Of a stretch of 64,000 nt of DNA, positions 1 through 64,000 are shown piece after piece (within the stretch, counting starts at the first letter, position 1; every line of letters starts with the position of its first letter). This stretch comes from Lytechinus pictus. Its lineage: Eukaryota. The DNA lies in assembly GCF_037042905.1 (NCBI RefSeq), contig NC_087259.1:28954001-29018000 (forward strand), in the 5' to 3' direction. The notes beneath the pieces are model-generated. The model ran no database searches. It was given only the letters and a program-made list of their open reading frames with translations, and was not told where the DNA came from. The position numbers and the translations under genes are program-made.

Positions 1-703
1 GCCAATCTAAAAGATAATTTATGCACTGACATGTCAACATACCAGGTTATTTGCATATTCGTTTTGCATATGTTTGCATATTTATCTTGTTCTTCTTTGG
101 AAGCCCTCCATTTATGGCTTCCTTAAGCTACAATGCTCAGAAGTGAAGCAAGCTAGATTGCTCGAATTCAGGCACAAGCCAGTGGTCATGCGCCAAGGCA
201 TGACCACCGCCCCTGCACTCCCCTTTGCATGCTAATACACATATATATGTTTAGTAAGGGGGTCTTTGAAGTAGAGTTGAGTGGCTTTTGAGCATCTTCT
301 GAGTAAAAAATTATTATTTAAGTGCCCCCCTGCATGTATGCATTTGATAGATTGTTCTTGTTTTTTGTACAAGTCTAGTACTAATTTGAATATCTTTGAT
401 AATGATAATAATAATAATACCAATATGCTTATGTAAAACCACTCCCAAATGCATCCCTATGTGCTCTATGAAGAGTGCAGAAAAGGAAAAGAGAGAAAAT
501 TGCTGGCATTTGTGGCACTTACTCATTTAAAATTCTTTTCAAATAAGTATTTTTTCAAGGTGGATTTAAACTTAGGTGTAGAAGAGTTCTTTACATATGA
601 TGGGGTGGTATTCTAAAGTGAAAAGGCAGCATGGGCAAAGGATTGTTCTCCATATGCTTGTCTTGTAAAAAATGGTTTTGCTTGCATGTATTTATCTTTA
701 CAG

Positions 704-3700
704 TGGTGTCAGCCTTCTGATAACCAACATGAGACAGTTGTCTGGAGGAACGCGAGTTGCCATGGCAACTTCTCAAGAACCCAGTATTCAGAAAAACATG
801 AAAACACCGGATATAGCAGAGAATGTTGGTAAGTAAACACAGAGTCAGGTGCTGTTTGTACACTGTAAATTCTATGGTGTTAGAAAAACATCAGTCAGTG
901 TTTACGACACATCCTTTACACCAAAAGAGTTTGAACATAGCACCAAATATTAAGGAGCAAGAAGTGTTATGATAAAACCAATGGATGTTGAACTAACACC
1001 ATGAATTCAACACTGGTGTAGAAATGCTGTTAACACTGGTGGGGTACTTTTAACACTAGAGTTTTTTGTTTTCAGTGTAATGCCACATTGATTAGAGTAT
1101 GATGAGCCAAATATGTGTTTCAATCACATTATCTGATGCTGAAATAGATAATTTACATTGATCATGGTCAGTGCTTGTAAAACATATTTTCAGGGCACAA
1201 TGAATATTGTGTGATATAGCTTTCTCTGTATGGTGTGTTGGAATGCACTATTGTTATTATTATCAATCAAGTTTGCTGTAGTTTTCATTTATATTGATTG
1301 ATTAATAGGAAATACAATCATATATTGGTCATATATATCATTAAATAATTAGCTCATATTATGGCACTTCATATTCTTAGCTATATAAGCAGTCTTGTTA
1401 AATACTCTTCATGCAGATGGAGTATTTCACAAATATTCATGTCTGTCTAAAAATTTGCTTTTAAATTCTCATTTGCAAGAGGTTAAAAAAAAACTGGCAT
1501 CACTAGATTCATCAAATCACACTCATGAGATGGCTTTGCTATATGTGCTCCCCCCCCCCAAAAAAAAAAAAAATAATAATAATAATAAAAATATCAAGTT
1601 GATACAAAGACCAGCTAAGATTTATAAAGGAATTTTTTTCTTGAAATTACCCCTAAAATTTTTCATTTATATTGCAGGTCAGATATCAAATTTCTGAAAC
1701 TCGACTGTATTTCAAAATTAAGATGCGAAACTATACACCAGTTTTACTTTGACCCCTCTCTGTGTTTAAAGTTTAAAGATATCATTTTCTCATGTATAAA
1801 GAAAAATATTCATTTTCAAAATAGTAAATAAGCTCCACTTGATAAGTCAGTGAACTCCTAGAGCAGTCACAAACTTTTATTGTAGAATAAATCATTCCTT
1901 AGAAACCACGAACTTGACAAATTGCCATGTGGCCCATGGGGTATACCTTGATACAAGGAATATAAAGGTTTACACTACTCCAAATTATCAAATTGAATGT
2001 AAGTAGCTTGGATGTTATAAAAGTTATTAGATTTTGTGGAAATACCAGCAGAAAAGTGAACAAGTACTATTGTAGAGATAGAGAAGTGCATCTGATATGT
2101 TTATGAATAATTTAGTGATGTGAACTATGATTTTCCGGTAATCATTTGATTTTGATTTTTTTCCTCAATATGACCGAAAGAAAAATGGACCAGTTGTAAT
2201 CAAAACGTGAGATTATCCAGAGATTTATTTAGAGCATTTAGACTGCTTTAAAAAAACATTAAATTGATGTGAAAGTATTTTGGCCAGCCAATTTTTTGGG
2301 GGGCTGGGCAAAGAGATGGTTCTTTGACCCCATCTGATAAAGACTTAATAATAATACCATGGTAACAGAACTCAATAGCCAATCAAAGTCAATGTTACCA
2401 GGGAAGTTGCTATTGTGGCTACTTAGAATTTAGTCTATTTCATATAACAAAAAATTATCAACAAGATAATTAAATTGAATGTTATAGATCTTATTTGTGA
2501 AACATTACACCAACAAAATTCAATGGTAAAATTTTAAAGATAGGCCTAAATTTCTCGAAAGGGGAGTCGATGTATGCCACTGATGTAATTTGGGGTGTAT
2601 TATATCACATTGTTTGCATTTGGTGAACTTTTATATTTTCTGGCACTTAATGTATGTACATTGACGAATGAAAATATGTTAAAGATTTCATAGGAAGTCT
2701 AGAAAGCAAGAAGAATGAAAATTCTTGATAGTTTGACTTAATGGGAAAGCGACTTGATTTTCTGTCTTTTATTGCATATTTAGAACTATGATTAACAAGG
2801 TTAGAGACATAAATATGTCTTAAGGATCTACCTAACAATGGAAGTCTACCACCCAAGATCCTAATGAGGAGCATTCACTATTCTGGTGTTCAGACTGTTG
2901 TGGAGAAGCTTGCCATTTCCAGCCATATGACAGCATTGTGTGTTGCCCATATTTGCATGGATCTGACCAATCATTCATTCAACAACAAAAAATCGATTCG
3001 ATTGAGGAAATGGTCCTTCCCCTCAGAAAACAGTCTTAACATTGGTTAGGTCATCCCCAATCATTGCTGCTATTACTTTCTCCTCTTAATTTATTTGACC
3101 CTTTTCCTTTGCATCTCTCTCACTCCTTCTCCTGTTTTGCTTTGTATATTTCCCATATCCTACATGCATTATTTTACTATAGTCTGCATGTAGTATTATT
3201 TGCCTTTGTATAGGATATGTGTATGAAATGATGTATACCTGTTTATCATACAGAGGGCCTACTTCTAAAGGAGTCACCATGTCAGCATGTGATGACCCCG
3301 CATCCCAGCGTTGCCGAGCGACCAACCAGGTTCATGGATGTAGGGGATACATTCACCTTCCATATCTCTGCAAGCTATGTGGGAGAGAGTAAGTTTACAT
3401 CCCGTCTTACAAAGAATTGCATTTGATCCGATCAACCACCTATGAAAAGCAAGCAATGTCAACATCTAAAATACATGGTTGTTCAAAATATTTTCTAGAT
3501 ACGATGTATATCCATGCATTCGTGGTTTACTTGAAATTCAGAATGCTTCTCTTTGTTTGTTTGTTGTTTCTTTGTTATTTCCTGAAGGAAAAATAATGAC
3601 ATTGATTATCACTGACAGCTGATATCTTGTTATACTGAAATCTTGTAATTATCACTGACAGCTGATATCTTGTTATTCTGAAATCTTGTAATTATCACTG

Positions 3701-6700
3701 ACAGCTTATATCTTGTTATACTGAAATCTTGTATATGAATAAAAGATAGACATGCTTATTTTGATGTGAAAAAAAGAAGAAATTCTAATCGTGAAATGAA
3801 CTGAAATAAAATATTTTTTTACAAATTGTAACCCAGAAGGAAAAACCAGTTCCACTGGACCAGTAGAATTTTAACTGGTAACTCTGGAAATTGGAATATC
3901 GGTTTACTGGTCTAACTGGTCATGCTGGTCCAGTTAAAATTTTACTGGTCCAGTTAAAAATTAAACTGGTCTTGAATTACTGGAATTTTATACTGGTCTG
4001 GTGGCTGTTACTGGTCTCACTGGTCTTCATACTGGTGTCCAATTCAAGCTGGTCTTTACTGGTATTTTTTTACTGGTCTGACTGGTCCTCGAACTGGTCC
4101 TCGTATACTGGTCTTACTGGATCAATTTATTACATGCATTTGGTTTGTTATATACCATGGTCAGTGAAATGTGCTGGAAAAGATGGTTAGTAAATTAATC
4201 TTTCTGTTATTTTAAATGTGATATATGAAATTACACATTTTCATTGTGAATTAGTTCACACAATTATTTGGAAAGTTTTTAAATAACAATGAGTGCCATT
4301 GCAAGGATATTCCATTCTAAATCCTGATTTTTCTTTTTAAAATAGGAAATATGCAAATGAGGTAAACCACGTGATCAGCATCGTCAGAATTACTGGTATT
4401 ACTGGTCTTGACCAGTTCAATTTCAAACAATGAATTACTTTAGACCAGTTGACTATATCAGAGGAATATATCTTGCTTTGATCTTAATCATAATTAAAGG
4501 AAATAATTATTTTAATGGTAATGTTAATACTTGATCATTATGATAATATTAATAATAATCATTACAATATCAGTAACAATGATAACAGTAATAAGAATGA
4601 TAACAACAATGATCATAATAATCATAATAATTATGATAATTATAAGAAGAATGATGATAACAACGATAACGATAATAACTTTCTCTGAATTGCAAGATTC
4701 ATTTTCCATAATTCGTCAAATGATCTGACTTGAAATAAAGTCATTATTTATTGGACCAGTAACACCAGTTTGATGAAAAACAATTTAACTGGTACTTTGC
4801 TTCAACTAGAATGCAATTGTTTGAACTGGTCTCCAGTTGATTTTTACTGGTCCAGTAAACATATACTGGAAACCAGTAAAAATCTACTGGAAACCATTTA
4901 TTGGACCAGAAAAACAAGTTTGATGAAAAACAATTTAACTGGTATTACTAATTGCTTCAACTGGAATGCAATTGTTGGAACTGGTCTCCAGTTGATTTTT
5001 ACTGGTCCAGTTAAAAATCGACTGGTCCAGTAAACATATACTGGAAACCAGTAAAAATCTACTGGAAACCATTTATTGGACCAGAAAAACAAGTTTGATG
5101 AAAAACAATTTAACTGGTATTACTAATTGCTTCAACTGGAATGCAATTGTTGGAACTGGTCTCCAGTTGATTTTTACTGGTCCACTTAAAAATCAACTGG
5201 CCTAGTAAAAATATACTGGAAACCAGTAAAATTCCACTGGAAACCAGTAAAAATTCTTACTGGCCTTATTTTTTTTTTCCTACTGGAAATGGTGCAATTT
5301 TCATAGACCTTTTGTCAACCAGAAAATAGTTATTCTTGTACAAAGTTTATGTGAAAGTGAGTATTGAGAAGTTAACAGGTTAAGTTATTTCACAGTTGTC
5401 ATTATTTTTCACCTAGTACTGATTCACAAGCATATATTTTCAATTTCTTTATTGAAATATATCTGTTCTGATGAGTTCACATTCTGACAAGCTGTAATAT
5501 TAATTACCTAACAAGAGGTGGCAGTATTGCAATTTTGCTGCAGAATAACTTGGACTTCATCAACTTTTGGATTTACCATGGGATGACATTCAACTGTTTG
5601 TTGTTTTTTATACACTTGTGACCACATGATCATGATTATTCAAACCACCAATAAATGTGTTATTTTATTCAATTAAACATAAAAAAATTATTTCCACATT
5701 CCCTTGTGAATTAGACCCTCTAAACAAGTGTAACCCTTATAAAATACTGTGAATCAGGGAAATGTTGTAGGTGCGTCAAAGTCCAGATCAATTTAGGGGA
5801 AAATATACCCTACATGTATATGTGATGTAGTTTGAGGCCATATTATTGGTGTACAAAGCAGCTCATTCTAGAAGATTTTCAGACTTTTGACATCTCTGAC
5901 AATAGTAAGGATGTCTTACATTAACTTAACACCTAAGAACATGTTCCAATGGTGTGTAAAGTCATACATAACTTTACAATGAGCTTTGTGAAAAACCACC
6001 CTCTGTACAAAGCCAATGAGAATGACAGAAATCAGTAATAAACTGGGTCAGTCTGACTGTTGATTTGTTCTTATATGTGTTTTTTTCTTATAGTTCGTCA
6101 GACTGAGAAGGCTATGTTATCGGTACAAGTGACCAATCCATATCTGATCCATGTTCAGATCATACGTACATATAACAGATACGGCATGGAAACAGCTATC
6201 ATCACAGTTACTCACAAAATACACAATAAAGTAAGTTTGCTTAACAAGGACAACCACTGTTACCATATTGCATTTTGTTTCTGGAGTATTAGTTCTATAT
6301 ATTTTTTTGCACAATATATACAAAGGACTTGCGTTAGAGACTCTTGCTATTTTGGTTGTCTAGCATATTCATAAAATTGTCAAGATAGACAAGTATGTAA
6401 AAGATGTTGAAATCTATTCATGTTTTATCTAATATGGAGAACCTTTTGAGAATGTTTGAGAATCTTCGAAGAACCTTTTTGAGAAGTGCCGCGCCATGTC
6501 TCGAGAACCAGCTCCCCCGCTGTATCAGTGACTCTTCATCTCTGAGTTTTCCAACGGTCATTAAAGACATTTCTGTTTAATAGTTAATTGTCCTTTGTAA
6601 TTGTCATTCATAATTTTCTATGATTAATTGCTTCTTCGTACACCGCTGTGATACAGTCAATGTGAAGAGCACCAAATAAATACCAATGTTGTATTGTATT

Positions 6701-9700
6701 TTATTTGTTTTCCCCAATAGGAAATATCCTTTAATATTAAAGTGCATACAACTGCAATACATCGCAGAATGATGCACATTGAAAATATATGTAATATACA
6801 CGATAAACACTACCAGCTTATTTTCATCTATTTATTTAGGGAATATCATGGTATTTTATCATACCATATTTTATCATATCTATGGTGATTTGATAAGTAC
6901 CTATCAGCCTCTGTCCATTGTGACACTGGCTCCTCATTTATATCTTTTATTTTTTCAGGATATAACAGCTATCTTGATAAGTATCCCATCAGCCTCTGTC
7001 CATTGTGACGATCTCCTTTTATTTATATCTTTTATTTTTCAGGGTAAAACAGCCATCTTGATAAGTATCCCATCAGCCTCTGTCCATTGTGACTCTGTCT
7101 CCTTATTTGTATCTTCTTCTTTTTTTCAGGAAAAGGCTATCTTGATAAGTATCCCATCGGCCTCTGTCCGTTGTGACTCTCTCTCTCTTTATTTATATCT
7201 TTTCTTTTTCAGGGTATTACAGCTATATTGATAAGTATCCCTTCAGCCTCTCTTCGTTGTAACTCTGTCTCCTTCACATTGACCATACATTGTACCTGTC
7301 CATTGACAAAGAGACTTCATTTTGTCTATGATCCACCTGTCACGGCACAAGAATACCTCTATGGCTCACCAGTCAACAGAAAGAACCAGTCCCTTCTTGC
7401 TACCTTAGGTGTAAGTCACTCATTTGTATTTTAAAAATTGGGATGAATCCTTGATTTGATTAATTTTATTTACTGGCAAAAAATTAGCCTTGGTCAGCAG
7501 CTGGCTATTTTACAGAGTGGCTGAGCATTAAAAACTTTACAAAACAAAATACAAATAAATCATAACAAAGTATACATAGTAAAACAAAACATATACTTGG
7601 GTTGTATTTTCATAACCAAACCCTTGGGTTATATCCAGATTTACTAAGGATTGTAGTGCACATTTTCTAAAGAATTCTGGTTTCCTCTTCCTTATTCATG
7701 TTTAGGGTAATGTACCTATGAATTCACTTGTCAACGGCGCATGAGCTTGACACTCCACATTATCAAAAGAAATAAATGTAGTACCTCTACAGTGATATTT
7801 ATTGCATATTCTCACTCTAAACTTATATTTATGTAACAGAATAAACTAAGAACCCCATTCGAGAACATTTTTGTTTTCAAATCTTTTTCTTGAATCTCCA
7901 ACCTCTTACCTATAGCGAATGTTGATATTGGAGGTTTGAGTATGCAAATATCAGATGAGAGAAAGATATTGCTAGACTTACCTGGTTTTCAAAAGGGTTT
8001 TAAAGATATTGCTAATCTAAGACCATGTTACATATCAGTGTGTTGCCTGTGTAATAAAAACAATACTTAATGATACAGAAATTAATCACTCAATATAATG
8101 CAATAGTTTTTATTATTGCTTCCCTCAGGTAAACTATAGACCACCATCGGGAATGGGTATCGCTGTTCCACTTACCAAAAACATGTACAATGCTGACCCT
8201 AGTCAACCTAGACGCAACGACCGTTATCAAGTATCAAAGGTATGTATTCAATTTGTCATGACTTGAATTTTGTATGTTTGAATGTTAAAATTGCAGAAAT
8301 GCACACACGATAAAAAAAAAAGCACTCTCTGTGTGGGGGCCACATAGTTATGTGTATGTGGGGGTGTTTGTCTGTTTGCCATCGCTTTTAATGATTTCTT
8401 ATCAGTGGTCAAATGTGTAATGTGTTTCATGAGCGAACGGAAAGTTTGTAATTTCATACTATTTTCGATGGGGGCATTATAGTGGATACGAATCTTGTCT
8501 TTAAATCAGAGGGACGTGGGTTCGAATCCCAGCCATGGCATGTTTTCCTTCAAGAAATTTATCCACTTTGTGCTGCACTTGACCCAGGTGAGGAGAATGG
8601 TTACCCGGCAGGATTAATTCCTTGAATGCACCAAGCGCCTTTAGCAGCTGGAGCTAAAGCCGGGGTAATTTTGAATAGGCAACAAGATAATCGGCGCCTC
8701 ATTATTAACTGCAAAAATGCAAAACATGTTGAAACATGCACAAGCAAAATACCTTATGTCAAATATTAGAAATCATGGATTAGATTATATTACATTAAAA
8801 TTTGTGCAAATGTTCAGAACGTAATCAAATATTGAATTTTGTAAGAATCTAATTTTCCCTTGATCAACTCTGGTACACAAATCATAAGATGGGCAAATTG
8901 GAGAAACTTGTTCTGTCTTCTATTTCTAACACAAACCATTCATGAGTTTTATGATTTATATTGCACTTTAACCAATATTTTCATAGATTTGAATCTGATA
9001 CTGGGCTTCTGAAAATCATCTCAGCAGGAGAGTGGCATGGTACATCAAAGACGTGTGTTGCGATTCCATTTCTTGAGCTTGTGAACCCATGAATGTGATT
9101 TGGATAAATTACAAGAGTTACAGCTCCTTCTTAACAACATCCTGGTCAGGCCTCTTCCTTGCAGTTACAAAGTTATGCACACTTACTCCGCTTCAGGATT
9201 GCAATTAAAAAAAATTCTTTTAAATTTTCTATTTCAATATGGTTTAAATTGTTGAAAAAACTACTATTTCTTGATTATTACTGTTCTACAGGAAAGTGGT
9301 TTTTACAAGCAGTGTGCAGGCAAGAAGACTAGAGAGGAATGTGAGTGTACCGAGGAGATGAGATTATCATCTTTGGAACTCTTCACAGACTGCAGAGAAA
9401 AGGTGAGAAAAGATGACATACTCTAACAAGTAATAGCTGCACATATATAATTCCAGCTTAGAGTATGATAAAGTTTCCTAAAAAGTACAAGCAGGCAGAT
9501 TTGAATTTGCAACACAACTTCTGTTACAGTTATTTGACAAAAGCATTGTTTACACTTGCTACAGAAAAGCTTTTTTTTCTTGCACACAGTATTTTTGGCA
9601 AGGTAAAGCCATCACAGGAGCAGCTTTGCAAATATAAAGCTGCCTTTTTATTACCTACTTTATATCACTGTTGTATAGTAAATACTAGATTACATGTTAT

Positions 9701-10063
9701 TACTGATATTCCCAATTTCTATATGTCATTTTCTGTATTTCAATATCAATATTAAGACATTATTGATGTGACCTGTAAAAAAGGGGTATTAAAGTGAAAT
9801 GAACAAACACCTCGATCCCCCCCCCCAAAAAAAAAAGGGAGAGTAAATGTAATTTAGATGTGCAAGAACTATGAAGTAGAACTTTGTTCACTGCGGATTT
9901 ATTGCAACACCCATTTATTTATTTAACTTTTTATCATTCGTACATATTTTCTTCTCAATCACTATGAGGCAGTGTTGTTTTCTTTATGTTTCACTGTTTG
10001 CATATGTACTGGGCATATTTTGTAAGATCATTTTTAATAATGCCAATTGATTGTGGTGATGAT

Positions 10064-10096
<33 letters not shown>

Positions 10097-13000
10097 ATTA
10101 TTATAATTGACTCCATCAGGTATATCGCATCACGTACACAGAGGCCCTGTACCCACGTCTTGTTATCAGCGAAAGGGGTAAAAAAGATCAAGTCTTATCT
10201 GACCCTTACATACTTACCATCATCGAAGTTAACAACAGGGATGATTTCCTCATTGAAGGTATGAAATCTGAGAAAACATATGCTTATTCAATCCTTTTTG
10301 TTTTGCATAGTGTGAATATAGTTTATCCACACTTTGACTGACTGAATAAAGACAATTTGATTGGAGTGAACCCTGCTGGAAATGCAACAGTATCCCACAG
10401 TGCATTAATAGTGTGGTCACAGTGTGATCACATTTTGTTCACAGTGTGGTCACAGTGGGTGATTTCAAGGTCAGTGTTGACCTTTTGGTGTTGGTGTCAG
10501 GTCAATGTTTACATGAGTAAAACACCAAACATACCATAAAGATAATTCTGAAAAGTCACTCTCTAGTTGTTGAGCTGTCAATATTGTGATCTGGATTATT
10601 TGTGTAAACTCAGAATAGGTTTTGGAGCTGGGAAATGCAATCCAAATTGCGCTTCCAACACCAACACCGGGCTTGAAATCACCCAGTGTTGAACACAACT
10701 CGAAATCATATTCACACTGTGAAAATGGCTCAAATTTCACAATGTGAATCTTGTATTCACAGAGTCCACTTTGTGAACACACTAAGCACCCACACTTCAG
10801 TGATGTTCAGTGTGTGATTATCTTTACATTGTTGAGCATTTTGGGGAATCACATCTTCACAAATCATAGTCCATTATGTAAACACACTGTGTGACAAACT
10901 GTGCAGCACAGACCTTTCCAGTAGGGAAATGTTATTGTTCCTCTATCAAACAGATAATTGTAAGGTAGTAAAGAATAGGTTGACTTTCCCTCAATTCCTA
11001 CTTCCACAGCTCTTTAGCAGTGATCATTTGGTACATTGCAGATATTTCCAAACTGCAAAGCAAACTATTTCCTTACATTTCAAGTAATGCTCATAAAGAT
11101 AAGCTTGGGTGCCTACACTCATTTATTGTAATGAAAAACCTCTCATACAAGTATTGGGAGCCTTGAAATTCACTAAATTGAAAGCTATTTTATATATATA
11201 CTCATGATTAAAACAATTGAAATGCATCATAAACAAGCTTTCGTTGTCTCTTTTGTAATATACTGTATTTATATAGCTGCCCGGGTGGAGTACATGCCAG
11301 AGATTGCTGAGATTGTTGGTATTACTATCACACAGCTTCACAGTCCTAATCAACTTGTCATAAAATTCCTTGTAAGTAATAAAGGTTTACTCTGACATGG
11401 ACCCTATAACATGAAACATAGTATCAATCATGTCAAGTCAACTGTCAGCTCATTGCAAGTCATGTAAAAAAAACAGTTTTGATCGTTTGTAAATATTGAT
11501 TGAATCTCTGTGTGACACTCCCATGGTGTCATAAACTAATAAAATAAAGTTCAATGATATCTGTTGCAAAGGCATGGCAATTGTTTTGTGTTTCCTTGCT
11601 ACATAAAGCTGTGGCGCAGTAACATCATTATGTAGCTCACAATCTATAGAAGAATTAAAAGTACAAAATAATACTGCTCTGCATTCAATCTCCATGTCAT
11701 TTTCATCAAACTTTGTACATAATATGAGGAAACTATAGTAAATAGAAGGATGTTCAGAAACGTGTTTGATGGAGGCCATTCATTGTATGATAAGTCAACC
11801 AGAAGAGGGCAGGCTCACAAAGAATTCAGTATACCTGGAAGTAATGCATAGCACCAATGATAACACACATAATATATAGCCACTTTGATAAATATGTGGT
11901 CATGCACTGCCCCTTGACATGATAAGACCAATGTCATGATATGTTTTATAAAGGAGGCAAATGGGAATTCAAATGTGACTTTAAGACACACTTAACTCTT
12001 TAGTGATGAGTGAAACATCCCATTTCTTTTGTGTGTGGGAATCTATCAATAGTTTCATATCAGACTAAGATAACATATTGATATTATACAACACTTACCG
12101 AAAAATTGTATTTTACCAGCAAACTTTGGATGCTGTGAGGATCTTCTTTATTGACTTTCAAATCCTTGATTCCTGTTCAAAGAGGGATATTCTTTATTAT
12201 ATTCAGTGATATAAAAATGCTGTACCAATTGTACTCATATCTAATAGTAAGTTAGTCTTATATTGTATACAGACTTAAATTTTGTACTATCGCACTCCTG
12301 TCTAAATTTGTATTTGAATATTGTTTAATACTTCAGGCTAGAGATTTATGGTTTGTCCAATGGCATTTTGGTTTTTCAGTATACATAGTTATAGTTATTA
12401 GATCGCACCCATGTCTAATCCCTATATGATCACTGTTTTATACTTCAGGCTACAGAGCTATACCATTTCAGAATGACTGTGATTGATGGTTTCTCATACT
12501 GTATCCTGGAAGATGAATTTCAGGTAAGTTAATGAACTCTCCACTTTAAAGGGGACCTAAAGCTTTAAATAAAGTTGTTTTAATAAATAGAATATTAAGT
12601 TATATGAATTTTCCTTCAGCAAAAAATTTACCAATGTTGTGCTGCACTCAACCCAGGTGAAGTGAATGGGTACCGTAATTCCTCAAAAAGCTGTGAGCTC
12701 TGGAATCGGTAGACTAGCTTAGCCGGGGTAATGTAAAAGCGTCTTGAGCACCTAACAAGGTGGATTCGTGCGCTATACAAATACCCAATATTATTATTAT
12801 TACTTAACACATTAAAGTAAATAATTATATACAGTGAAACTGTCTATCCTCTCACACCATATACCTCTTTCTGAATTTTGCTAACACCAACTGATTTGCA
12901 ATCTTTGGTGTAATCTGCCCTTTTCCACCCTCATGTACAAACTGTCCCTCTTCCATACCAAGAACAATCATTGAAATACTGTTTTATTAATCTGTTAAAC

Positions 13001-13359
13001 TAGATAAGATCCCTTTGATTGAACTTAGTGTAATGTGAGCAGATGTAGATCCAGTATTTACTCAAAGGAGGCCCGAACAGGGGGACGAGGGGGGCACAGT
13101 CCGTTCAACCCCTTGGGTTCTCCTTTATATTTAAGTTACTCCCAAGTCACCTACCTGTTCTCACAGGGCTTGTTCTTTTCAATCATTCTGCTAGATCTTT
13201 GTGGACAGAGCGCCTCTACCGGGGTTATCTCAGATGATCATCTTTGCTACAGTCAGTGTTCTGATGGGAGCTGCAGTATTTATCATCTACCTCAAACACA
13301 TCAGAAAAACACATATCCACCGAACTCGATCCAATATGGCACTGTTTGAAGGAAATTGA
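704..13359 (+). CDS. CATSPERB: Cation channel sperm-associated auxiliary subunit beta, 3' portion (9 exons; 5' end outside window)
   Basis: AG/GT-bounded exons with compatible phases: 704-828, 6094-6230, 7213-7410, 8129-8239, 9292-9402, 10120-10258, 11277-11371, 12449-12523, 13195-13359 (TGA). The spliced protein contains VNYRPPSGMGIAVPLTKNMYNADPSQPRRN, FYKQCAGKKTREECEC..FTDCREK, PYILTIIEVN, ELYHFRMTVIDGFSYCILEDEFQIFVDRAPLP and a C-terminal TM helix. These match the order of the CatSper-beta C-terminal motifs as I recall them. AATAAA at 13389. Confidence 0.9.
861..1077. mobile_element. Small MITE with CACTG...CAGTG ends
   Basis: TA-CACTGTAAA ... TTTTCAGTG-TA, with internal ACACC/GGTGT repeats. 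Confidence 0.55.
3400..3590 (+). repeat. Dispersed MITE-like repeat fragment (second copy about 20918-21183)
   Basis: Both sites share the colinear sequence GTCTTACAAA..ATCAACCAC..CATCTAAAATA..TTTTCTAGATA. Confidence 0.6.
3605..3733. repeat. Tandem repeat, 43 bp x 3
   Basis: ATTATCACTGACAGCTGATATCTTGTTATACTGAAATCTTGTA repeated three times with single mismatches. Confidence 0.95.
3831..5248. mobile_element. ACTGG/CCAGT-rich non-autonomous element with internal tandem duplications
   Basis: Imperfect inverted ends CCAGAAGGAAAAA / TTTTTCCTACTGG, dozens of ACTGG pentamers, 150-175 bp tandem units starting at 4771, 4921 and 5096, and an (ATN)n microsatellite at 4520-4680. Confidence 0.6.
6890..7275 (+). 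repeat. Tandem 83-87 bp repeat of a CATSPERB intron/exon boundary
   Basis: About 4.5 units, each with a pyrimidine tract, CAG and the exon start. AG acceptors end at 6958, 7042, 7129 and 7212. Confidence 0.9.
8470..8670 (+). mobile_element. tRNA-derived SINE (related pieces at about 12640-12800, 24320-24480 minus, 45030-45240, 58000-58110 minus)
   Basis: Pol III B-box GGTTCGAATCC followed by the shared core GCTGCACT..GACCCAGGTGA..AATGG.TACC..AGCCGGGGTAAT. Other copies have (ATT)n tails. Confidence 0.7.
10371..10925. mobile_element. MITE with CCCTGCTGGAAA / TTTCCAGTAGGG TIRs
   Basis: 12-bp imperfect TIRs flanked by AA, with internal CACAGTGTG repeats. Confidence 0.6.
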
Positions 13360-13388
13360 ACCCTATTGTCCATGACTGCAATTGTGAA

Positions 13389-13394
13389 AATAAA
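13389..13394 (+). terminator. Polyadenylation signal of CATSPERB
   Basis: AATAAA 30 nt after the stop codon, followed by a GT/T-rich stretch. Confidence 0.55.
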
Positions 13395-13439
13395 GTGTTT
13401 TTTAATCATCTTGATTTTGCCAACAAATTCACAATACTC

Positions 13440-14030
13440 AGGGGGTGTTACAAAAGTGTGACTAAAAGTTGAACGTTACCCTGAGGTAAAGTATGTGCGG
13501 ATTATAAAATAGGTGTATTATATCAAGCATCGCGATTGGCCAATACGCGTCACATGACATCCAACTTTTTTTGTGCACTGCACGGCTGTGCAAAAGGTGC
13601 GCAACGAAAATTGACATTGCACGCTCAAGCAAACCAGTGTGGTAGAAGTCCAACAAAACTGTACTGTAACTTTTAAAAAAATTGTTTCTGTGTTGCTATT
13701 TTATAAAACAAATAATGCACTTGCTCTGTCGTGCGTAAAAGTAAATGCAGAGAAAGCTCGGTTTCTTCAGATGGAGCACACTGGGCACTCGCCGCCAGCG
13801 GCTCGTGCACAGTGCGGCACCTATCTAAAGAAACCTCGCATGCTCTGCATTTCCACTAACGCACTCGGCTGCATGCATTATTTGTATAATATAACATGTC
13901 ACTGCATTGGTCAAATCATTATTATTATTATCCACCAGGTTGCACGTTAGATAAGATGTGCGCGATAGCATTTAATAAGCATGACTCTAAGTCACATTTA
14001 TCCTTTTGTGAAATGCCCCCCCCCCCCCAG
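13440..14030. mobile_element. MITE downstream of CATSPERB
   Basis: Imperfect inverted ends GGGGGTGTTACAAAAG..GTGACT / AGTCAC..CTTTTGTGAAATGCCCCC and a CpG-rich interior. Confidence 0.5.
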
Positions 14031-15574
14031 TGTTTATTGTAATATGATTGATTAATTAGATGCATTAATATGTCTTGGTTTCACTGACATAAGGATGTAA
14101 TTCAGTTTTTGTCCATTTCAATATTTTGTTATTGATAACGCAGATATTAAATTCTATGGAACATTAGTTTAAGTACCTATTCTGCTAATAAAGCAAGAAA
14201 GCACCTGATAACAGCCCAGTAGGGCATACTCTGTTGACATACAAACAGCCTTCATTTTACAACTATCTGCTTGGTAGAAAATAATAAGATATCTCTTTTC
14301 ACCAAATTACTGTTGTTTTAAAGTCCTTTTAATTGCAAACCCTCAATCTGTGTTTCTTCACAAACACAATTTGTAAGGTATTGCAAATATGAATGAGCAA
14401 TTCTTATTAGTTCCCGGGTGTGTATTTTGAACAAAAGGCACATGAACTTAATTGGCCACTACTGTTTTCCAATTAATTGCAAACCTGTGTCTTACAGAGC
14501 TCTGTTGTATTGGTAAAAGTGTTGACCTTTAGATCATGATATTTGTCTATCAAAGTAAAATATCTTTTCTTCTCTCTTTAATTATTATTTTTAATATTGT
14601 ATTTCAACATTTCATGTATATTCAATTAACTGCTGGTTTAGCTTACCTAAGCAAAGAAAAATAAGTTTTATGAAAAAGTTTTTTAAATATGCAATTTAAA
14701 CATTCTTGCCATTCGTATTTGCAAGTGAAATTAAGTTAATTTCAATTTTGCCTTAATGTACATAATGTGTATGTATAGGTGTATTCATTGTCATATTTGA
14801 TTTTGGATATTGTTCCCATATGTAAGACATGATTAATTAAGTCCTTCTACAAGCTTTTTCTGTAAAATATACCATAATTTGTCTCAAGAAAAAAATGTTA
14901 ATGAAAATGTTTTTTTATTGCTATTTCATTCTGTCATTTATGTATGCAAGTTGAATTGTGTGTTTTTTTTTGGAAATATGACCTGAAATAAATTCAAAAT
15001 TTATGTACATGTATGAATATTTCTTTTTGTTGAATAATGATGAATCATATTTCAAATTTGTAGATAATATTTTGATGCACAAAGTCTGGATTTATTCAGG
15101 CTCTCTTAAAAATGAATTGCCAGTAATAATTCTATTGCAATTATATTGAATCCTGAGAGGAAGTACGTCCATGTTAATATTTATATGCCTCATTTGGAAA
15201 TCAGGGTCATGTTTTATAAACACTTGTTCTAATAACAAATGCACAATTTCTCGAACAGGTTTACTATCTACCAATCAAATATAATTATTTCAGTAGCTTT
15301 AAACTGTTATTGCAAGTTTGTTATTGCAATATGTTTTATGAAACAGGCCTAAAGTTAGAAATACACAACTTTCATAAGGATAAGATTCATTTGCTTTTGC
15401 TGAAATTCACAAACATTCTATCATATTCCTTTATATCATAATATGAAAATTTTCTTATGAACTTGACTGGTATAGGTTTATTTGGGGATTTTGCTATTGA
15501 TAATAAATTTTGAAAAACAGTTTTAAATACCTTGTCTTCTTTTTCCATTTATTGTCTTTAATTCAGAAGTGTGC

Positions 15575-18305
15575 TTAATACCTTCACCAACCCACACTCT
15601 CTCACTCCTACTTCCAATACTCACACCAACTCACACAACCCATTGCCACCCTACACACCATCTTCCACTGCTACTTCTAATACTCACACCAACTCACACA
15701 ACCCATTGCCACCCTACACACCATCTTCCACTGCTACTTTCAATACTCACACAACCCATTGCTACCCTCACACACCATCTTCCACTCCTACTTCCAACTA
15801 CTCACACAACCCATTGCCACCCTACACACCATCTTCCACTGCTACTTTCAATACTGACACCAACTCACACAACCCATTGCTACCCTCACTCACCATCTTC
15901 CACTGCTACTTCCAATACTCACACCAACTCACACAACCCATTGCCCCCCTCACACACCATCTTCCACTGCTACTTTCAATACTCACACAACCCATTGCTA
16001 CCCTCACACACCATCTTCCACTGCTACTTCCAATACTCACACCAACTCACACAACCCATTGCCACCCTACACACCATCTTCCACTGCTACTTCCAATACT
16101 GACACCAACTCACACAACCCATTGCCACCCTCACACACCATCTTCCACTGCTACTTCCAAATACTCACACCAACTCACACAACCCATTGCCACCCTACAC
16201 ACCATCTTCCACTGCTACTTCCAATACTCACACAACCCATTGCCCCCCTCACACACCATCTTCCACTGCTACTTCCAAATACTCACACCAACTCACACAA
16301 TCCATTGCCACCCTACACACCATCTTCCATTGCTACTTCCAATACTCACACAACCCATTGCCACCCTACACACCATCTTACACTGCTACTTCCAATACTC
16401 ACACAACCCATTGCCCCCCTCACACACCATCTTCCACTGCTACTTCCAAATACTCACACCAACTCACACAACCCATTGCCACCCTACACACCATCTTCCA
16501 CTGCTACTTCTAATACTCACACCAACTCACACAACCCATTGCCCCCCTCACACACCATCTTCCACTGCTACTTCCAAATACTCACACCAACTCACACAAC
16601 CCATTGCCACCCTACACACCATCTTCCACTGCTACTTCTAATACTCACACCAACTCACACAACCCATTGCCCCCCTCACACACCATCTTCCACTGCTACT
16701 TCCAACTACTCACACAACCCATTGCCACCCTACACGCCATCTTCCACTGCTACTTCCAACTACTCACACAACCCATTGCCACCCTACACACCATCTTCCA
16801 CTGCTACTTTCAATACTGACACAACCCATTGCTACCCTACACACCATCTTCCACTGCTACTTTCAATACTGACACAACCCATTGCCACCCTACACACCAT
16901 CTTCCACTGCTACTTTCAATACTGACACAACCCATTGCCACCCTACACACCATCTTCCACTGCTACTTTCAATACTGACACAACCCATTGCCACCCTACA
17001 CACCATCTTCCACTGCTACTTCCAACTACTCACACAACCCATTGCCCCCCTCACACACCATCTTCCACTGCTACTTCCAACTACTCACACAACCCATTGC
17101 TACCCTCACACACCATCTTCCACTCCTACTTCCAATACTCACACCAACTCACACAACCCATTGCTACCCTCACACACCATCTTCCACTGCTACTTCCAAC
17201 TACTCACACAACCCATTGCCACCCTACACACCATCTTCCACTGCTACTTCCAACTACTCACACAACCCATTGCCACCCTACACACCATCTTCCACTGCTA
17301 CTTTCAATACTGACACAACCCATTGCTACCCTACACACCATCTTCCACTGCTACTTTCAATACTGACACAACCCATTGCCACCCTACACACCATCTTCCA
17401 CTGCTACTTTCAATACTGACACAACCCATTGCCACCCTACACACCATCTTCCACTGCTACTTTCAATACTGACACAACCCATTGCCACCCTACACACCAT
17501 CTTCCACTGCTACTTCCAACTACTCACACAACCCATTGCCCCCCTCACACACCATCTTCCACTGCTACTTCCAACTACTCACACAACCCATTGCTACCCT
17601 CACACACCATCTTCCACTGCTACTTCCAACTACTCACACAACCCATTGCCACCCTACACACCATCTTCCACTGCTACTTTCAATACTGACACCAACTCAC
17701 ACAACCCATTTCCACCCTACACACCATCTTCCACTGCTACTTTCAATACTCACACAACCCATTACCACCCTACACACCATCTTCCACTGCTACTTCTAAT
17801 ACTCACACCAACTCACACAACCCATTGACACCCTACACACCATCTTCCACTGCTACTTCTAATACTCACACCAACTCACACAACCCATTGCCACCCTACA
17901 CACCATCTTCCACTGCTACTTCCAATACTCACACAACACATTGCCCCCCTCACACACCATCTTTCACTGCTACTTCCAAATACTCACACCAACTCACACA
18001 ACCCATTGCCACCCTACACACCATCTTCCACTGCTACTTCTAATACTCACACCAACTCACACAACCCATTGCCACCCTCACACACCATCTTCCACTGCTA
18101 CTTCCAATACTCACACAACCCATTGCCCCCCTCACACACCATCTTCCACTGCTACTATCAATACTCACACCAACTCGCACAACCCATTGCCCCACCCTCA
18201 CCCACCATCTTCCACTCCTACTTCCAATACTCACACCAACTCACACAACCCATTGCTACCCTCACACACCATCTTCCACTGCTACTTCCAATACTCACAC
18301 AACCC
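15575..18305. repeat. 2.7-kb minisatellite, 53-66 bp units
   Basis: Unit ACTCAC(ACCAACTCAC)ACAACCCATTGCCACCCT(C)ACACACCATCTTCCACTGCTACTT(C/T)CAAT, roughly 45 copies, with extreme C/A strand skew. Confidence 0.98.
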
Positions 18306-20048
18306 TTTTTTGTGAAACTTAGAAATGTCACAACGTTCTTATTTTACATTTTAATAAAAAATTCAAGTCAAACTTTGGTTGGGGTGTTCTTGTCCTTTAA
18401 ATATTAAAAAACAAATGAAATAAATTACTCCATTGAATACTGCATGGGACATCAATGATATATAGTTTATTGATTATATATATAAATTATGATCTATAAT
18501 GTTTATTGCGAATTTAGTAATTACTGATTTGGTGCAAATTTGCTGAGGTAATTGAAATTTTGTATTCCAAAGAAGTAATATTAATTGCACAGCTAGGTAT
18601 ATATTTAATTGGAATTAAAAATTAAGGAACACATTCAAACTGCCACAAATTCATTGACATAAAGTCATTAGTATGAATATGCTACATGAAAACAAACAAT
18701 ATATGTTCTTTGGCTTACTAAAACAATGCATCAATTATTCATTTCCTTGTGCTTTATATTCACTTGGTACACAGGCAGTTGGTCTAATACCAGTATCACA
18801 TGAGCTAAACCCATTTGGTCTATATCTGTATACAAATATCATGATCATTGAGATAAAAATGATTTCATAAATGAACATTACGATAATTTTTTGCTTCATA
18901 CTTTTTTTCTTTTTTTATAAGTGCTTGGAAAAGCTATGTAAAACACTATAATGATATGGGTATAGGTTTTGTCTAATCACCATAATATAGATAACTTACT
19001 GTAATTCTGAATAACCAGGATGATATGAACTTACTGGTCAAATGTGATATCTACGGTTAACAGAGTGAAATCTATATAATATCATACACATTTCATTATG
19101 CACAAATTTTGAAAATGTCCTGGTATAGCCTGCCTATCTAAAAGCTAGCAAAGGGTGATTCAGATTCTCGTTCAACTTTGTGTCTGTTTAATTTCCAACA
19201 GCAAAACGGAAGTATTACAATGACATTGCATATGTTATAATCATTATAAAACAATATAAATATATGTAGAGATATATATACAAAATTTTGTGAGTACACA
19301 TTAAAAATGTAAGAGCAAATTTCCACAAGACCAATATCTGGATATGAAGGGATACAGCAAAAGAAAATTTGTATTTTGTCTACAACTGACACACTTCCGT
19401 TTCAGCCATTTCCTGATGTACCTGGGCGAGTGGCTTAATAGGCCTAAATAAATAGCTGTCTTTCGTATTACACAGTAAATTGTCACATGGTCTACACCCG
19501 AATCATCTGCTTTCCGCTACTTCTTATTCCACATGGTCTACTTCTATTTCGTCCCACACCAGGCCATCTACAAACCATTTTATCTGATGTCCAATTAGCC
19601 TATCCCGTGTTGTGTAATATGCACTTTGTATAATAGGTGAATCATATATGTACCAAATTTTCATTTGAAACATTGCAAAATAGTAAGCAGACAATGTATG
19701 TATTAAGTCTTTCCAGAATAATAAAATCTCAAAACTTAAGCTATAACAAAAATTGATGACCTTTTTGACTTAGTGACATCCTCCATTATATCAAATGTGG
19801 ACATTAAACACGACCTACTTTTACCAAATATGGCTCATCATATTGACCAAAGTGACCCCATTTGCCATAAATCGTTATGATGTCATATACATTTAGGTCT
19901 GTCAAAGGTACACTTTATTCATTATTTCAGGAATGAAATGGGTAAATACATTCTTTTTTTTTTCAAGTCTTGATGGTCATGATAGATGATTTGTTTATTA
20001 AATGGAGGAAAGATACAAGTTGTGTCACTTCCCAAAGAGATTTAAGTC

Positions 20049-23000
20049 TTAACGCCAAAGAATATACAGAGCAACTGACAAAACAATAGCATAAAATAAC
20101 CAACTGTTCAACAAACTCCCACTCTGAGAAACCTGTACCTTCCTAGACTGTAAAGGTTTGTTGACTCTTTCCGAGATCGTCATGATAGCATCACGGGCGC
20201 CGCTCCATTGACCAGGTCCAACCAGACGATACTGATACGGTGTGTATGGACCAAAGACGCACTTCAAAGCTAGGACAGGATCAGAGAGTAACATCTTCCA
20301 GAAATCTGGCTTTACACCAAACTCTAGAGCCACCTCATCCATGTATTTAATGAAATCAACTTGGATGGTATGACGTTGGGAGGAGATGTAACGTTTAGCC
20401 ATGGCTTCTTCTTTACTCATCATGTCGGCTTTCATTTGATCTGATGAAGGTAGCTTTGTAAGACCTTTGAACACTCTTGTAGCCCATCTTGCTTGGATCT
20501 CAGATATGGGATTGATGGCACCTAATGGTTGGATGTACCCTAAAAACGCAATGGTGGGATGCTGAAGGTTAACTGGAAACACATACTTGTAGAGTGGTAA
20601 CTTATTCTGCTCTACTTTGATCACAGAATCTTCAAGGAAAGGGAATTTAAATAGGTACCCAGTTCCGAGGATGACAACATCAAGATCTTCAGTGGTTCCA
20701 TCTTGGAACACGACACCTGTTGATGTGAAGCGCTTGACATCCGGTTTGATGATGACTGATCCATTTACAATACAGTTTGGGAGAAAGTCATTGACAGTCG
20801 GATGTTGAGCTAGCAATGAGTGTTCAGGTTGGATACCAAGAAACTTGTGATCCACCCTACTCCTAAAACAAACAAGAAATAGAAATTCAGGTGCATATCA
20901 TCTTAATCAATATACCTGGCCCTGTCTTACAAATATCCAATCAACCACAACTATGGAAAGCCAGCAACATCTACATCTAAAATATATGTTTGTTTAAAAT
21001 ATTTTTCTAGATATATGACGTATATTCATACATTCATTGTTTTCTTGAAGATTCAGTGTGCTCCTCTTTGTTAACAAAGGAAATTGTACAAACTTCCTGC
21101 AGAAAAAAAAAATATGTTGATGAATTTCCATATACTTAAGGTTGATGGGATCAATCATAACACTTTGCAAGATGGAGCCCTGATATACAAATATTTTTTG
21201 GAAAAGGAAAATTGTTTAGCTTGGGAAGTAGTTGCTCTAAATGTCACCTCAGAGGGTTGCGTGTTCAAATCCCACCACAGCATTGAAGTGTCTTTGGGCA
21301 AGGCATCAATTCACGGTTACACTTCGTAATTCCGAAGGTTCTTTATTCCGAAGGTTCATAATTCTGAAACACGTAAATTGCCTATACCCCGATGTTCGTT
21401 AATCCGAAAACGTAAAAGAGTTCGTTAATCCGAACATTTGTGGCGTTATTCCGAAGGTTCGATAATGCGAAAACGAAATAAGGTTCGATGTTCCGAAGGT
21501 TCGTTAATCCGAAAACGAAATAAGGTTCGTTGTTCTGGAGGTTCGTTAGTCTGAAAACGATATAAGGTTCGTTAATCATTTCGTTTTTGGACTAACGAAC
21601 CTTCGGAATTACGAACCTCACTTCGTTTTTGGACTAACGAACCTTCGGAATTACGAACCTCATTTCGTTTCCTGATTAACAAACCTTCGGAATTACGAAC
21701 CTCACTTCTTTTTCGGACTAACGAACCTTCGGAATTACGAACCTCATTTCGTTTTCGGACTAACGAACCTTCGGAAATACGAGCCTTCGGAACAACGAAC
21801 CTTCGGAATAACGAAGCTTCGGAATTACGAATGTATGCGTCAATTCACACCTTGCCAATCTTTACCCAAGTGATAAATGATACCTCTAGGATGAGAAAGT
21901 GAATAATGCATGGCATTAAAATTACAAATTTAATTTCTAGATTTTAATAATGAAAGGAGACAACCACCTCCGTTCGAATTTAAGAACATAAAATATTATA
22001 TCAGATATTAGATTTATGGGATAAATGACTTCACTTTTGACCAAAATATTCTTATCATATATACTTACTCTACAGTAGACCTGAATGCCTTTTCCTTAAC
22101 TGAATTAGGCAAAACATCAAAAATTCTTTGAGGAAAAAAGATACGACCATTAAACAAACGATGGAGAACCCACATTCCTCGACGAGTACTCAGGTAGACC
22201 TGATAGTGAAAGACAAAGTAAATAACCTCTTAAATATTCTCTGTCTCCTCTAGAAATGTCTGATTTTTTATAACTGCAAAAAGTGGAAACTAATTTGACA
22301 CTTCTATACCTAAACCGTTGATTGTTTAAACCCTTTGTAATATAATATAATTAGAGTGTCAATAATTCAAAATGTATAAAAGATGATAAGTTATACAAAC
22401 ATGGGAAGGTAAAATGCAGGTCAAGCCTAACTCAAACAAATGACATTAAAAGCGACACTGAACAAGAAATATATGCCTATATATATTTTAAAAAAGAAGA
22501 AGCAGTTGAACACATATATTGATATTGGTCTCTTTTCGTCTTGGATATATAGTTCAAATTTTGTATTTCCTTCACACTTAAGCAGGAAATTGACCTTTAA
22601 CCTTTCATTTCTGAACATAATTATGACCATGTTGATGAACTCACCTGTGATGCAGGACTGCTCAATTCAACAGCAGCATCACAACCGGAGTTACCCACTC
22701 CTATGATCAAGATGCGCTTATTCTCAAAACCTTCTGGTGTGAGGTAATCATGTGTGTGGAGTACTCGACCATTAAAGTCCTTCAATCCTTCAAATTAAAA
22801 AGTAGCCAGGAAAAGAGTAGACTATCAGCATATTTTGTTTTGTTCATGAAAACTCACATTGTTCAAAATGTAAGATAATTAAGTGATGGGGATATCAACA
22901 ATGGCCGTTTCTGTGGTGCTAGGTGAATCCAGCCACCCTCGTAGTCGGGGATTAAAACCAAATTTAAAACCTGGATTACTCTGCTATGAAGTTTAATATT

Positions 23001-25801
23001 TCCTGTGATTCATACAACATGGATATTTCCGTTTGTCCGAACATATAGTGGCAGCGATGGAAAATGCTCACTGATATGTACAAATTTTGTTATTAATGAT
23101 AAGAGGGTTATCCCACCGCTGCCACCAAAATTCAAAGGGTCCTTAGGAAAGTTAAGAGAAAATCATCTCATCATAGAATACACCAGGCCCCATGCTTAAA
23201 AATAGAAGAACTTTTATTTGGATGAATAAGCATGCTAAAATCTAGTAGGTCTTCTATTTCTAAGTAAAGTACAAACTGGAGAAGAAATCAGATCCAAATT
23301 TTAAAAGTCTCACCATCAAACTCTGGCAGGTGTGGTGTACAGTGATGTCCTGTGCATACAAGAACAGCATCATAGATCTCAGTTACTGACTTGCCAGTTT
23401 CTTGAAGGGTTGTTTTAACTTTCCATTGTCCTGTTTCCTCGAAGTCATCAGCAAAGACAGCAGAATCTACTTTAGTGTGAAAGTGGATGTACTTACGAAG
23501 ATCAAAACGGTCACAAAAGAGATGGTAGTACTTCAGTACAAGTCTGTTGTGCATGTAGTTTGGGAAGTCATCTGGAATAGGGAAGTCACTAGATGTGAAG
23601 ATACAATTAAGGTTCATTACATAACGCTCCATTTCTTTTTTTTTTCAGACAGACGTCATGACAGAAACAAAGTTAAAGAACTCCATTGATATCGATATAT
23701 TCCGTGTATTGTGATTGGCCGGGGAGGATCACTCCCTTTCTTCTCTCAGTTGAATTACATATATGGCTGGAAAGAGTATCTTCTCCCAAATAATTCGATA
23801 CCATATTTATGTGGTTTTTAAAAAAATGACACCTACCAAATCCCCAATTTATGGGGAAAATATATCATTAACACATAATCATTATATATGGCTGGAAAGA
23901 ATATCTTCTCCCAAATAATTTGATACCATATTTATGTGGTATGTCTTCACACTTGGATAATCAGCAGTTATTCTTTGCAATGATGTAAATTTTGATTTGC
24001 GCGCGAGAGGCATGACTGCAATGAATGAATCCAGGGGTTGCATTAAAATCCATTTCAAAACACCTTTCTCAATAATTAACATTATAACGAATTAAACACT
24101 TTTCAGTATCATATCTCAAGTTAATTTTATTGAAAAGGGGTTTGTAAATATGGTTACTTACTCAGGATTATGGCATCATTGGCATTTGGCGCTCATTCAT
24201 TGGAATTATGCCTTACTTTGGCGCAAATCAAAATGTACATCATTGCAAAGAATACCTACTGATTATCCAAGTGTGAAGACATACCACATAAATATGGTAT
24301 CAAATTATTTGGGAGAATAATAATAATTATGATAATAGGCATTTATATAGCGCCATCTAGAAATATTCTATTCCGAGGTGCGTTATTATTATTATTACCC
24401 CGGCCTTAGCTCGAGCTGCCTTTCAGCGCTCCTGCATTAAAGGAAATAATCTGCCAGGTATACCCATTCACCTCACCTGTGAGTGAGTGAGTGACATCAT
24501 CGACTCTCTAATTTTGATGTAACTGGCTCGTTCATATAACTATTTTGTTAAAAATAAGCGAAACTTTGAAATGTCATAACTTTCTTACTTTACATCCGAT
24601 TTTGATGAAATTTTCAGCATTGTGCTTGTCTGATTTTTCTCTATTGATTCAAATCAACATTTTGTTGGGGTGGAACTTTACCGAACCACAATATGTTATA
24701 ACAATGGTAATACCACATGTTCAGGGAGGAATAAAACCACTTTCCACATGACAATGAGTAGAAAATTGGAATATATCATGTCTCTTGTACTAGTCATAAA
24801 ATACAAAAGAAATGGTGAGTGGATGACATCATGAATACCCCCATTTGCATACCGACCTGGATGAGCATAATTATAACTGTTATCAAGCGAAACTTAGAAA
24901 TGTCATAACTTCCTTATTTTACACCCAATTTTGGTGAAGTTTTCAGTGGTTTGCTTTTTTTATTTTTCTCTTTTTATTCTAATCAACTTTTTGTTAGGAT
25001 GGACTGGTCCTTTAAATGAGGCCATCTTTGTTTGTATTTGATATTTTATTAGTGCCGGAAATGAAAAACAGAACTGACCAAAGATCACGATCTGATGGGT
25101 GTGCACACAAAAATAATTTTGTTTTTTCTGGATCAACTCGACACGCATTTCCATGGGCCTTGGTCGTTCTCAAATCATTGACAAAAATAAAATATGTGTC
25201 CCCCCCCCCCCTCCTTCATCAAAATACCCTGGCACAACCCCTGTGTAGAGACAATCAGAAACCGTATTGCTATGACAGGAAAAAAAAAAATCGAGTTTTG
25301 CTTTCAAAACAATCGTCTAGTTGTGGATCCAGGTGGGGACGAATCCAGCCCGTGCCCCCACCCCCTCCCTTTGATAACCATAAAAAAATAATAATGAATA
25401 GTGGAAAATGTCGTGAATTTTATGATTTTTTTTTTTTTTTTTTTTTTTTCGCTTGTCAAATTTTTCGTGACGTAAATTATCATCATTCAGGATTCGGGAG
25501 TGAAGACCCTTTTCTGCACAAAAATGCCCCCCCCCCCTCCCGGGAAACCCCGGATCGGCCCCTGGTGCCCACAATCAGTACTTCAAACTCACCTATAACA
25601 CATGACCTCTTTACTGGTGTTAATAACAGTTGACTTATAGACACATGCCTGATCATCCCTCTCCTCTCGATAATACCACAATCCTCCAATGTTATCAGAT
25701 TTTTCAAAACATACTGGTTCAAGACCCTCATCCAAACAGCTTTTGATTGCAGTCAGTCCACTCGCCCCAGCACCGATGATTGCTACTCTTTTCTTCCCCA
25801 T
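20049..25801 (-). CDS. FMO: Flavin-containing monooxygenase (dimethylaniline monooxygenase, FMO5/FMO2-like), paralogue A, 523 aa
   Basis: Exons 25801-25593, 23588-23314, 22787-22645, 22199-22069, 20862-20049 total 1572 nt with no internal stop. Motifs: FAD-binding GAGASG, GGLW, FMO fingerprint [16 protein letters not shown]-binding GVGNSG, LGTGY and a C-terminal membrane anchor. Orthology to a numbered vertebrate FMO cannot be assigned by eye. Confidence 0.95.
21314..21839. mobile_element. Palindromic MITE built from TTCGTAATTCCGAAGG-type repeats, inserted in a SINE
   Basis: 8-bp TSD TCAATTCA (21306-21313 and 21840-21847). The left half carries CCGAAGGTTCG units and the right half their inverse. 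The flanks rejoin into a SINE (B-box-like GTTCAAATCCC near 21263, continuing TACCCAAGTG at about 21863). Confidence 0.8.
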
Positions 25802-26135
25802 TGTTGCTGTCAAAAAATTTCAGGATTGCACCCTTTACCTGTCCATTACGAATTAAAAAAAAATGCTTTAGAAGTGAGTTATAGGGGGTTTTAACAAAAG
25901 CGCTTACCATACAAACTATTGTATTTGATGCCGCAAGGAAAATATGTTAGGCATGTATGTTACATTTTTTGGCAGATTGTATATACACAAAAGACTCCTG
26001 CCTCACTACAAACTTTCTCGCCAGTTACAAAAGGAGAATGTTTTTTGTAATGATAATTTATGTATATATTATTTCGAAATCATATGCACTACACCATTAA
26101 ATAATATCTCAAAATAGTCTGTGGGACCACCCCCC

Positions 26136-26180
<45 letters not shown>

Positions 26181-27419
26181 TACCTATGACACATACAGAG
26201 AGAATAAATATTATTTGCACGAAATACTCATTCACGAGACAAAAGTAGATCAAGCCAATTAAGTCTCATTTGCATTGCTCAACGATCAAAGTTCAAAATA
26301 CCCATGCCCTATTCTATACGTCAATGTCGGTATGATAAATATACCCAAAAAATAATGAATCCTCTAGTAATATCTAGGATAGTCAATGAGAGATGAGAAG
26401 GCTTTAAATAGAAGCTCCAAGTACATATGGTATATAATATCAATGACTCAATGGTCGGGACAATATACCCTAGTAAATATCATAGCAGCAGCAAATACAA
26501 TACTTTCCTTCCGTGATCAAGCTTCCTGTTCTATTTCAGATGAAAGTACTACCAGCATTGGTCAGAACCTATAGGCTTTCCACAACACTCGATGATCCAC
26601 TGACAGTATTCCTGGCTATACAGTCACAGAGTTAAATACTACTACGAATAGCTTTGGCTATATACTCAACAGTCAAGTTCAGATCATCGGAATATATCAC
26701 TGGGAATATATCTCATTGATTCAGAGGGACCCGCACGTATACAAACAAACTTTTTATGCTCCATACAGACGGACGCGTCGTCATCGAGATCGTAGATTGC
26801 TATAAATAGGTCATACCATGAGTGATGCCCGCTCGTCACAGTCCCACATCGAAATTGCTTTTTATGTGAAAACATATAAAGATTATCAAGTCCAAACACT
26901 GTCCGGTGAAGAAAGCAAATATCAATATTTCATAAATATGATAAACATGTGAAGAAAGTCTAAATACTGTGAAGAAATTAAGCATATATAATTTAAGAAG
27001 TTTGATAAACATTATAAGAAAATCAAGTCTAAATACTATAAATATAAAGCAATGTATAGATTTCATAAATTTGATAAACATGTAAAGTAAATCACGTCTA
27101 AATGCTGCAGCAAATCGTAAATTTTATAGATTAGCAAAAACTTCAAGAAACAGAATCTAATATACTTATACATTGATTAATTTATTAACAGTATTTAGAT
27201 ATGATTAACATAATGTGATTATCGGATTAATAACATTGACGCATTGCATTAATTAGATAAGAAAACGTTAATGATGATACATACCGTCCTATTAGATGAT
27301 TTATTATTAAATGATAAAAAAGCGATAGAGTGCCTATATTGAAAGAAAAAAATATGTAGGTGGTCAAAATGTGTAAGAAGCTGAAGTTTACCGCTATAGG
27401 CGATAGAGGTGGTAAATAG

Positions 27420-28165
27420 GATGATGGTGATAATGATAATGATGATGAAGGTGGTGGTGGTGGTGATGATGATGATGATGATGATGATGACGTGATGANN
27501 NNNNNNNNNNNNNNNNNNNNNNNNNNNNNNNNNNNNNNNNNNNNNNNNNNNNNNNNNNNNNNNNNNNNNNNNNNNNNNNNNNNNNNNNNNNNNNNNNNNN
27601 NNNNNNNNNNNNNNNNNNNNNNNNNNNNNNNNNNNNNNNNNNNNNNNNNNNNNNNNNNNNNNNNNNNNNNNNNNNNNNNNNNNNNNNNNNNNNNNNNNNN
27701 NNNNNNNNNNNNNNNNNNNNNNNNNNNNNNNNNNNNNNNNNNNNNNNNNNNNNNNNNNNNNNNNNNNNNNNNNNNNNNNNNNNNNNNNNNNNNNNNNNNN
27801 NNNNNNNNNNNNNNNNNNNNNNNNNNNNNNNNNNNNNNNNNNNNNNNNNNNNNNNNNNNNNNNNNNNNNNNNNNNNNNNNNNNNNNNNNNNNNNNNNNNN
27901 NNNNNNNNNNNNNNNNNNNNNNNNNNNNNNNNNNNNNNNNNNNNNNNNNNNNNNNNNNNNNNNNNNNNNNNNNNNNNNNNNNNNNNNNNNNNNNNNNNNN
28001 NNNNNNNNNNNNNNNNNNNNNNNNNNNNNNNNNNNNNCATGGTGATGAAGGTGATAATGATGATGATGACGTGCCCTGACGTGATGATGATGATATGGTG
28101 ATAATGATGATGATGTGATGATGATGATGTTGATCTTGATCGTGATGATGATGATGATGATGATT
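27420..28165. other. Assembly gap (N 27499-28037) within a (GAT)n microsatellite
   Basis: 539 Ns with degenerate GAT/GGT repeats on both sides. Confidence 0.98.
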
Positions 28166-28813
28166 GACGGAAAAGGAAAAACCCCGTGTTTGATGTGGAT
28201 GGCTGAGAGTGGGAGTGGTCTAGGCATCCGTCTTCATTCACTGCACCCTATTCATTAGGGGGAAAGGGGCGGGGCATGTTGCCAACGATCAGCTGGCCTG
28301 GCATATATCATGTGACATTACATGATTATCTGAGACGCTGCTGATGAGTAGTTGAGCTTGTCGACGACCGAGTTCGTGATCGTAAGGAAATTATTTTGGT
28401 CTTAAAGTCTTAAACACCTTTACATTAGTAGATCTACTCTTGCTTAAAGAGGTATCTATTTTTTAAAGAAATTTGCATCTATTGTCTACTAAGCGAGGTT
28501 AAGTTTTGGCAGCAATCTTTTTGCCCAACTCACGCGTCACCAACAGGCAACAACATGTACGCGGGCATGTACACAGGTCACAGTACCGTACCTAGCGTGC
28601 GTTACACGCCTGCGCTAGCCGCCTGGGAAATTTGTCGGAAAGGGGTTCGGTATATTTGACTACTACTAGTTCTACTCGGATTTTTTTATTTAGGACTTGA
28701 AGTTTGGTTGTTGAAGTTGAACTGGAGCTTGAGTACTTAACTTAGTCCATTTTATTTAGTCCAACTTTGAAGCCTGTGAAAAGTTAGGCTAGGGACTTTG
28801 ACTATGAATAATC

Positions 28814-29515
28814 TAGACAGCTGGCAGCCGTCTGTTTTAGCCAGGCGGCTTCTAGAGAGTAAAAATCATTTACTAACGTAAGGTTACTCTCATACGAAGC
28901 CAGGCAGTCCTCCCCATTCATCTGCGTGTACCGCAAAAAAACCTGAAACTTTCGCCCCCGAGATTTCTACTTTCCTTCTAAAAGATCTAGCTCTAAATCA
29001 TGTAAATGGGATAAAACTTCATTTCCGACATTTCTACGCTCTCGTTGTTATTTTTAAAACGAGAATTCATCAAAAAAATGAAAAAATATTCTGAAATGAC
29101 AGAAGAGACTTGCCCGATGTTTACGCTGCCATCTTGTTTCTTATTGTACTTCCCCAACGTTACGCGACGCTCGCGTCCGTAACGTTGGGGAAGTACAATA
29201 AGAACTCTTCAATTTTTGTCTTTAATGAATCAAACTTTTGAAAATTAACGCTACCGAAATGCAAATTAATATTCCCTCTTGACATTAATTGCCAAAAAAC
29301 GGGGAAAATCAAGTTAAAAGGAACAAAAACAGTGACTTACCTCGGCTGTCGCGCAACTTCACTGCCCTGTTTTATCCGAACTTAATACACATAAACATAT
29401 GGCCATTGAGTCCCCTGTACAGATCGCGCGAGAACTTCGGTCTCTGTATTTGGTGATGAAGCCAACGGAGTTCAGCTGAACAACCAACATAACAGAGACC
29501 GAAGCTTTTGGTCTA
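28814..29515. mobile_element. Non-autonomous TAGAC...GTCTA element, copy 1 (possibly AcademH-like)
   Basis: Exact 9-bp TSD TGAATAATC (28805-28813 and 29516-29524). Ends are shared with copies 2 and 3. Confidence 0.8.
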
Positions 29516-29547
29516 TGAATAATCTAGCTCAAAGTTAACCCATCAGG

Positions 29548-29687
29548 TAGACAGCTGGCAGCCGTCTGTTTCGAGGAGTTTTTCAACATTTTTTTATTTT
29601 TTTAATTTCTCCTCGTACACAGTGGAGCCAACGTAGTTCAGCGGAACAACCAACATAACAGTGACCCAAGCTTTTTGTTTTGGTCTA
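29548..29687. mobile_element. Non-autonomous TAGAC...GTCTA element, copy 2 (140 bp)
   Basis: Exact 9-bp TSD CCCATCAGG (29539-29547 and 29688-29696). Confidence 0.8.
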
Positions 29688-30059
29688 CCCATCAGGGAGC
29701 TCAAAGTCAAACTTTTTAAAGTCAGGATTATTACTTTCAATCTTAAAAAATGGTTGAGAGTTGAGGTTTGCTGCATGAGGTCTAGTCTGCATGTAGCATT
29801 TTGCAAAAATTAGTCATATTATGGTGATCATTTTTTTTTCTCCAAACACGCACAACAATTTTCTCATTTTTAAAAGTTTAATTTTACCATCTGCCAGCAG
29901 GAATACAGTTTTCTAGACCTTGTTATGTACAGTCATTCCTGATGTTAAGTATACCAATGTACAATTGAAGACAAGATCTAGGTCACTAGGTGGATATAGT
30001 GTGTGAGATATAACCATGTACGCAATTATTTATCCCACATAGATTGATATAAAGCCACA

Positions 30060-33000
30060 ATGGGGAAAAGGATTGCAATCATCGGTGCTGGAGCAAGTGG
30101 ACTGGCGGCGATCAAATGTTGTCTGGATGAGGGTCTTGAACCAGTATGTTTTGACAAAGCAGATGATATCGGAGGACTGTGGTACTATCGGGAAGAGCGG
30201 GAGGACCAAGGCTGTGTGTATGAGTCAACGGTTATCAATACGAGCAAAGAGGTTATGTGCTTTAGGTGAGTATACATCCCTGGGTGATTTTAATCATCTC
30301 ATATCTACATCATAACCCAGTATCATACATGCATAACATCACTTACATATATTCAAATTAAGGAAGCCCAACCAATATAAATAAAGAGAATGGTGGAGCC
30401 AACTAAAAGTGTAGTAGTCTAAGTCATAATAAAATTATCAGAGATAAGTGAATGGAGGTAAATAACATGTTGGAATGAAAAGGAGAAAATTGAACCAAAA
30501 TGTGAGAATGATTTACCATATCTGAATAGGAGAGGAATGACATAGAGAAGCGGGTCAAGTGTCAAATAGAAATGGATGACAACACAAGCTTTCAGAATGT
30601 AAACGAAGCCGAATTAAATTAAAAGCTGCAAGTTCATAATTAACTTTTAACAAGGAAATTCTAATGTATGTCAAAATAAAATTAATAAACGTCTTTCTTT
30701 CCATCTATTACAACTATTAAAGGATCCAGTTAAATGCCTGATTGGTGCATGGGCATTTTGGGCATAGAGGTAGGCTAGTTGTTATAGAAGGCTTCATTGG
30801 AGAGTCATAAAATATAAAAGGTTCACAACCAAAAGACAGATAAGATGGATCTCTAAAAAAATTCTTGATTGATTTACTCTCACCCTCTTTGAACAGATTA
30901 ACAAAAGATAATGTCAAGTGAGATCTAGGGCCTCTTCACACAAGCAATTGATCCTTGAAAATTTCATTTTGACTGATTGCCTTGCCTTTGGTCATTATGC
31001 AATTGATCATAAAATTAATTGTACCGTCCATAAATCTGTAGAAGCTATTAATGCAGTACAGGAAGTAAGGAACTTTTCATCCTATCCACTAGACATCTTG
31101 TCTGAATTCTGTACGTCAGTGCCATTTTAAACGGTTCCAACTCAAGCCCTTAAGTACTCGTATGGTTCCCGGATCCTTTCCAAGGCTGCAATATTTTTTT
31201 TATATAGAACTAGTCTTATAATGTAGTTCTAACTACTAAAAGATGAATAATGTTCATCTCATACATGTTGCATTTGCAGAGAAAATAACACTTGTTTCGA
31301 AGCATTCATTCATTTTCAATCAAGATGGATGAACATCATAATTTTAAAACCAAGATTAACCATATATTTATATTCATATTTGTGAAAGATGGATGAAGAG
31401 CATCTCAATACATATGACCCTATGGCAAGATCTTCATCGTGCTTGAATTCCTTGGTGTTAATGTCCTTTTCCAAGTGGTATGAAGCACTGATATCAATTT
31501 GAATTGAGCAACAAAGAATTATGTTGTGTGTTTGCACGTATCATTGAACCTTGGAAAATCCCAAACGGTTGCTGATTAAAGATAAGGGAGTACCAAAGTT
31601 CAAATTACCATGAAAGCAGTCAATATGGCTATAGAAAAGAACCATGTATGCTGAGGACTTAATATTTGGCAATCTTCTGCAGGCTGCCAAAATATGACAA
31701 GGATAACAACACCAAAGCATGGTTCAGGTCTCATATTTGGGAAAAGTTCAATTTAATTTGCTAGTCTCATCAATCTTTATTTGATAGTGAGCATTTATTT
31801 TCATGACAGGAACATTGACCTAATCACATTCAAGTGTCTCTCTAGTTGGTACTGGGTGCTTTGGCCATTCTTGTCACTGCTTCATCGTACCCCTCTGCAT
31901 GACATTTTGCAATATGATAATTTAAAGGCATTTCCATGGTCTACCCTTATCTTTGTTCTGAACAAACTTCCTTTGGTCTAATCAACAAGCCCTTATCACA
32001 TAACATTACATGCCACAGCCATTTCTTTTATCTTTCTCTGATTGTTTTGATCAGTCTTCTTGAACTACATGTAGTTGCAACACACTGATTATTCTATCCC
32101 TCCATAAAAACCCCTATCACTCTGTACTAGTACCAGATTTCTAACACTATGGCTCTGTGACACATAACTCGATGATTGACCATTCAGTTGTATGATTGAT
32201 TGTACAAAATGATAATTGTGATCAGATCTAATCCTAAGATGTTAATGAAATTGGAAACAATACATGATGCCAGGAAAGTGAGTTGGTGATATATTGGTCT
32301 CATTAGGCCTACTAAAGTTACAAAGGTTCAAATCAAGTCCATGCTGTAACTATACGTTGACCTTAAAGGACAAGACCACCTCAACAAAAAGTTGGCTTGA
32401 ATAAAGAGATAAAAAATCCAACAAGCATAACACTGAAAATTTCATCAAAATTGGATGTAAAATAAAGAAGTTATGATATTTTAAAGTTTCGCTTAATTTC
32501 ACATAACAGTTATATTCACATCCTGGTCAGTATACAAATAAGAAGACTGATGACATCATCTACTCACTATTTCTTTTGTATTTCATTACATGGAATATGA
32601 AATTTTCTAATTTTTTCCTCATTGTCATGTAAAACAAAGTTTTTATTCCTTTCTGAACATGTGGAATTACCATTATTTTAACAGTTTATGGTTAAGTCAA
32701 GTTGGTCCTTATTGTCAAATCTGTAAACAATTGTGTAATTCAAACAATAAAAAAAAACCAAAGAAATGGTGAGTGAAGCACATCATCAACTCTCTCATTT
32801 TGCATGTCGCTGAGTTGTGCATTTAACTGTTTTGTGAAAAATAAGCAAAACTTGAAAATGTCATAACTTTCTTATTCTACATCCAATTTTGATGAAATTT
32901 TCAGTGTTATGCTTCTCAGTTCTGTGATTTTTCTCATTTTTTTCATATCAACTTTTTTCTGAGGTGGACTTGACTTTTAATGATGATTCCTGCATATCAG

Positions 33001-36000
33001 GGATATTTAACCTGTTGCTTACTGGAACCAAGTAGTTCTTATCTCCATGTAGAAAATCTAGGGATTTTCTTTTTTAAGTGAGTTTTAAATGACCTTGTTT
33101 TATTTTTAATTCGATCATTTAATTTTCCTGCTGAAAATGATAGTTTTAATGTTTCATCAACTTTCTTCAGGATTGATTTGAAACTAATACCATATGAGTG
33201 CATGTTCAATGTAGTATCTAGCTGGTATAAACAAGGAGATTCTATGACTGGAGTTCCAACAGTCAACAAATTTATTCAAGCAGCTGTTCATTTCTAAAGA
33301 AGCACAAAAGAAAGAACGGGAATAAGGACCCTTTTGATGTCCAGCTTCGAAGCCGCCAGTTTCAGTGAAGAAATCCGGGGGGTGACATTTTACGAATATT
33401 CATTTGTATCGATTTTCCATCTTCCATATTAATAACCAAACTGAAATTTGAATGCATGACAAAACATCAATAACCAAGCACTATTACGACGAGATATTTG
33501 CCCAGATTATATCAATTAACCTTTAATTAGTGAAAAAAGAACGAATTTGACCTTTACTGAAACCAGATTTTAACACTTTTCCGATCGTTTGCGGCGATTG
33601 AAAATTTTAAATGTGGTTGATGGAATATTGTTGTTCATTACTGTATATGGCTCAAACCCACTATCTCGGCGCAATTCTGAAATTTTGGTGTCGTTAAGGA
33701 TTCTGCTTATATTATTAAGAAATTAAACATTGCAGATGATGGTTCTTGCATCTCATCGCTTCGGTGGCACTTGCCGATAAAAATGAGACCCATTTTACCG
33801 GGAAATAAAGCCCGAAGAAAATAAAATGGCACACTAAATGTGGGATAAGTGTGAAAAAACCCCTGTCGCCAGAAAAGAAAATCTGTCATTTGAATGTTTT
33901 TTCATCAAATATTCACAAGACATCTTTCTAAAAATGCATTAAAAATAACCGTTTTTGATTGTCCATGTGAGATATTAAAGAAAAATTGTGTTGCTTTTGA
34001 TATGAATAATATTTTACATCAACCAAAATTTGTCCCAAATTATCTGTAACATACGTTACCATGTTTTAACGAAATGTGTTTTAGGGAAGAAAAGTCAGTT
34101 GTTCCATCGGAATAACGGTTTTCTGTTTCACAACAGATATAGAAACTACAACCGTGTAGATTAGCATTTAGATATTTGAACAATTTTGCCACACATGAAA
34201 AATCCTTTTTAGTGAAAAACGTATATTTAAGGAGTGTAACATACGTTACCATCGTTTGTGTTTATTCAGAGAAGCATGCTCATTTCATCTCTGTTTATTT
34301 TTAGGTATTGACGTATGAAAGCTAGTAAATCGAGAAAAAAGAAAAAATAACCACTCTAAGTTTGAAATATATGACAATTTATAAAAAAATTTGTAACCTA
34401 CGTTACGTAACATACGTTTCCAGTTTGATATATTCTTCTAATTAACCTATGTAAATCCATTTCCCCGGAACATATACATTGGTACCCATCTTAAACATTT
34501 AGTTCCCTCTACGGCAATTGAAAGAAACCTTAGCAACCTCATGGAATCCACATAAATGAATGGTGCGCTTGTTGGCTAGTCATCTTAAAGTGTTCAAAAA
34601 CAAATAGGTAAGTACAGAGATCGATATCATATTTGTTTTTAGATATATTTACATTATTTTTTTGAAATATTCACCACTTACGTGCATCTCTTAAAAACTC
34701 ATTTAGTAATTTCATGTGAAATTAATCAATTTTACTTTTAGAAGGCATTATACCACGCCTTTTGTGGTAACGTATGTTTCAGGTGATGGTAACGTAGGTT
34801 ACCATATTAACATGTATTCTATATAAACAATATTTTAGAAACTAGTGGTATGTATCAACCATAAATTCATTATAAACTTTCAGAAGGGCACTTCTCTTGT
34901 AAATTGACGCTCTTAAACCGTATGAAAATTTGAACATTTTCTTCTTTATAAATAGTAAGAAAGCAACATCCATGGAATATTTTATGTCAATGACAATGTA
35001 GCTGTCATTTTAATCAACATTATCTTGAAAGGAAATGTTTACAAATGAATACCAAATTTGCACATCGATAACCCTAAATCATAAGATAAGCTTCTGGTAC
35101 CTATTTCGTAAACTGGATTTGATTATTTTTATCGATTATTTCCAAAAAACTAAGACAAGTTGTGGTAACGTATGTTACATGTATCATTCAAGTCAACATT
35201 ATGAGATAAGTCAGTCAATGCCAATGGATAATGTTGGATTAGATATTATATTTTCAAACACACATTTTTATTTATATCTTGCAGGGATGGGCAAGACAAG
35301 GGCCGAAATTCAGGCCGCCTATCGACAGCGGAAACGACAGCAAATTGGAGATGCTGCTTTCCTCCGCGCAGAACGGGAGAGGCAGAAGAAATACTACGTT
35401 CGAGTTGAGAATTTGCCAAAGAAAAAAGCAGAAGAGAGAAGGGTCCAAGTGCGGTCAAGAGTACAGAAGCACAGAGTAAGGGTCAAGAAAGTGAAGCAAG
35501 ACATGTACAATGAACGACATCAGGAAAACATTGATAGCTCAGTGATTGAAAGCGATACAACGCAAGACTCTGCGCTGTCAGATGTATCTTACATTGCTCC
35601 GCGTAGTCCTCTGAAAGTAAAGATGGCATTTCCGGTCAAGAAGAGGAGAAATCGTGTTAGCAGGTGCCTGAGCAATGCTCACCGGAGAATCGAGGCACTT
35701 ACTCTTAAACTCCAGGAAACAGCAAAGGGAAAACGCAGAGTTCAGAGAAGATACCAGAGGCTTCGTAAGAAACTTCCAACGTCTTCAACACCATTTCATG
35801 GGGTTTCGAGGAACACACCACGCAGTAAGACAGACAGCCAACTCAAGAAATCTGGTTTAGATCCTAAGTCTGTTCCAGCTGAAATTAAGAAGAGGCTACT
35901 CTTCTTCAACGCGGTAATCCAGGAAATACAATCTACCGCTGGATCCAGCACCAACCAGACAAACAGGGCGAATCTTCATAAGCTGGTGGCAGGAGCCAAG

Positions 36001-39000
36001 ATATTGAAGAAATACCGCCTGCTGAGGATGGTACAGAAGGGTACTGGGCTGGGAAGACGCAACTTGTCAAAGGCAAACACAAATAATGTCAGCCAACGCA
36101 AGCAGCTCCGGCGTTCTTGGTACATGCTACACGAAGAAGTTGTAACTTTCATGGAGAGGGAAGACAACTCACGCATGTGTCCCGGCAAGAAGGACTGTTG
36201 CAAAACAGATGACATGGGGAACAAGAAACAGAAGAAGTTTCTTTGCGATTACATGTCAAATCTCCATGCCAAGTACATTGCAGAAAATCAAGACAAACGC
36301 AAGGTATCCCTGTCTGCATTCCAACGTGTCCGCCAAACGCGATGTCCCCATATTAAGCCTGTTCAATTCTTGTCCAGGAACCTTTGCTTATGCCCAAGAC
36401 ATCAGAACATGGCCTTGAAGCTGAAAGCAATGAAATCCATGGGTTTGCCTGTAGTCGAAAATCCTGATGAATTCATTAGACGCCACACCGATGATGAGGT
36501 ACATGATCTCCTCTCTGATTTGCAGCCTGGTGTGATTCAGTTTGAAGAATGGGCTAGAGTTGAGGCTGATGGCAGAAAGAAGATTAAACTCATCAATGTG
36601 TCACTGGCGAAGCAGGAGTTCATCGCTCGCCTCAAAACGAGCATCCAAGAATTTCGTCAACACGTCTTCCGAATTAAGAAACAGTTTGAAGCACTTTCTG
36701 ACTGCAAGAAGAATTTGCCCAAAGGAGAATGCTTGGTGCAAATGGACTTTGCCGAAAATTACACATGTGTGCCCTTAGAAGAAGTACAAAGTGGGTATTG
36801 GAATCAGGAAGGTGTAACAATCCATCCGCTGGTGGTGTACTTCCGGGAGGACGACAACAATCTCAGTCATCAGAGCTACGTTGCTGTGTCTGATGAAAAG
36901 GGGCACAATTCGTCTACAGTAATTGCCATTCTGAACCAAGTTATCCCCCGCCTGAAGAAATTGGTCCCACAGCTTTCGAAGATACACTACTGGACTGATG
37001 GGCCCACATCCCAATACCGCAACAAAACTATCTTTTCTTTGATAGGGGACCATGTTGAGGTGTACGATGGAATCCATGCCCAGTGGAACTTCTTTGAAGC
37101 TGGACATGGAAAGGGGCCATGTGATGGTATCGGGGGTACTGTAAAACGCATGGCCGACAATGCTGTCAAGCGCAATGCTGTAATACAAGACGCAAAGGAT
37201 TTCTTTGCCTGGGCATGCCAGGAGCACGGTTGCGAGAATGATTCAAAGATTGACTTTTTCTTTGTGAGCAAAGAAGAGTGTGTCTCAAGCAGTGAACTCA
37301 TTGCACAAAGGTGGGCATCAGTCAAGACCTTCCCAGGAACTTTGCAAGTGCACGGCGTCATTGGATACGACAAAGGGGTTCTCCTCAAAGACGTCTCTTG
37401 CTACTGCGCAAAATGCCGTGTAATGAACCCTGCTGACACCAATCAAGTCGAGCATATGTGTGAAGGTTGGCAACTTCGCCGTTTCGTGAGGGGGCCCATG
37501 AAGCAAGTTCAGCCAGACAAATGTGACGACCCTGAGAGAGATGGTGTTGGAGAGCCTACTGGTGTAGTGAATAAGACATTCAACCAATCGTCTACCAGCG
37601 TTCCAGTGCAGTATCACACTGATGACTGGGTTGCTGCTGTTTATGAACAACGATGGTACTTGGGGAAAGTGCTCGAATCCGACAAAGATGATGTTCACGT
37701 GGACTTCCTCACTGAGTGCACAGGTCCTCGAAATCAGAACAAATATAAATGGCCAACCAGCAGTGACTCAATCTGGGTAGCAAGGAAAAACGTACTGTGT
37801 TCCGTAAACCCACCCAAACGCGACTCCATTTCCAAAAGATTTTTTGTTCTCTCTGACAACCAAAGGGCAATGGTCGAGCAGGCGTTCAAAGCGTTCAGTT
37901 CTCGCTCATAAAGTAGAACACTCCCATTTGTTCATAGCCCACCGGACTCAAACAATTAGAGTGCTTTAATTCCATTGTGTAGGGGTAATCCATCATTATT
38001 CGGTAGAATCTGTTTTCATTGTTGCACTTTCGATCTGGTTGCTGTTATTCGATTTCTGTTGCTGTATTTCAATTTATATGAGATTATGATATTTGAGATG
38101 AATAGCAAAAGAAAAATGCTATTTAGATATACAGAAATCTGTTATTTTTTATTCATGGAAACAAGATGCAAAAATAACTGTTACATTCCAAAGACCATTT
38201 TGAGCAATATCCTGTGCATAAATCAAACCAAGTAAATGATGTAACGTTAATCTGGGGTGGGGGTGGGGATGTAGATAGGCTGCTCAAGAGCATGGAACAA
38301 TTATTTAAGGAGACGAGTATGCCTTATGTAAGTAGATGTACGTAGTTGTTAAATTTCAGTTGAAAATGTTACCTAACATTTGAATTAAGGGATTTTTTAT
38401 GAGATATCACCCGATGAAAGGTTTGCTTATAGTTATTCTATTATTTCCTTTAAAGTGTCAAGTTACCTGTTAGATCTCTTTGACTAACGCAATTATTCAT
38501 TTTCTTACGGACAAATGTTTGAAAGTAGATCCATTTCTCCATCTAAACTTTGATATTGTAATACGTATTTTCACATTTAGGATTGTAACATACGTTACTT
38601 ATGAATATAGGCATTCACTCAGCGATGCATGTGTCTACCGTGTTTTTAATTTTATGTGGCACATGGACATATCGAATGTATATAATGTGTGCATTATAAG
38701 AATGAAAGTGGTTAACAGGAGAAGTGTTATAATTTCTCATGAAAATTGATGTAATATTCGCAAAAGTTATTACATAACAGAGTTATTGGATTGCATATCC
38801 TAACTAAATAAAACATATACAGTTACTAAATAAATTTGAAAGGTAAAATGATAACAAAGTACACGGGCTCGAAAGAAAAATACCAGTTTATTCATTTCAT
38901 ATGGTTAATGTCATATATATTCTGAAAAGTGATATTGTTCTCCTCTGTAAGGTTAACTCATTCTTCAAGTAACCTACGTTACTCATCTACGTAACTTACG

Positions 39001-42000
39001 TTACCAAATTTTATTCAACTGGTACTCGTATTCTATTTCCCCAAGATCACTTCTTCATGCCAAAGTTATATAATGTGACTTAATATTTTTAGATCATGGC
39101 TGGAAAAAAAAATCAGTCTTTAAAATTTCATTACCTATCAGACAAGATATGATGACACTTAGATAATTATTCAGCCTTCATAATGTAGAAGTTCGTATTT
39201 TGTAAAAACTGCAGAACAAGATCACCTATATTCCACTTAAACGTTTTCCAGTCTCTTTGTTTAATAGCTTAACTGGAATCTAGAGCAAAGGCCGTGATCT
39301 GAAAGTGCATATTAAAATGTATTTTTCCCCTTTTAGTGTCTCGGGTCATGGTAACGTAGGTTACACCGTGTGTTTTGCATCCACAAGATGAAACATGTGT
39401 AATTCTTAAACCAAACAATGTTGAATGCTCATCTCTTGGAATTTGAAACTTTGTTGTTTAATGTTTCATTATAAAATAAAGACAAACTTGCTACTGAAAC
39501 TTTATTTTTTTTTAAATTGAATGTTCTTAAATGCGCCGATTTACTGGTTTTGACCCTTATGCCAGATGAGTGCCCGCACATGCCCAGTCGAGCAAATTTG
39601 AGTCAAATTTCATAGTTTATTTTTGCATGCCTCCGAATTATGTACTACACATATAACCAGACCAAGATGCGGCGAAAAAGTAATTATCATCACAAAAGCA
39701 TATTTCCCTTTCTGTATGACCTATAGCTGCGGAGTCATGCGGGAATCATTTGTCTACACAATTGCAAGAGATGTTGAGCAAAGTGCATGCCTGACATACT
39801 TTCTGCTGGCGGCTTCGAAGCTTGTTCAAAGGGATTTTGTTTGCTGTTACTCCATCTCATTTAAACCTCCTTTGTATAAATAAAGTTCTGATGTGTTTCA
39901 ATTATTGAAAGCTGATGCAAGATACTTATCGTTTTGTTTTACTTTAATAGTTTAGAGTAAACCAACTTAACACACTTTTGGGTTTGTATTTTTCACTTGT
40001 CAAATAGGAGAGATTTATTTAAGTGACATTCTCTTTTTCATTTTTGTCTTCATATACAGTGATTTCCCAATTCCAGATGACTACCCAAACTTCATGCACA
40101 ACAGACTTGTGCTAAAGTACTACCGTCTCTTCTGCGATCGTTTTGATCTTCGCAAGTACATTCGCTTTCACACTAAAGTAGATTCTGCTGTCTTTGCTGA
40201 TGACTACAAGGAAACAGGACAATGGAAAGTTACAACAACCCATCAAGATACTGGCAAGTCAGTGACCGAGATCTATGATGCTGTGCTTGTATGCACAGGA
40301 CATCACTGTACGCCATACACGCCAGATTTTGAAGGTGAGACTTTTTAATTTGGATGAGATTTCCTCTCCATTTTGTTATTTCACTCAACAAAAATAGGCC
40401 TTTAAGATTTTAGCATGTTTATTCGTACCAGTGAAAGGTGTTCTTTTATATACTTGGGTTATAAATGAGATGAGGTACTTCCAAAGGTTCCTTTGAATTT
40501 AGGTGGCAGCGGTGGGATTTGTCTCATATCATCAAGAATGACATTTTACCTGCATCATGATGTGTTAGATATAACAGAATCTCTATATCACTGTACACTA
40601 TATATCCCAGAGTTTGAAGATGAGAATGTAAGGGAGTGGACATTGTACATACATTGTATTGGGGCAACCCAGAATCCAATGTTTGGGGATAATTTGTATC
40701 TGTAAACCACTTGAATATGTTGTTCATATGCGATAAGCGCCATAAGAAAGTAGAATAACACTCTTTTTATTATTCATATATATGATATCTATCTGTCTTA
40801 TCAGTTGCACTCTCTCTCTCTCTTTCTCTGTCATCTATGATGTTAGGACTGAAGGAGTTCAAAGGTCAGGTTCTTCATACGCACGATTACTTGAAGCCGG
40901 ATGGGTTTGCCAAGAAACGAATCATGGTAATTGGAGTGGGTAACTCTGGATGTGATGCTGCTGTGGAGCTTAGTAGGTGTGCATCCCAGGTCAGTTTGAG
41001 GTCATGGTCATATAGGGAGGACTGCCCCTCCCTCCAAAAAGTGCAACAACAAAGAAACACACTAAGAGCACTGGAAAACTAGAAATTAAAAATGTCCACC
41101 CTTCGATTTCCTATAGTATTTGATAAAAAAAACTCTACTATATTGTAGCAAACAAAACTTACACAGAATTATTTTTTTTTAAAGAAAGGGAACTATCTGC
41201 CACACAATTTGTCAGGAAAATGTGTAATAACAGCAAATGAAGATGAAATAAATTACTGAAAAATGCCTGTCCATTTATAGTGTGGTCCCACACGTTGTTT
41301 CCTGTGTTAGCTACACCAGGCAAAGCCTGTGGTAATGAAATTAATATATGGTATCAAGCAAGCCTGAATTATTTTCATCAAACTTTGTTGTTCTAAATAA
41401 GCATTCTGGCATTGGATAAACACTTAAGGATTGCGTCGAACTATCTTATCAAATTAGATTTCTATACCAGAATTGGAATGCAGCTTTTAATAGCTATCAA
41501 AGTGAATATGTGCCAAATGATTCTGGTTCGAAGATGTATAATTGCTGAGAAAGTGACAAACCAAGCTTGATATTATTCCAGCCAGATTTTGGGTCTTTTT
41601 CCAAACAATAACAATATTAGCTACCCCACATGGTAATTCTTTTTTCATCTTAGATTTTATGATGCGCTAGGTTCATGTACGAGAAATCTGTGTCACAAAG
41701 GTTAGCGATTAATTGTACGCTTGATTTTCACAATTGATTTTACATTGTAGTCAATGCAATCAGTCTTAGCAAAATGTTCTACGATTATTGCTAAGCTTTG
41801 TTATGGGCCCTGGATCTAGATCTACCATGATAGGTTGACAAGTATATTTTAAAGACTCTCATGAAAGTATTGTTCACTGCATTACAGGTACTTGACTTTA
41901 ACATCTCACTGAATTTAAGGTCATTGGTAACAAGAGGTCATGAGTTCATGATTGAAGAAATTGGGTGTGTATCAAACTTCAAATGGCAGAGGCGTAAATT

Positions 42001-43343
42001 GTGACTGTGTGACATTGAGAATCTATCTAGTTCAATTAGGATTTTTTATTCATAATAGACAATTGTTTATTGTTACTTTAATTAGGTCTATTTGAGCACA
42101 AGACGAGGAACATGGATCATTCATCGTTTGGCAGAAGGGGGGATGCCGGTTGATATCTTAGCTATTCGAAGAATGGTAGACCTCCTCCCAGATTTCATCA
42201 AAAATATAGGAATGAAAAGTTCATTGCAGTGAGTATTGAATTGAGTCCTTTCTCCGTAGTATGAAAAAGCATCATTTTCTGTTCATGTTGTGCTTATTCA
42301 GCCATTAAGTCACTAATGTCACCAATTTTAACAAATCTGCTTCCTAACAACCACATATCCCATGCTAGGCTTCAACTTGAATAATTTGTTATACTTATAA
42401 GATTTGATGGGGTTCTTTAGGGGGAACTTACATTTGATGTTGTGTTTATGAAGAAGGCTAATGTTCTGTTGTATGTTATTGCAAAAATGGAATTTCTCAT
42501 CATTTAAGGCAATGTTATATCTATATTTTCAGGAAACGTGTCAACCACAAGTTTCTTGGAATCCAACCCAACCACTCTCCATTATCTCAACACCCCACAG
42601 TCAATGACTTCCTCCCTAACTGCATCATGAATGGATCAATCATCGTCAAACCTGACGTCAAGCACTTCACATCAACAGGTGTCGTGTTCCAAGATGGAAC
42701 CACTGAAGATCTTGATGTTGTCATCCTCGGAACTGGGTACCTCTTTAAATTCCCTTTCCTTGAAGATTCTGTAATCAAAGTAGAGCAGAATAAGTTACCA
42801 CTCTACAAGTATGTGTTTCCAGTTAACCTTCAGCATCCCACCATTGCGTTTTTAGGGTACATCCAGCCATTAGGTGCCATCAATCCCATATCTGAGCTCC
42901 AAGCCAGATGGGCTACAAGAGTGTTCAAAGGTCTTACAAAGCTACCTTCATCAGATCAAATGAAAGCCAACATGATGAGTAAAGAAGAAGCCATGGCTAA
43001 ACGTTACATCTCCTCCCAACGTCATACCATCCAAGTTGATTTCATTAAATACATGGATGATGTTGCTCTAGAGTTTGGTGTAAAGCCAGATTTCTGGAAG
43101 ATGTTGCTCTCCGATCCTGTCCTGGCTTTGAAGTGCGTTTGTGGTCCATACACACCGTATCAGTACCGTCTAGTTGGACCGGGTCAATGGAGCGGCGCCC
43201 GTGATGCTATCATCGGGATCTGGAATCGGATCAACAAACCACTTCAGACAAGGAATTCACAGGATACAAGTGATAGTTTCTTAAGTAGCTGGATGTTGTG
43301 GATTGTCCTTGTATCTGTTGCCCTCTACTTTTATTTGTTCTGA
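30060..43343 (+). CDS. FMO: Flavin-containing monooxygenase (FMO5/FMO2-like), paralogue B, 525 aa
   Basis: Exons 30060-30265, 40060-40334, 40847-40989, 42086-42228, 42533-43343 total 1578 nt in frame, with the same intron positions and phases as paralogue A. Motifs GAGASG, FKGQVLHTHDY, GVGNSG and a C-terminal TM segment. Confidence 0.95.
32367..32976. mobile_element. TTAA-flanked MITE (Kolobok-like ends); related fragments at about 24480-25015, 48440-48585, 62695-62880
   Basis: TTAA-AGGACAAGACCACCTCA..AAAAAGTTG ... CAACTTTTTT..TGAGGTGGACTTGACTT-TTAA with long imperfect TIRs. Confidence 0.7.
33347..39818 (+). mobile_element. Autonomous Sola2-like DNA transposon (6472 bp) in an FMO-B intron
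   Basis: Perfect 13-bp TIRs TCGAAGCCGCCAG (33347-33359) and CTGGCGGCTTCGA (39806-39818), flanked by AGCT on both sides. Central transposase ORF and repeated GTAAC-N4-GTTAC subterminal motifs in both arms. Confidence 0.8.
35287..37911 (+). CDS. DDD-type transposase, Sola2-like (874 aa from the ATG at 35287; the open frame extends to 35035)
   Basis: Uninterrupted, GC-richer ORF with CLCPRHQN, QMDFAENY (Asp at 36745), EEVQSGYW, YWTDGPTSQYRNK (Asp at 36997) and FEAGHGKGPCDGIGGTVKR (Asp at 37123). This is the motif series I associate with Sola2 transposases. Acceptor TTGCAG at 35284 lies 2 nt before the ATG and a donor AG/GTAAGT at 34608 suggests a 5' UTR intron. Confidence 0.85.
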   Translation: MGKTRAEIQAAYRQRKRQQIGDAAFLRAERERQKKYYVRVENLPKKKAEERRVQVRSRVQKHRVRVKKVKQDMYNERHQENIDSSVIESDTTQDSALSDVSYIAPRSPLKVKMAFPVKKRRNRVSRCLSNAHRRIEALTLKLQETAKGKRRVQRRYQRLRKKLPTSSTPFHGVSRNTPRSKTDSQLKKSGLDPKSVPAEIKKRLLFFNAVIQEIQSTAGSSTNQTNRANLHKLVAGAKILKKYRLLRMVQKGTGLGRRNLSKANTNNVSQRKQLRRSWYMLHEEVVTFMEREDNSRMCPGKKDCCKTDDMGNKKQKKFLCDYMSNLHAKYIAENQDKRKVSLSAFQRVRQTRCPHIKPVQFLSRNLCLCPRHQNMALKLKAMKSMGLPVVENPDEFIRRHTDDEVHDLLSDLQPGVIQFEEWARVEADGRKKIKLINVSLAKQEFIARLKTSIQEFRQHVFRIKKQFEALSDCKKNLPKGECLVQMDFAENYTCVPLEEVQSGYWNQEGVTIHPLVVYFREDDNNLSHQSYVAVSDEKGHNSSTVIAILNQVIPRLKKLVPQLSKIHYWTDGPTSQYRNKTIFSLIGDHVEVYDGIHAQWNFFEAGHGKGPCDGIGGTVKRMADNAVKRNAVIQDAKDFFAWACQEHGCENDSKIDFFFVSKEECVSSSELIAQRWASVKTFPGTLQVHGVIGYDKGVLLKDVSCYCAKCRVMNPADTNQVEHMCEGWQLRRFVRGPMKQVQPDKCDDPERDGVGEPTGVVNKTFNQSSTSVPVQYHTDDWVAAVYEQRWYLGKVLESDKDDVHVDFLTECTGPRNQNKYKWPTSSDSIWVARKNVLCSVNPPKRDSISKRFFVLSDNQRAMVEQAFKAFSSRS

Positions 43344-46300
43344 GATGTATTCATGCTAATAGTTTTTGTGTCTTTTGAAAATGAGAAAATGAGATAGTCC
43401 ATCGCAGACACAATACTTTTAGGTTTGGTGCAATGTGGCATGTGAAGCGATATTGTATCTATCACGGCTGGATCTGCCATACATGTAGGTCTATCATGTG
43501 ATGCACCAGTCCATCTGCGATATTCAGTAAGCTTCTTGATACCTTGGATGGTGTCTCTTAGAACTGATAGAAGTAATAGTACTTGGCATAATCCTTTCTG
43601 AGACCCTTTCCTCCTTTTCCATGACCTGACATCTTGAAATTTGAGAGCTAGATCTTTGCGACCCTGAATACAGCCAGTGGTCCATCGTATGATGGACCAT
43701 TGCACATGTGAAATTGAAACTGGATACGTAAAAAATTGTGAGTTTAAACCAAGAGTTAAATATTCCATAAATCCCATCTCTGTGTGTAGATTAAGGGATC
43801 AGGAGGTCAAAGATCACTTGTGGGTCTCAGATGTAATTTTTACCTGAAAATATTAAACAGCGATAACAGAATAACTGTTTATGAGGTACAACTTTAAACT
43901 TTACTCATGTGTGTATTGAAGTGACAATGGTCTGATTAGAATAGGTGGTCATGAAATCAAAGGTCACATACATGAAGATTTTCATGTACATTGAAATATC
44001 TCAATCTTGTGTTAATGCAACCGATCAAAGGTCTATGCCGTGTCTTATTAGCAGGAATCCTACAATAAAAGTGCTATGCATCTTTTTCATTACAACTTTC
44101 CTGCTTTCCCCAATATTTTCTCTATGATGAAATTTGATGATTTGTATTGAAAATCCACTTTAAAAAGTGCCTACCGGTAACTAAATAATCGTTTGAGGTA
44201 TCGCCTTTACTTTTGTTTGATGTTTGCCTATTGGAAGGACAATGATTGTCTATGTGATGTTGATAACTGTGCCCTGTATGCATTAGCATAACCTTACAAG
44301 AGTGTCAAAAGTTGCATGGACAAACTGATCAATTTTTTTTATCTTTCTGTATTTATTAAAATATATACAAGAATTAGAATTTTTCAATTAAACATAAAGA
44401 TTATACATCTACCACATTTCAAAAGAACAGTGTCAACTTGATAATTTTTATAAATTTAATTCATCTTTATGAGTTCTTTTCTATGCAGCTTAGATCAAAC
44501 ATAATTTACTTTGACTTTTCAAGCCTTTGATTGATGCATTGCCTTTTTTCATTTTGCCTTGTGAAGATGTTAGATATCTCACATTTGTGAAAATAATGCT
44601 TAGCTTTGTGACTATGATTTTCATCTCAATTCAATTCAATTCTTTATTCCATTTCCATTCAAAACATAATACAAAGTAATATAAAGTAATACAAATCAAA
44701 TTCAATTTTACAGACGAGCATTCTTACTTTGTAAAACAAAAAAAAAACAGTATAATATTGAGCATAAATGGAAATGAAGGGGGTCCACTAAAAAGCAAAG
44801 CTTGTAAAGTGTGTATCCCCCTTGGAAATGAAGAAAATATAATCCACTTATTCATATATGCGTTTATATTGGTGTTTATGTGTTTTAGGGATTCAAAGAA
44901 TGTGTGCTGCTTACTGATTTTGATTGTTTGCTTAATTTTGTATTTCGTGCCGTCCTTACATTTACATTTTGTGTTGTAGTTTAAAGTATGGAATATTTTA
45001 TTTCTCTCAAGGGCTTTACACAGAATGAGTTCAGTGGTTCTGTCCTACATCTTTAACCAGAGTGTTGTAAATTCGAATCCTACCTGAGTCATTAATTTCC
45101 TTCTGCAAAAAAAAAATCAAATGCTGCTCTCGGCCCAGGTGAAGTAAATGAGGACCTGGGAGGAATTAATTCTGTGAAACACAGTGCGTGTAAAGCCAGG
45201 GTAATTATGCTGCATTGTTGGAGAGTGCTAAAGTGACTTATGATACAGTAAGTGTTAAAGATAAATGCCAGTTGTACAGATTTGTGTTCATACAGAATCC
45301 AATCAAATGACCCTTAAGTGTCTGTATGCATGAATAAAAAATATGTGCCAAAGGATTCTGGAAGATATTGTGTAATTGCTGAGAAAGTAGCAAAACAAAC
45401 ATGAAATTGGAGCATGATGTACAGTCATTTTCCAAGCAATAGTTATACACTGCCATACATGTGTTTATCTGTGTTGATGATCTTTAGTATGATAGCTTTT
45501 TTTCAGATTTCATGATTTCACAAAGTTCAGTTAATGTAACTGTACAGATCAAGATCTGCGATGTTATTACACCAAGGAATGAGTGCATTAGATCAAGTTT
45601 CACAGTAAAGTCTTGATTTAGATGTGATATGTAATTAACAGTACTATGTATTTGTGCTTGTCTTTAATTAAATTTTAAAACATAAAGATAGAAAAAAAGT
45701 AGGTTTGAAAACCATATGGAGGGAGGTGGGAGCTTGAAGAAAGTTTGCACCGCCTTGCTTCCTGTTTTCCTTTTCTTCCTCTTCTTAATGCAAATTTTTA
45801 GATAAATTGACTCAAATTGTTAATCAGGGGCTTGTTTCAGAAGAGTTGTAATCAACACAACTTGATAATCAACCAATCAGAAATGCCTGTTTTGGACTTT
45901 GATTTTTTTATTTTGAATTTGATTTTTTTCGTTCTATTTGAACGCAACTCTTTCGGCAACAGGCTCCAGATCTTTCAATGTCAATTGTAGGCCAAAATTG
46001 CCTTATGATCAGCTTGGTGGCTTTGCTCCCTCGCTTGGAATGTTCTTGATCATTTATTTTTAATAATCTTGCCCCTCTATGAAGAAATCTTTGCATATTG
46101 CATGAATAGATAATATTTTTATCTTTTAATAGCTTGCTGTAAGTTGATGGAGATGTTTAGCATATTGAGTGGCCCTGCAATTAGGGTCCTTTAGTTCACT
46201 TTTTATTATGCAATATACCCCTCCTTGAATGTTTTTTTTTTTCTATCCATGTTTTCAAAGTGCTTACCCTTACATCGAATGCATTATTATTAACATGTAT

Positions 46301-47910
46301 TGTTTGATTAGATGTCAGTTGTATATTTAGGAGTCGGGGGGGCAAATCCGTCAGGAACATTTTCAGGGGGCACAAAAAGGGATGAAAGTGAGATGAAATA
46401 AAGGGAGCGCAAGTTAATTATCTTGTGGTCAGATGCTTCAAGGGTCACAATTTTAGCATTTGCTGCAAACATTTTTTTTCTTCAAGATATGCCACTGTTA
46501 TACATAATGTGGTATATTACATATACATAGTATACATTCCTGATGCATCATCAAAATCATAGAAATTTCATTTTTAAAAGTACATTTTTGAATGAGTTTT
46601 CAAATTGTGCAATGTTAATTTATGTGTAATAAATACTCTTATATATATTGTATAATTTTCCATGAATTCATGAATATTTTTATAAAATGACAAATTTATT
46701 TTTGTACTAATTTCACCTTAATAAAACATCACTCATAAGACCTTTAACATATTTGCCTCTCTCGTGTTTCATTGATGGAGGGGAATAAATGTTTTTGTGA
46801 GAACTTAGCTTTTCTAAATTTCCTGTGCAGTCCTCCATCTGATGTACCCAAATACATAAAATGTCCCCTTTTTTCAATATTAAAAATAATGGCTTTTTCT
46901 AATTTTGGAAAATTGACTTTAAGCAGGGTATCATTCACTATTCCTATGAATTTTCAAAACTTTATTTTGTATTGCAGATTTTCTCACAAATCATTTTTAA
47001 ATGTCTCCCATGGGAATGTTACGTGAAGAGTTTATGTCAGTGGTTTCACTGACTAATTTGTCCTGAGCCAATCAGATGCAAGGATTTCAGTAGCTTATCA
47101 CAGTATTCAGTGAAATTCACTGGTTATCTTATGTCATGAAATGCTCACCGAATTGAAAAGACCACCCTTGGGACCAGAGCATTTCTTGAAGCAAACAGTG
47201 ATGATCACTCATTGTTAAAAGCTACTGAAAATCCTTGCATCCAGTGATTGTAGCAGATGGTAAAAATCACAAAACTTTTAACAAAACATTCCTAGTTCAA
47301 TAAGTTTATTCCCTCCCTCTCTTTTGAGCGTTTTTACTCATTGTACACATTTGCCCCCCCCCCCCCCATGGAATAAACCTGCATCCCGACCACAGTGCAT
47401 AATGATTTTTCATTATAATCTAAATTTACAATGCCAAAACTTAAGTAGAAATCTACTCTTCACATCAAATTAATTTTTAATAAACACAAGAAAATTAGAT
47501 AAACACCCATCAAGAAATTAACACATGTACATTTTCCTGTGCATTATAATCAGATGCATTATTATAATAACATTTGATGGATCTACTCGCATGTGTCAAA
47601 CACCATTTAAAATTGATGCTTTTATTCTTGGATGCATTTCCACCATGATTCATGTTTTTGCTTGTATCAAAGAAAACAACATGTCAATTTTGACTTTTTA
47701 AAGCAGAAAACCATTGATTCACCCCACTGAAAAAAAAAGTTAAATAAGCACATCCTGAGAACTTTTTCACAAAACAGTTATTTCATTGGTATTTTGCAAT
47801 ATTATACAATATTTCATTGTTTACAGATTTGACCATTAGGAGACTCTTCATCAAATCAAAATAGGTTACAAAAATTGTTATTCCCAGTGTTCAAGCAGGG
47901 GTCGTAGCAT

Positions 47911-48088
47911 CACTAGCGTATCTACGGGGGGGGGGGGGGGGCAGGGGGGGCACTCTGCCCCCCTGACGAGCCACAACCCATACAAAATACATATCACTGC
48001 CCCCCCTGACGAGCTTGAAAGACCTTTTATGCCCCCCCTGACGAGCTTGAAGACCTTTATTGCCCCCCCCCCCTGACGAGCTTGAAGA

Positions 48089-48122
<34 letters not shown>

Positions 48123-48258
48123 TGTCAATTTTTTTTCTGGTACAATAACCTTAATTTTTGATTGAAGACCTTTTTTTTTTTTTTTTTTTTTCTTTGCTTG
48201 TCAATTTTTTTGGCGGCCGATTTTGCTCCCCCTGTGGAAAATCCTAGGTACGCCACTG
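47911..48258. mobile_element. hAT-like MITE
   Basis: 8-bp TSD CGTAGCAT (47903-47910 and 48259-48266). Ends CACTAGCGTATCTA / TAGGTACGCCACTG, with internal GCCCCCCTGACGAGC repeats. Confidence 0.75.
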
Positions 48259-50020
48259 CGTAGCATAGGGAGGAGAACCCCCCCTTCTTTTTTTTTTTTT
48301 TTTGAAGGAGACGAGAAAGGAAGAAAAAGTGAGATCTATGATTTGCTTTACTCTGTATTAACGTTACTCCTATTCAACTAAGGAAATATGACTTCATATT
48401 TTGGTCATCTTTTCACCCCTCCCCTGTCAAAACAGATCGGCTTATCTCCTATGTTCAGGGAAAAATCGGACTTTGTTTCTCATGAAATGAGAATACAAAC
48501 TGATATTTTATTTGATATAAATTTGATATTTTATGAAATATAAAAGATTTAGTGAGTGGGTGACGTCAGTGGTTCCCTCAGTTCTTCGCCCTCCTTCTCC
48601 ACTTCGATCTTCTTCTTCTCCCCCTTCTTCCTCATCCTCCTCGACACGATCTTGATGTTTTGTACCAGGTGGGTCTACACCACCATGGGCGGAAATCCCA
48701 GGGGGGACAGGGGGGACGTGTCCCCCCTACCAAAAATAGTAGGGGGGACACAATATCAAATGTCCCCCTAATATTTTTGGTCTTATGATGGAGAAAAATG
48801 CATCATTCACATTCGAAATAATACATGCATTTTGGACTAAATGACCTTACATTTTGGGTGAAAACCTTCTTTTTTTTTGGGGGGGGGGGCTTGTCAAATT
48901 TTCCAGAGTGACTAAAATAAGATGAGGGGAAGACTTGGAAAATAAAAAGAATCTTTCATGTCACTATATGAAATTTACGCTCGCGCTTCGCGCTCGCATT
49001 GCCTGTCAGGTGATTTGTCAATATGGAGCTTAAATATCAAGTTTGGAAGTCATACATTTCACCTCGGAAATCGAACTTTCATTATTTTGTGTGATTTACA
49101 AACTGATTTTTAAAAGGTGCTCTGTAAAAGTGACAGCTTCATGGTCTGAATATTGACATTTTCTGCTCGCACTGAGCGCTCGCAAATTTCGATTTATTAA
49201 GTACCTATTATTTTTGTGTATTCCATTTAGTTTGAAAAAAATCAAGTCTGATTGTCAAAACGTAACAGATAGCGCTGGCTACTCGCTCGCATTTTAATTG
49301 GCGATTTATGTATGTTTCAATATTGATTTTCATGACAGTTTATCAAAGATTTTGGCTCGCGATTTGCGCTCGCATTAATGGTAAAATAATATTTTGACTG
49401 ATGCATTCTATTCATAATTACAAAATTGCTTGAAATTTCCAGTTTTCAGGCCATAATATCATCAGATTTCTGGCCCTCATTAGGCATTAATAAATAAGAT
49501 ATTAATAATTTAACGATTAAATTGTCCCTTTTGTTTCATCTCGCGCTTAGCAAGAGGAATAGGAAGATGGTCATCATTTTCATATGACATGTCCCAAGGA
49601 TGTCCCGATCCTATGTCAAAACTCAAATAACAATGAAAAATATCAGCTCTTTATTGAGTGCGATCCATATCCACCTCACAATTTTCCTACAAAGTGCTTG
49701 AAATATAGAGCTGAAATTGACTCTTTTTCAGATTTTTCATGATAAAAGAGGTGTAGAATGCCTAGACTCTAGGTCTAAATCTGAAACACGCGCATGTTTA
49801 TTCAGATATTCAACTTGTTCTCTATTTAAATCATTATCTAGTTTCAGATCACAATATCAAAAAATTTCTGCTCGCGCTTTGTGCTCGCATTATTAATGTA
49901 GAAAGATCTCCTATTACTCATCCTTTTCATGATTTACAAAACATGAATAGAGTGTCCCGTTTTTAGGTCTAAATCTCGAATTTTTCTGCTCGCGCTTCGC
50001 TTGCATCAATTGGTTAGTTA

Positions 50021-52915
50021 CATGGGCGGAAATCTGTCCCGAAAGGTAGGGGGGACAACAGGGGCTGATCCAGCCTTCGCCAATGGGGGGGGGGGGGGCG
50101 AAAAATGTTTTCAGCCAAATGTTAATCCCCGATCGGCCGCTTGAAGGTAATTTTGTCTGTTTTATTGAAGGAGTAGTCCTCAGGGTCACTTTTTAGCTTT
50201 ATTCTTATAAATCAACATAAATGTATAATATCATTGTCCTTATTTATATAATGCGAGCTCGAAGCGCGAGCATAATTTTTTGGGCAAATTTGTGTATTTT
50301 TTCCTAAAATTTGAACATTCTGGGCAATGTTTGTTATCCTGAAAAAGATGTATATACAACTATAAATATTTACTACGAACACGAAGTGCGAGCAGAGGTT
50401 AACTGATGGAAATGGTACCTGTTAAAGACTGCTTGCAGTTAGTCATGAAGACGTTACATATTTCAACAATCAAAATAATGCGAGCGCGAAGCGCGAGCTG
50501 ATTTTTTTTGAAATTTTTACCCAAAGACTGGAAATTCTAAGCACTTTTTGTAAAACTTAAACATATAATAGGTATAATACTAAACAATTGATGCGAACGC
50601 GAAGCGCGAGCGAAAAATTTTGAGATTTAGACCTAAGAACGAGAAACTCTATTCATGTTTTTTAAATCATGAAAAGGTTGAGTAATTGGGGGTCTTCCTT
50701 ACACCCGGTCCTTACATTAATAATGCGAGTGCAAAATGCAGCCAGAAAACGTTCATATACCATTTATACGTTTAATTTGAATCGATCGAAAAGGTACTTG
50801 TTAAGGACTGCTTGCACTTAGTCATGAAGACGTTACATATTTCAACAATCAAATAATGCTAGCACGAATCGCGAGCTGAAAATTTTTGACATTTCTACAA
50901 AAAGAATCGAAAATTTTAATCAATTTTTGTAATCGAGAACAGGGTAGCTATATAACTAAACAATTGATGCGTGAGCAGAAGAATTCGAGATTTAGACCTA
51001 AAAACGGGACACTCCACTCATGTTTTGTAAATCATGAAAAGTGTGAGTAATAGGGGATCTTTCTACATTGATAATGGATAAAAACTGGATAATGATTGAA
51101 ATAGAGAACAAGTTAAATATCTGAATAAACATGCGCGTGTTTCAGATTTAGACCTAGAATCTCGGCATTCTACACATCTATCAGCGAGCGCGGAGCGAGC
51201 TTAAACTATTTGATATTCCGATCTGAAAAAAGAGTCAATTTTAGCTGTATATTTCAAGCACTTTGTAGGAAAATTGTGAGGTGGATATGGATCATTAAAT
51301 TAATATCTTATTTATTAATGCCTAATGAGGGCGAGAAATCTGATGATATTATGGCCTGAAAACTGGACATTTCAAGCACTTTAGTAATTATGAATAGAAT
51401 GCATCAGTTAAAATATTTTTAACCATTAATGCGAGCGCAAATCGCGAGCCAAAATCTTTGATAAGCTCTCATGAAAATCAATATTGAGACATACATAAAT
51501 CGCCAATCAAAATGCGAGTAGCGCTATCTGCTACGTTTTGACAATCAGACTTGAAAAGGGATATTTTTCAATACTAAATGGAATACACAAAAATAATAGG
51601 TTCTGAATAAATCGAATTTTGAAAGCGCTCAGTGCAAGTAGAAAATGTCAATATTCAGACCTTAAAGCTGTCTCTTTTACAGAGCACTTTTTGAAAAATC
51701 AGTTTGTAAATCACACAAAATAATGAAAGTTCGATTTCCGAGGTGAAAAGTATAATGTATATTGACTTCCAAACTTGATCTACAGTGCGTATCAAAACAA
51801 AAATTACACTTTGAAATAGCCCTGGGAATTAAAAAATATACAACATGTGGGTAATTTTTTCACATATAATCTTGGGTTTGGGTCTCATCTATCCAATGAA
51901 AGTAAAAGTTTTGACGGAATGTTACACTTGAGTGAGCACTGTCCATTTTTGTAAAGCTCGCAGAAATCTGTTTGCGCAGAAATGCTTGTTTTCACGCTAT
52001 GTCAAGGCGAAAGGGCAAAATCAAACTTACCCTGCTGAACATTTCTCATACATTTCCCTTGCACTTTTAGTCAATTGAAATAAAACGGATACATTCAAGC
52101 ATTTTGTAACAATTTTGCCACCCAAATTGAAATTTCAACACTTAGTAACCACAACCTTTACCCTTTTTGTGCCAGCTGGATCTGAGGACATAACTGAATC
52201 TGAACAAAAGTTTATATCAGACATCTCCAGCATTTTTTCACTAAGTTTTTATCATTTAAAGTGGGTTTACATTTCATTTTTCATTTAATACTTGTTTCTC
52301 CACACTTTTCCCAAGCTTGACAATGATTAACAAAATGAAAATCAAGCCTAAGCCATTTCATGTAAATCACAGCTCAGTGTAAAGCAAATATCGTCACGAT
52401 GGCCTCGATGTGTGGGGGAGTGGAGTGGGGTGGGGTGAAATGCACTTTTTGAAGTGTTTTGGGCAAGTCAAGAAAGGTAAAAGATATCTTCAAATCAATT
52501 TTACTAGCTAAATTCCACTTGTTCTTCATGATTAAGGTCTACTTTTATTCGCATAACTGTCTGTCACTCTGTGATAGGGCCTACATGTAAAATAATGCGA
52601 GCGCGAAGTGTGAGCGAAAATTTTATATAGTGACATGAAATATTCTTTTTATTTTCCAAGTCTTCCCCTCATCTTATTTTATTCACTCTGGAAAACTTGA
52701 CAAGCAAAAAAAAAACAAAGGTTTTCACTCAAAATGTAAGGTCATTTAGTCCAAAATACATGTATTATTTCAAATGTGAATGATGCATTTTTCTCCATCA
52801 TAAAAGACCAAAAATAGTAGGGGGGACATTTGATATTGTGTCCCCCCTACTATTTTTGGTAGGGGGGGACACGTCCCCCCTGTCCCCCCTGTCCCCCCTG
52901 GGATTTCCGCCCATG
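50021..52915. mobile_element. hAT-like non-autonomous element (inner, inverted copy)
   Basis: Same TIR, 8-bp TSD GTTAGTTA (50013-50020 and 52916-52923). Its sequence is the reverse complement of the outer copy. Confidence 0.85.
51783..52556. mobile_element. Truncated Tc1/mariner-like MITE nested in the inner hAT-like copy
   Basis: Begins TA-CAGTGCGTATCAAAA. It is absent from the outer copy and has no matching right end. Confidence 0.6.
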
Positions 52916-55041
52916 GTTAGTTATATAGCTACCCTGTTCACGATTACGAAAATTGATTAAAATTTTTGATTCTTTTTGTAGAAATGTTAACAATTTTCAG
53001 CTCGCGATTCGCGCTAGCATTATTTGTTTGTTTAAATATGTAACGTCTTCATGGCTAAGTGCAAGCAGTCCTTAACAAGTATCTTTTCGATCAGTTCAAA
53101 TAAAAAAAAAACATTTTATGGCTGCACTTTGCACTCGCATTATTAATGTAAGGACCGGGTGTAAGAAAGGCCCCCATTTACTCATCCTTTTCATGATTTA
53201 CAAAACATAAATAGAGTGTCTCGTTCATAGGTCTAAATCTCAAAATTTTCCCCTCGCTCTTCGCGTTCGCATCAATTGTTTAGTTATATACCTATTATAT
53301 GTTTCAGTTACAAAAAGTGCTCAGAATTTCCATTCTTTAGGCAAAAATTTAAGCTTGCGCTTCGCGCTCGCATTATTTGATTGTTGAAATATGTAACGTA
53401 TTCATGGCTAACCATTTCCATCAGTATGCTCGCACTTTGCGTTCGAAGTAATTATTTAGTTGCATAACATCTTTTTCAGGATAACAAACATTGCCCAAAA
53501 TGTTCAAATTTTAGGAAAAAATACATAAAATTTCCCCCCCCAAAAAAAAAAATTTGCTCGCGCTTCGCGCTCGCATTATATAGATAAGGATTATGATATT
53601 ATATATTTATGTTGAATTATAAGAATAAAGCTAAAAAGTGGCCCTGAGGACTACTCCGTCAATGAAACAAACAAAAATCATCTTCGAGCGGCCGATCGGG
53701 GATTAACATATGGCTGAAAAAAAAATTCGCCCCCCCCCCCCATTGGCGAAGGCTGGATCCGCCCCTGTTGTCTCCCTACCTTTCCGGACAGATTTCCGCC
53801 CATGTACACCACCCAAACAATCCATGATTGAACCCCTCCCCCCTTGAAATCATTGGTGGTATCCCGGGCTGGTATTCTGAGATCCATTTTATTTATTCAT
53901 TTATTTATTAGAAAATATTTATACAGGATAAAAAGATCAGCTGAATTGCTGTTTTACATCAATGTTCTGATTTGACAAGGTTATTATCTGGAATAAAGGG
54001 TCATATAGACTGGGGGCGGAAGCCTAAAAATTTAGAAGGGGGTGGCAAAAATATTTTCATCCACATTTTTCCCAATTGTCTGCATGCTAAAAGCTTTTTT
54101 TTTAAGTAATCCCACTTGCAGTCTGAAGTTTTACACATCTTAACTTTATTTTGCAGGATAAGATATGACTCATTGACCAAAAGTGTCTGAATTAATGAGG
54201 CGAGCGCGAAGCACGAACTAAAATTTTTTAATATTTCGACCTGAGATTTTTTTGACAGTGTACAGGGTTATAAGCACGTTTTTTATTAAGAAAAAATAGG
54301 CCTATAAAAGCGGGAGCTGAGACTTTATGAAGATTGAAACGGGACATTCATTCTATTTACGTTCAATCTTAAACATGATATGTATGTAAAGAGACAATTA
54401 TAACGAGCACAAAGCGAGAGCTGATTCTGTATATAAAAAAACAAGACATAATTATTCTATGGCCTTTTTAAATCATGAAAAAATGAAAATGGTGCACATC
54501 TTCCTAAATATATGATGAAGGTTCATACAAAATGCGAGCTAAATTTTTGTGATTTTCCAATCTGATACACGTTTTTAGATAAGGAAAATTTTCTTCTTTC
54601 TTTCTTTCTTCTTTTTCCCCTACGCAACTGAAAGTTAGTGTCCCCCTGCCCCCCCCCCCCCCCCATCCCCGCTTCATTTTTAAAGATACAGTATATATAT
54701 TTCGAAGATATTGTGGCCTATATAGCTCAGAATCACTGGTCAGTGCTTATAATAGAATACAAGGTAGTAGTATTGATACAGCCCCTATCCTGGGGACCGT
54801 TTCATTAAAGGACTTATCAGACGTTTTATCCGACAAGTACTGTTTTATTCATAGAGATATATATATCTTTATGGTTTTATCCGACACCGACAGTTACTAA
54901 GGTAACAGTGCCTCTAAGCCATTCATAATCAAGGAAAGTTGTCAGACCTGACAGTTTGTCAGACAAAAAATGTTGATGAAATGCTGTTCTGATCTTCAAC
55001 GTTGATGGCGTAGCACCTAAATCGCCTGCGATCTAATTTTC

Positions 55042-55054
55042 GTAACCAAGCAAC
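55042..55054 (+). promoter_or_regulatory. RFX X-box, probable CCDC180 promoter
   Basis: GTAACCAAGCAAC fits GTNRCC-N(0-3)-RGYAAC. It lies in a small CpG-rich patch about 1.8 kb upstream of the first coding exon of a cilia-associated gene. Confidence 0.6.
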
Positions 55055-55696
55055 ACCGTCGCTTCGATGAAAAAGAGTGTGAAAAAGATAAGAAAATGTT
55101 ATGTTCTCAGTGGATTTTCATTTAAATCATGACCTGATTTAATTGCTATGTGACAAGAGTTAGAGGCAAGTGTTACTTTGTTATTTTAAAACTGATTAAT
55201 TGGTACCCTATCCATATTTATTCTTGTCTTGTGACAAGCATCACCCAGAGTCGGACTTTCAGTCTCAGTCCCACGCATGCCTTTTTTCGTCTGTAGATGG
55301 GGGACCTAAAAAAGCTAGGCTTTTTTGTTTACAAATGATGAAAACTATGACAATTTCAGTATTTGAACAGATTGTCTTACTCTTATCTGTTGTAAGTACT
55401 CTAAAGATCAGTAGGTCGTACCAAGATGAAAAATCACAAAAATGTTTTCCGAACACAAACGAGCTCTTTTTTTCACTGCAAAATTGGGCCTTGCTCTTGG
55501 CAAAATTGGTTTTGAAAAACCAAAGCCAAGGCAAAACTATTGGGGTGTTGCAAGAAACTTGCGATCAATTGTAAGTCTAATTTTGGTCCCTAAATCAATC
55601 ACATGTCTTGTAGTTCATTGCAAATCAGTGATTGATTGCTATAAATCTGCTCCTTGTTGAAACAAGAAGTTCTGATTTGCTACACTACAGCTAACG

Positions 55697-56143
55697 TAGA
55701 CCAAAAGCTTCAGTCTCTGTTATGTTGGTTGTTCAGCTGAACTCCGTTGGCTTCACTCACCAAATACAGAGACCGAAGTTCTAGCGCGATCTGTACAGGG
55801 GACTCAATGGCCATATGTTTATGTACTTAAGAGCGGATAAAACGGGGAAGTGAATTTGCGCGACAGCCGAGGTAAGTCACTGTTTTTGTTCGTTTTAACT
55901 TGATTTTTCTCTGTTTTTTGGCAATTAATGCCAAGAGGGAATATTAATTTGCATTTTGGTCGCGTTAATTTTCAAAAATTTTATTCATTAAAGACAAAAA
56001 TTGAAGAGCCCCGACGGGGGGATTTTGCATTGCAAGTCCCCTAATGGTGGCTGCACGATAGCGAGCCGTCTGTGTACGAGGAAAAATAAAAATAATAAAA
56101 AATGTTAAAAAACTCCTCGAAACAGACGGCTGCCAGCTGTCTA
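55697..56143. mobile_element. Non-autonomous TAGAC...GTCTA element, copy 3 (inverted relative to copies 1 and 2)
   Basis: Exact 9-bp TSD CAGCTAACG (55688-55696 and 56144-56152). 55697-56008 is a close reverse complement of 29205-29515. Confidence 0.8.
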
Positions 56144-56895
56144 CAGCTAACGTTGATCTATCACTAGGCCTAGTATCAGTTGTAAAATTGCAACAGAATA
56201 TTTGCAATTTATTGCAAATATTTTCTTGCAACACCCCCTAAGTCAGTCTAGACTAGACAGCCTTCTGTTTGGAGGAGTTTCTAAACCATTTTTGGGGGGA
56301 CATTTAAAAAAATTTATTTTACATGTAGGCCCTATCACAGAGTGACAGACAGCTATCCATTTTTTTTGGCATTGACTGTGCACGTGCAATAAGGTAGAAA
56401 GAATTGGCAATGAATGCTAAACAGATGGCACTTGCAGATGTGCTCAAAATATTTATGTTTGCGATGGCCCATCTTTCAATGCGTTGCTGCTGATATCGCT
56501 TCCATGATGCAGTATGGTAGGATGGAAGTATCCTCTATTTCCCCCTCCGTGATTGTATGATGGGGTGTCCAAACTTTGCGGACATTTAAAAAATGTTCAC
56601 CAGGCTTAAATGTTCACAAATGTTATACAAAACCAATTTAAATGATAGCTACTAAATTGATGGCAAGATCGTAAACTATAAAATTATTGACGAAAATGTG
56701 AAGTAGCTTTTCATGTTGATGATATCAGATTTTAAAAATGTTGAATAGATTTTGAGACAATGACCGTCTGCGAAGTATGGACACACAAGAAGTTTGGACT
56801 CGCTGCCATACTTCCTGGCAAGTATGATACTTTGTGGTGTATGATGGTATATTTATTTGCGTAAAATAATCTTTATTTTTCAGCTTGGAATTAAA

Positions 56896-59800
56896 ATGAT
56901 GGCAGAAACCAAAGCAGTACGAGTTGTGCCCTCGGGACATATCTACAAACAAATATTTGACGCCCAGGTAAGAATGCTACAGCCTGCAGTGTTTTGCAAC
57001 CTAATTTTTATACTAAAATTGATATCATTATAAAATATTTGAATTTTTGCAGGTAAGGAAGCTCTTCATTGATTGATGATATGTTGCACTAATGTAACTA
57101 TGCAATTTACTGATGGCAATTCTGCATGTTCAGACTACTGTCACGATTAAACTAAACTGAAAACAGAATAGACTGACATAAAAAAATAATTTCAATCAAT
57201 TAATTGTTATTGATGACATTAAAGAAATAAAGAATGGCTTTCATGAAGTTTGGCTGGGAGATTTATAAATCATTTCAGTATAGTAGTACAAATAAGCTGG
57301 TAAAAAAGTCCTTGAGTTGTAGTCTGCAATGTTTATGATGATGAAAATGATGTTGAAATGCGAAAAGCAATCCCAGTCTCTGAACTAAAATATCTGTGAA
57401 GATAAATTCGAGGATGACAAACCATTGGTTTCAGCAATCCATTGATTGAAAACAAAAATATTCTCTAAACAGGTTGATGATTTTGATGAGAACTGAGATT
57501 TTTGTTACCACAATCCACAATCAGGTTGTTACCACATCATCATAACACTGCCATTCATATACCTAGGTGCAATTAGTCAAGACACTGGAGCAAAATGATC
57601 ACCCTCGCCAACAATGTGAACCTAAGACCTTATCTGTCCCTTTGGTTCATGAGAACCGTGCTGAGATGGGTAAGAGTCTGCTGCCCTCTAGAGATGTAGA
57701 TTGGATGGAGAGTTTGCCAAACAACCAGCAAACTGAAAACCCTGTCCTTTACAAGTGAGTAGAATCTACTTCTCATCTACAATCTGATGATGTGAACAGG
57801 TGGGTGTTTCATAAAGCTTTTCGTAAGTTAAGAGTGACTTTAAGAACAACTGGTGATCCTTTCTTTCGCGCTAATAATCACCAATGAACATTTAATGGTG
57901 AATATCATTTACCACAAGAAAGTATCACCAGTCGTTCTTGAAGTCGCTCTTAACTTACAAACAGCTTTATGAAACGGCCTCCTGGGCTAGCAAATAATAA
58001 TAATGATAATAAAAGCAGTTATTATGTAGGACATACAGTATCATGTTGGGATGTAACATCTCTATGTACATGTACTTCCAAAGTACTTCGGTATTATTAC
58101 CTCTGCTTTAGCTTTATGGCCTTTGAACTTTGACCTTTTAATTGCCCATCTTAAAATCGTTAGAAAATTCAATTTGATTCCATCTCCATCTCCCATCCCT
58201 TGCTCTCACTATAATTCATCTTTCTCTATTCCACTCTTTCTTTCTTCCCTCCCCCCGCCCATTAAGGTCTGCTCCCAATTGTCTTCCCCAATCCTTTTTG
58301 TTATTCTTTAACACTTTATGTTTATCGGTGTATCTTCCAGAATGAAATCTTTGATATTTGTACAAGTCCTCATTGTCCTATACCTTTTTTTTATGTGGGA
58401 AAGTGATTTTCTGTATTTGTTATCAATTGTGACTGCTATGCAATCAGTTAGAAATATAATAATTATATTGATATTCAGTTGATATATTGACATAAGGAGG
58501 AGACAAAGATTGATGGAAGACTAACACATCACATTGCTAATAGAAGCAGAGAGGTGTCATGATCAAAGATAATTTAAGAAAAAGACACAAAGGGATGTAT
58601 GTAAGTAAAGAATAAAGAGATTAATTAGGAGAGGGATAACTAAGGATGGGCATTAGGGCTGAGTCCCCCCCCCCCATTTGAATTTTGATCACTTTTTTGG
58701 GGGGAAAGTGCTTTTCATTCGGAAAATGGTTGTGACCTTTGACCCCTTTTTTGTTTTTGCCTTTAAGTCAAGTCTCTTTCCTTCATTAAAAGAAAGCATC
58801 CCCACAAGCTGAATGAATTGTATTTTTGTTTTCTTTTGGTAATTCTAGGCAATCTGTTGAAAATGCTGATAGGAAAGTTAAAGAACCCAAATCAGTCATC
58901 GCAGCCAGAGAAGTCAGAGGACTTGCTGATACTATTGGTTTGTATATATACACTTTCATAGATTCATTGGGAAATAAGTGAGTGGGACTACTTTAAGGTT
59001 GTCTTTTTTTACGTTTTCAAGTACCGTTTTGTGGCTCGTCAAAATGAGTGGTTATTTTCTCTCAGCTTTTGTTTTTTTTGCAAATTTTGTGAGTCATTCC
59101 TTCCAAACATTGAGACTGCAATGTATGGCTACTTATTGTAATGAAAACATTACAAAAATTGTGAATTCATTTTACAAAATTATTGGCTTGAACAGTATTT
59201 ATTTAAAGCCTGGATAACACTTGGGGAAAGGGTCAGTAATATGAAATACTCAGGTACCACCTATTACGTAGGCATCTTTTATTAACTGCTGATTGTTTGC
59301 ACAAATTTTGTCTTACTTTATTTTTGCTTCCACCTTGACAGCAACAAGCTAATCAGCTTTAAAATGAATTTACTCACAAATTTGCTATAGGCCAATAAGG
59401 TTGACCTATCAGATTCATGATTTGCTTCCTTTTACCAATAGAATCTGAGAAACTTGGATCAGATATCATAGAGAGATTAGCAGAGAGTAGGAGAGTTAGA
59501 CATGATGAGGCTACTGAAGATCTACATCATGAATTCACAATCATTTCAAATGTAAGTAGTCTATCAACCTTTCTTGAATGGCACATATGACCCCCCCCCC
59601 CTTCCCCCGCAGGTTCAGAGCTTTTTTTTTCTTTCTCAAATTGACAATACAGTCCGACCTCTCTTATCCGGACATGTTGGGACCTAAGGGATTTATCCGT
59701 ATCTGGGAGACCCAATATTAAATACACACAGCTGCCTTCCCAGTGGTAGCTACACGTAATCTATTGTATGGGTGTACACAGACAACATTCACTGCAGTGT

Positions 59801-62800
59801 CAGTGCAAATTATAGGAGTTTTTTTTTTAACGGAAATAAAATCGGTTGGTTGCCAAAACTCTTGGATAATTTACCTGCTGAAATGATTGAGGAATACATC
59901 TAGCATGCCTCGAAAGAAAGAGAATGAACTAAGTTTGAAATTGGATTATCGCGGCGGGCATCGCAGCTTTACAAATTCAGCCATTGTCATACTGTAGGCT
60001 CAAACAATGCAATGATTTACTGGAAAATTACCCTGTCTAAGTTCTTTCGGTGATTTGGCTAAGATATTCTCATAAAAAACAATGTTGTTGTAGGTAGACT
60101 ATATTGGAAAAATGTATGTAATCAAAGTGAGTTTGCGTAGGAATTATTTTAGATTGAAATCTCATTTTCCCACATACCGTACATGTTATAGATTTTTTTT
60201 TTAATCTCGGCAAGTGTGCGTCTGGATAATAGAAAGATCCGGATAAGGGGAGGCCAGATAAGAGAGGTCTGACTGTAATTATATTTTTTAAATCTTTCCA
60301 TCTGGCTTGAAAAAAATAAATGTAGATATAATGTAACACCATCCAAAGAACGACAGTACGACAATACGCCAGACGGTGGCCTGTACTTATAGAGAAGAAG
60401 AAGTGAATCCTGATTTTAAAATCTGAACAAAAGGTACCAATTTAAACCAAAAATAGAGATTATTTGAATTGTCACTGTATTTTAAATTTAATCTTTTGAT
60501 GATTAGCAACATTTGGAAATTTATTTTCTTTCTATATGCGTTTGATTAAAAAAAAAGAGGAAACAGGACATCACTTCATTAAAATAAAGTTTACAGCCAT
60601 AATGAATATAAAGAATTATTTTTATATTTCTAAATCTAAGCAAGATAATAAAATGATTATCAATTAATCAACCAGGACAAAGAAACCCTGTACAAATATA
60701 AGTTGAGATTCAATCGCTTCAGTTTTCAGAATATTTTCTTTATCTGTTTTGCCATTTACAAAAAAAAATAATAATCAATGTTAATTGAATAAGCATTTTT
60801 TTTAATTTTTAATCTATATCTTCCATTGGGACTTGGCCATTTATTATAGCTGTCTGCCAAATACATTTACACATGAACTTCAACTCTTTTTAACCATGTT
60901 TTAATTCTCCTACATTTCCAAGGATATTGAGCCTAAGATAGCAGCCAGTGGTGAACTTTTGATCAAGAAACTTGATGGCAATGATAAAGGTATGGATCAT
61001 TTACACCAGCTTTAATTTTAGTCACGTATTTATTATTTTTTCAAACTGAAGGCCAGGGTCCTGTTTCATAAAGAGTGACAACTATTGTAACTGTGTCATT
61101 AAAACAACTACCATATTAATAGGGTTCAACAACCAATCATATTCATGGTTTCCTTGTTTTATTTTTACAATAATTGCAAGTTACAATAGTTGTAAACTGT
61201 TTATGAAACAGGACCCTGTTCAGTCAAGTCAAAGCACATTAATGTTTAGCAATATTTTACAACAGAGTTTACATATAGAATGCATTTTTATCAACATAAG
61301 TGGAATTGCTATGATGAAAATTTTGCTGAGTTTTGTATCATCATGTCTGCATGCTAGGATTAAAGGGATGAATTAACTTTGTCATATGTGGGAAAATTAC
61401 TCCTGATCGAATGAGAGGTATGTTGTTACTTCTCTACCATGTATATCATATATAATCAACAGTGCCTTAACTTCATGAGGAAAGAAACATTTTAATTACC
61501 ATGCATACACATGTATAATTTAAAAAAATGCCTTAACTTCGCAGGGAAAGGAACATTTTAATGCAAAGTATAGGTTTCACAACTGCATTTTTAAAAGTTT
61601 CATTGGTTTTGTTCAAGCAGATGAGTCATATCACTATATATCATGAAATCATTGGATGTTCGTGGTTTAGAATGACCTTTCTTCCCATTTAATTTTGTAT
61701 CTGTAGAAATTGAGAAGATGCTTGCACGGATAGCTGATGATGATGTAAGTTGGTATATTTTTTTCATTATCATATTTTGATAGATATTTTCAATAATATC
61801 ATGACCTCCTTACAAATCATTTTTGACATCCACTCAGTTTGTCCTTTTTGATAGTAGAAATGATAACAATATTGATAGTAATGTTACTATTAATGGAATG
61901 AAATGAATAATGTGAATAAAAATGGTGTTTTATTGGGTTAGGTGTTTGGAGATCACATGGTCAATCACTAATAGAAAGTGGAACTGGACAGACACACTAA
62001 GATATGCTTTCATATTTGTCTTTTAGTTCACTGGTTCAGCGAATGAATCCACAAAATAATAGTTTAAAAATAATTATGCCTTTTAGAGTAGAAAACATTT
62101 TGATAATCGCAGATGCATGGATGCAAAACCTGGGCCCAGTCTGACCATTAGATGTAATTGATTAATATCAATTTCTAATCAAAGAATTGATCAAAAAATC
62201 TTTTTAACTAAGAAATCATAGATTGCAAATCGCAATTTCAGTTTGCTTTGTTGTATTAGACCTTGACATCACTGCGCCGCCATCTTAGAGGCTGAAGCCA
62301 TAGCCTTGCATGCGTTGCTGATCTGCAGCTGGCGCATCTCTGACAACTCTGTTTATGCTTATTCCTATATCCTCTGAAAGAGGGCTCTGTGAGATTATGA
62401 TGCAATATGCATGAGGTCTGTATGAGACCCAGTTGATGTCATGCCGTTTCAATATAGCATGGTAGAAATTGAAAGACAAATAAACAATCATGTTTGATTT
62501 TGACAGGAACTGAAAGATTATAGTCTATCTGAGTTGGTGAGTCTATGGGCACAGATAGAGGAACAAGCATGGATAAGAAGAGAGTTTATCAATGAAATGG
62601 ATGCAACACTGACGTCATTAGAAGATGATAGGCTAGCCAAGGTGTGTATAAACATTTATTTAACACGGGGGGGGGGCTCTGTTATGTCCTTAATCATAAA
62701 AGCAAAGGCCCACCAACAAGTTGATTTGAATTAAAAGAGAAGAGAAAATAAATATGACAATTAGAAGTTCAGTTGTGCTTAATTTGAAGAGAGGAAAAAA

Positions 62801-63998
62801 AAGCAGTTTATGTATTTCATATGTGGTGAGCAAAAGTGTGAGTCAATGACGTCACATTCTTACTCTTTCTTGTGTATTTTGTAATCTGTAATATGATCTT
62901 TTTCAATGTTTTCCTCTTGTAATGTAATAGATGATTGAGAAGGTTAAATTGAAACACATGATTTGTTTTGATTTCAGTTGAAAGACATCCTGAAGACCTA
63001 CGCCAAGAAGATGGAAGGCATTGCCTATCTGATGCCCCCTAACGTCCAGAGATTGATTGAGAAGGAATCTACTGTCATCAATCAGACGCTGCTCATAAAC
63101 AGGAGAGCTTATACAGATCTACATGCTAGATTAATGAAGACTGATATTGAACGTGATAAGAACCACAGAGGAATCTGGGAAGATAGGCTGGCCGACTGGC
63201 GCAAGCTCAACATTGAGATTGCTGTCAAGAAATTCTTGTGAGTATACCCAGATGTTCTGTGACCCGACAGTTATGTCGTCCGGACAAGACAGATTTTTTA
63301 AAGAATTTGCAAACAATGTTTCTAAATAGTTCAAATGTAATGTCATATAATATAACAAAGCACATATGCATTCACAATTTTTGCGTAATTTGATGCATGT
63401 ATGTTGAGAAAACCTAGAGCAAAAGATGAGGTTTCCATCTGCTGAAGTGTCTGAGTATCGACTACCCAAATCTCTTGTAGAGTTTCTTTATGTTAAAGGT
63501 ATAATACTGGGCTGAGAGTGCAACTGATAAATATAGGATTTAGGAAGTTCTATTACTACTTTTTTTCCTTGTAATTTTATCAGTGAGAAAAAAATATTAA
63601 TTCAGCAAAGTGAAGTCAATGAAAATAAAATTTAAAATGGTTATACTGAAGCTTTTCGACATGCACTCGGAGTTAAAACAGTAAAAGTGACGCCATTATT
63701 ACTATAGGAACAGGGTGGAGTTTGTTATTGTTAGACTGTTCCGAACTCCTAACAGTACCTCATCCTGTTCTGAGATAATTTTTGTTGTCTTCCAACTTAT
63801 TTGTTAAAGAGAACAGAAAAGTAAATTGTTTGATTTTGAAATGACTGTATATGTACTTCTGATTCTGTATTGCTACAGGGACTTTATGCAGAGTGATCGT
63901 ATTGTAAACCCTTCTAAGGTCAATGTACTATTGGAAAAGCTACACCATGAACAAGTTCAGCTCAATGTTGAAAGACTGGAAATCTTAGCAAAACTCAA
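56896..63998 (+). CDS. CCDC180: Coiled-coil domain-containing protein 180, 5' portion (continues beyond window)
   Basis: Phase-consistent exons 56896-56967, 57567-57754, 58849-58937, 59442-59551, 60923-60989, 61707-61744, 62507-62641, 62978-63237, 63879-63998. The protein VVPSGHIYKQIFDAQVQLVKTL..WMESLPN..ENPVLYK..IAAREVRGLADTI..YLMPPNVQRLIEKE..NRRAY matches the CCDC180 N-terminus as I recall it. Confidence 0.9.
57799..57985. mobile_element. Palindromic MITE (related: 61055-61218, 15205-15350)
   Basis: GTTTCATAAAGCT..GTAAGTTAAGAG ... CTCTTAACTTAC..AGCTTTATGAAAC inverted arms. Confidence 0.65.
59650..60275. mobile_element. Tc1/mariner (pogo-type) MITE in a CCDC180 intron
   Basis: TA-CAGTCCGACCTCTCTTATCCGG ... 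CCAGATAAGAGAGGTCTGACTG-TA. Confidence 0.75.
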
Positions 63999-64000
63999 GT

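Follow-up and report, generated by a model that had tools for sequence, protein, structure and literature searches.

A high-copy family of non-autonomous DNA transposons with minimal inverted termini in Lytechinus sea urchins

Three insertions in the genome of the sea urchin Lytechinus pictus belong to a real, abundant and non-autonomous DNA transposon family, of a known kind, whose inverted ends are unusually short. They lie in a window of 64,000 nucleotides (RefSeq assembly GCF_037042905.1, contig NC_087259.1, positions 28,954,001 to 29,018,000 of the forward strand), which is the whole stretch of DNA analysed and to which all coordinates given here refer. The explanation that we favor, and regard as probable, is that a very abundant, small, non-coding cut-and-paste family of Lytechinus sea urchins depends for its movement on a DDE-type transposase supplied in trans, which makes a 9-bp staggered cut in the target; that each end is marked by a short box and the target, weakly, by a palindromic sequence; that one of the three copies is a chimera; and that the most likely autonomous partner is an AcademH element, which would supply both transposase and helicase. 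Taken by itself, the naming of AcademH as the partner stands about evenly balanced.

Copy 1 (28814-29515, plus strand), a chimeric member of the family, is 702 bp long and sits between two copies of TGAATAATC, at 28805-28813 and 29516-29524. Copy 2 (29548-29687, plus strand) measures 140 bp and is flanked by CCCATCAGG at 29539-29547 and 29688-29696. Copy 3 (55697-56143, minus strand) measures 447 bp and is the copy nearest the family's standard form; its target-site duplication (TSD), CAGCTAACG in plus-strand letters, occupies 55688-55696 on the 3' side and 56144-56152 on the 5' side in element orientation. The copies were found by direct reading and by a mechanical scan in which TAGAC...GTCTA pairs had to carry one and the same 9-mer on both sides, and they are the sole such pairs in the 64-kb window. 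An initial sequence-only reading had described three copies of these lengths, each with an exact 9-bp TSD, and both methods recovered them; its statement that nothing beyond TAGAC/GTCTA is inverted was likewise confirmed, the contiguous inverted identity between the element ends being 5 bp only. The 9-bp TSD is exact in all three copies, and the three TSD sequences are mutually unrelated. Within the window the 21-nt 5' end has three exact occurrences versus none expected, and the motifs of the 3' end are far more frequent than chance. At 56254-56293 on the plus strand, a related family is represented by a diverged piece of its 5' end (TAGACAGCCTTCTGTTTGGAGGAG), for which neither a matching 3' end nor a TSD was found in the window. 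The window contains 539 N.

The TSD is 9 bp rather than 10 because the element includes both its initial T and its final A. A 10-bp duplication including the terminal A was ruled out, since the base at -10 varies in the flank consensus and the A at 29515 belongs to the common sequence. An 8-bp duplication would have pointed to the hAT superfamily, whose elements end in YARNG and carry subterminal repeats of a binding site. The family resembles hAT elements in its TAG-type termini, short terminal inverted repeats (TIRs), repeated subterminal half-sites and palindromic target consensus, but it differs in the length of the duplication (8 bp in hAT, 9 bp here), and hAT was rejected because variable adjacent bases rule out a shifted boundary.

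The size of the family became apparent when contigs of four public sequencing runs were aligned to positions 28600-29900. The runs carry two organism labels, three belonging to organism A and one to organism E; the best of them covers 26% of the sampled words of the window, and none contains the entire stretch. The contigs falling on the element number 8460, 5836, 7190 and 1210 in the four runs. Flanking depth is about 35-60, as for single-copy DNA, versus a summed depth of 1e5-9e5 within the element; summed depth is not itself a copy number, and the family has hundreds of copies at minimum and probably thousands. The same contigs delimit it. Directly behind 29515, the match is lost at exactly that position in 133-143 contigs per organism A run and in 40 of organism E, and directly before 29548 it is lost in 89-96 contigs per organism A run and in 32 of organism E. 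Sequence beyond both break points is near random, with a consensus agreement of 0.35-0.39, and such exact loose ends with near-random flanks indicate that 29515 and 29548 are true termini of the family.

Both ends are conserved, as is expected of sequences needed in cis. The conserved parts are the last ~120 bp, including a hairpin discussed below, and the first ~35 bp, with a variable, modular interior between them. When copies 1 and 3 are aligned, only 3 of the last 127 columns differ, versus about 17 of the 192 preceding ones. Among the variants listed from the runs (at least 10%), a single one falls in 29431-29583, an extra nucleotide within the hairpin loop, and about 10 fall in 29205-29430.

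Inside the element, no ORF with protein-family matches and no tRNA was found; comparison with Rfam gave nothing above threshold, only sub-threshold miRNA-like matches on a 67-bp palindrome of copy 1. A look-up of the exact product of an internal ORF returned no record, and no candidate emerged when a 43-aa element ORF was used for a word search. Pattern scans with the exact 3' and 5' ends were empty for further copies in metagenome, viral and prokaryotic genome contigs. Nor was a copy of the family present in 89 kb of other echinoderm DNA, 54 kb of it from Lytechinus. That sample was reached through the FMO genes of the window, does not overlap the window, and is made up of two contigs of one distant echinoderm (about 72% exon identity), an L. 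pictus paralogue locus and the L. variegatus orthologue of that locus. Absence from 89 kb is compatible with a density of about one copy per 100 kb.

These termini and duplications bear directly on whether the family consists of DNA transposons at all. Two features, the asymmetry of the ends and the hairpin close to one of them, might instead suggest a SINE or other retroposed sequence, a segmental repeat, or a single-strand element resembling Helitrons or IS200/IS605. Against any of these stand the fixed 9-bp TSDs of the three copies and the fixed termini, the latter common to the three copies and more than 100 flanks; in addition, the element carries neither a poly-A or simple-repeat tail nor a tRNA or other RNA-gene head, and derivatives with internal deletions retain both ends. 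Helitrons and IS200/IS605 elements, moreover, make no TSD, and they were rejected because the exact 9-bp TSDs here are of unrelated sequence, which is not the TSD-less fixed target beside a hairpin that such elements use. We consider an origin outside the DNA transposons to be very improbable. We would instead assign the family to DDE cut-and-paste movement in trans, on the grounds that its duplications are exact and staggered, that its ends are fixed and that deletion derivatives occur. No coding copy and no transposase was seen in the window, and mechanism and superfamily alike are deduced from the pattern of TSDs and deletion derivatives.

Comparison of the copies with one another shows how such derivatives are related. 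The sequence-only reading had given the three copies different interiors, which is too simple a description, as modules are shared among them. Positions 392-702 of copy 1 align with positions 136-447 of copy 3 at 93.6% identity, and positions 1-75 of copy 2 align with positions 1-74 of copy 3 at 93%; the last ~56 nt of copy 2 are 88-89% identical to the 3' ends of copies 1 and 3, and the first 24 nt are common to all three. Because copy 3 shares modules with each of the others, it can be taken as the reference form. Copy 2 reads as a copy 3-like element with an internal deletion that joins approximately position 72 to the last ~65 nt, with loss of the inner arm of the hairpin. Internal-deletion derivatives typically arise through incomplete gap repair at the donor site, and copy 2 would be a gap-repair product of this type. 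It may, alternatively, have been shortened in situ; since the deletion may have arisen in place, copy 2 is silent as to whether the hairpin is needed for movement.

Copy 1 is more elaborate. Its 3' module (29205-29515, plus strand), which is the part shared with copy 3 and is best conserved in its last ~125 bp, is preceded by 367 nt that have no counterpart in copy 3 and that follow directly on the common 24-nt box. Most of this extra sequence is a foreign module at 28838-29123 (plus strand) that opens with a 5'-type end (TAGCCAGGCGGCTTCTAG) and closes with an inverted, degenerate 5'-type end. The opening can be recognised as a sibling form of the canonical 5' end. The closing segment, 29059-29123, aligns in inverted orientation to the canonical 5' region and stops exactly at its terminus, with a score of 38 versus a shuffle mean of 24.9 (sd 3.9). 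The module is itself highly repeated in the runs, at a depth of 1e4-1e5, and in two of the organism A runs 68 (X1) and 62 (X3) contigs stop matching just before 28838, with a random consensus upstream; these loose ends imply that the sequence from 28838 is the terminus of another abundant unit. The bin holding 28814-28819 has a depth of only hundreds, not 1e5, and so the arrangement in which a canonical box is followed by a sibling end must be rare.

At the junction with the common 3' module lies a near-perfect palindrome of 67 bp (29138-29204), whose 27-nt arms are 100% complementary and whose predicted folding energy is -34.4 kcal/mol (z -12.4 against shuffles). No TSD was found around the foreign module, the bases to be compared agreeing at 3 of 9. 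The simplest account of copy 1 is a nested insertion, in which a sibling element would have come to lie inside or against a canonical one, the composite later being mobilised through the outer 5' box and the common 3' end; any second TSD from that history has not survived.

The ends of the family are built around short boxes in place of long TIRs. At the 5' end, the 24-nt terminal box T-AGAC-N11-GTCT-GTTT (28814-28837 in copy 1, plus strand) is the same in copies 1, 2 and 3. At the 3' end, the box G-AGAC-N11-GTCT-A (29497-29515, plus strand) forms a 19-nt quasi-palindrome and overlaps the outer arm of a subterminal inverted repeat, or hairpin, at 29435-29504 (plus strand). Written in the same direction, T-AGAC-AGCTGGCAGCC-GTCT-G at the 5' end corresponds to T-AGAC-CAAAAGCTTCG-GTCT-C at the inverted 3' end, so that AGAC-N11-GTCT stands one base inside the terminus at both ends, with 12 of 21 positions identical. 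Beyond the first 5 bases, 7 of 16 positions match, which is not significant alone, and GTCT recurs at equal spacing. The common TAGAC-N11-GTCT geometry is a suggestion that comes from reading the ends post hoc, and the diverged relative at 56254 lacks this spacing.

The "70-nt hairpin" at the 3' end, which the sequence-only reading had reported, is real. Its arms (29435-29447 and 29492-29504) are 13 nt long, 100% complementary and 44 nt apart, and the pairing extends to about 20 pairs. In single-stranded DNA folding it reaches -18.2 kcal/mol (z -3.5) in copy 1 and -15.7 kcal/mol (z -3.1) in copy 3; the corresponding region of copy 2, in which the hairpin had been described as partly deleted, has indeed lost the inner arm and has no hairpin (-6.9 kcal/mol, z -0.3). 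The 21-nt 5' quasi-palindrome that the same reading described is exact in all copies, but no notable single-stranded fold accompanies it (-3.1 kcal/mol, z -0.6). For the 19 nt that close the 3' end the values are -4.1 kcal/mol and z -3.0, and because they too are quasi-palindromic, the ends are less asymmetric than had been claimed. The inner hairpin arm proves to be an additional, inverted copy of half a box (CGGTCTC). Overall, GTCT or AGAC occurs 7 times in copy 3, mostly near the ends, which amounts to 15.7 per kb versus 5.6 per kb in the window.

The end motifs could be read either as folded structures or as duplex binding sites. In the former case, the family would be a lineage with almost no TIRs, its transposase recognising the ends by their fold and preferring CTA-N9-TAG targets that mimic the element's own termini. 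Several features agree with this: only 5 contiguous bases are inverted, the 3' hairpin is real and conserved, the insertion site of copy 1 is a long palindrome ending in CTA/TAG, and the sibling 5' end in copy 1 directly adjoins the canonical terminal box, as if one member had landed in the end of another. The 5' "hairpin", however, folds no better than its shuffles (z -0.6). Exact staggered 9-bp TSDs, furthermore, mark duplex DDE chemistry, and the hairpin-guided single-strand transposases known to us leave no TSD. Pairing between the arms offers some weak evidence in the same direction. The outer arm of copy 3 has one C>T change that is uncompensated, and the consensus inner arm of copy 2-like relatives (from the loose ends before 29621) fails to compensate the two outer-arm changes of copy 2, which together point, weakly, against selection for pairing; arms with no listed variant are invariant and so uninformative either way. 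Recognition of folded ends, combined with target mimicry, thus appears quite unlikely to us. We would read each end instead as a quasi-palindromic box of about 20 bp (T-AGAC-N11-GTCT at the 5' end, AGAC-N11-GTCT-A at the 3' end), with an extra inverted half-box on the 3' side producing the hairpin. The boxes would be putative duplex binding sites for a symmetric (dimeric) transposase rather than single-strand structures, and the hairpin an arrangement of such putative half-sites.

Insertion sites provide a further means of judging the mimicry proposal. The empty-site triplets and the extended symmetry at the site of copy 1 were as the sequence-only reading had given them, but the CTA-N9-TAG target drawn from them finds no support across the family. 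The flank consensus was taken from 89-143 flanks per run for organism A and 32-40 for organism E; it consists of plurality letters among the flanks listed and not of counted frequencies, overall agreement is 0.35-0.39, and the three organism A runs are not independent of one another. In the consensus of more than 100 flanks per run, -11 is A and +11 is T, rather than T and A, and no base is fixed at -10 or +10. At the positions of CTA and TAG the consensus reads C-A-n ... n-T-G, such that only C at -12 and G at +12 survive from the proposed motif.

What the flanks point to instead is a weak palindromic target, AGCA-n-[GTTTnAAAC]-n-TGCT. AGCA occupies -14 to -11 in the flank consensus of all four runs, and +11 to +14 read TGCT, TGCT, TGCC and TGAT, respectively; the TSD consensus of organism A resembles GTTTAAAAC; and the outer flanks have runs of A on the 5' side and of T on the 3' side. 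The overall consensus is approximately AAAAGCA-n-GTTTnAAAC-n-TGCTTTT, 25 bp that form a palindrome with the TSD at its centre. Some independent support comes from the window itself, where at least three of the four letters of AGCA or TGCT are matched at 3 of the 6 half-sites of copies 1-3 (P about 0.002). A motif of this kind could also be simulated if many copies had inserted into a single palindromic repeat of the host. Target choice that is weakly sequence-directed, toward AGCA-n-[9-bp TSD resembling GTTTnAAAC]-n-TGCT, would explain local hotspots such as the one occupied by copies 1 and 2, which lie 32 bp apart. Each of these two copies precedes an occurrence of the repeated 10-mer AGCTCAAAGT at an identical offset, made up of its TSD and one further base.

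A bolder account would join boxes and target in a single scheme. In a lineage with 9-bp TSDs that is possibly related to AcademH, one palindromic box of about 20 bp per end would replace the long TIRs, and the symmetric assembly that reads the boxes would also pick the palindromic target AGCA-N11-TGCT, with repeated hits at the same site and insertions into the family's own ends as consequences. We put this scheme forward as speculation and think it rather unlikely in its entirety.

As to the enzyme, the length of the TSD leaves AcademH and MULE as candidates, with Merlin less likely. AcademH, a lineage of the Academ superfamily, occurs in animals, and the sequence-only reading gave TAG...CTA termini as typical of it, usually with longer TIRs. 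The family's 9-bp TSD lies within the range of 9-10 bp that PMC10045372 (citing Kojima 2020, Mobile DNA 11:15) gives for AcademH, in accord with the sequence-only proposal of AcademH as a legitimate candidate. Two differences should be weighed: the Lytechinus copies known here have no linked transposase or helicase, and their number is apparently far higher than that of the AcademH elements described as "low-copy" in fungi (PMC10799480). Searches of the literature on sea-urchin MITEs and on Academ in Lytechinus yielded nothing useful.

Our second choice after AcademH is a family of Mutator-like elements (MULEs) with short TIRs or none, for which the enzyme would be a MURA-type transposase. The TSDs of MULEs are 9 bp long, some lineages dispense with long TIRs, and insertions are often found near the 5' ends of genes; non-TIR MULEs are known in plants and fungi, and G-rich starts are common among MULEs in general. 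The exact 9-bp TSDs of copies 1-3, the minimal TIRs and the abundance of non-coding derivatives with variable interiors would all suit a MULE, as would the position of copies 1 and 2 between two divergently oriented FMO genes, some 370-1250 bp upstream of an exon at 30066-30271 recognised by its similarity to FMO. The long TIRs of MULEs typically measure about 100 bp or more, and the family has 5 contiguous inverted bases, or 12 of 21 with gaps. Weighing against a MULE, no MURA-like ORF was seen in the window, and the termini of the family are TAG...CTA and do not open with the G-rich starts usual in MULEs. A neighbouring Sola2-like ORF of 958 aa has an exact product that is not on record. We regard a MULE as possible but on the unlikely side, and retain AcademH as the leading candidate.

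By description, the family falls among the MITEs, being small (140-700 bp), non-coding, high-copy and flanked by TSDs, with conserved ends and variable interiors. Where it may depart from them is in its termini. In classical MITEs the TIRs are clear and measure 10-30 bp or more, in contrast to the gapped TAGAC-N11-GTCT motif and the differing subterminal architecture of the two ends found here. TIR-based MITE finders would miss the family, as its inverted identity is only 5 bp, and its frequent insertion near genes is a matter for annotation.

In most respects this is an otherwise ordinary, if tidy, transposon family. Should its partner be an AcademH element, the family would represent a non-autonomous derivative present in something like thousands of copies, in a superfamily that a fungal survey has called low-copy (PMC10799480). 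Its short, defined ends and measurable target preference would make it a compact substrate for a first transposition assay, and the sea urchin is now genetically tractable. We know of no experimental study of transposition in that superfamily, and the family may offer a possible handle on it.

A 10-mer (AGCTCAAAGT) occurs once on each side of copy 2 (29548-29687, +) of the TAGAC...GTCTA transposon family, at 29526-29535 and 29698-29707. With copy 2 taken out of 29526-29707, which restores the pre-insertion state, the pair lies only 13 bp apart, separated by TAACCCATCAGGG. The AGCTCAAAGT-TAACCCATCAGGG-AGCTCAAAGT arrangement looks like a short insert between a 9-10 bp duplication, and it is possibly the excision scar of an older element that produced target-site duplications of 9-10 bp. 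Copy 2 would then be a later arrival inside the putative scar, and copy 1 (28814-29515, +) inserted 12 bp upstream of it.

The near-perfect 67-bp palindrome within copy 1 (29138-29204) matches miRNA precursor models below threshold (for mir-2041, 34.8 bits where the gathering score is 70); it is probably just a hairpin-shaped transposon piece.

Both copies lie between two FMO5-like (flavin-monooxygenase) genes in divergent orientations, one at 20052-23632 (-; last exon 20052-20855) and the other at 30066-43340 (+; last exon 42627-43340), and a Sola2-like element (33343-39822) appears to sit between exons of the latter. FMO genes with ~72% exon-level identity to these are found on L001 and L002, low-coverage (4-6x) contigs of echinoderm DNA in ENA assembly ERZ26222911, which is filed as a metagenome assembly. 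Elsewhere in the window, 15500-18400 has an extreme GC skew (-0.84), with long ORFs in several frames, and resembles a simple or tandem repeat rich in C.

Single-copy DNA around the two copies (28680-28813 and 29697-29760) abounds in ACTTT/AAAGT motifs, and the copy 1 target sits at the centre of a local palindrome that this DNA forms (GACTTTGA...CTCAAAGTC). Together with the two copies, the putative scar would bring the total to three events in ~35 bp, and the hotspot character of the spot may be due to this ACTTT/AAAGT-rich local palindrome.

What the first reader, a model, noticed from the sequence alone, without database searches (positions are those of the whole stretch)
33343..39822. Intact Sola2-like transposon with non-canonical ends and an AGCT target site
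Seen: a stop-free 874-aa transposase with three candidate catalytic Asp, perfect 13-bp TIRs starting 5'-TCGAAG, AGCT on both flanks and arms of about 1.9 kb each side. Known: Sola elements make 4-bp TSDs, and described Sola2 ends are, as I recall, 5'-GRG. Inferred: a recent, possibly still active lineage with different termini. The reconstructed empty site (CCCTTTTGATGTCC-AGCT-TGTTCAAAGGG) is loosely palindromic, hinting at target preference. The exact boundary is ambiguous because AGCT and TCGA are both palindromes.
Basis: partly seen in the sequence, partly recalled or inferred. Interest (0 to 1): 0.7.

Follow-up and report, generated by a model that had tools for sequence, protein, structure and literature searches.

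The report
Sola2 transposon nested in a MITE
An intact, probably still mobile Sola2-type jumping gene of a sea urchin has landed inside an older 0.73-kb repeat, and the "unusual ends and AGCT target" belong to that repeat; the transposon's own ends and its 4-bp AT-rich target duplication are ordinary for its family.

Summary
The boundaries are wrong.

The inverted repeat and the "empty site" around it lie inside a ~740-bp MITE-like repeat at 33232-39873. This repeat has CAAGGAG...CTCCTTG ends, a 7-bp TSD and more than 250 genomic copies at 92-95% identity. In 24 of 24 full copies aligned it is uninterrupted.

The transposase belongs to a 5,908-bp element at 33649-39556, nested in that repeat. 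It has imperfect ~33-nt TIRs (GGCTCAAACC.../...GGTTTTGACCC) and a 4-bp AT-rich TSD (ATAT/TTAT).

A second 99%-identical copy on another chromosome ends at exactly these points, with TSD TATA/TATA. A sea-cucumber relative has the same termini and a perfect AAAT TSD.

The protein has an RNase H-like core with D487/D571/D613. Its three motif blocks and their spacing match published Sola2 transposases.

Signs of recent activity:
- two intact reference copies
- a non-reference insertion site in a public run
- a spliced 5'UTR contig

Verdict: a canonical Sola2 family member, low copy and probably active. There are no non-canonical ends and no AGCT target. The case is ordinary but clean.

The parts
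33225..33231 (.). Left 7-bp target-site duplication (GTATAAA) of the outer MITE
   Evidence: It is identical to 39874-39880. In 24 of 24 aligned copies there is a 7-bp TSD, 20 of them exact.
33232..33648 (+). Left part of the outer MITE-like repeat (5' end CAAGGAGATTC...).
   Evidence: 29 other loci align from about 33222-33237 (one from 33265) straight across the junction to the right part, at 90-95% identity.
33343..33359 (.). Left arm of the perfect 17-nt inverted repeat (AGCTTCGAAGCCGCCAG). It is internal to the MITE and is not a transposon end.
   Evidence: I22. It is conserved together with its flanks in the MITE copies.
33645..33648 (.). Left 4-bp TSD (ATAT) of the inner Sola2 element
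   Evidence: The uninterrupted MITE reads CTGT-ATAT-GCCAG in 20 of 23 other copies. RNA reads of uninterrupted MITE copies skip 5912 nt, which is 5908 + 4.
33649..39556 (+). Inner autonomous Sola2-type transposon, 5,908 bp
   Evidence: The second copy on G000:C5 is 98.9% identical over exactly this span. Only two copies of either end exist in the genome.
33649..33681 (+). 5' terminal inverted repeat (GGCTCAAACCCACTATCTCGGCGCAATTCTGAA)
   Evidence: (I1). The terminal GGSTCAAAACC is shared with the Holothuria relative.
34046..35178 (.). Five GTAAC-N4-GTTAC palindromic boxes in the 5' arm (34046, 34236, 34393, 34789, 35165)
   Evidence: there are 9 boxes in the window, all inside the inner element, against 0.04 expected by chance. 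The boxes are also present in the C5 copy, in families B and C, and in the Holothuria element.
34608..35284 (+). 677-nt 5'UTR intron (GTAAGT...TGCAG), ending 2 nt before the start codon
   Evidence: One contig of run X1 joins 34605/7 to 35283/5 with GT..AG ends. The splice sites were read. An in-frame TAA at 34586-34588 in exon 1 excludes an upstream start.
35287..37911 (+). Transposase CDS, 874 aa plus stop. Catalytic Asp codons: D487 at 36745-36747, D571 at 36997-36999, D613 at 37123-37125.
   Evidence: RNase H-like core at residues ~454-656: Z 9.1 to the Mos1 catalytic domain and Z 8-9 to retroviral integrase cores.
38585..39364 (.). Four GTAAC-N4-GTTAC boxes in the 3' arm (38585, 38969, 38991, 39351)
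39524..39556 (-). 3' terminal inverted repeat (reverse complement GGGTCAAAACCAGTAAATCGGCGCATTTAAGAA)
   Evidence: (I1).
39557..39560 (.). Right 4-bp TSD (TTAT), one mismatch to the left copy ATAT
39557..39873 (+). Right part of the outer MITE (3' end ...AACCTCCTTT).
39874..39880 (.). Right 7-bp TSD (GTATAAA) of the outer MITE

Best explanation
Window 33649-39556 is a full-length autonomous Sola2-type cut-and-paste DNA transposon of a sea urchin.

Host species: three NCBI Lytechinus pictus proteins are encoded 100% identically elsewhere in this genome, so the host is most likely L. pictus.

Where it sits: the element inserted at an ATAT site inside a pre-existing ~740-bp MITE (33232-39873).

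Anatomy:
- one gene, with a 5'UTR exon, a 677-nt intron and a single coding exon
- an 874-aa transposase with an N-terminal basic helical region, a CxCxxH...CxCxxC cysteine/histidine set, an RNase H-like DDD core (D487, D571, D613) and a C-terminal PWWP/Tudor/SH3-like barrel
- ~33-nt imperfect TIRs beginning GGC/GGG
- about 1.64-kb arms studded with GTAAC-N4-GTTAC palindromes

Inferred mechanism: the transposase binds the TIRs, and probably the subterminal palindromes. It excises the element and reinserts it with a 4-bp staggered cut at AT-rich sites.

Shown here: anatomy, boundaries, TSDs, fold, motif conservation, copy number, a spliced contig and a non-reference insertion.

Inferred only: catalysis, what binds the boxes, and present-day activity.
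For: **Boundaries**
- The chromosome-5 copy aligns only to 33645-39557, at 98.9%.
- Junction-spanning queries split cleanly: the inner parts hit only C5, the outer parts hit the many MITE copies.
- The composite 33347-33646 + 39558-39818 aligns end to end to about 25 uninterrupted copies.
- The repeat extends to about 33232 and 39873, with a 7-bp TSD in 24 of 24 copies.

**4-bp TSD**
- C5 has TATA/TATA.
- The window has ATAT/TTAT, against a single ATAT in the uninterrupted MITE.
- The Holothuria leucospilota relative (48% aa identity) has GGGTCAAAACC...GGTTTTGAGCC with AAAT/AAAT.
- Reads of uninterrupted MITE copies skip 5912 nt, which is 5908 + 4, with 4 letters that fit either side.

**Family**
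- D487 is invariant, and D571 and D613 are at least 90% conserved, among 36 homologues.
- The blocks MDFAEN / WTDG..QYRNK / GHGKGPCDG match the order and content of Sola2_DFa-2 (MDFKEN / WSDGAKHFK / YHGKSDVD) and Sola2_PPa-1 in PMC3627910, supplement 3.
- The Asp spacing is 84/42 here against 87/43 in DFa-2.
- In the predicted structure (pLDDT 78) the three Asp sit at the end of beta1, after beta4 and at the start of the helix after beta5.
- The core aligns to the Mos1 transposase catalytic domain (Z 9.1, rmsd 3.5, 164 residues) and to integrase cores.

**Youth and activity**
- Only two copies exist, and both are intact.
- They differ by 33 substitutions, 6 of them in the ORF (p = 0.002 against the arms).
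- An X1 contig leaves the 3' end into a flank that maps uniquely to G000:C12:14279911, where the assembly has no copy.
- A spliced GT..AG contig and sparse RNA reads cover the element.
Against: - No statistical alignment to a reference Sola2 transposase could be run. Repbase and Dfam are not available, and the published sequences could not be passed to a tool. Family assignment therefore rests on motif order, spacing, TSD length and fold.
- The window copy's TSD has one mismatch.
- The 5' terminus is GGC, not GGG.
- The non-reference insertion rests on one low-depth contig (depth 2.6) of a run of unknown library type, with a 1-nt indel right after the junction.
- Within the ORF the two copies differ by 4 nonsynonymous and 2 synonymous changes, which gives no clear sign of purifying selection.
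- Expression is very low.
Confidence: 0.88

Rival explanations
1. One reading: the element spans 33347-39818, with 13-bp TCGAAG... TIRs and an AGCT 4-bp TSD. This would be a Sola2 lineage with new termini and a new target.
For: A perfect 17-nt inverted repeat brackets the ORF (I22). About 0.006 such pairs are expected by chance.
Against: - The other copy of the transposase-bearing DNA lacks these ends entirely.
- The 'TIRs', the AGCT and the 'empty-site' flanks are conserved together in about 25 short copies that carry no transposase.
- In all 29 loci the homology continues about 115 bp and 55 bp beyond the supposed ends.
- No copy ends at 33347 or 39818.
Confidence: 0.02
2. One element, not two: the ~740-bp repeat is an internal-deletion derivative (MITE) of the 6.6-kb unit 33232-39873. 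The transposase would then mobilise CAAGGAG ends with 7-bp TSDs, and the chromosome-5 copy would be a truncated fragment.
For: MITEs usually arise by internal deletion of autonomous elements. Here the short form equals the long form minus its middle.
Against: - The 'middle' has its own TIRs exactly at the junctions (I1).
- It is flanked by a duplicated 4-mer that occurs only once in the short form.
- The C5 copy has the same two ends with TATA/TATA, in unrelated flanks.
- A sea-cucumber homologue has the same termini with AAAT/AAAT and no MITE around it.
- The MITE copies are 5-8% diverged, while the two inner copies differ by about 1%.
- A 7-bp TSD does not fit Sola.
Confidence: 0.03
3. The ORF is a domesticated, host-retained transposase gene rather than part of a mobile element.
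For: The ORF is intact and carries fewer substitutions than the arms. It has a spliced 5'UTR. NCBI annotates paralogous families as ordinary 'uncharacterized protein LOC...' genes.
Against: - TIRs and TSDs are intact at two unlinked loci.
- There is a third, non-reference site.
- At least six related families with intact ORFs, each in several near-identical copies, are in the same genome.
- The sister species holds about 98% copies in different flanks.
Confidence: 0.04

Closest known systems
Sola2 group of the Sola superfamily of eukaryotic DNA transposons (Bao, Jurka & Kapitonov 2009, as used in Repbase). The reference proteins seen here are Sola2_DFa-2 and Sola2_PPa-1 of dictyostelids (PMC3627910).
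   Same: - A single large transposase of about 870-890 aa.
- A DDD triad in the blocks (M/C)DF.EN, W.D(G/N)...(F/Y)(K/R) and HGK..(C/V)D, with nearly the same spacing.
- A CxC..H-like motif upstream of the core.
- Short TIRs that start with G.
- 4-bp AT-rich TSDs: AWWT, ATAT and AAAT in the paper; TATA, ATAT and AAAT here.
   Different: - The termini read GGSTCAAAACC rather than GAG/GAA.
- The arms are long (1.6 kb) and carry repeated GTAAC-N4-GTTAC palindromes.
- There is no Fanzor passenger gene.
- The C-terminal domain is PWWP/Tudor-like.
- No E-value-based alignment to the reference sequences was possible here.
Related Sola2-like families in the same genome and in other deuterostomes and molluscs. 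All are annotated only as uncharacterized proteins: Lytechinus pictus LOC129283486, LOC135153666 and LOC135156857, Holothuria leucospilota HOLleu_07881, and hits in Branchiostoma, Haliotis and Mytilus.
   Same: The domain order and the invariant residues are the same. The Holothuria element shares the terminal 11 nt, the 4-bp TSD and the palindromic boxes.
   Different: They share 35-58% amino-acid identity with this protein. The 38-41% families lack exact boxes, and one of them ends GGGTCATTCTC.
Mos1/mariner transposase and retroviral integrase catalytic cores (PDB 2f7t, 7ouf, 1cxu)
   Same: They share the RNase H-like fold, with acidic residues in the canonical positions on beta1, after beta4 and on the helix after beta5.
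   Different: Sequence identity is only 10-16% and Z is about 9, so they share a fold but not a family. The TSD is 2 bp (TA) for mariner.

Membership tests
Sola2 (Sola superfamily) | Transposase with a DDD catalytic triad in an RNase H-like fold | tested here: met
   D487 is invariant and D571 and D613 are at least 90% conserved in 36 homologues. Their topological positions in the model are canonical. The core gives Z 9.1 to Mos1 and Z 8-9 to integrases.
Sola2 (Sola superfamily) | Sequence similarity to reference Sola2 transposases, as opposed to Sola1, Sola3 or other superfamilies | tested here: inconclusive
   Three motif blocks match Sola2_DFa-2 and Sola2_PPa-1 in order and spacing: 84/42 here against 87/43. 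This was read by eye only. No alignment statistic and no comparison with Sola1/Sola3 profiles could be made. Pfam has no Sola model. A profile search did not reach the dictyostelid proteins.
Sola2 (Sola superfamily) | 4-bp target-site duplication | tested here: met
   C5 has TATA/TATA, the window has ATAT/TTAT, and Holothuria has AAAT/AAAT. The joint skips 5908 + 4 nt.
Sola2 (Sola superfamily) | AT-rich target, as in the AWWT/ATAT/AAAT sites of the dictyostelid Sola2 elements | tested here: met
   The observed sites are TATA, ATAT and AAAT. The probable non-reference site begins TACT. With only 3-4 sites, any preference is weakly sampled.
   The ends are 5'-GGC... and ...CCC-3' (GGG on the other strand). 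Holothuria has GGG/GGC and another L. pictus family has GGG. These are G-initial and compatible with GRG at one end. The original consensus could not be read, because Bao et al. 2009 is not held.
Outer repeat: MITE of an unidentified superfamily | Short non-coding element with TIRs, a fixed-length TSD and high copy number | tested here: met
   - Length is 721-754 bp.
- Ends are CAAGRAG...CTCCTTG.
- A 7-bp TSD of pattern nTnnnAn is present in 24 of 24 copies.
- The first-look searches gave 257-307 candidates.
- No autonomous partner was sought.

The most novel reading that the evidence does not exclude
This two-copy family is currently transposing in Lytechinus pictus. Its transposase would recognise not only the TIRs but also the array of GTAAC-N4-GTTAC palindromes, which has been conserved from sea urchins to sea cucumbers, through its N-terminal basic helical domain. 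That would make it the first experimentally tractable, naturally active Sola2 element, and a candidate transgenesis tool in a laboratory echinoderm.
Probability: 0.3. Interest if true: 0.5.

Novelty: new member of a known kind. Interest (0 to 1): 0.25.

Why it matters
- The claimed novelty, new Sola2 termini and an AGCT target, disappears. It is a textbook nested-insertion trap, in which a host repeat's internal palindrome mimics TIRs plus a TSD.
- What remains is a clean, intact, very low-copy Sola2 element with defined ends, gene structure and catalytic residues.
- There are signs of recent movement in a sea urchin that is used as a genetic model.
- No Sola transposase has, to my knowledge, been shown active or solved structurally. 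A young intact copy with conserved subterminal palindromes is therefore a reasonable starting point for biochemistry.
- In kind, however, it is an ordinary member of a known superfamily.

Tried and rejected
- Pfam scan of the protein: only noise. Pfam has no Sola model.
- Reading Bao et al. 2009 and Yuan & Wessler 2011 for the canonical termini: neither paper is held.
- The machine-read 'Alignment of the Sola2-Tpases' supplement is garbage text and was not used.
- A profile search with alignment A1, meant to reach named dictyostelid Sola2 proteins, returned only the same metazoan set.
- The protein atlas gave a weak lead to DUF7869 (score 0.82). The Pfam scan did not support it, so it was not pursued.
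- The look-up of encoding contigs for the L. pictus proteins and for P0006 returned no DNA.
- A 3-bp TSD model (element GGCTC...GACCCT) fits the two urchin copies but fails on the Holothuria element, so it was rejected.
- The ends of the other L. pictus families mostly lie beyond the 1.5-kb flanks that were fetched. Only one end, of the L017/L018 family, was recovered.
For that reason the DNA upstream of the C12 site was not read, and I did not try to get it another way.
- The organism-B flanks come from separate contigs and give no paired TSD.
Full report
**1.
- The + strand ORF 35035-37911 contains the 874-aa frame that starts at ATG 35287.
- A perfect 17-nt inverted repeat, AGCTTCGAAGCCGCCAG / CTGGCGGCTTCGAAGCT, lies at 33343-33359 and 39806-39822 (pair I22).
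- About 0.006 such pairs are expected by chance in 7.6 kb of this composition. The repeat is therefore real and needs an explanation.

**2. The inverted repeat is not the transposon's end**
- A six-frame search of the window's own genome found a second, essentially identical ORF on contig C5.
- Aligned to the window, that copy matches only 33645-39557, at 98.9% over 5.9 kb. Nothing matches outside this span.
There the left piece abuts the right piece directly.
- The composite 33347-33646 + 39558-39818 aligns end to end with about 25 of the 30 fetched loci.
- Queries that straddle the junctions split cleanly. The inner 250 nt hit only C5, and the outer ~50 nt hit the many short copies.
- The inner ends alone have exactly two genomic copies.

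**3.
- In all copies the supposed flanks ('GACCCTTTTGATGTCCAGCT' and 'AGCTTGTTCAAAGGGATTTT') are conserved as well. One subfamily reads GCCT...ACCT instead of AGCT...AGCT.
- Homology continues to about 33232 and 39873 in 29 of 29 loci.
- A multiple alignment places the true ends at CAAGRAGATTC... and ...AACCTCCTTG. A 7-bp direct duplication flanks 24 of 24 copies, 20 of them exact, with the pattern nTnnnAn. In the window it is GTATAAA, at 33225-33231 and 39874-39880.
- The outer unit is therefore a 721-754-bp MITE-like element.

**4. The inner element**
- It spans 33649-39556 (5,908 bp).
- Its ends form an imperfect ~33-nt inverted repeat: GGCTCAAACCCACTATCTCGGCGCAATTCTGAA against GGGTCAAAACCAGTAAATCGGCGCATTTAAGAA (pair I1).
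- The uninterrupted MITE reads ...CATTACTGT-ATAT-GCCAGATG....
- The window reads ...CTGT-ATAT-[element]-TTAT-GCCAG... This is a 4-bp duplication with one mismatch.
- The C5 copy sits in unrelated DNA with TATA on both sides.
- A 3-bp model would also fit these two copies, so I looked for an independent relative.
- The Holothuria leucospilota homologue (P0005, 48% identity) lies in a presenilin intron. There a 5,460-bp element begins GGGTCAAAACCACTAAAA, ends TTTTAGTGGTTTTGAGCC, and is flanked by AAAT/AAAT. This supports the 4-bp model and shows that the terminal 11 nt are conserved across echinoderm classes.
- RNA reads from uninterrupted MITE copies skip exactly 5,912 nt (5,908 + 4), with four letters that fit either side.
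- One end of a more distant family in this genome (L017/L018, 38% aa identity) also ends ...GACCC.

**5. The protein**
- Pfam finds nothing, which is expected because Sola has no Pfam model.
- Homologues at 25-93% identity occur in sea urchins, sea cucumbers, amphioxus, abalone and bivalves, and all are unnamed.
- In a 36-sequence alignment D487 is invariant. D571 and D613 are at least 90% conserved, within the blocks MDFAEN, HYWTD(S/G)PTSQYRNK and GHGKGxCDGxGG.
- The published Sola2 transposases of Dictyostelium fasciculatum and Polysphondylium pallidum (PMC3627910, supplement 3) show the same three blocks in the same order: LMDFKEN / FWSDGAKHFK / YHGKSDVD, and CDFKEN / FWCDNARHFK / YHGKSECD.
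- By my count the Asp spacing in DFa-2 is 87 and 43 residues, against 84 and 42 here.
- Those dictyostelid elements have 12-22-bp TIRs that begin with G, and AT-rich 4-bp TSDs.
- An AlphaFold2 model built on the alignment (mean pLDDT 78) gives the canonical beta1-beta2-beta3-alpha-beta4-alpha-beta5-alpha order at residues 481-628. The three Asp sit at the end of beta1, after beta4 and at the start of the last helix.
- A structural re-alignment gives Z 9.1 (rmsd 3.5, 164 residues) to the Mos1 catalytic domain and Z 8-9 (rmsd ~3, ~140 residues) to retroviral integrase cores. Residues 775-874 resemble a PWWP or integrase C-terminal barrel at Z 7.6, which is below the level at which such a match is secure.
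- I could not run a statistical alignment to a reference Sola2 sequence. Membership on that point is well indicated but not formally proven.

**6. Gene structure and expression**
- One contig of run X1 joins ~34607 to ~35285 across a GTAAGT...TGCAG intron of 677 nt, which ends two bases before ATG 35287.
- Exon 1 has an in-frame TAA at 34586-34588. The 874-aa start is therefore right, and the 958-aa extension listed is intronic.
- Raw RNA reads of the same species cover the element only sparsely, at about 1-2 reads per 200-nt bin from 6% of a run, and on both strands.

**7. Age and activity**
- The two reference copies differ by 33 substitutions. Six are in the 2,625-nt ORF (4 nonsynonymous, 2 synonymous) and 27 are in the 3,283 nt of arms. 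The ORF deficit has p about 0.002.
- Both ORFs are intact.
- The host MITE is 5-8% diverged from its relatives, so the insertion is much younger than the MITE burst.
- In run X1, a 1,715-nt contig carrying C5-like variants leaves the element's 3' end into TAC-TATCATTAGTCTC....
- That flank occurs once in the assembly, at G000:C12:14279911, as TACTTATCATTAG.... Searches show no copy of the element there.
- This looks like a non-reference insertion with a probable TSD of TACT. It rests on one low-depth contig with a 1-nt indel.
- A sister species (organism B) holds copies about 98% identical in other flanks.

**8. Wider context**
- The genome holds at least six related families with intact ORFs, several of them in multiple ~99% identical copies.
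- Three of their products are 100% identical to NCBI proteins labelled Lytechinus pictus. This identifies the host species with high likelihood.
- The arms carry nine exact GTAAC-N4-GTTAC palindromes, against 0.04 expected, and there are none elsewhere in the 64-kb window.
- The same boxes occur in the C5 copy, in the 58% and 51% families and in the Holothuria element, but not in the 38-41% families.
- They are plausible subterminal transposase-binding sites. This is inference only.

**9. Verdict**
- The locus is a canonical, young and possibly active Sola2-type transposon nested in an older MITE.
- It is a new member of a known kind. Beyond correcting the boundaries, the interest is modest.

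Noticed in passing
window 33232-33648 + 39557-39873; copies in L033-L061: A high-copy (more than 250 candidates) ~740-bp MITE with CAAGRAG...CTCCTTG ends and a strict 7-bp TSD of pattern nTnnnAn. It has a long-range internal palindrome and two subfamilies (AGCT...AGCT and GCCT...ACCT). It is transcribed: X21 RNA reads span the uninterrupted form. Its superfamily and autonomous partner are unknown.
   Followed up: partly
window 34046-35178 and 38585-39364; L031, L003, L011, L012, L020, L062: GTAAC-N4-GTTAC palindromic boxes: nine in the window element, ten in the C5 copy. They are conserved in related echinoderm Sola2 families that share only 48-58% protein identity, including a sea-cucumber element. 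They are likely subterminal binding sites.
   Followed up: partly
G000:C12:14279911 (outside the window): A contig from public run X1 joins the element's 3' end to this site, where the assembly has no copy of the element. This is a probable insertion polymorphism.
   Followed up: partly
L003-L019 (G000, several chromosomes): At least six further Sola2-like families with intact 830-890-aa ORFs. One of them has eight copies at about 99.3% identity. NCBI annotates three of the products as ordinary 'uncharacterized protein LOC...' genes of Lytechinus pictus.
   Followed up: partly
window 15603-18305: A 2.7-kb C-rich minisatellite with units of ~53-65 nt and higher-order periods of 118 and 494 nt. 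GC skew is -0.84.
   Followed up: no
window 36859-37151: In polyA RNA of the sister species (X24), a few reads match only this ~290-nt stretch of the catalytic core and continue into unrelated sequence on both sides. This may be a fragment embedded in another transcript.
   Followed up: no
L062 (Holothuria leucospilota CM055963.1): The sea-cucumber relative, with intact TIRs and an AAAT TSD, sits on the opposite strand inside a gene called as presenilin.
   Followed up: no
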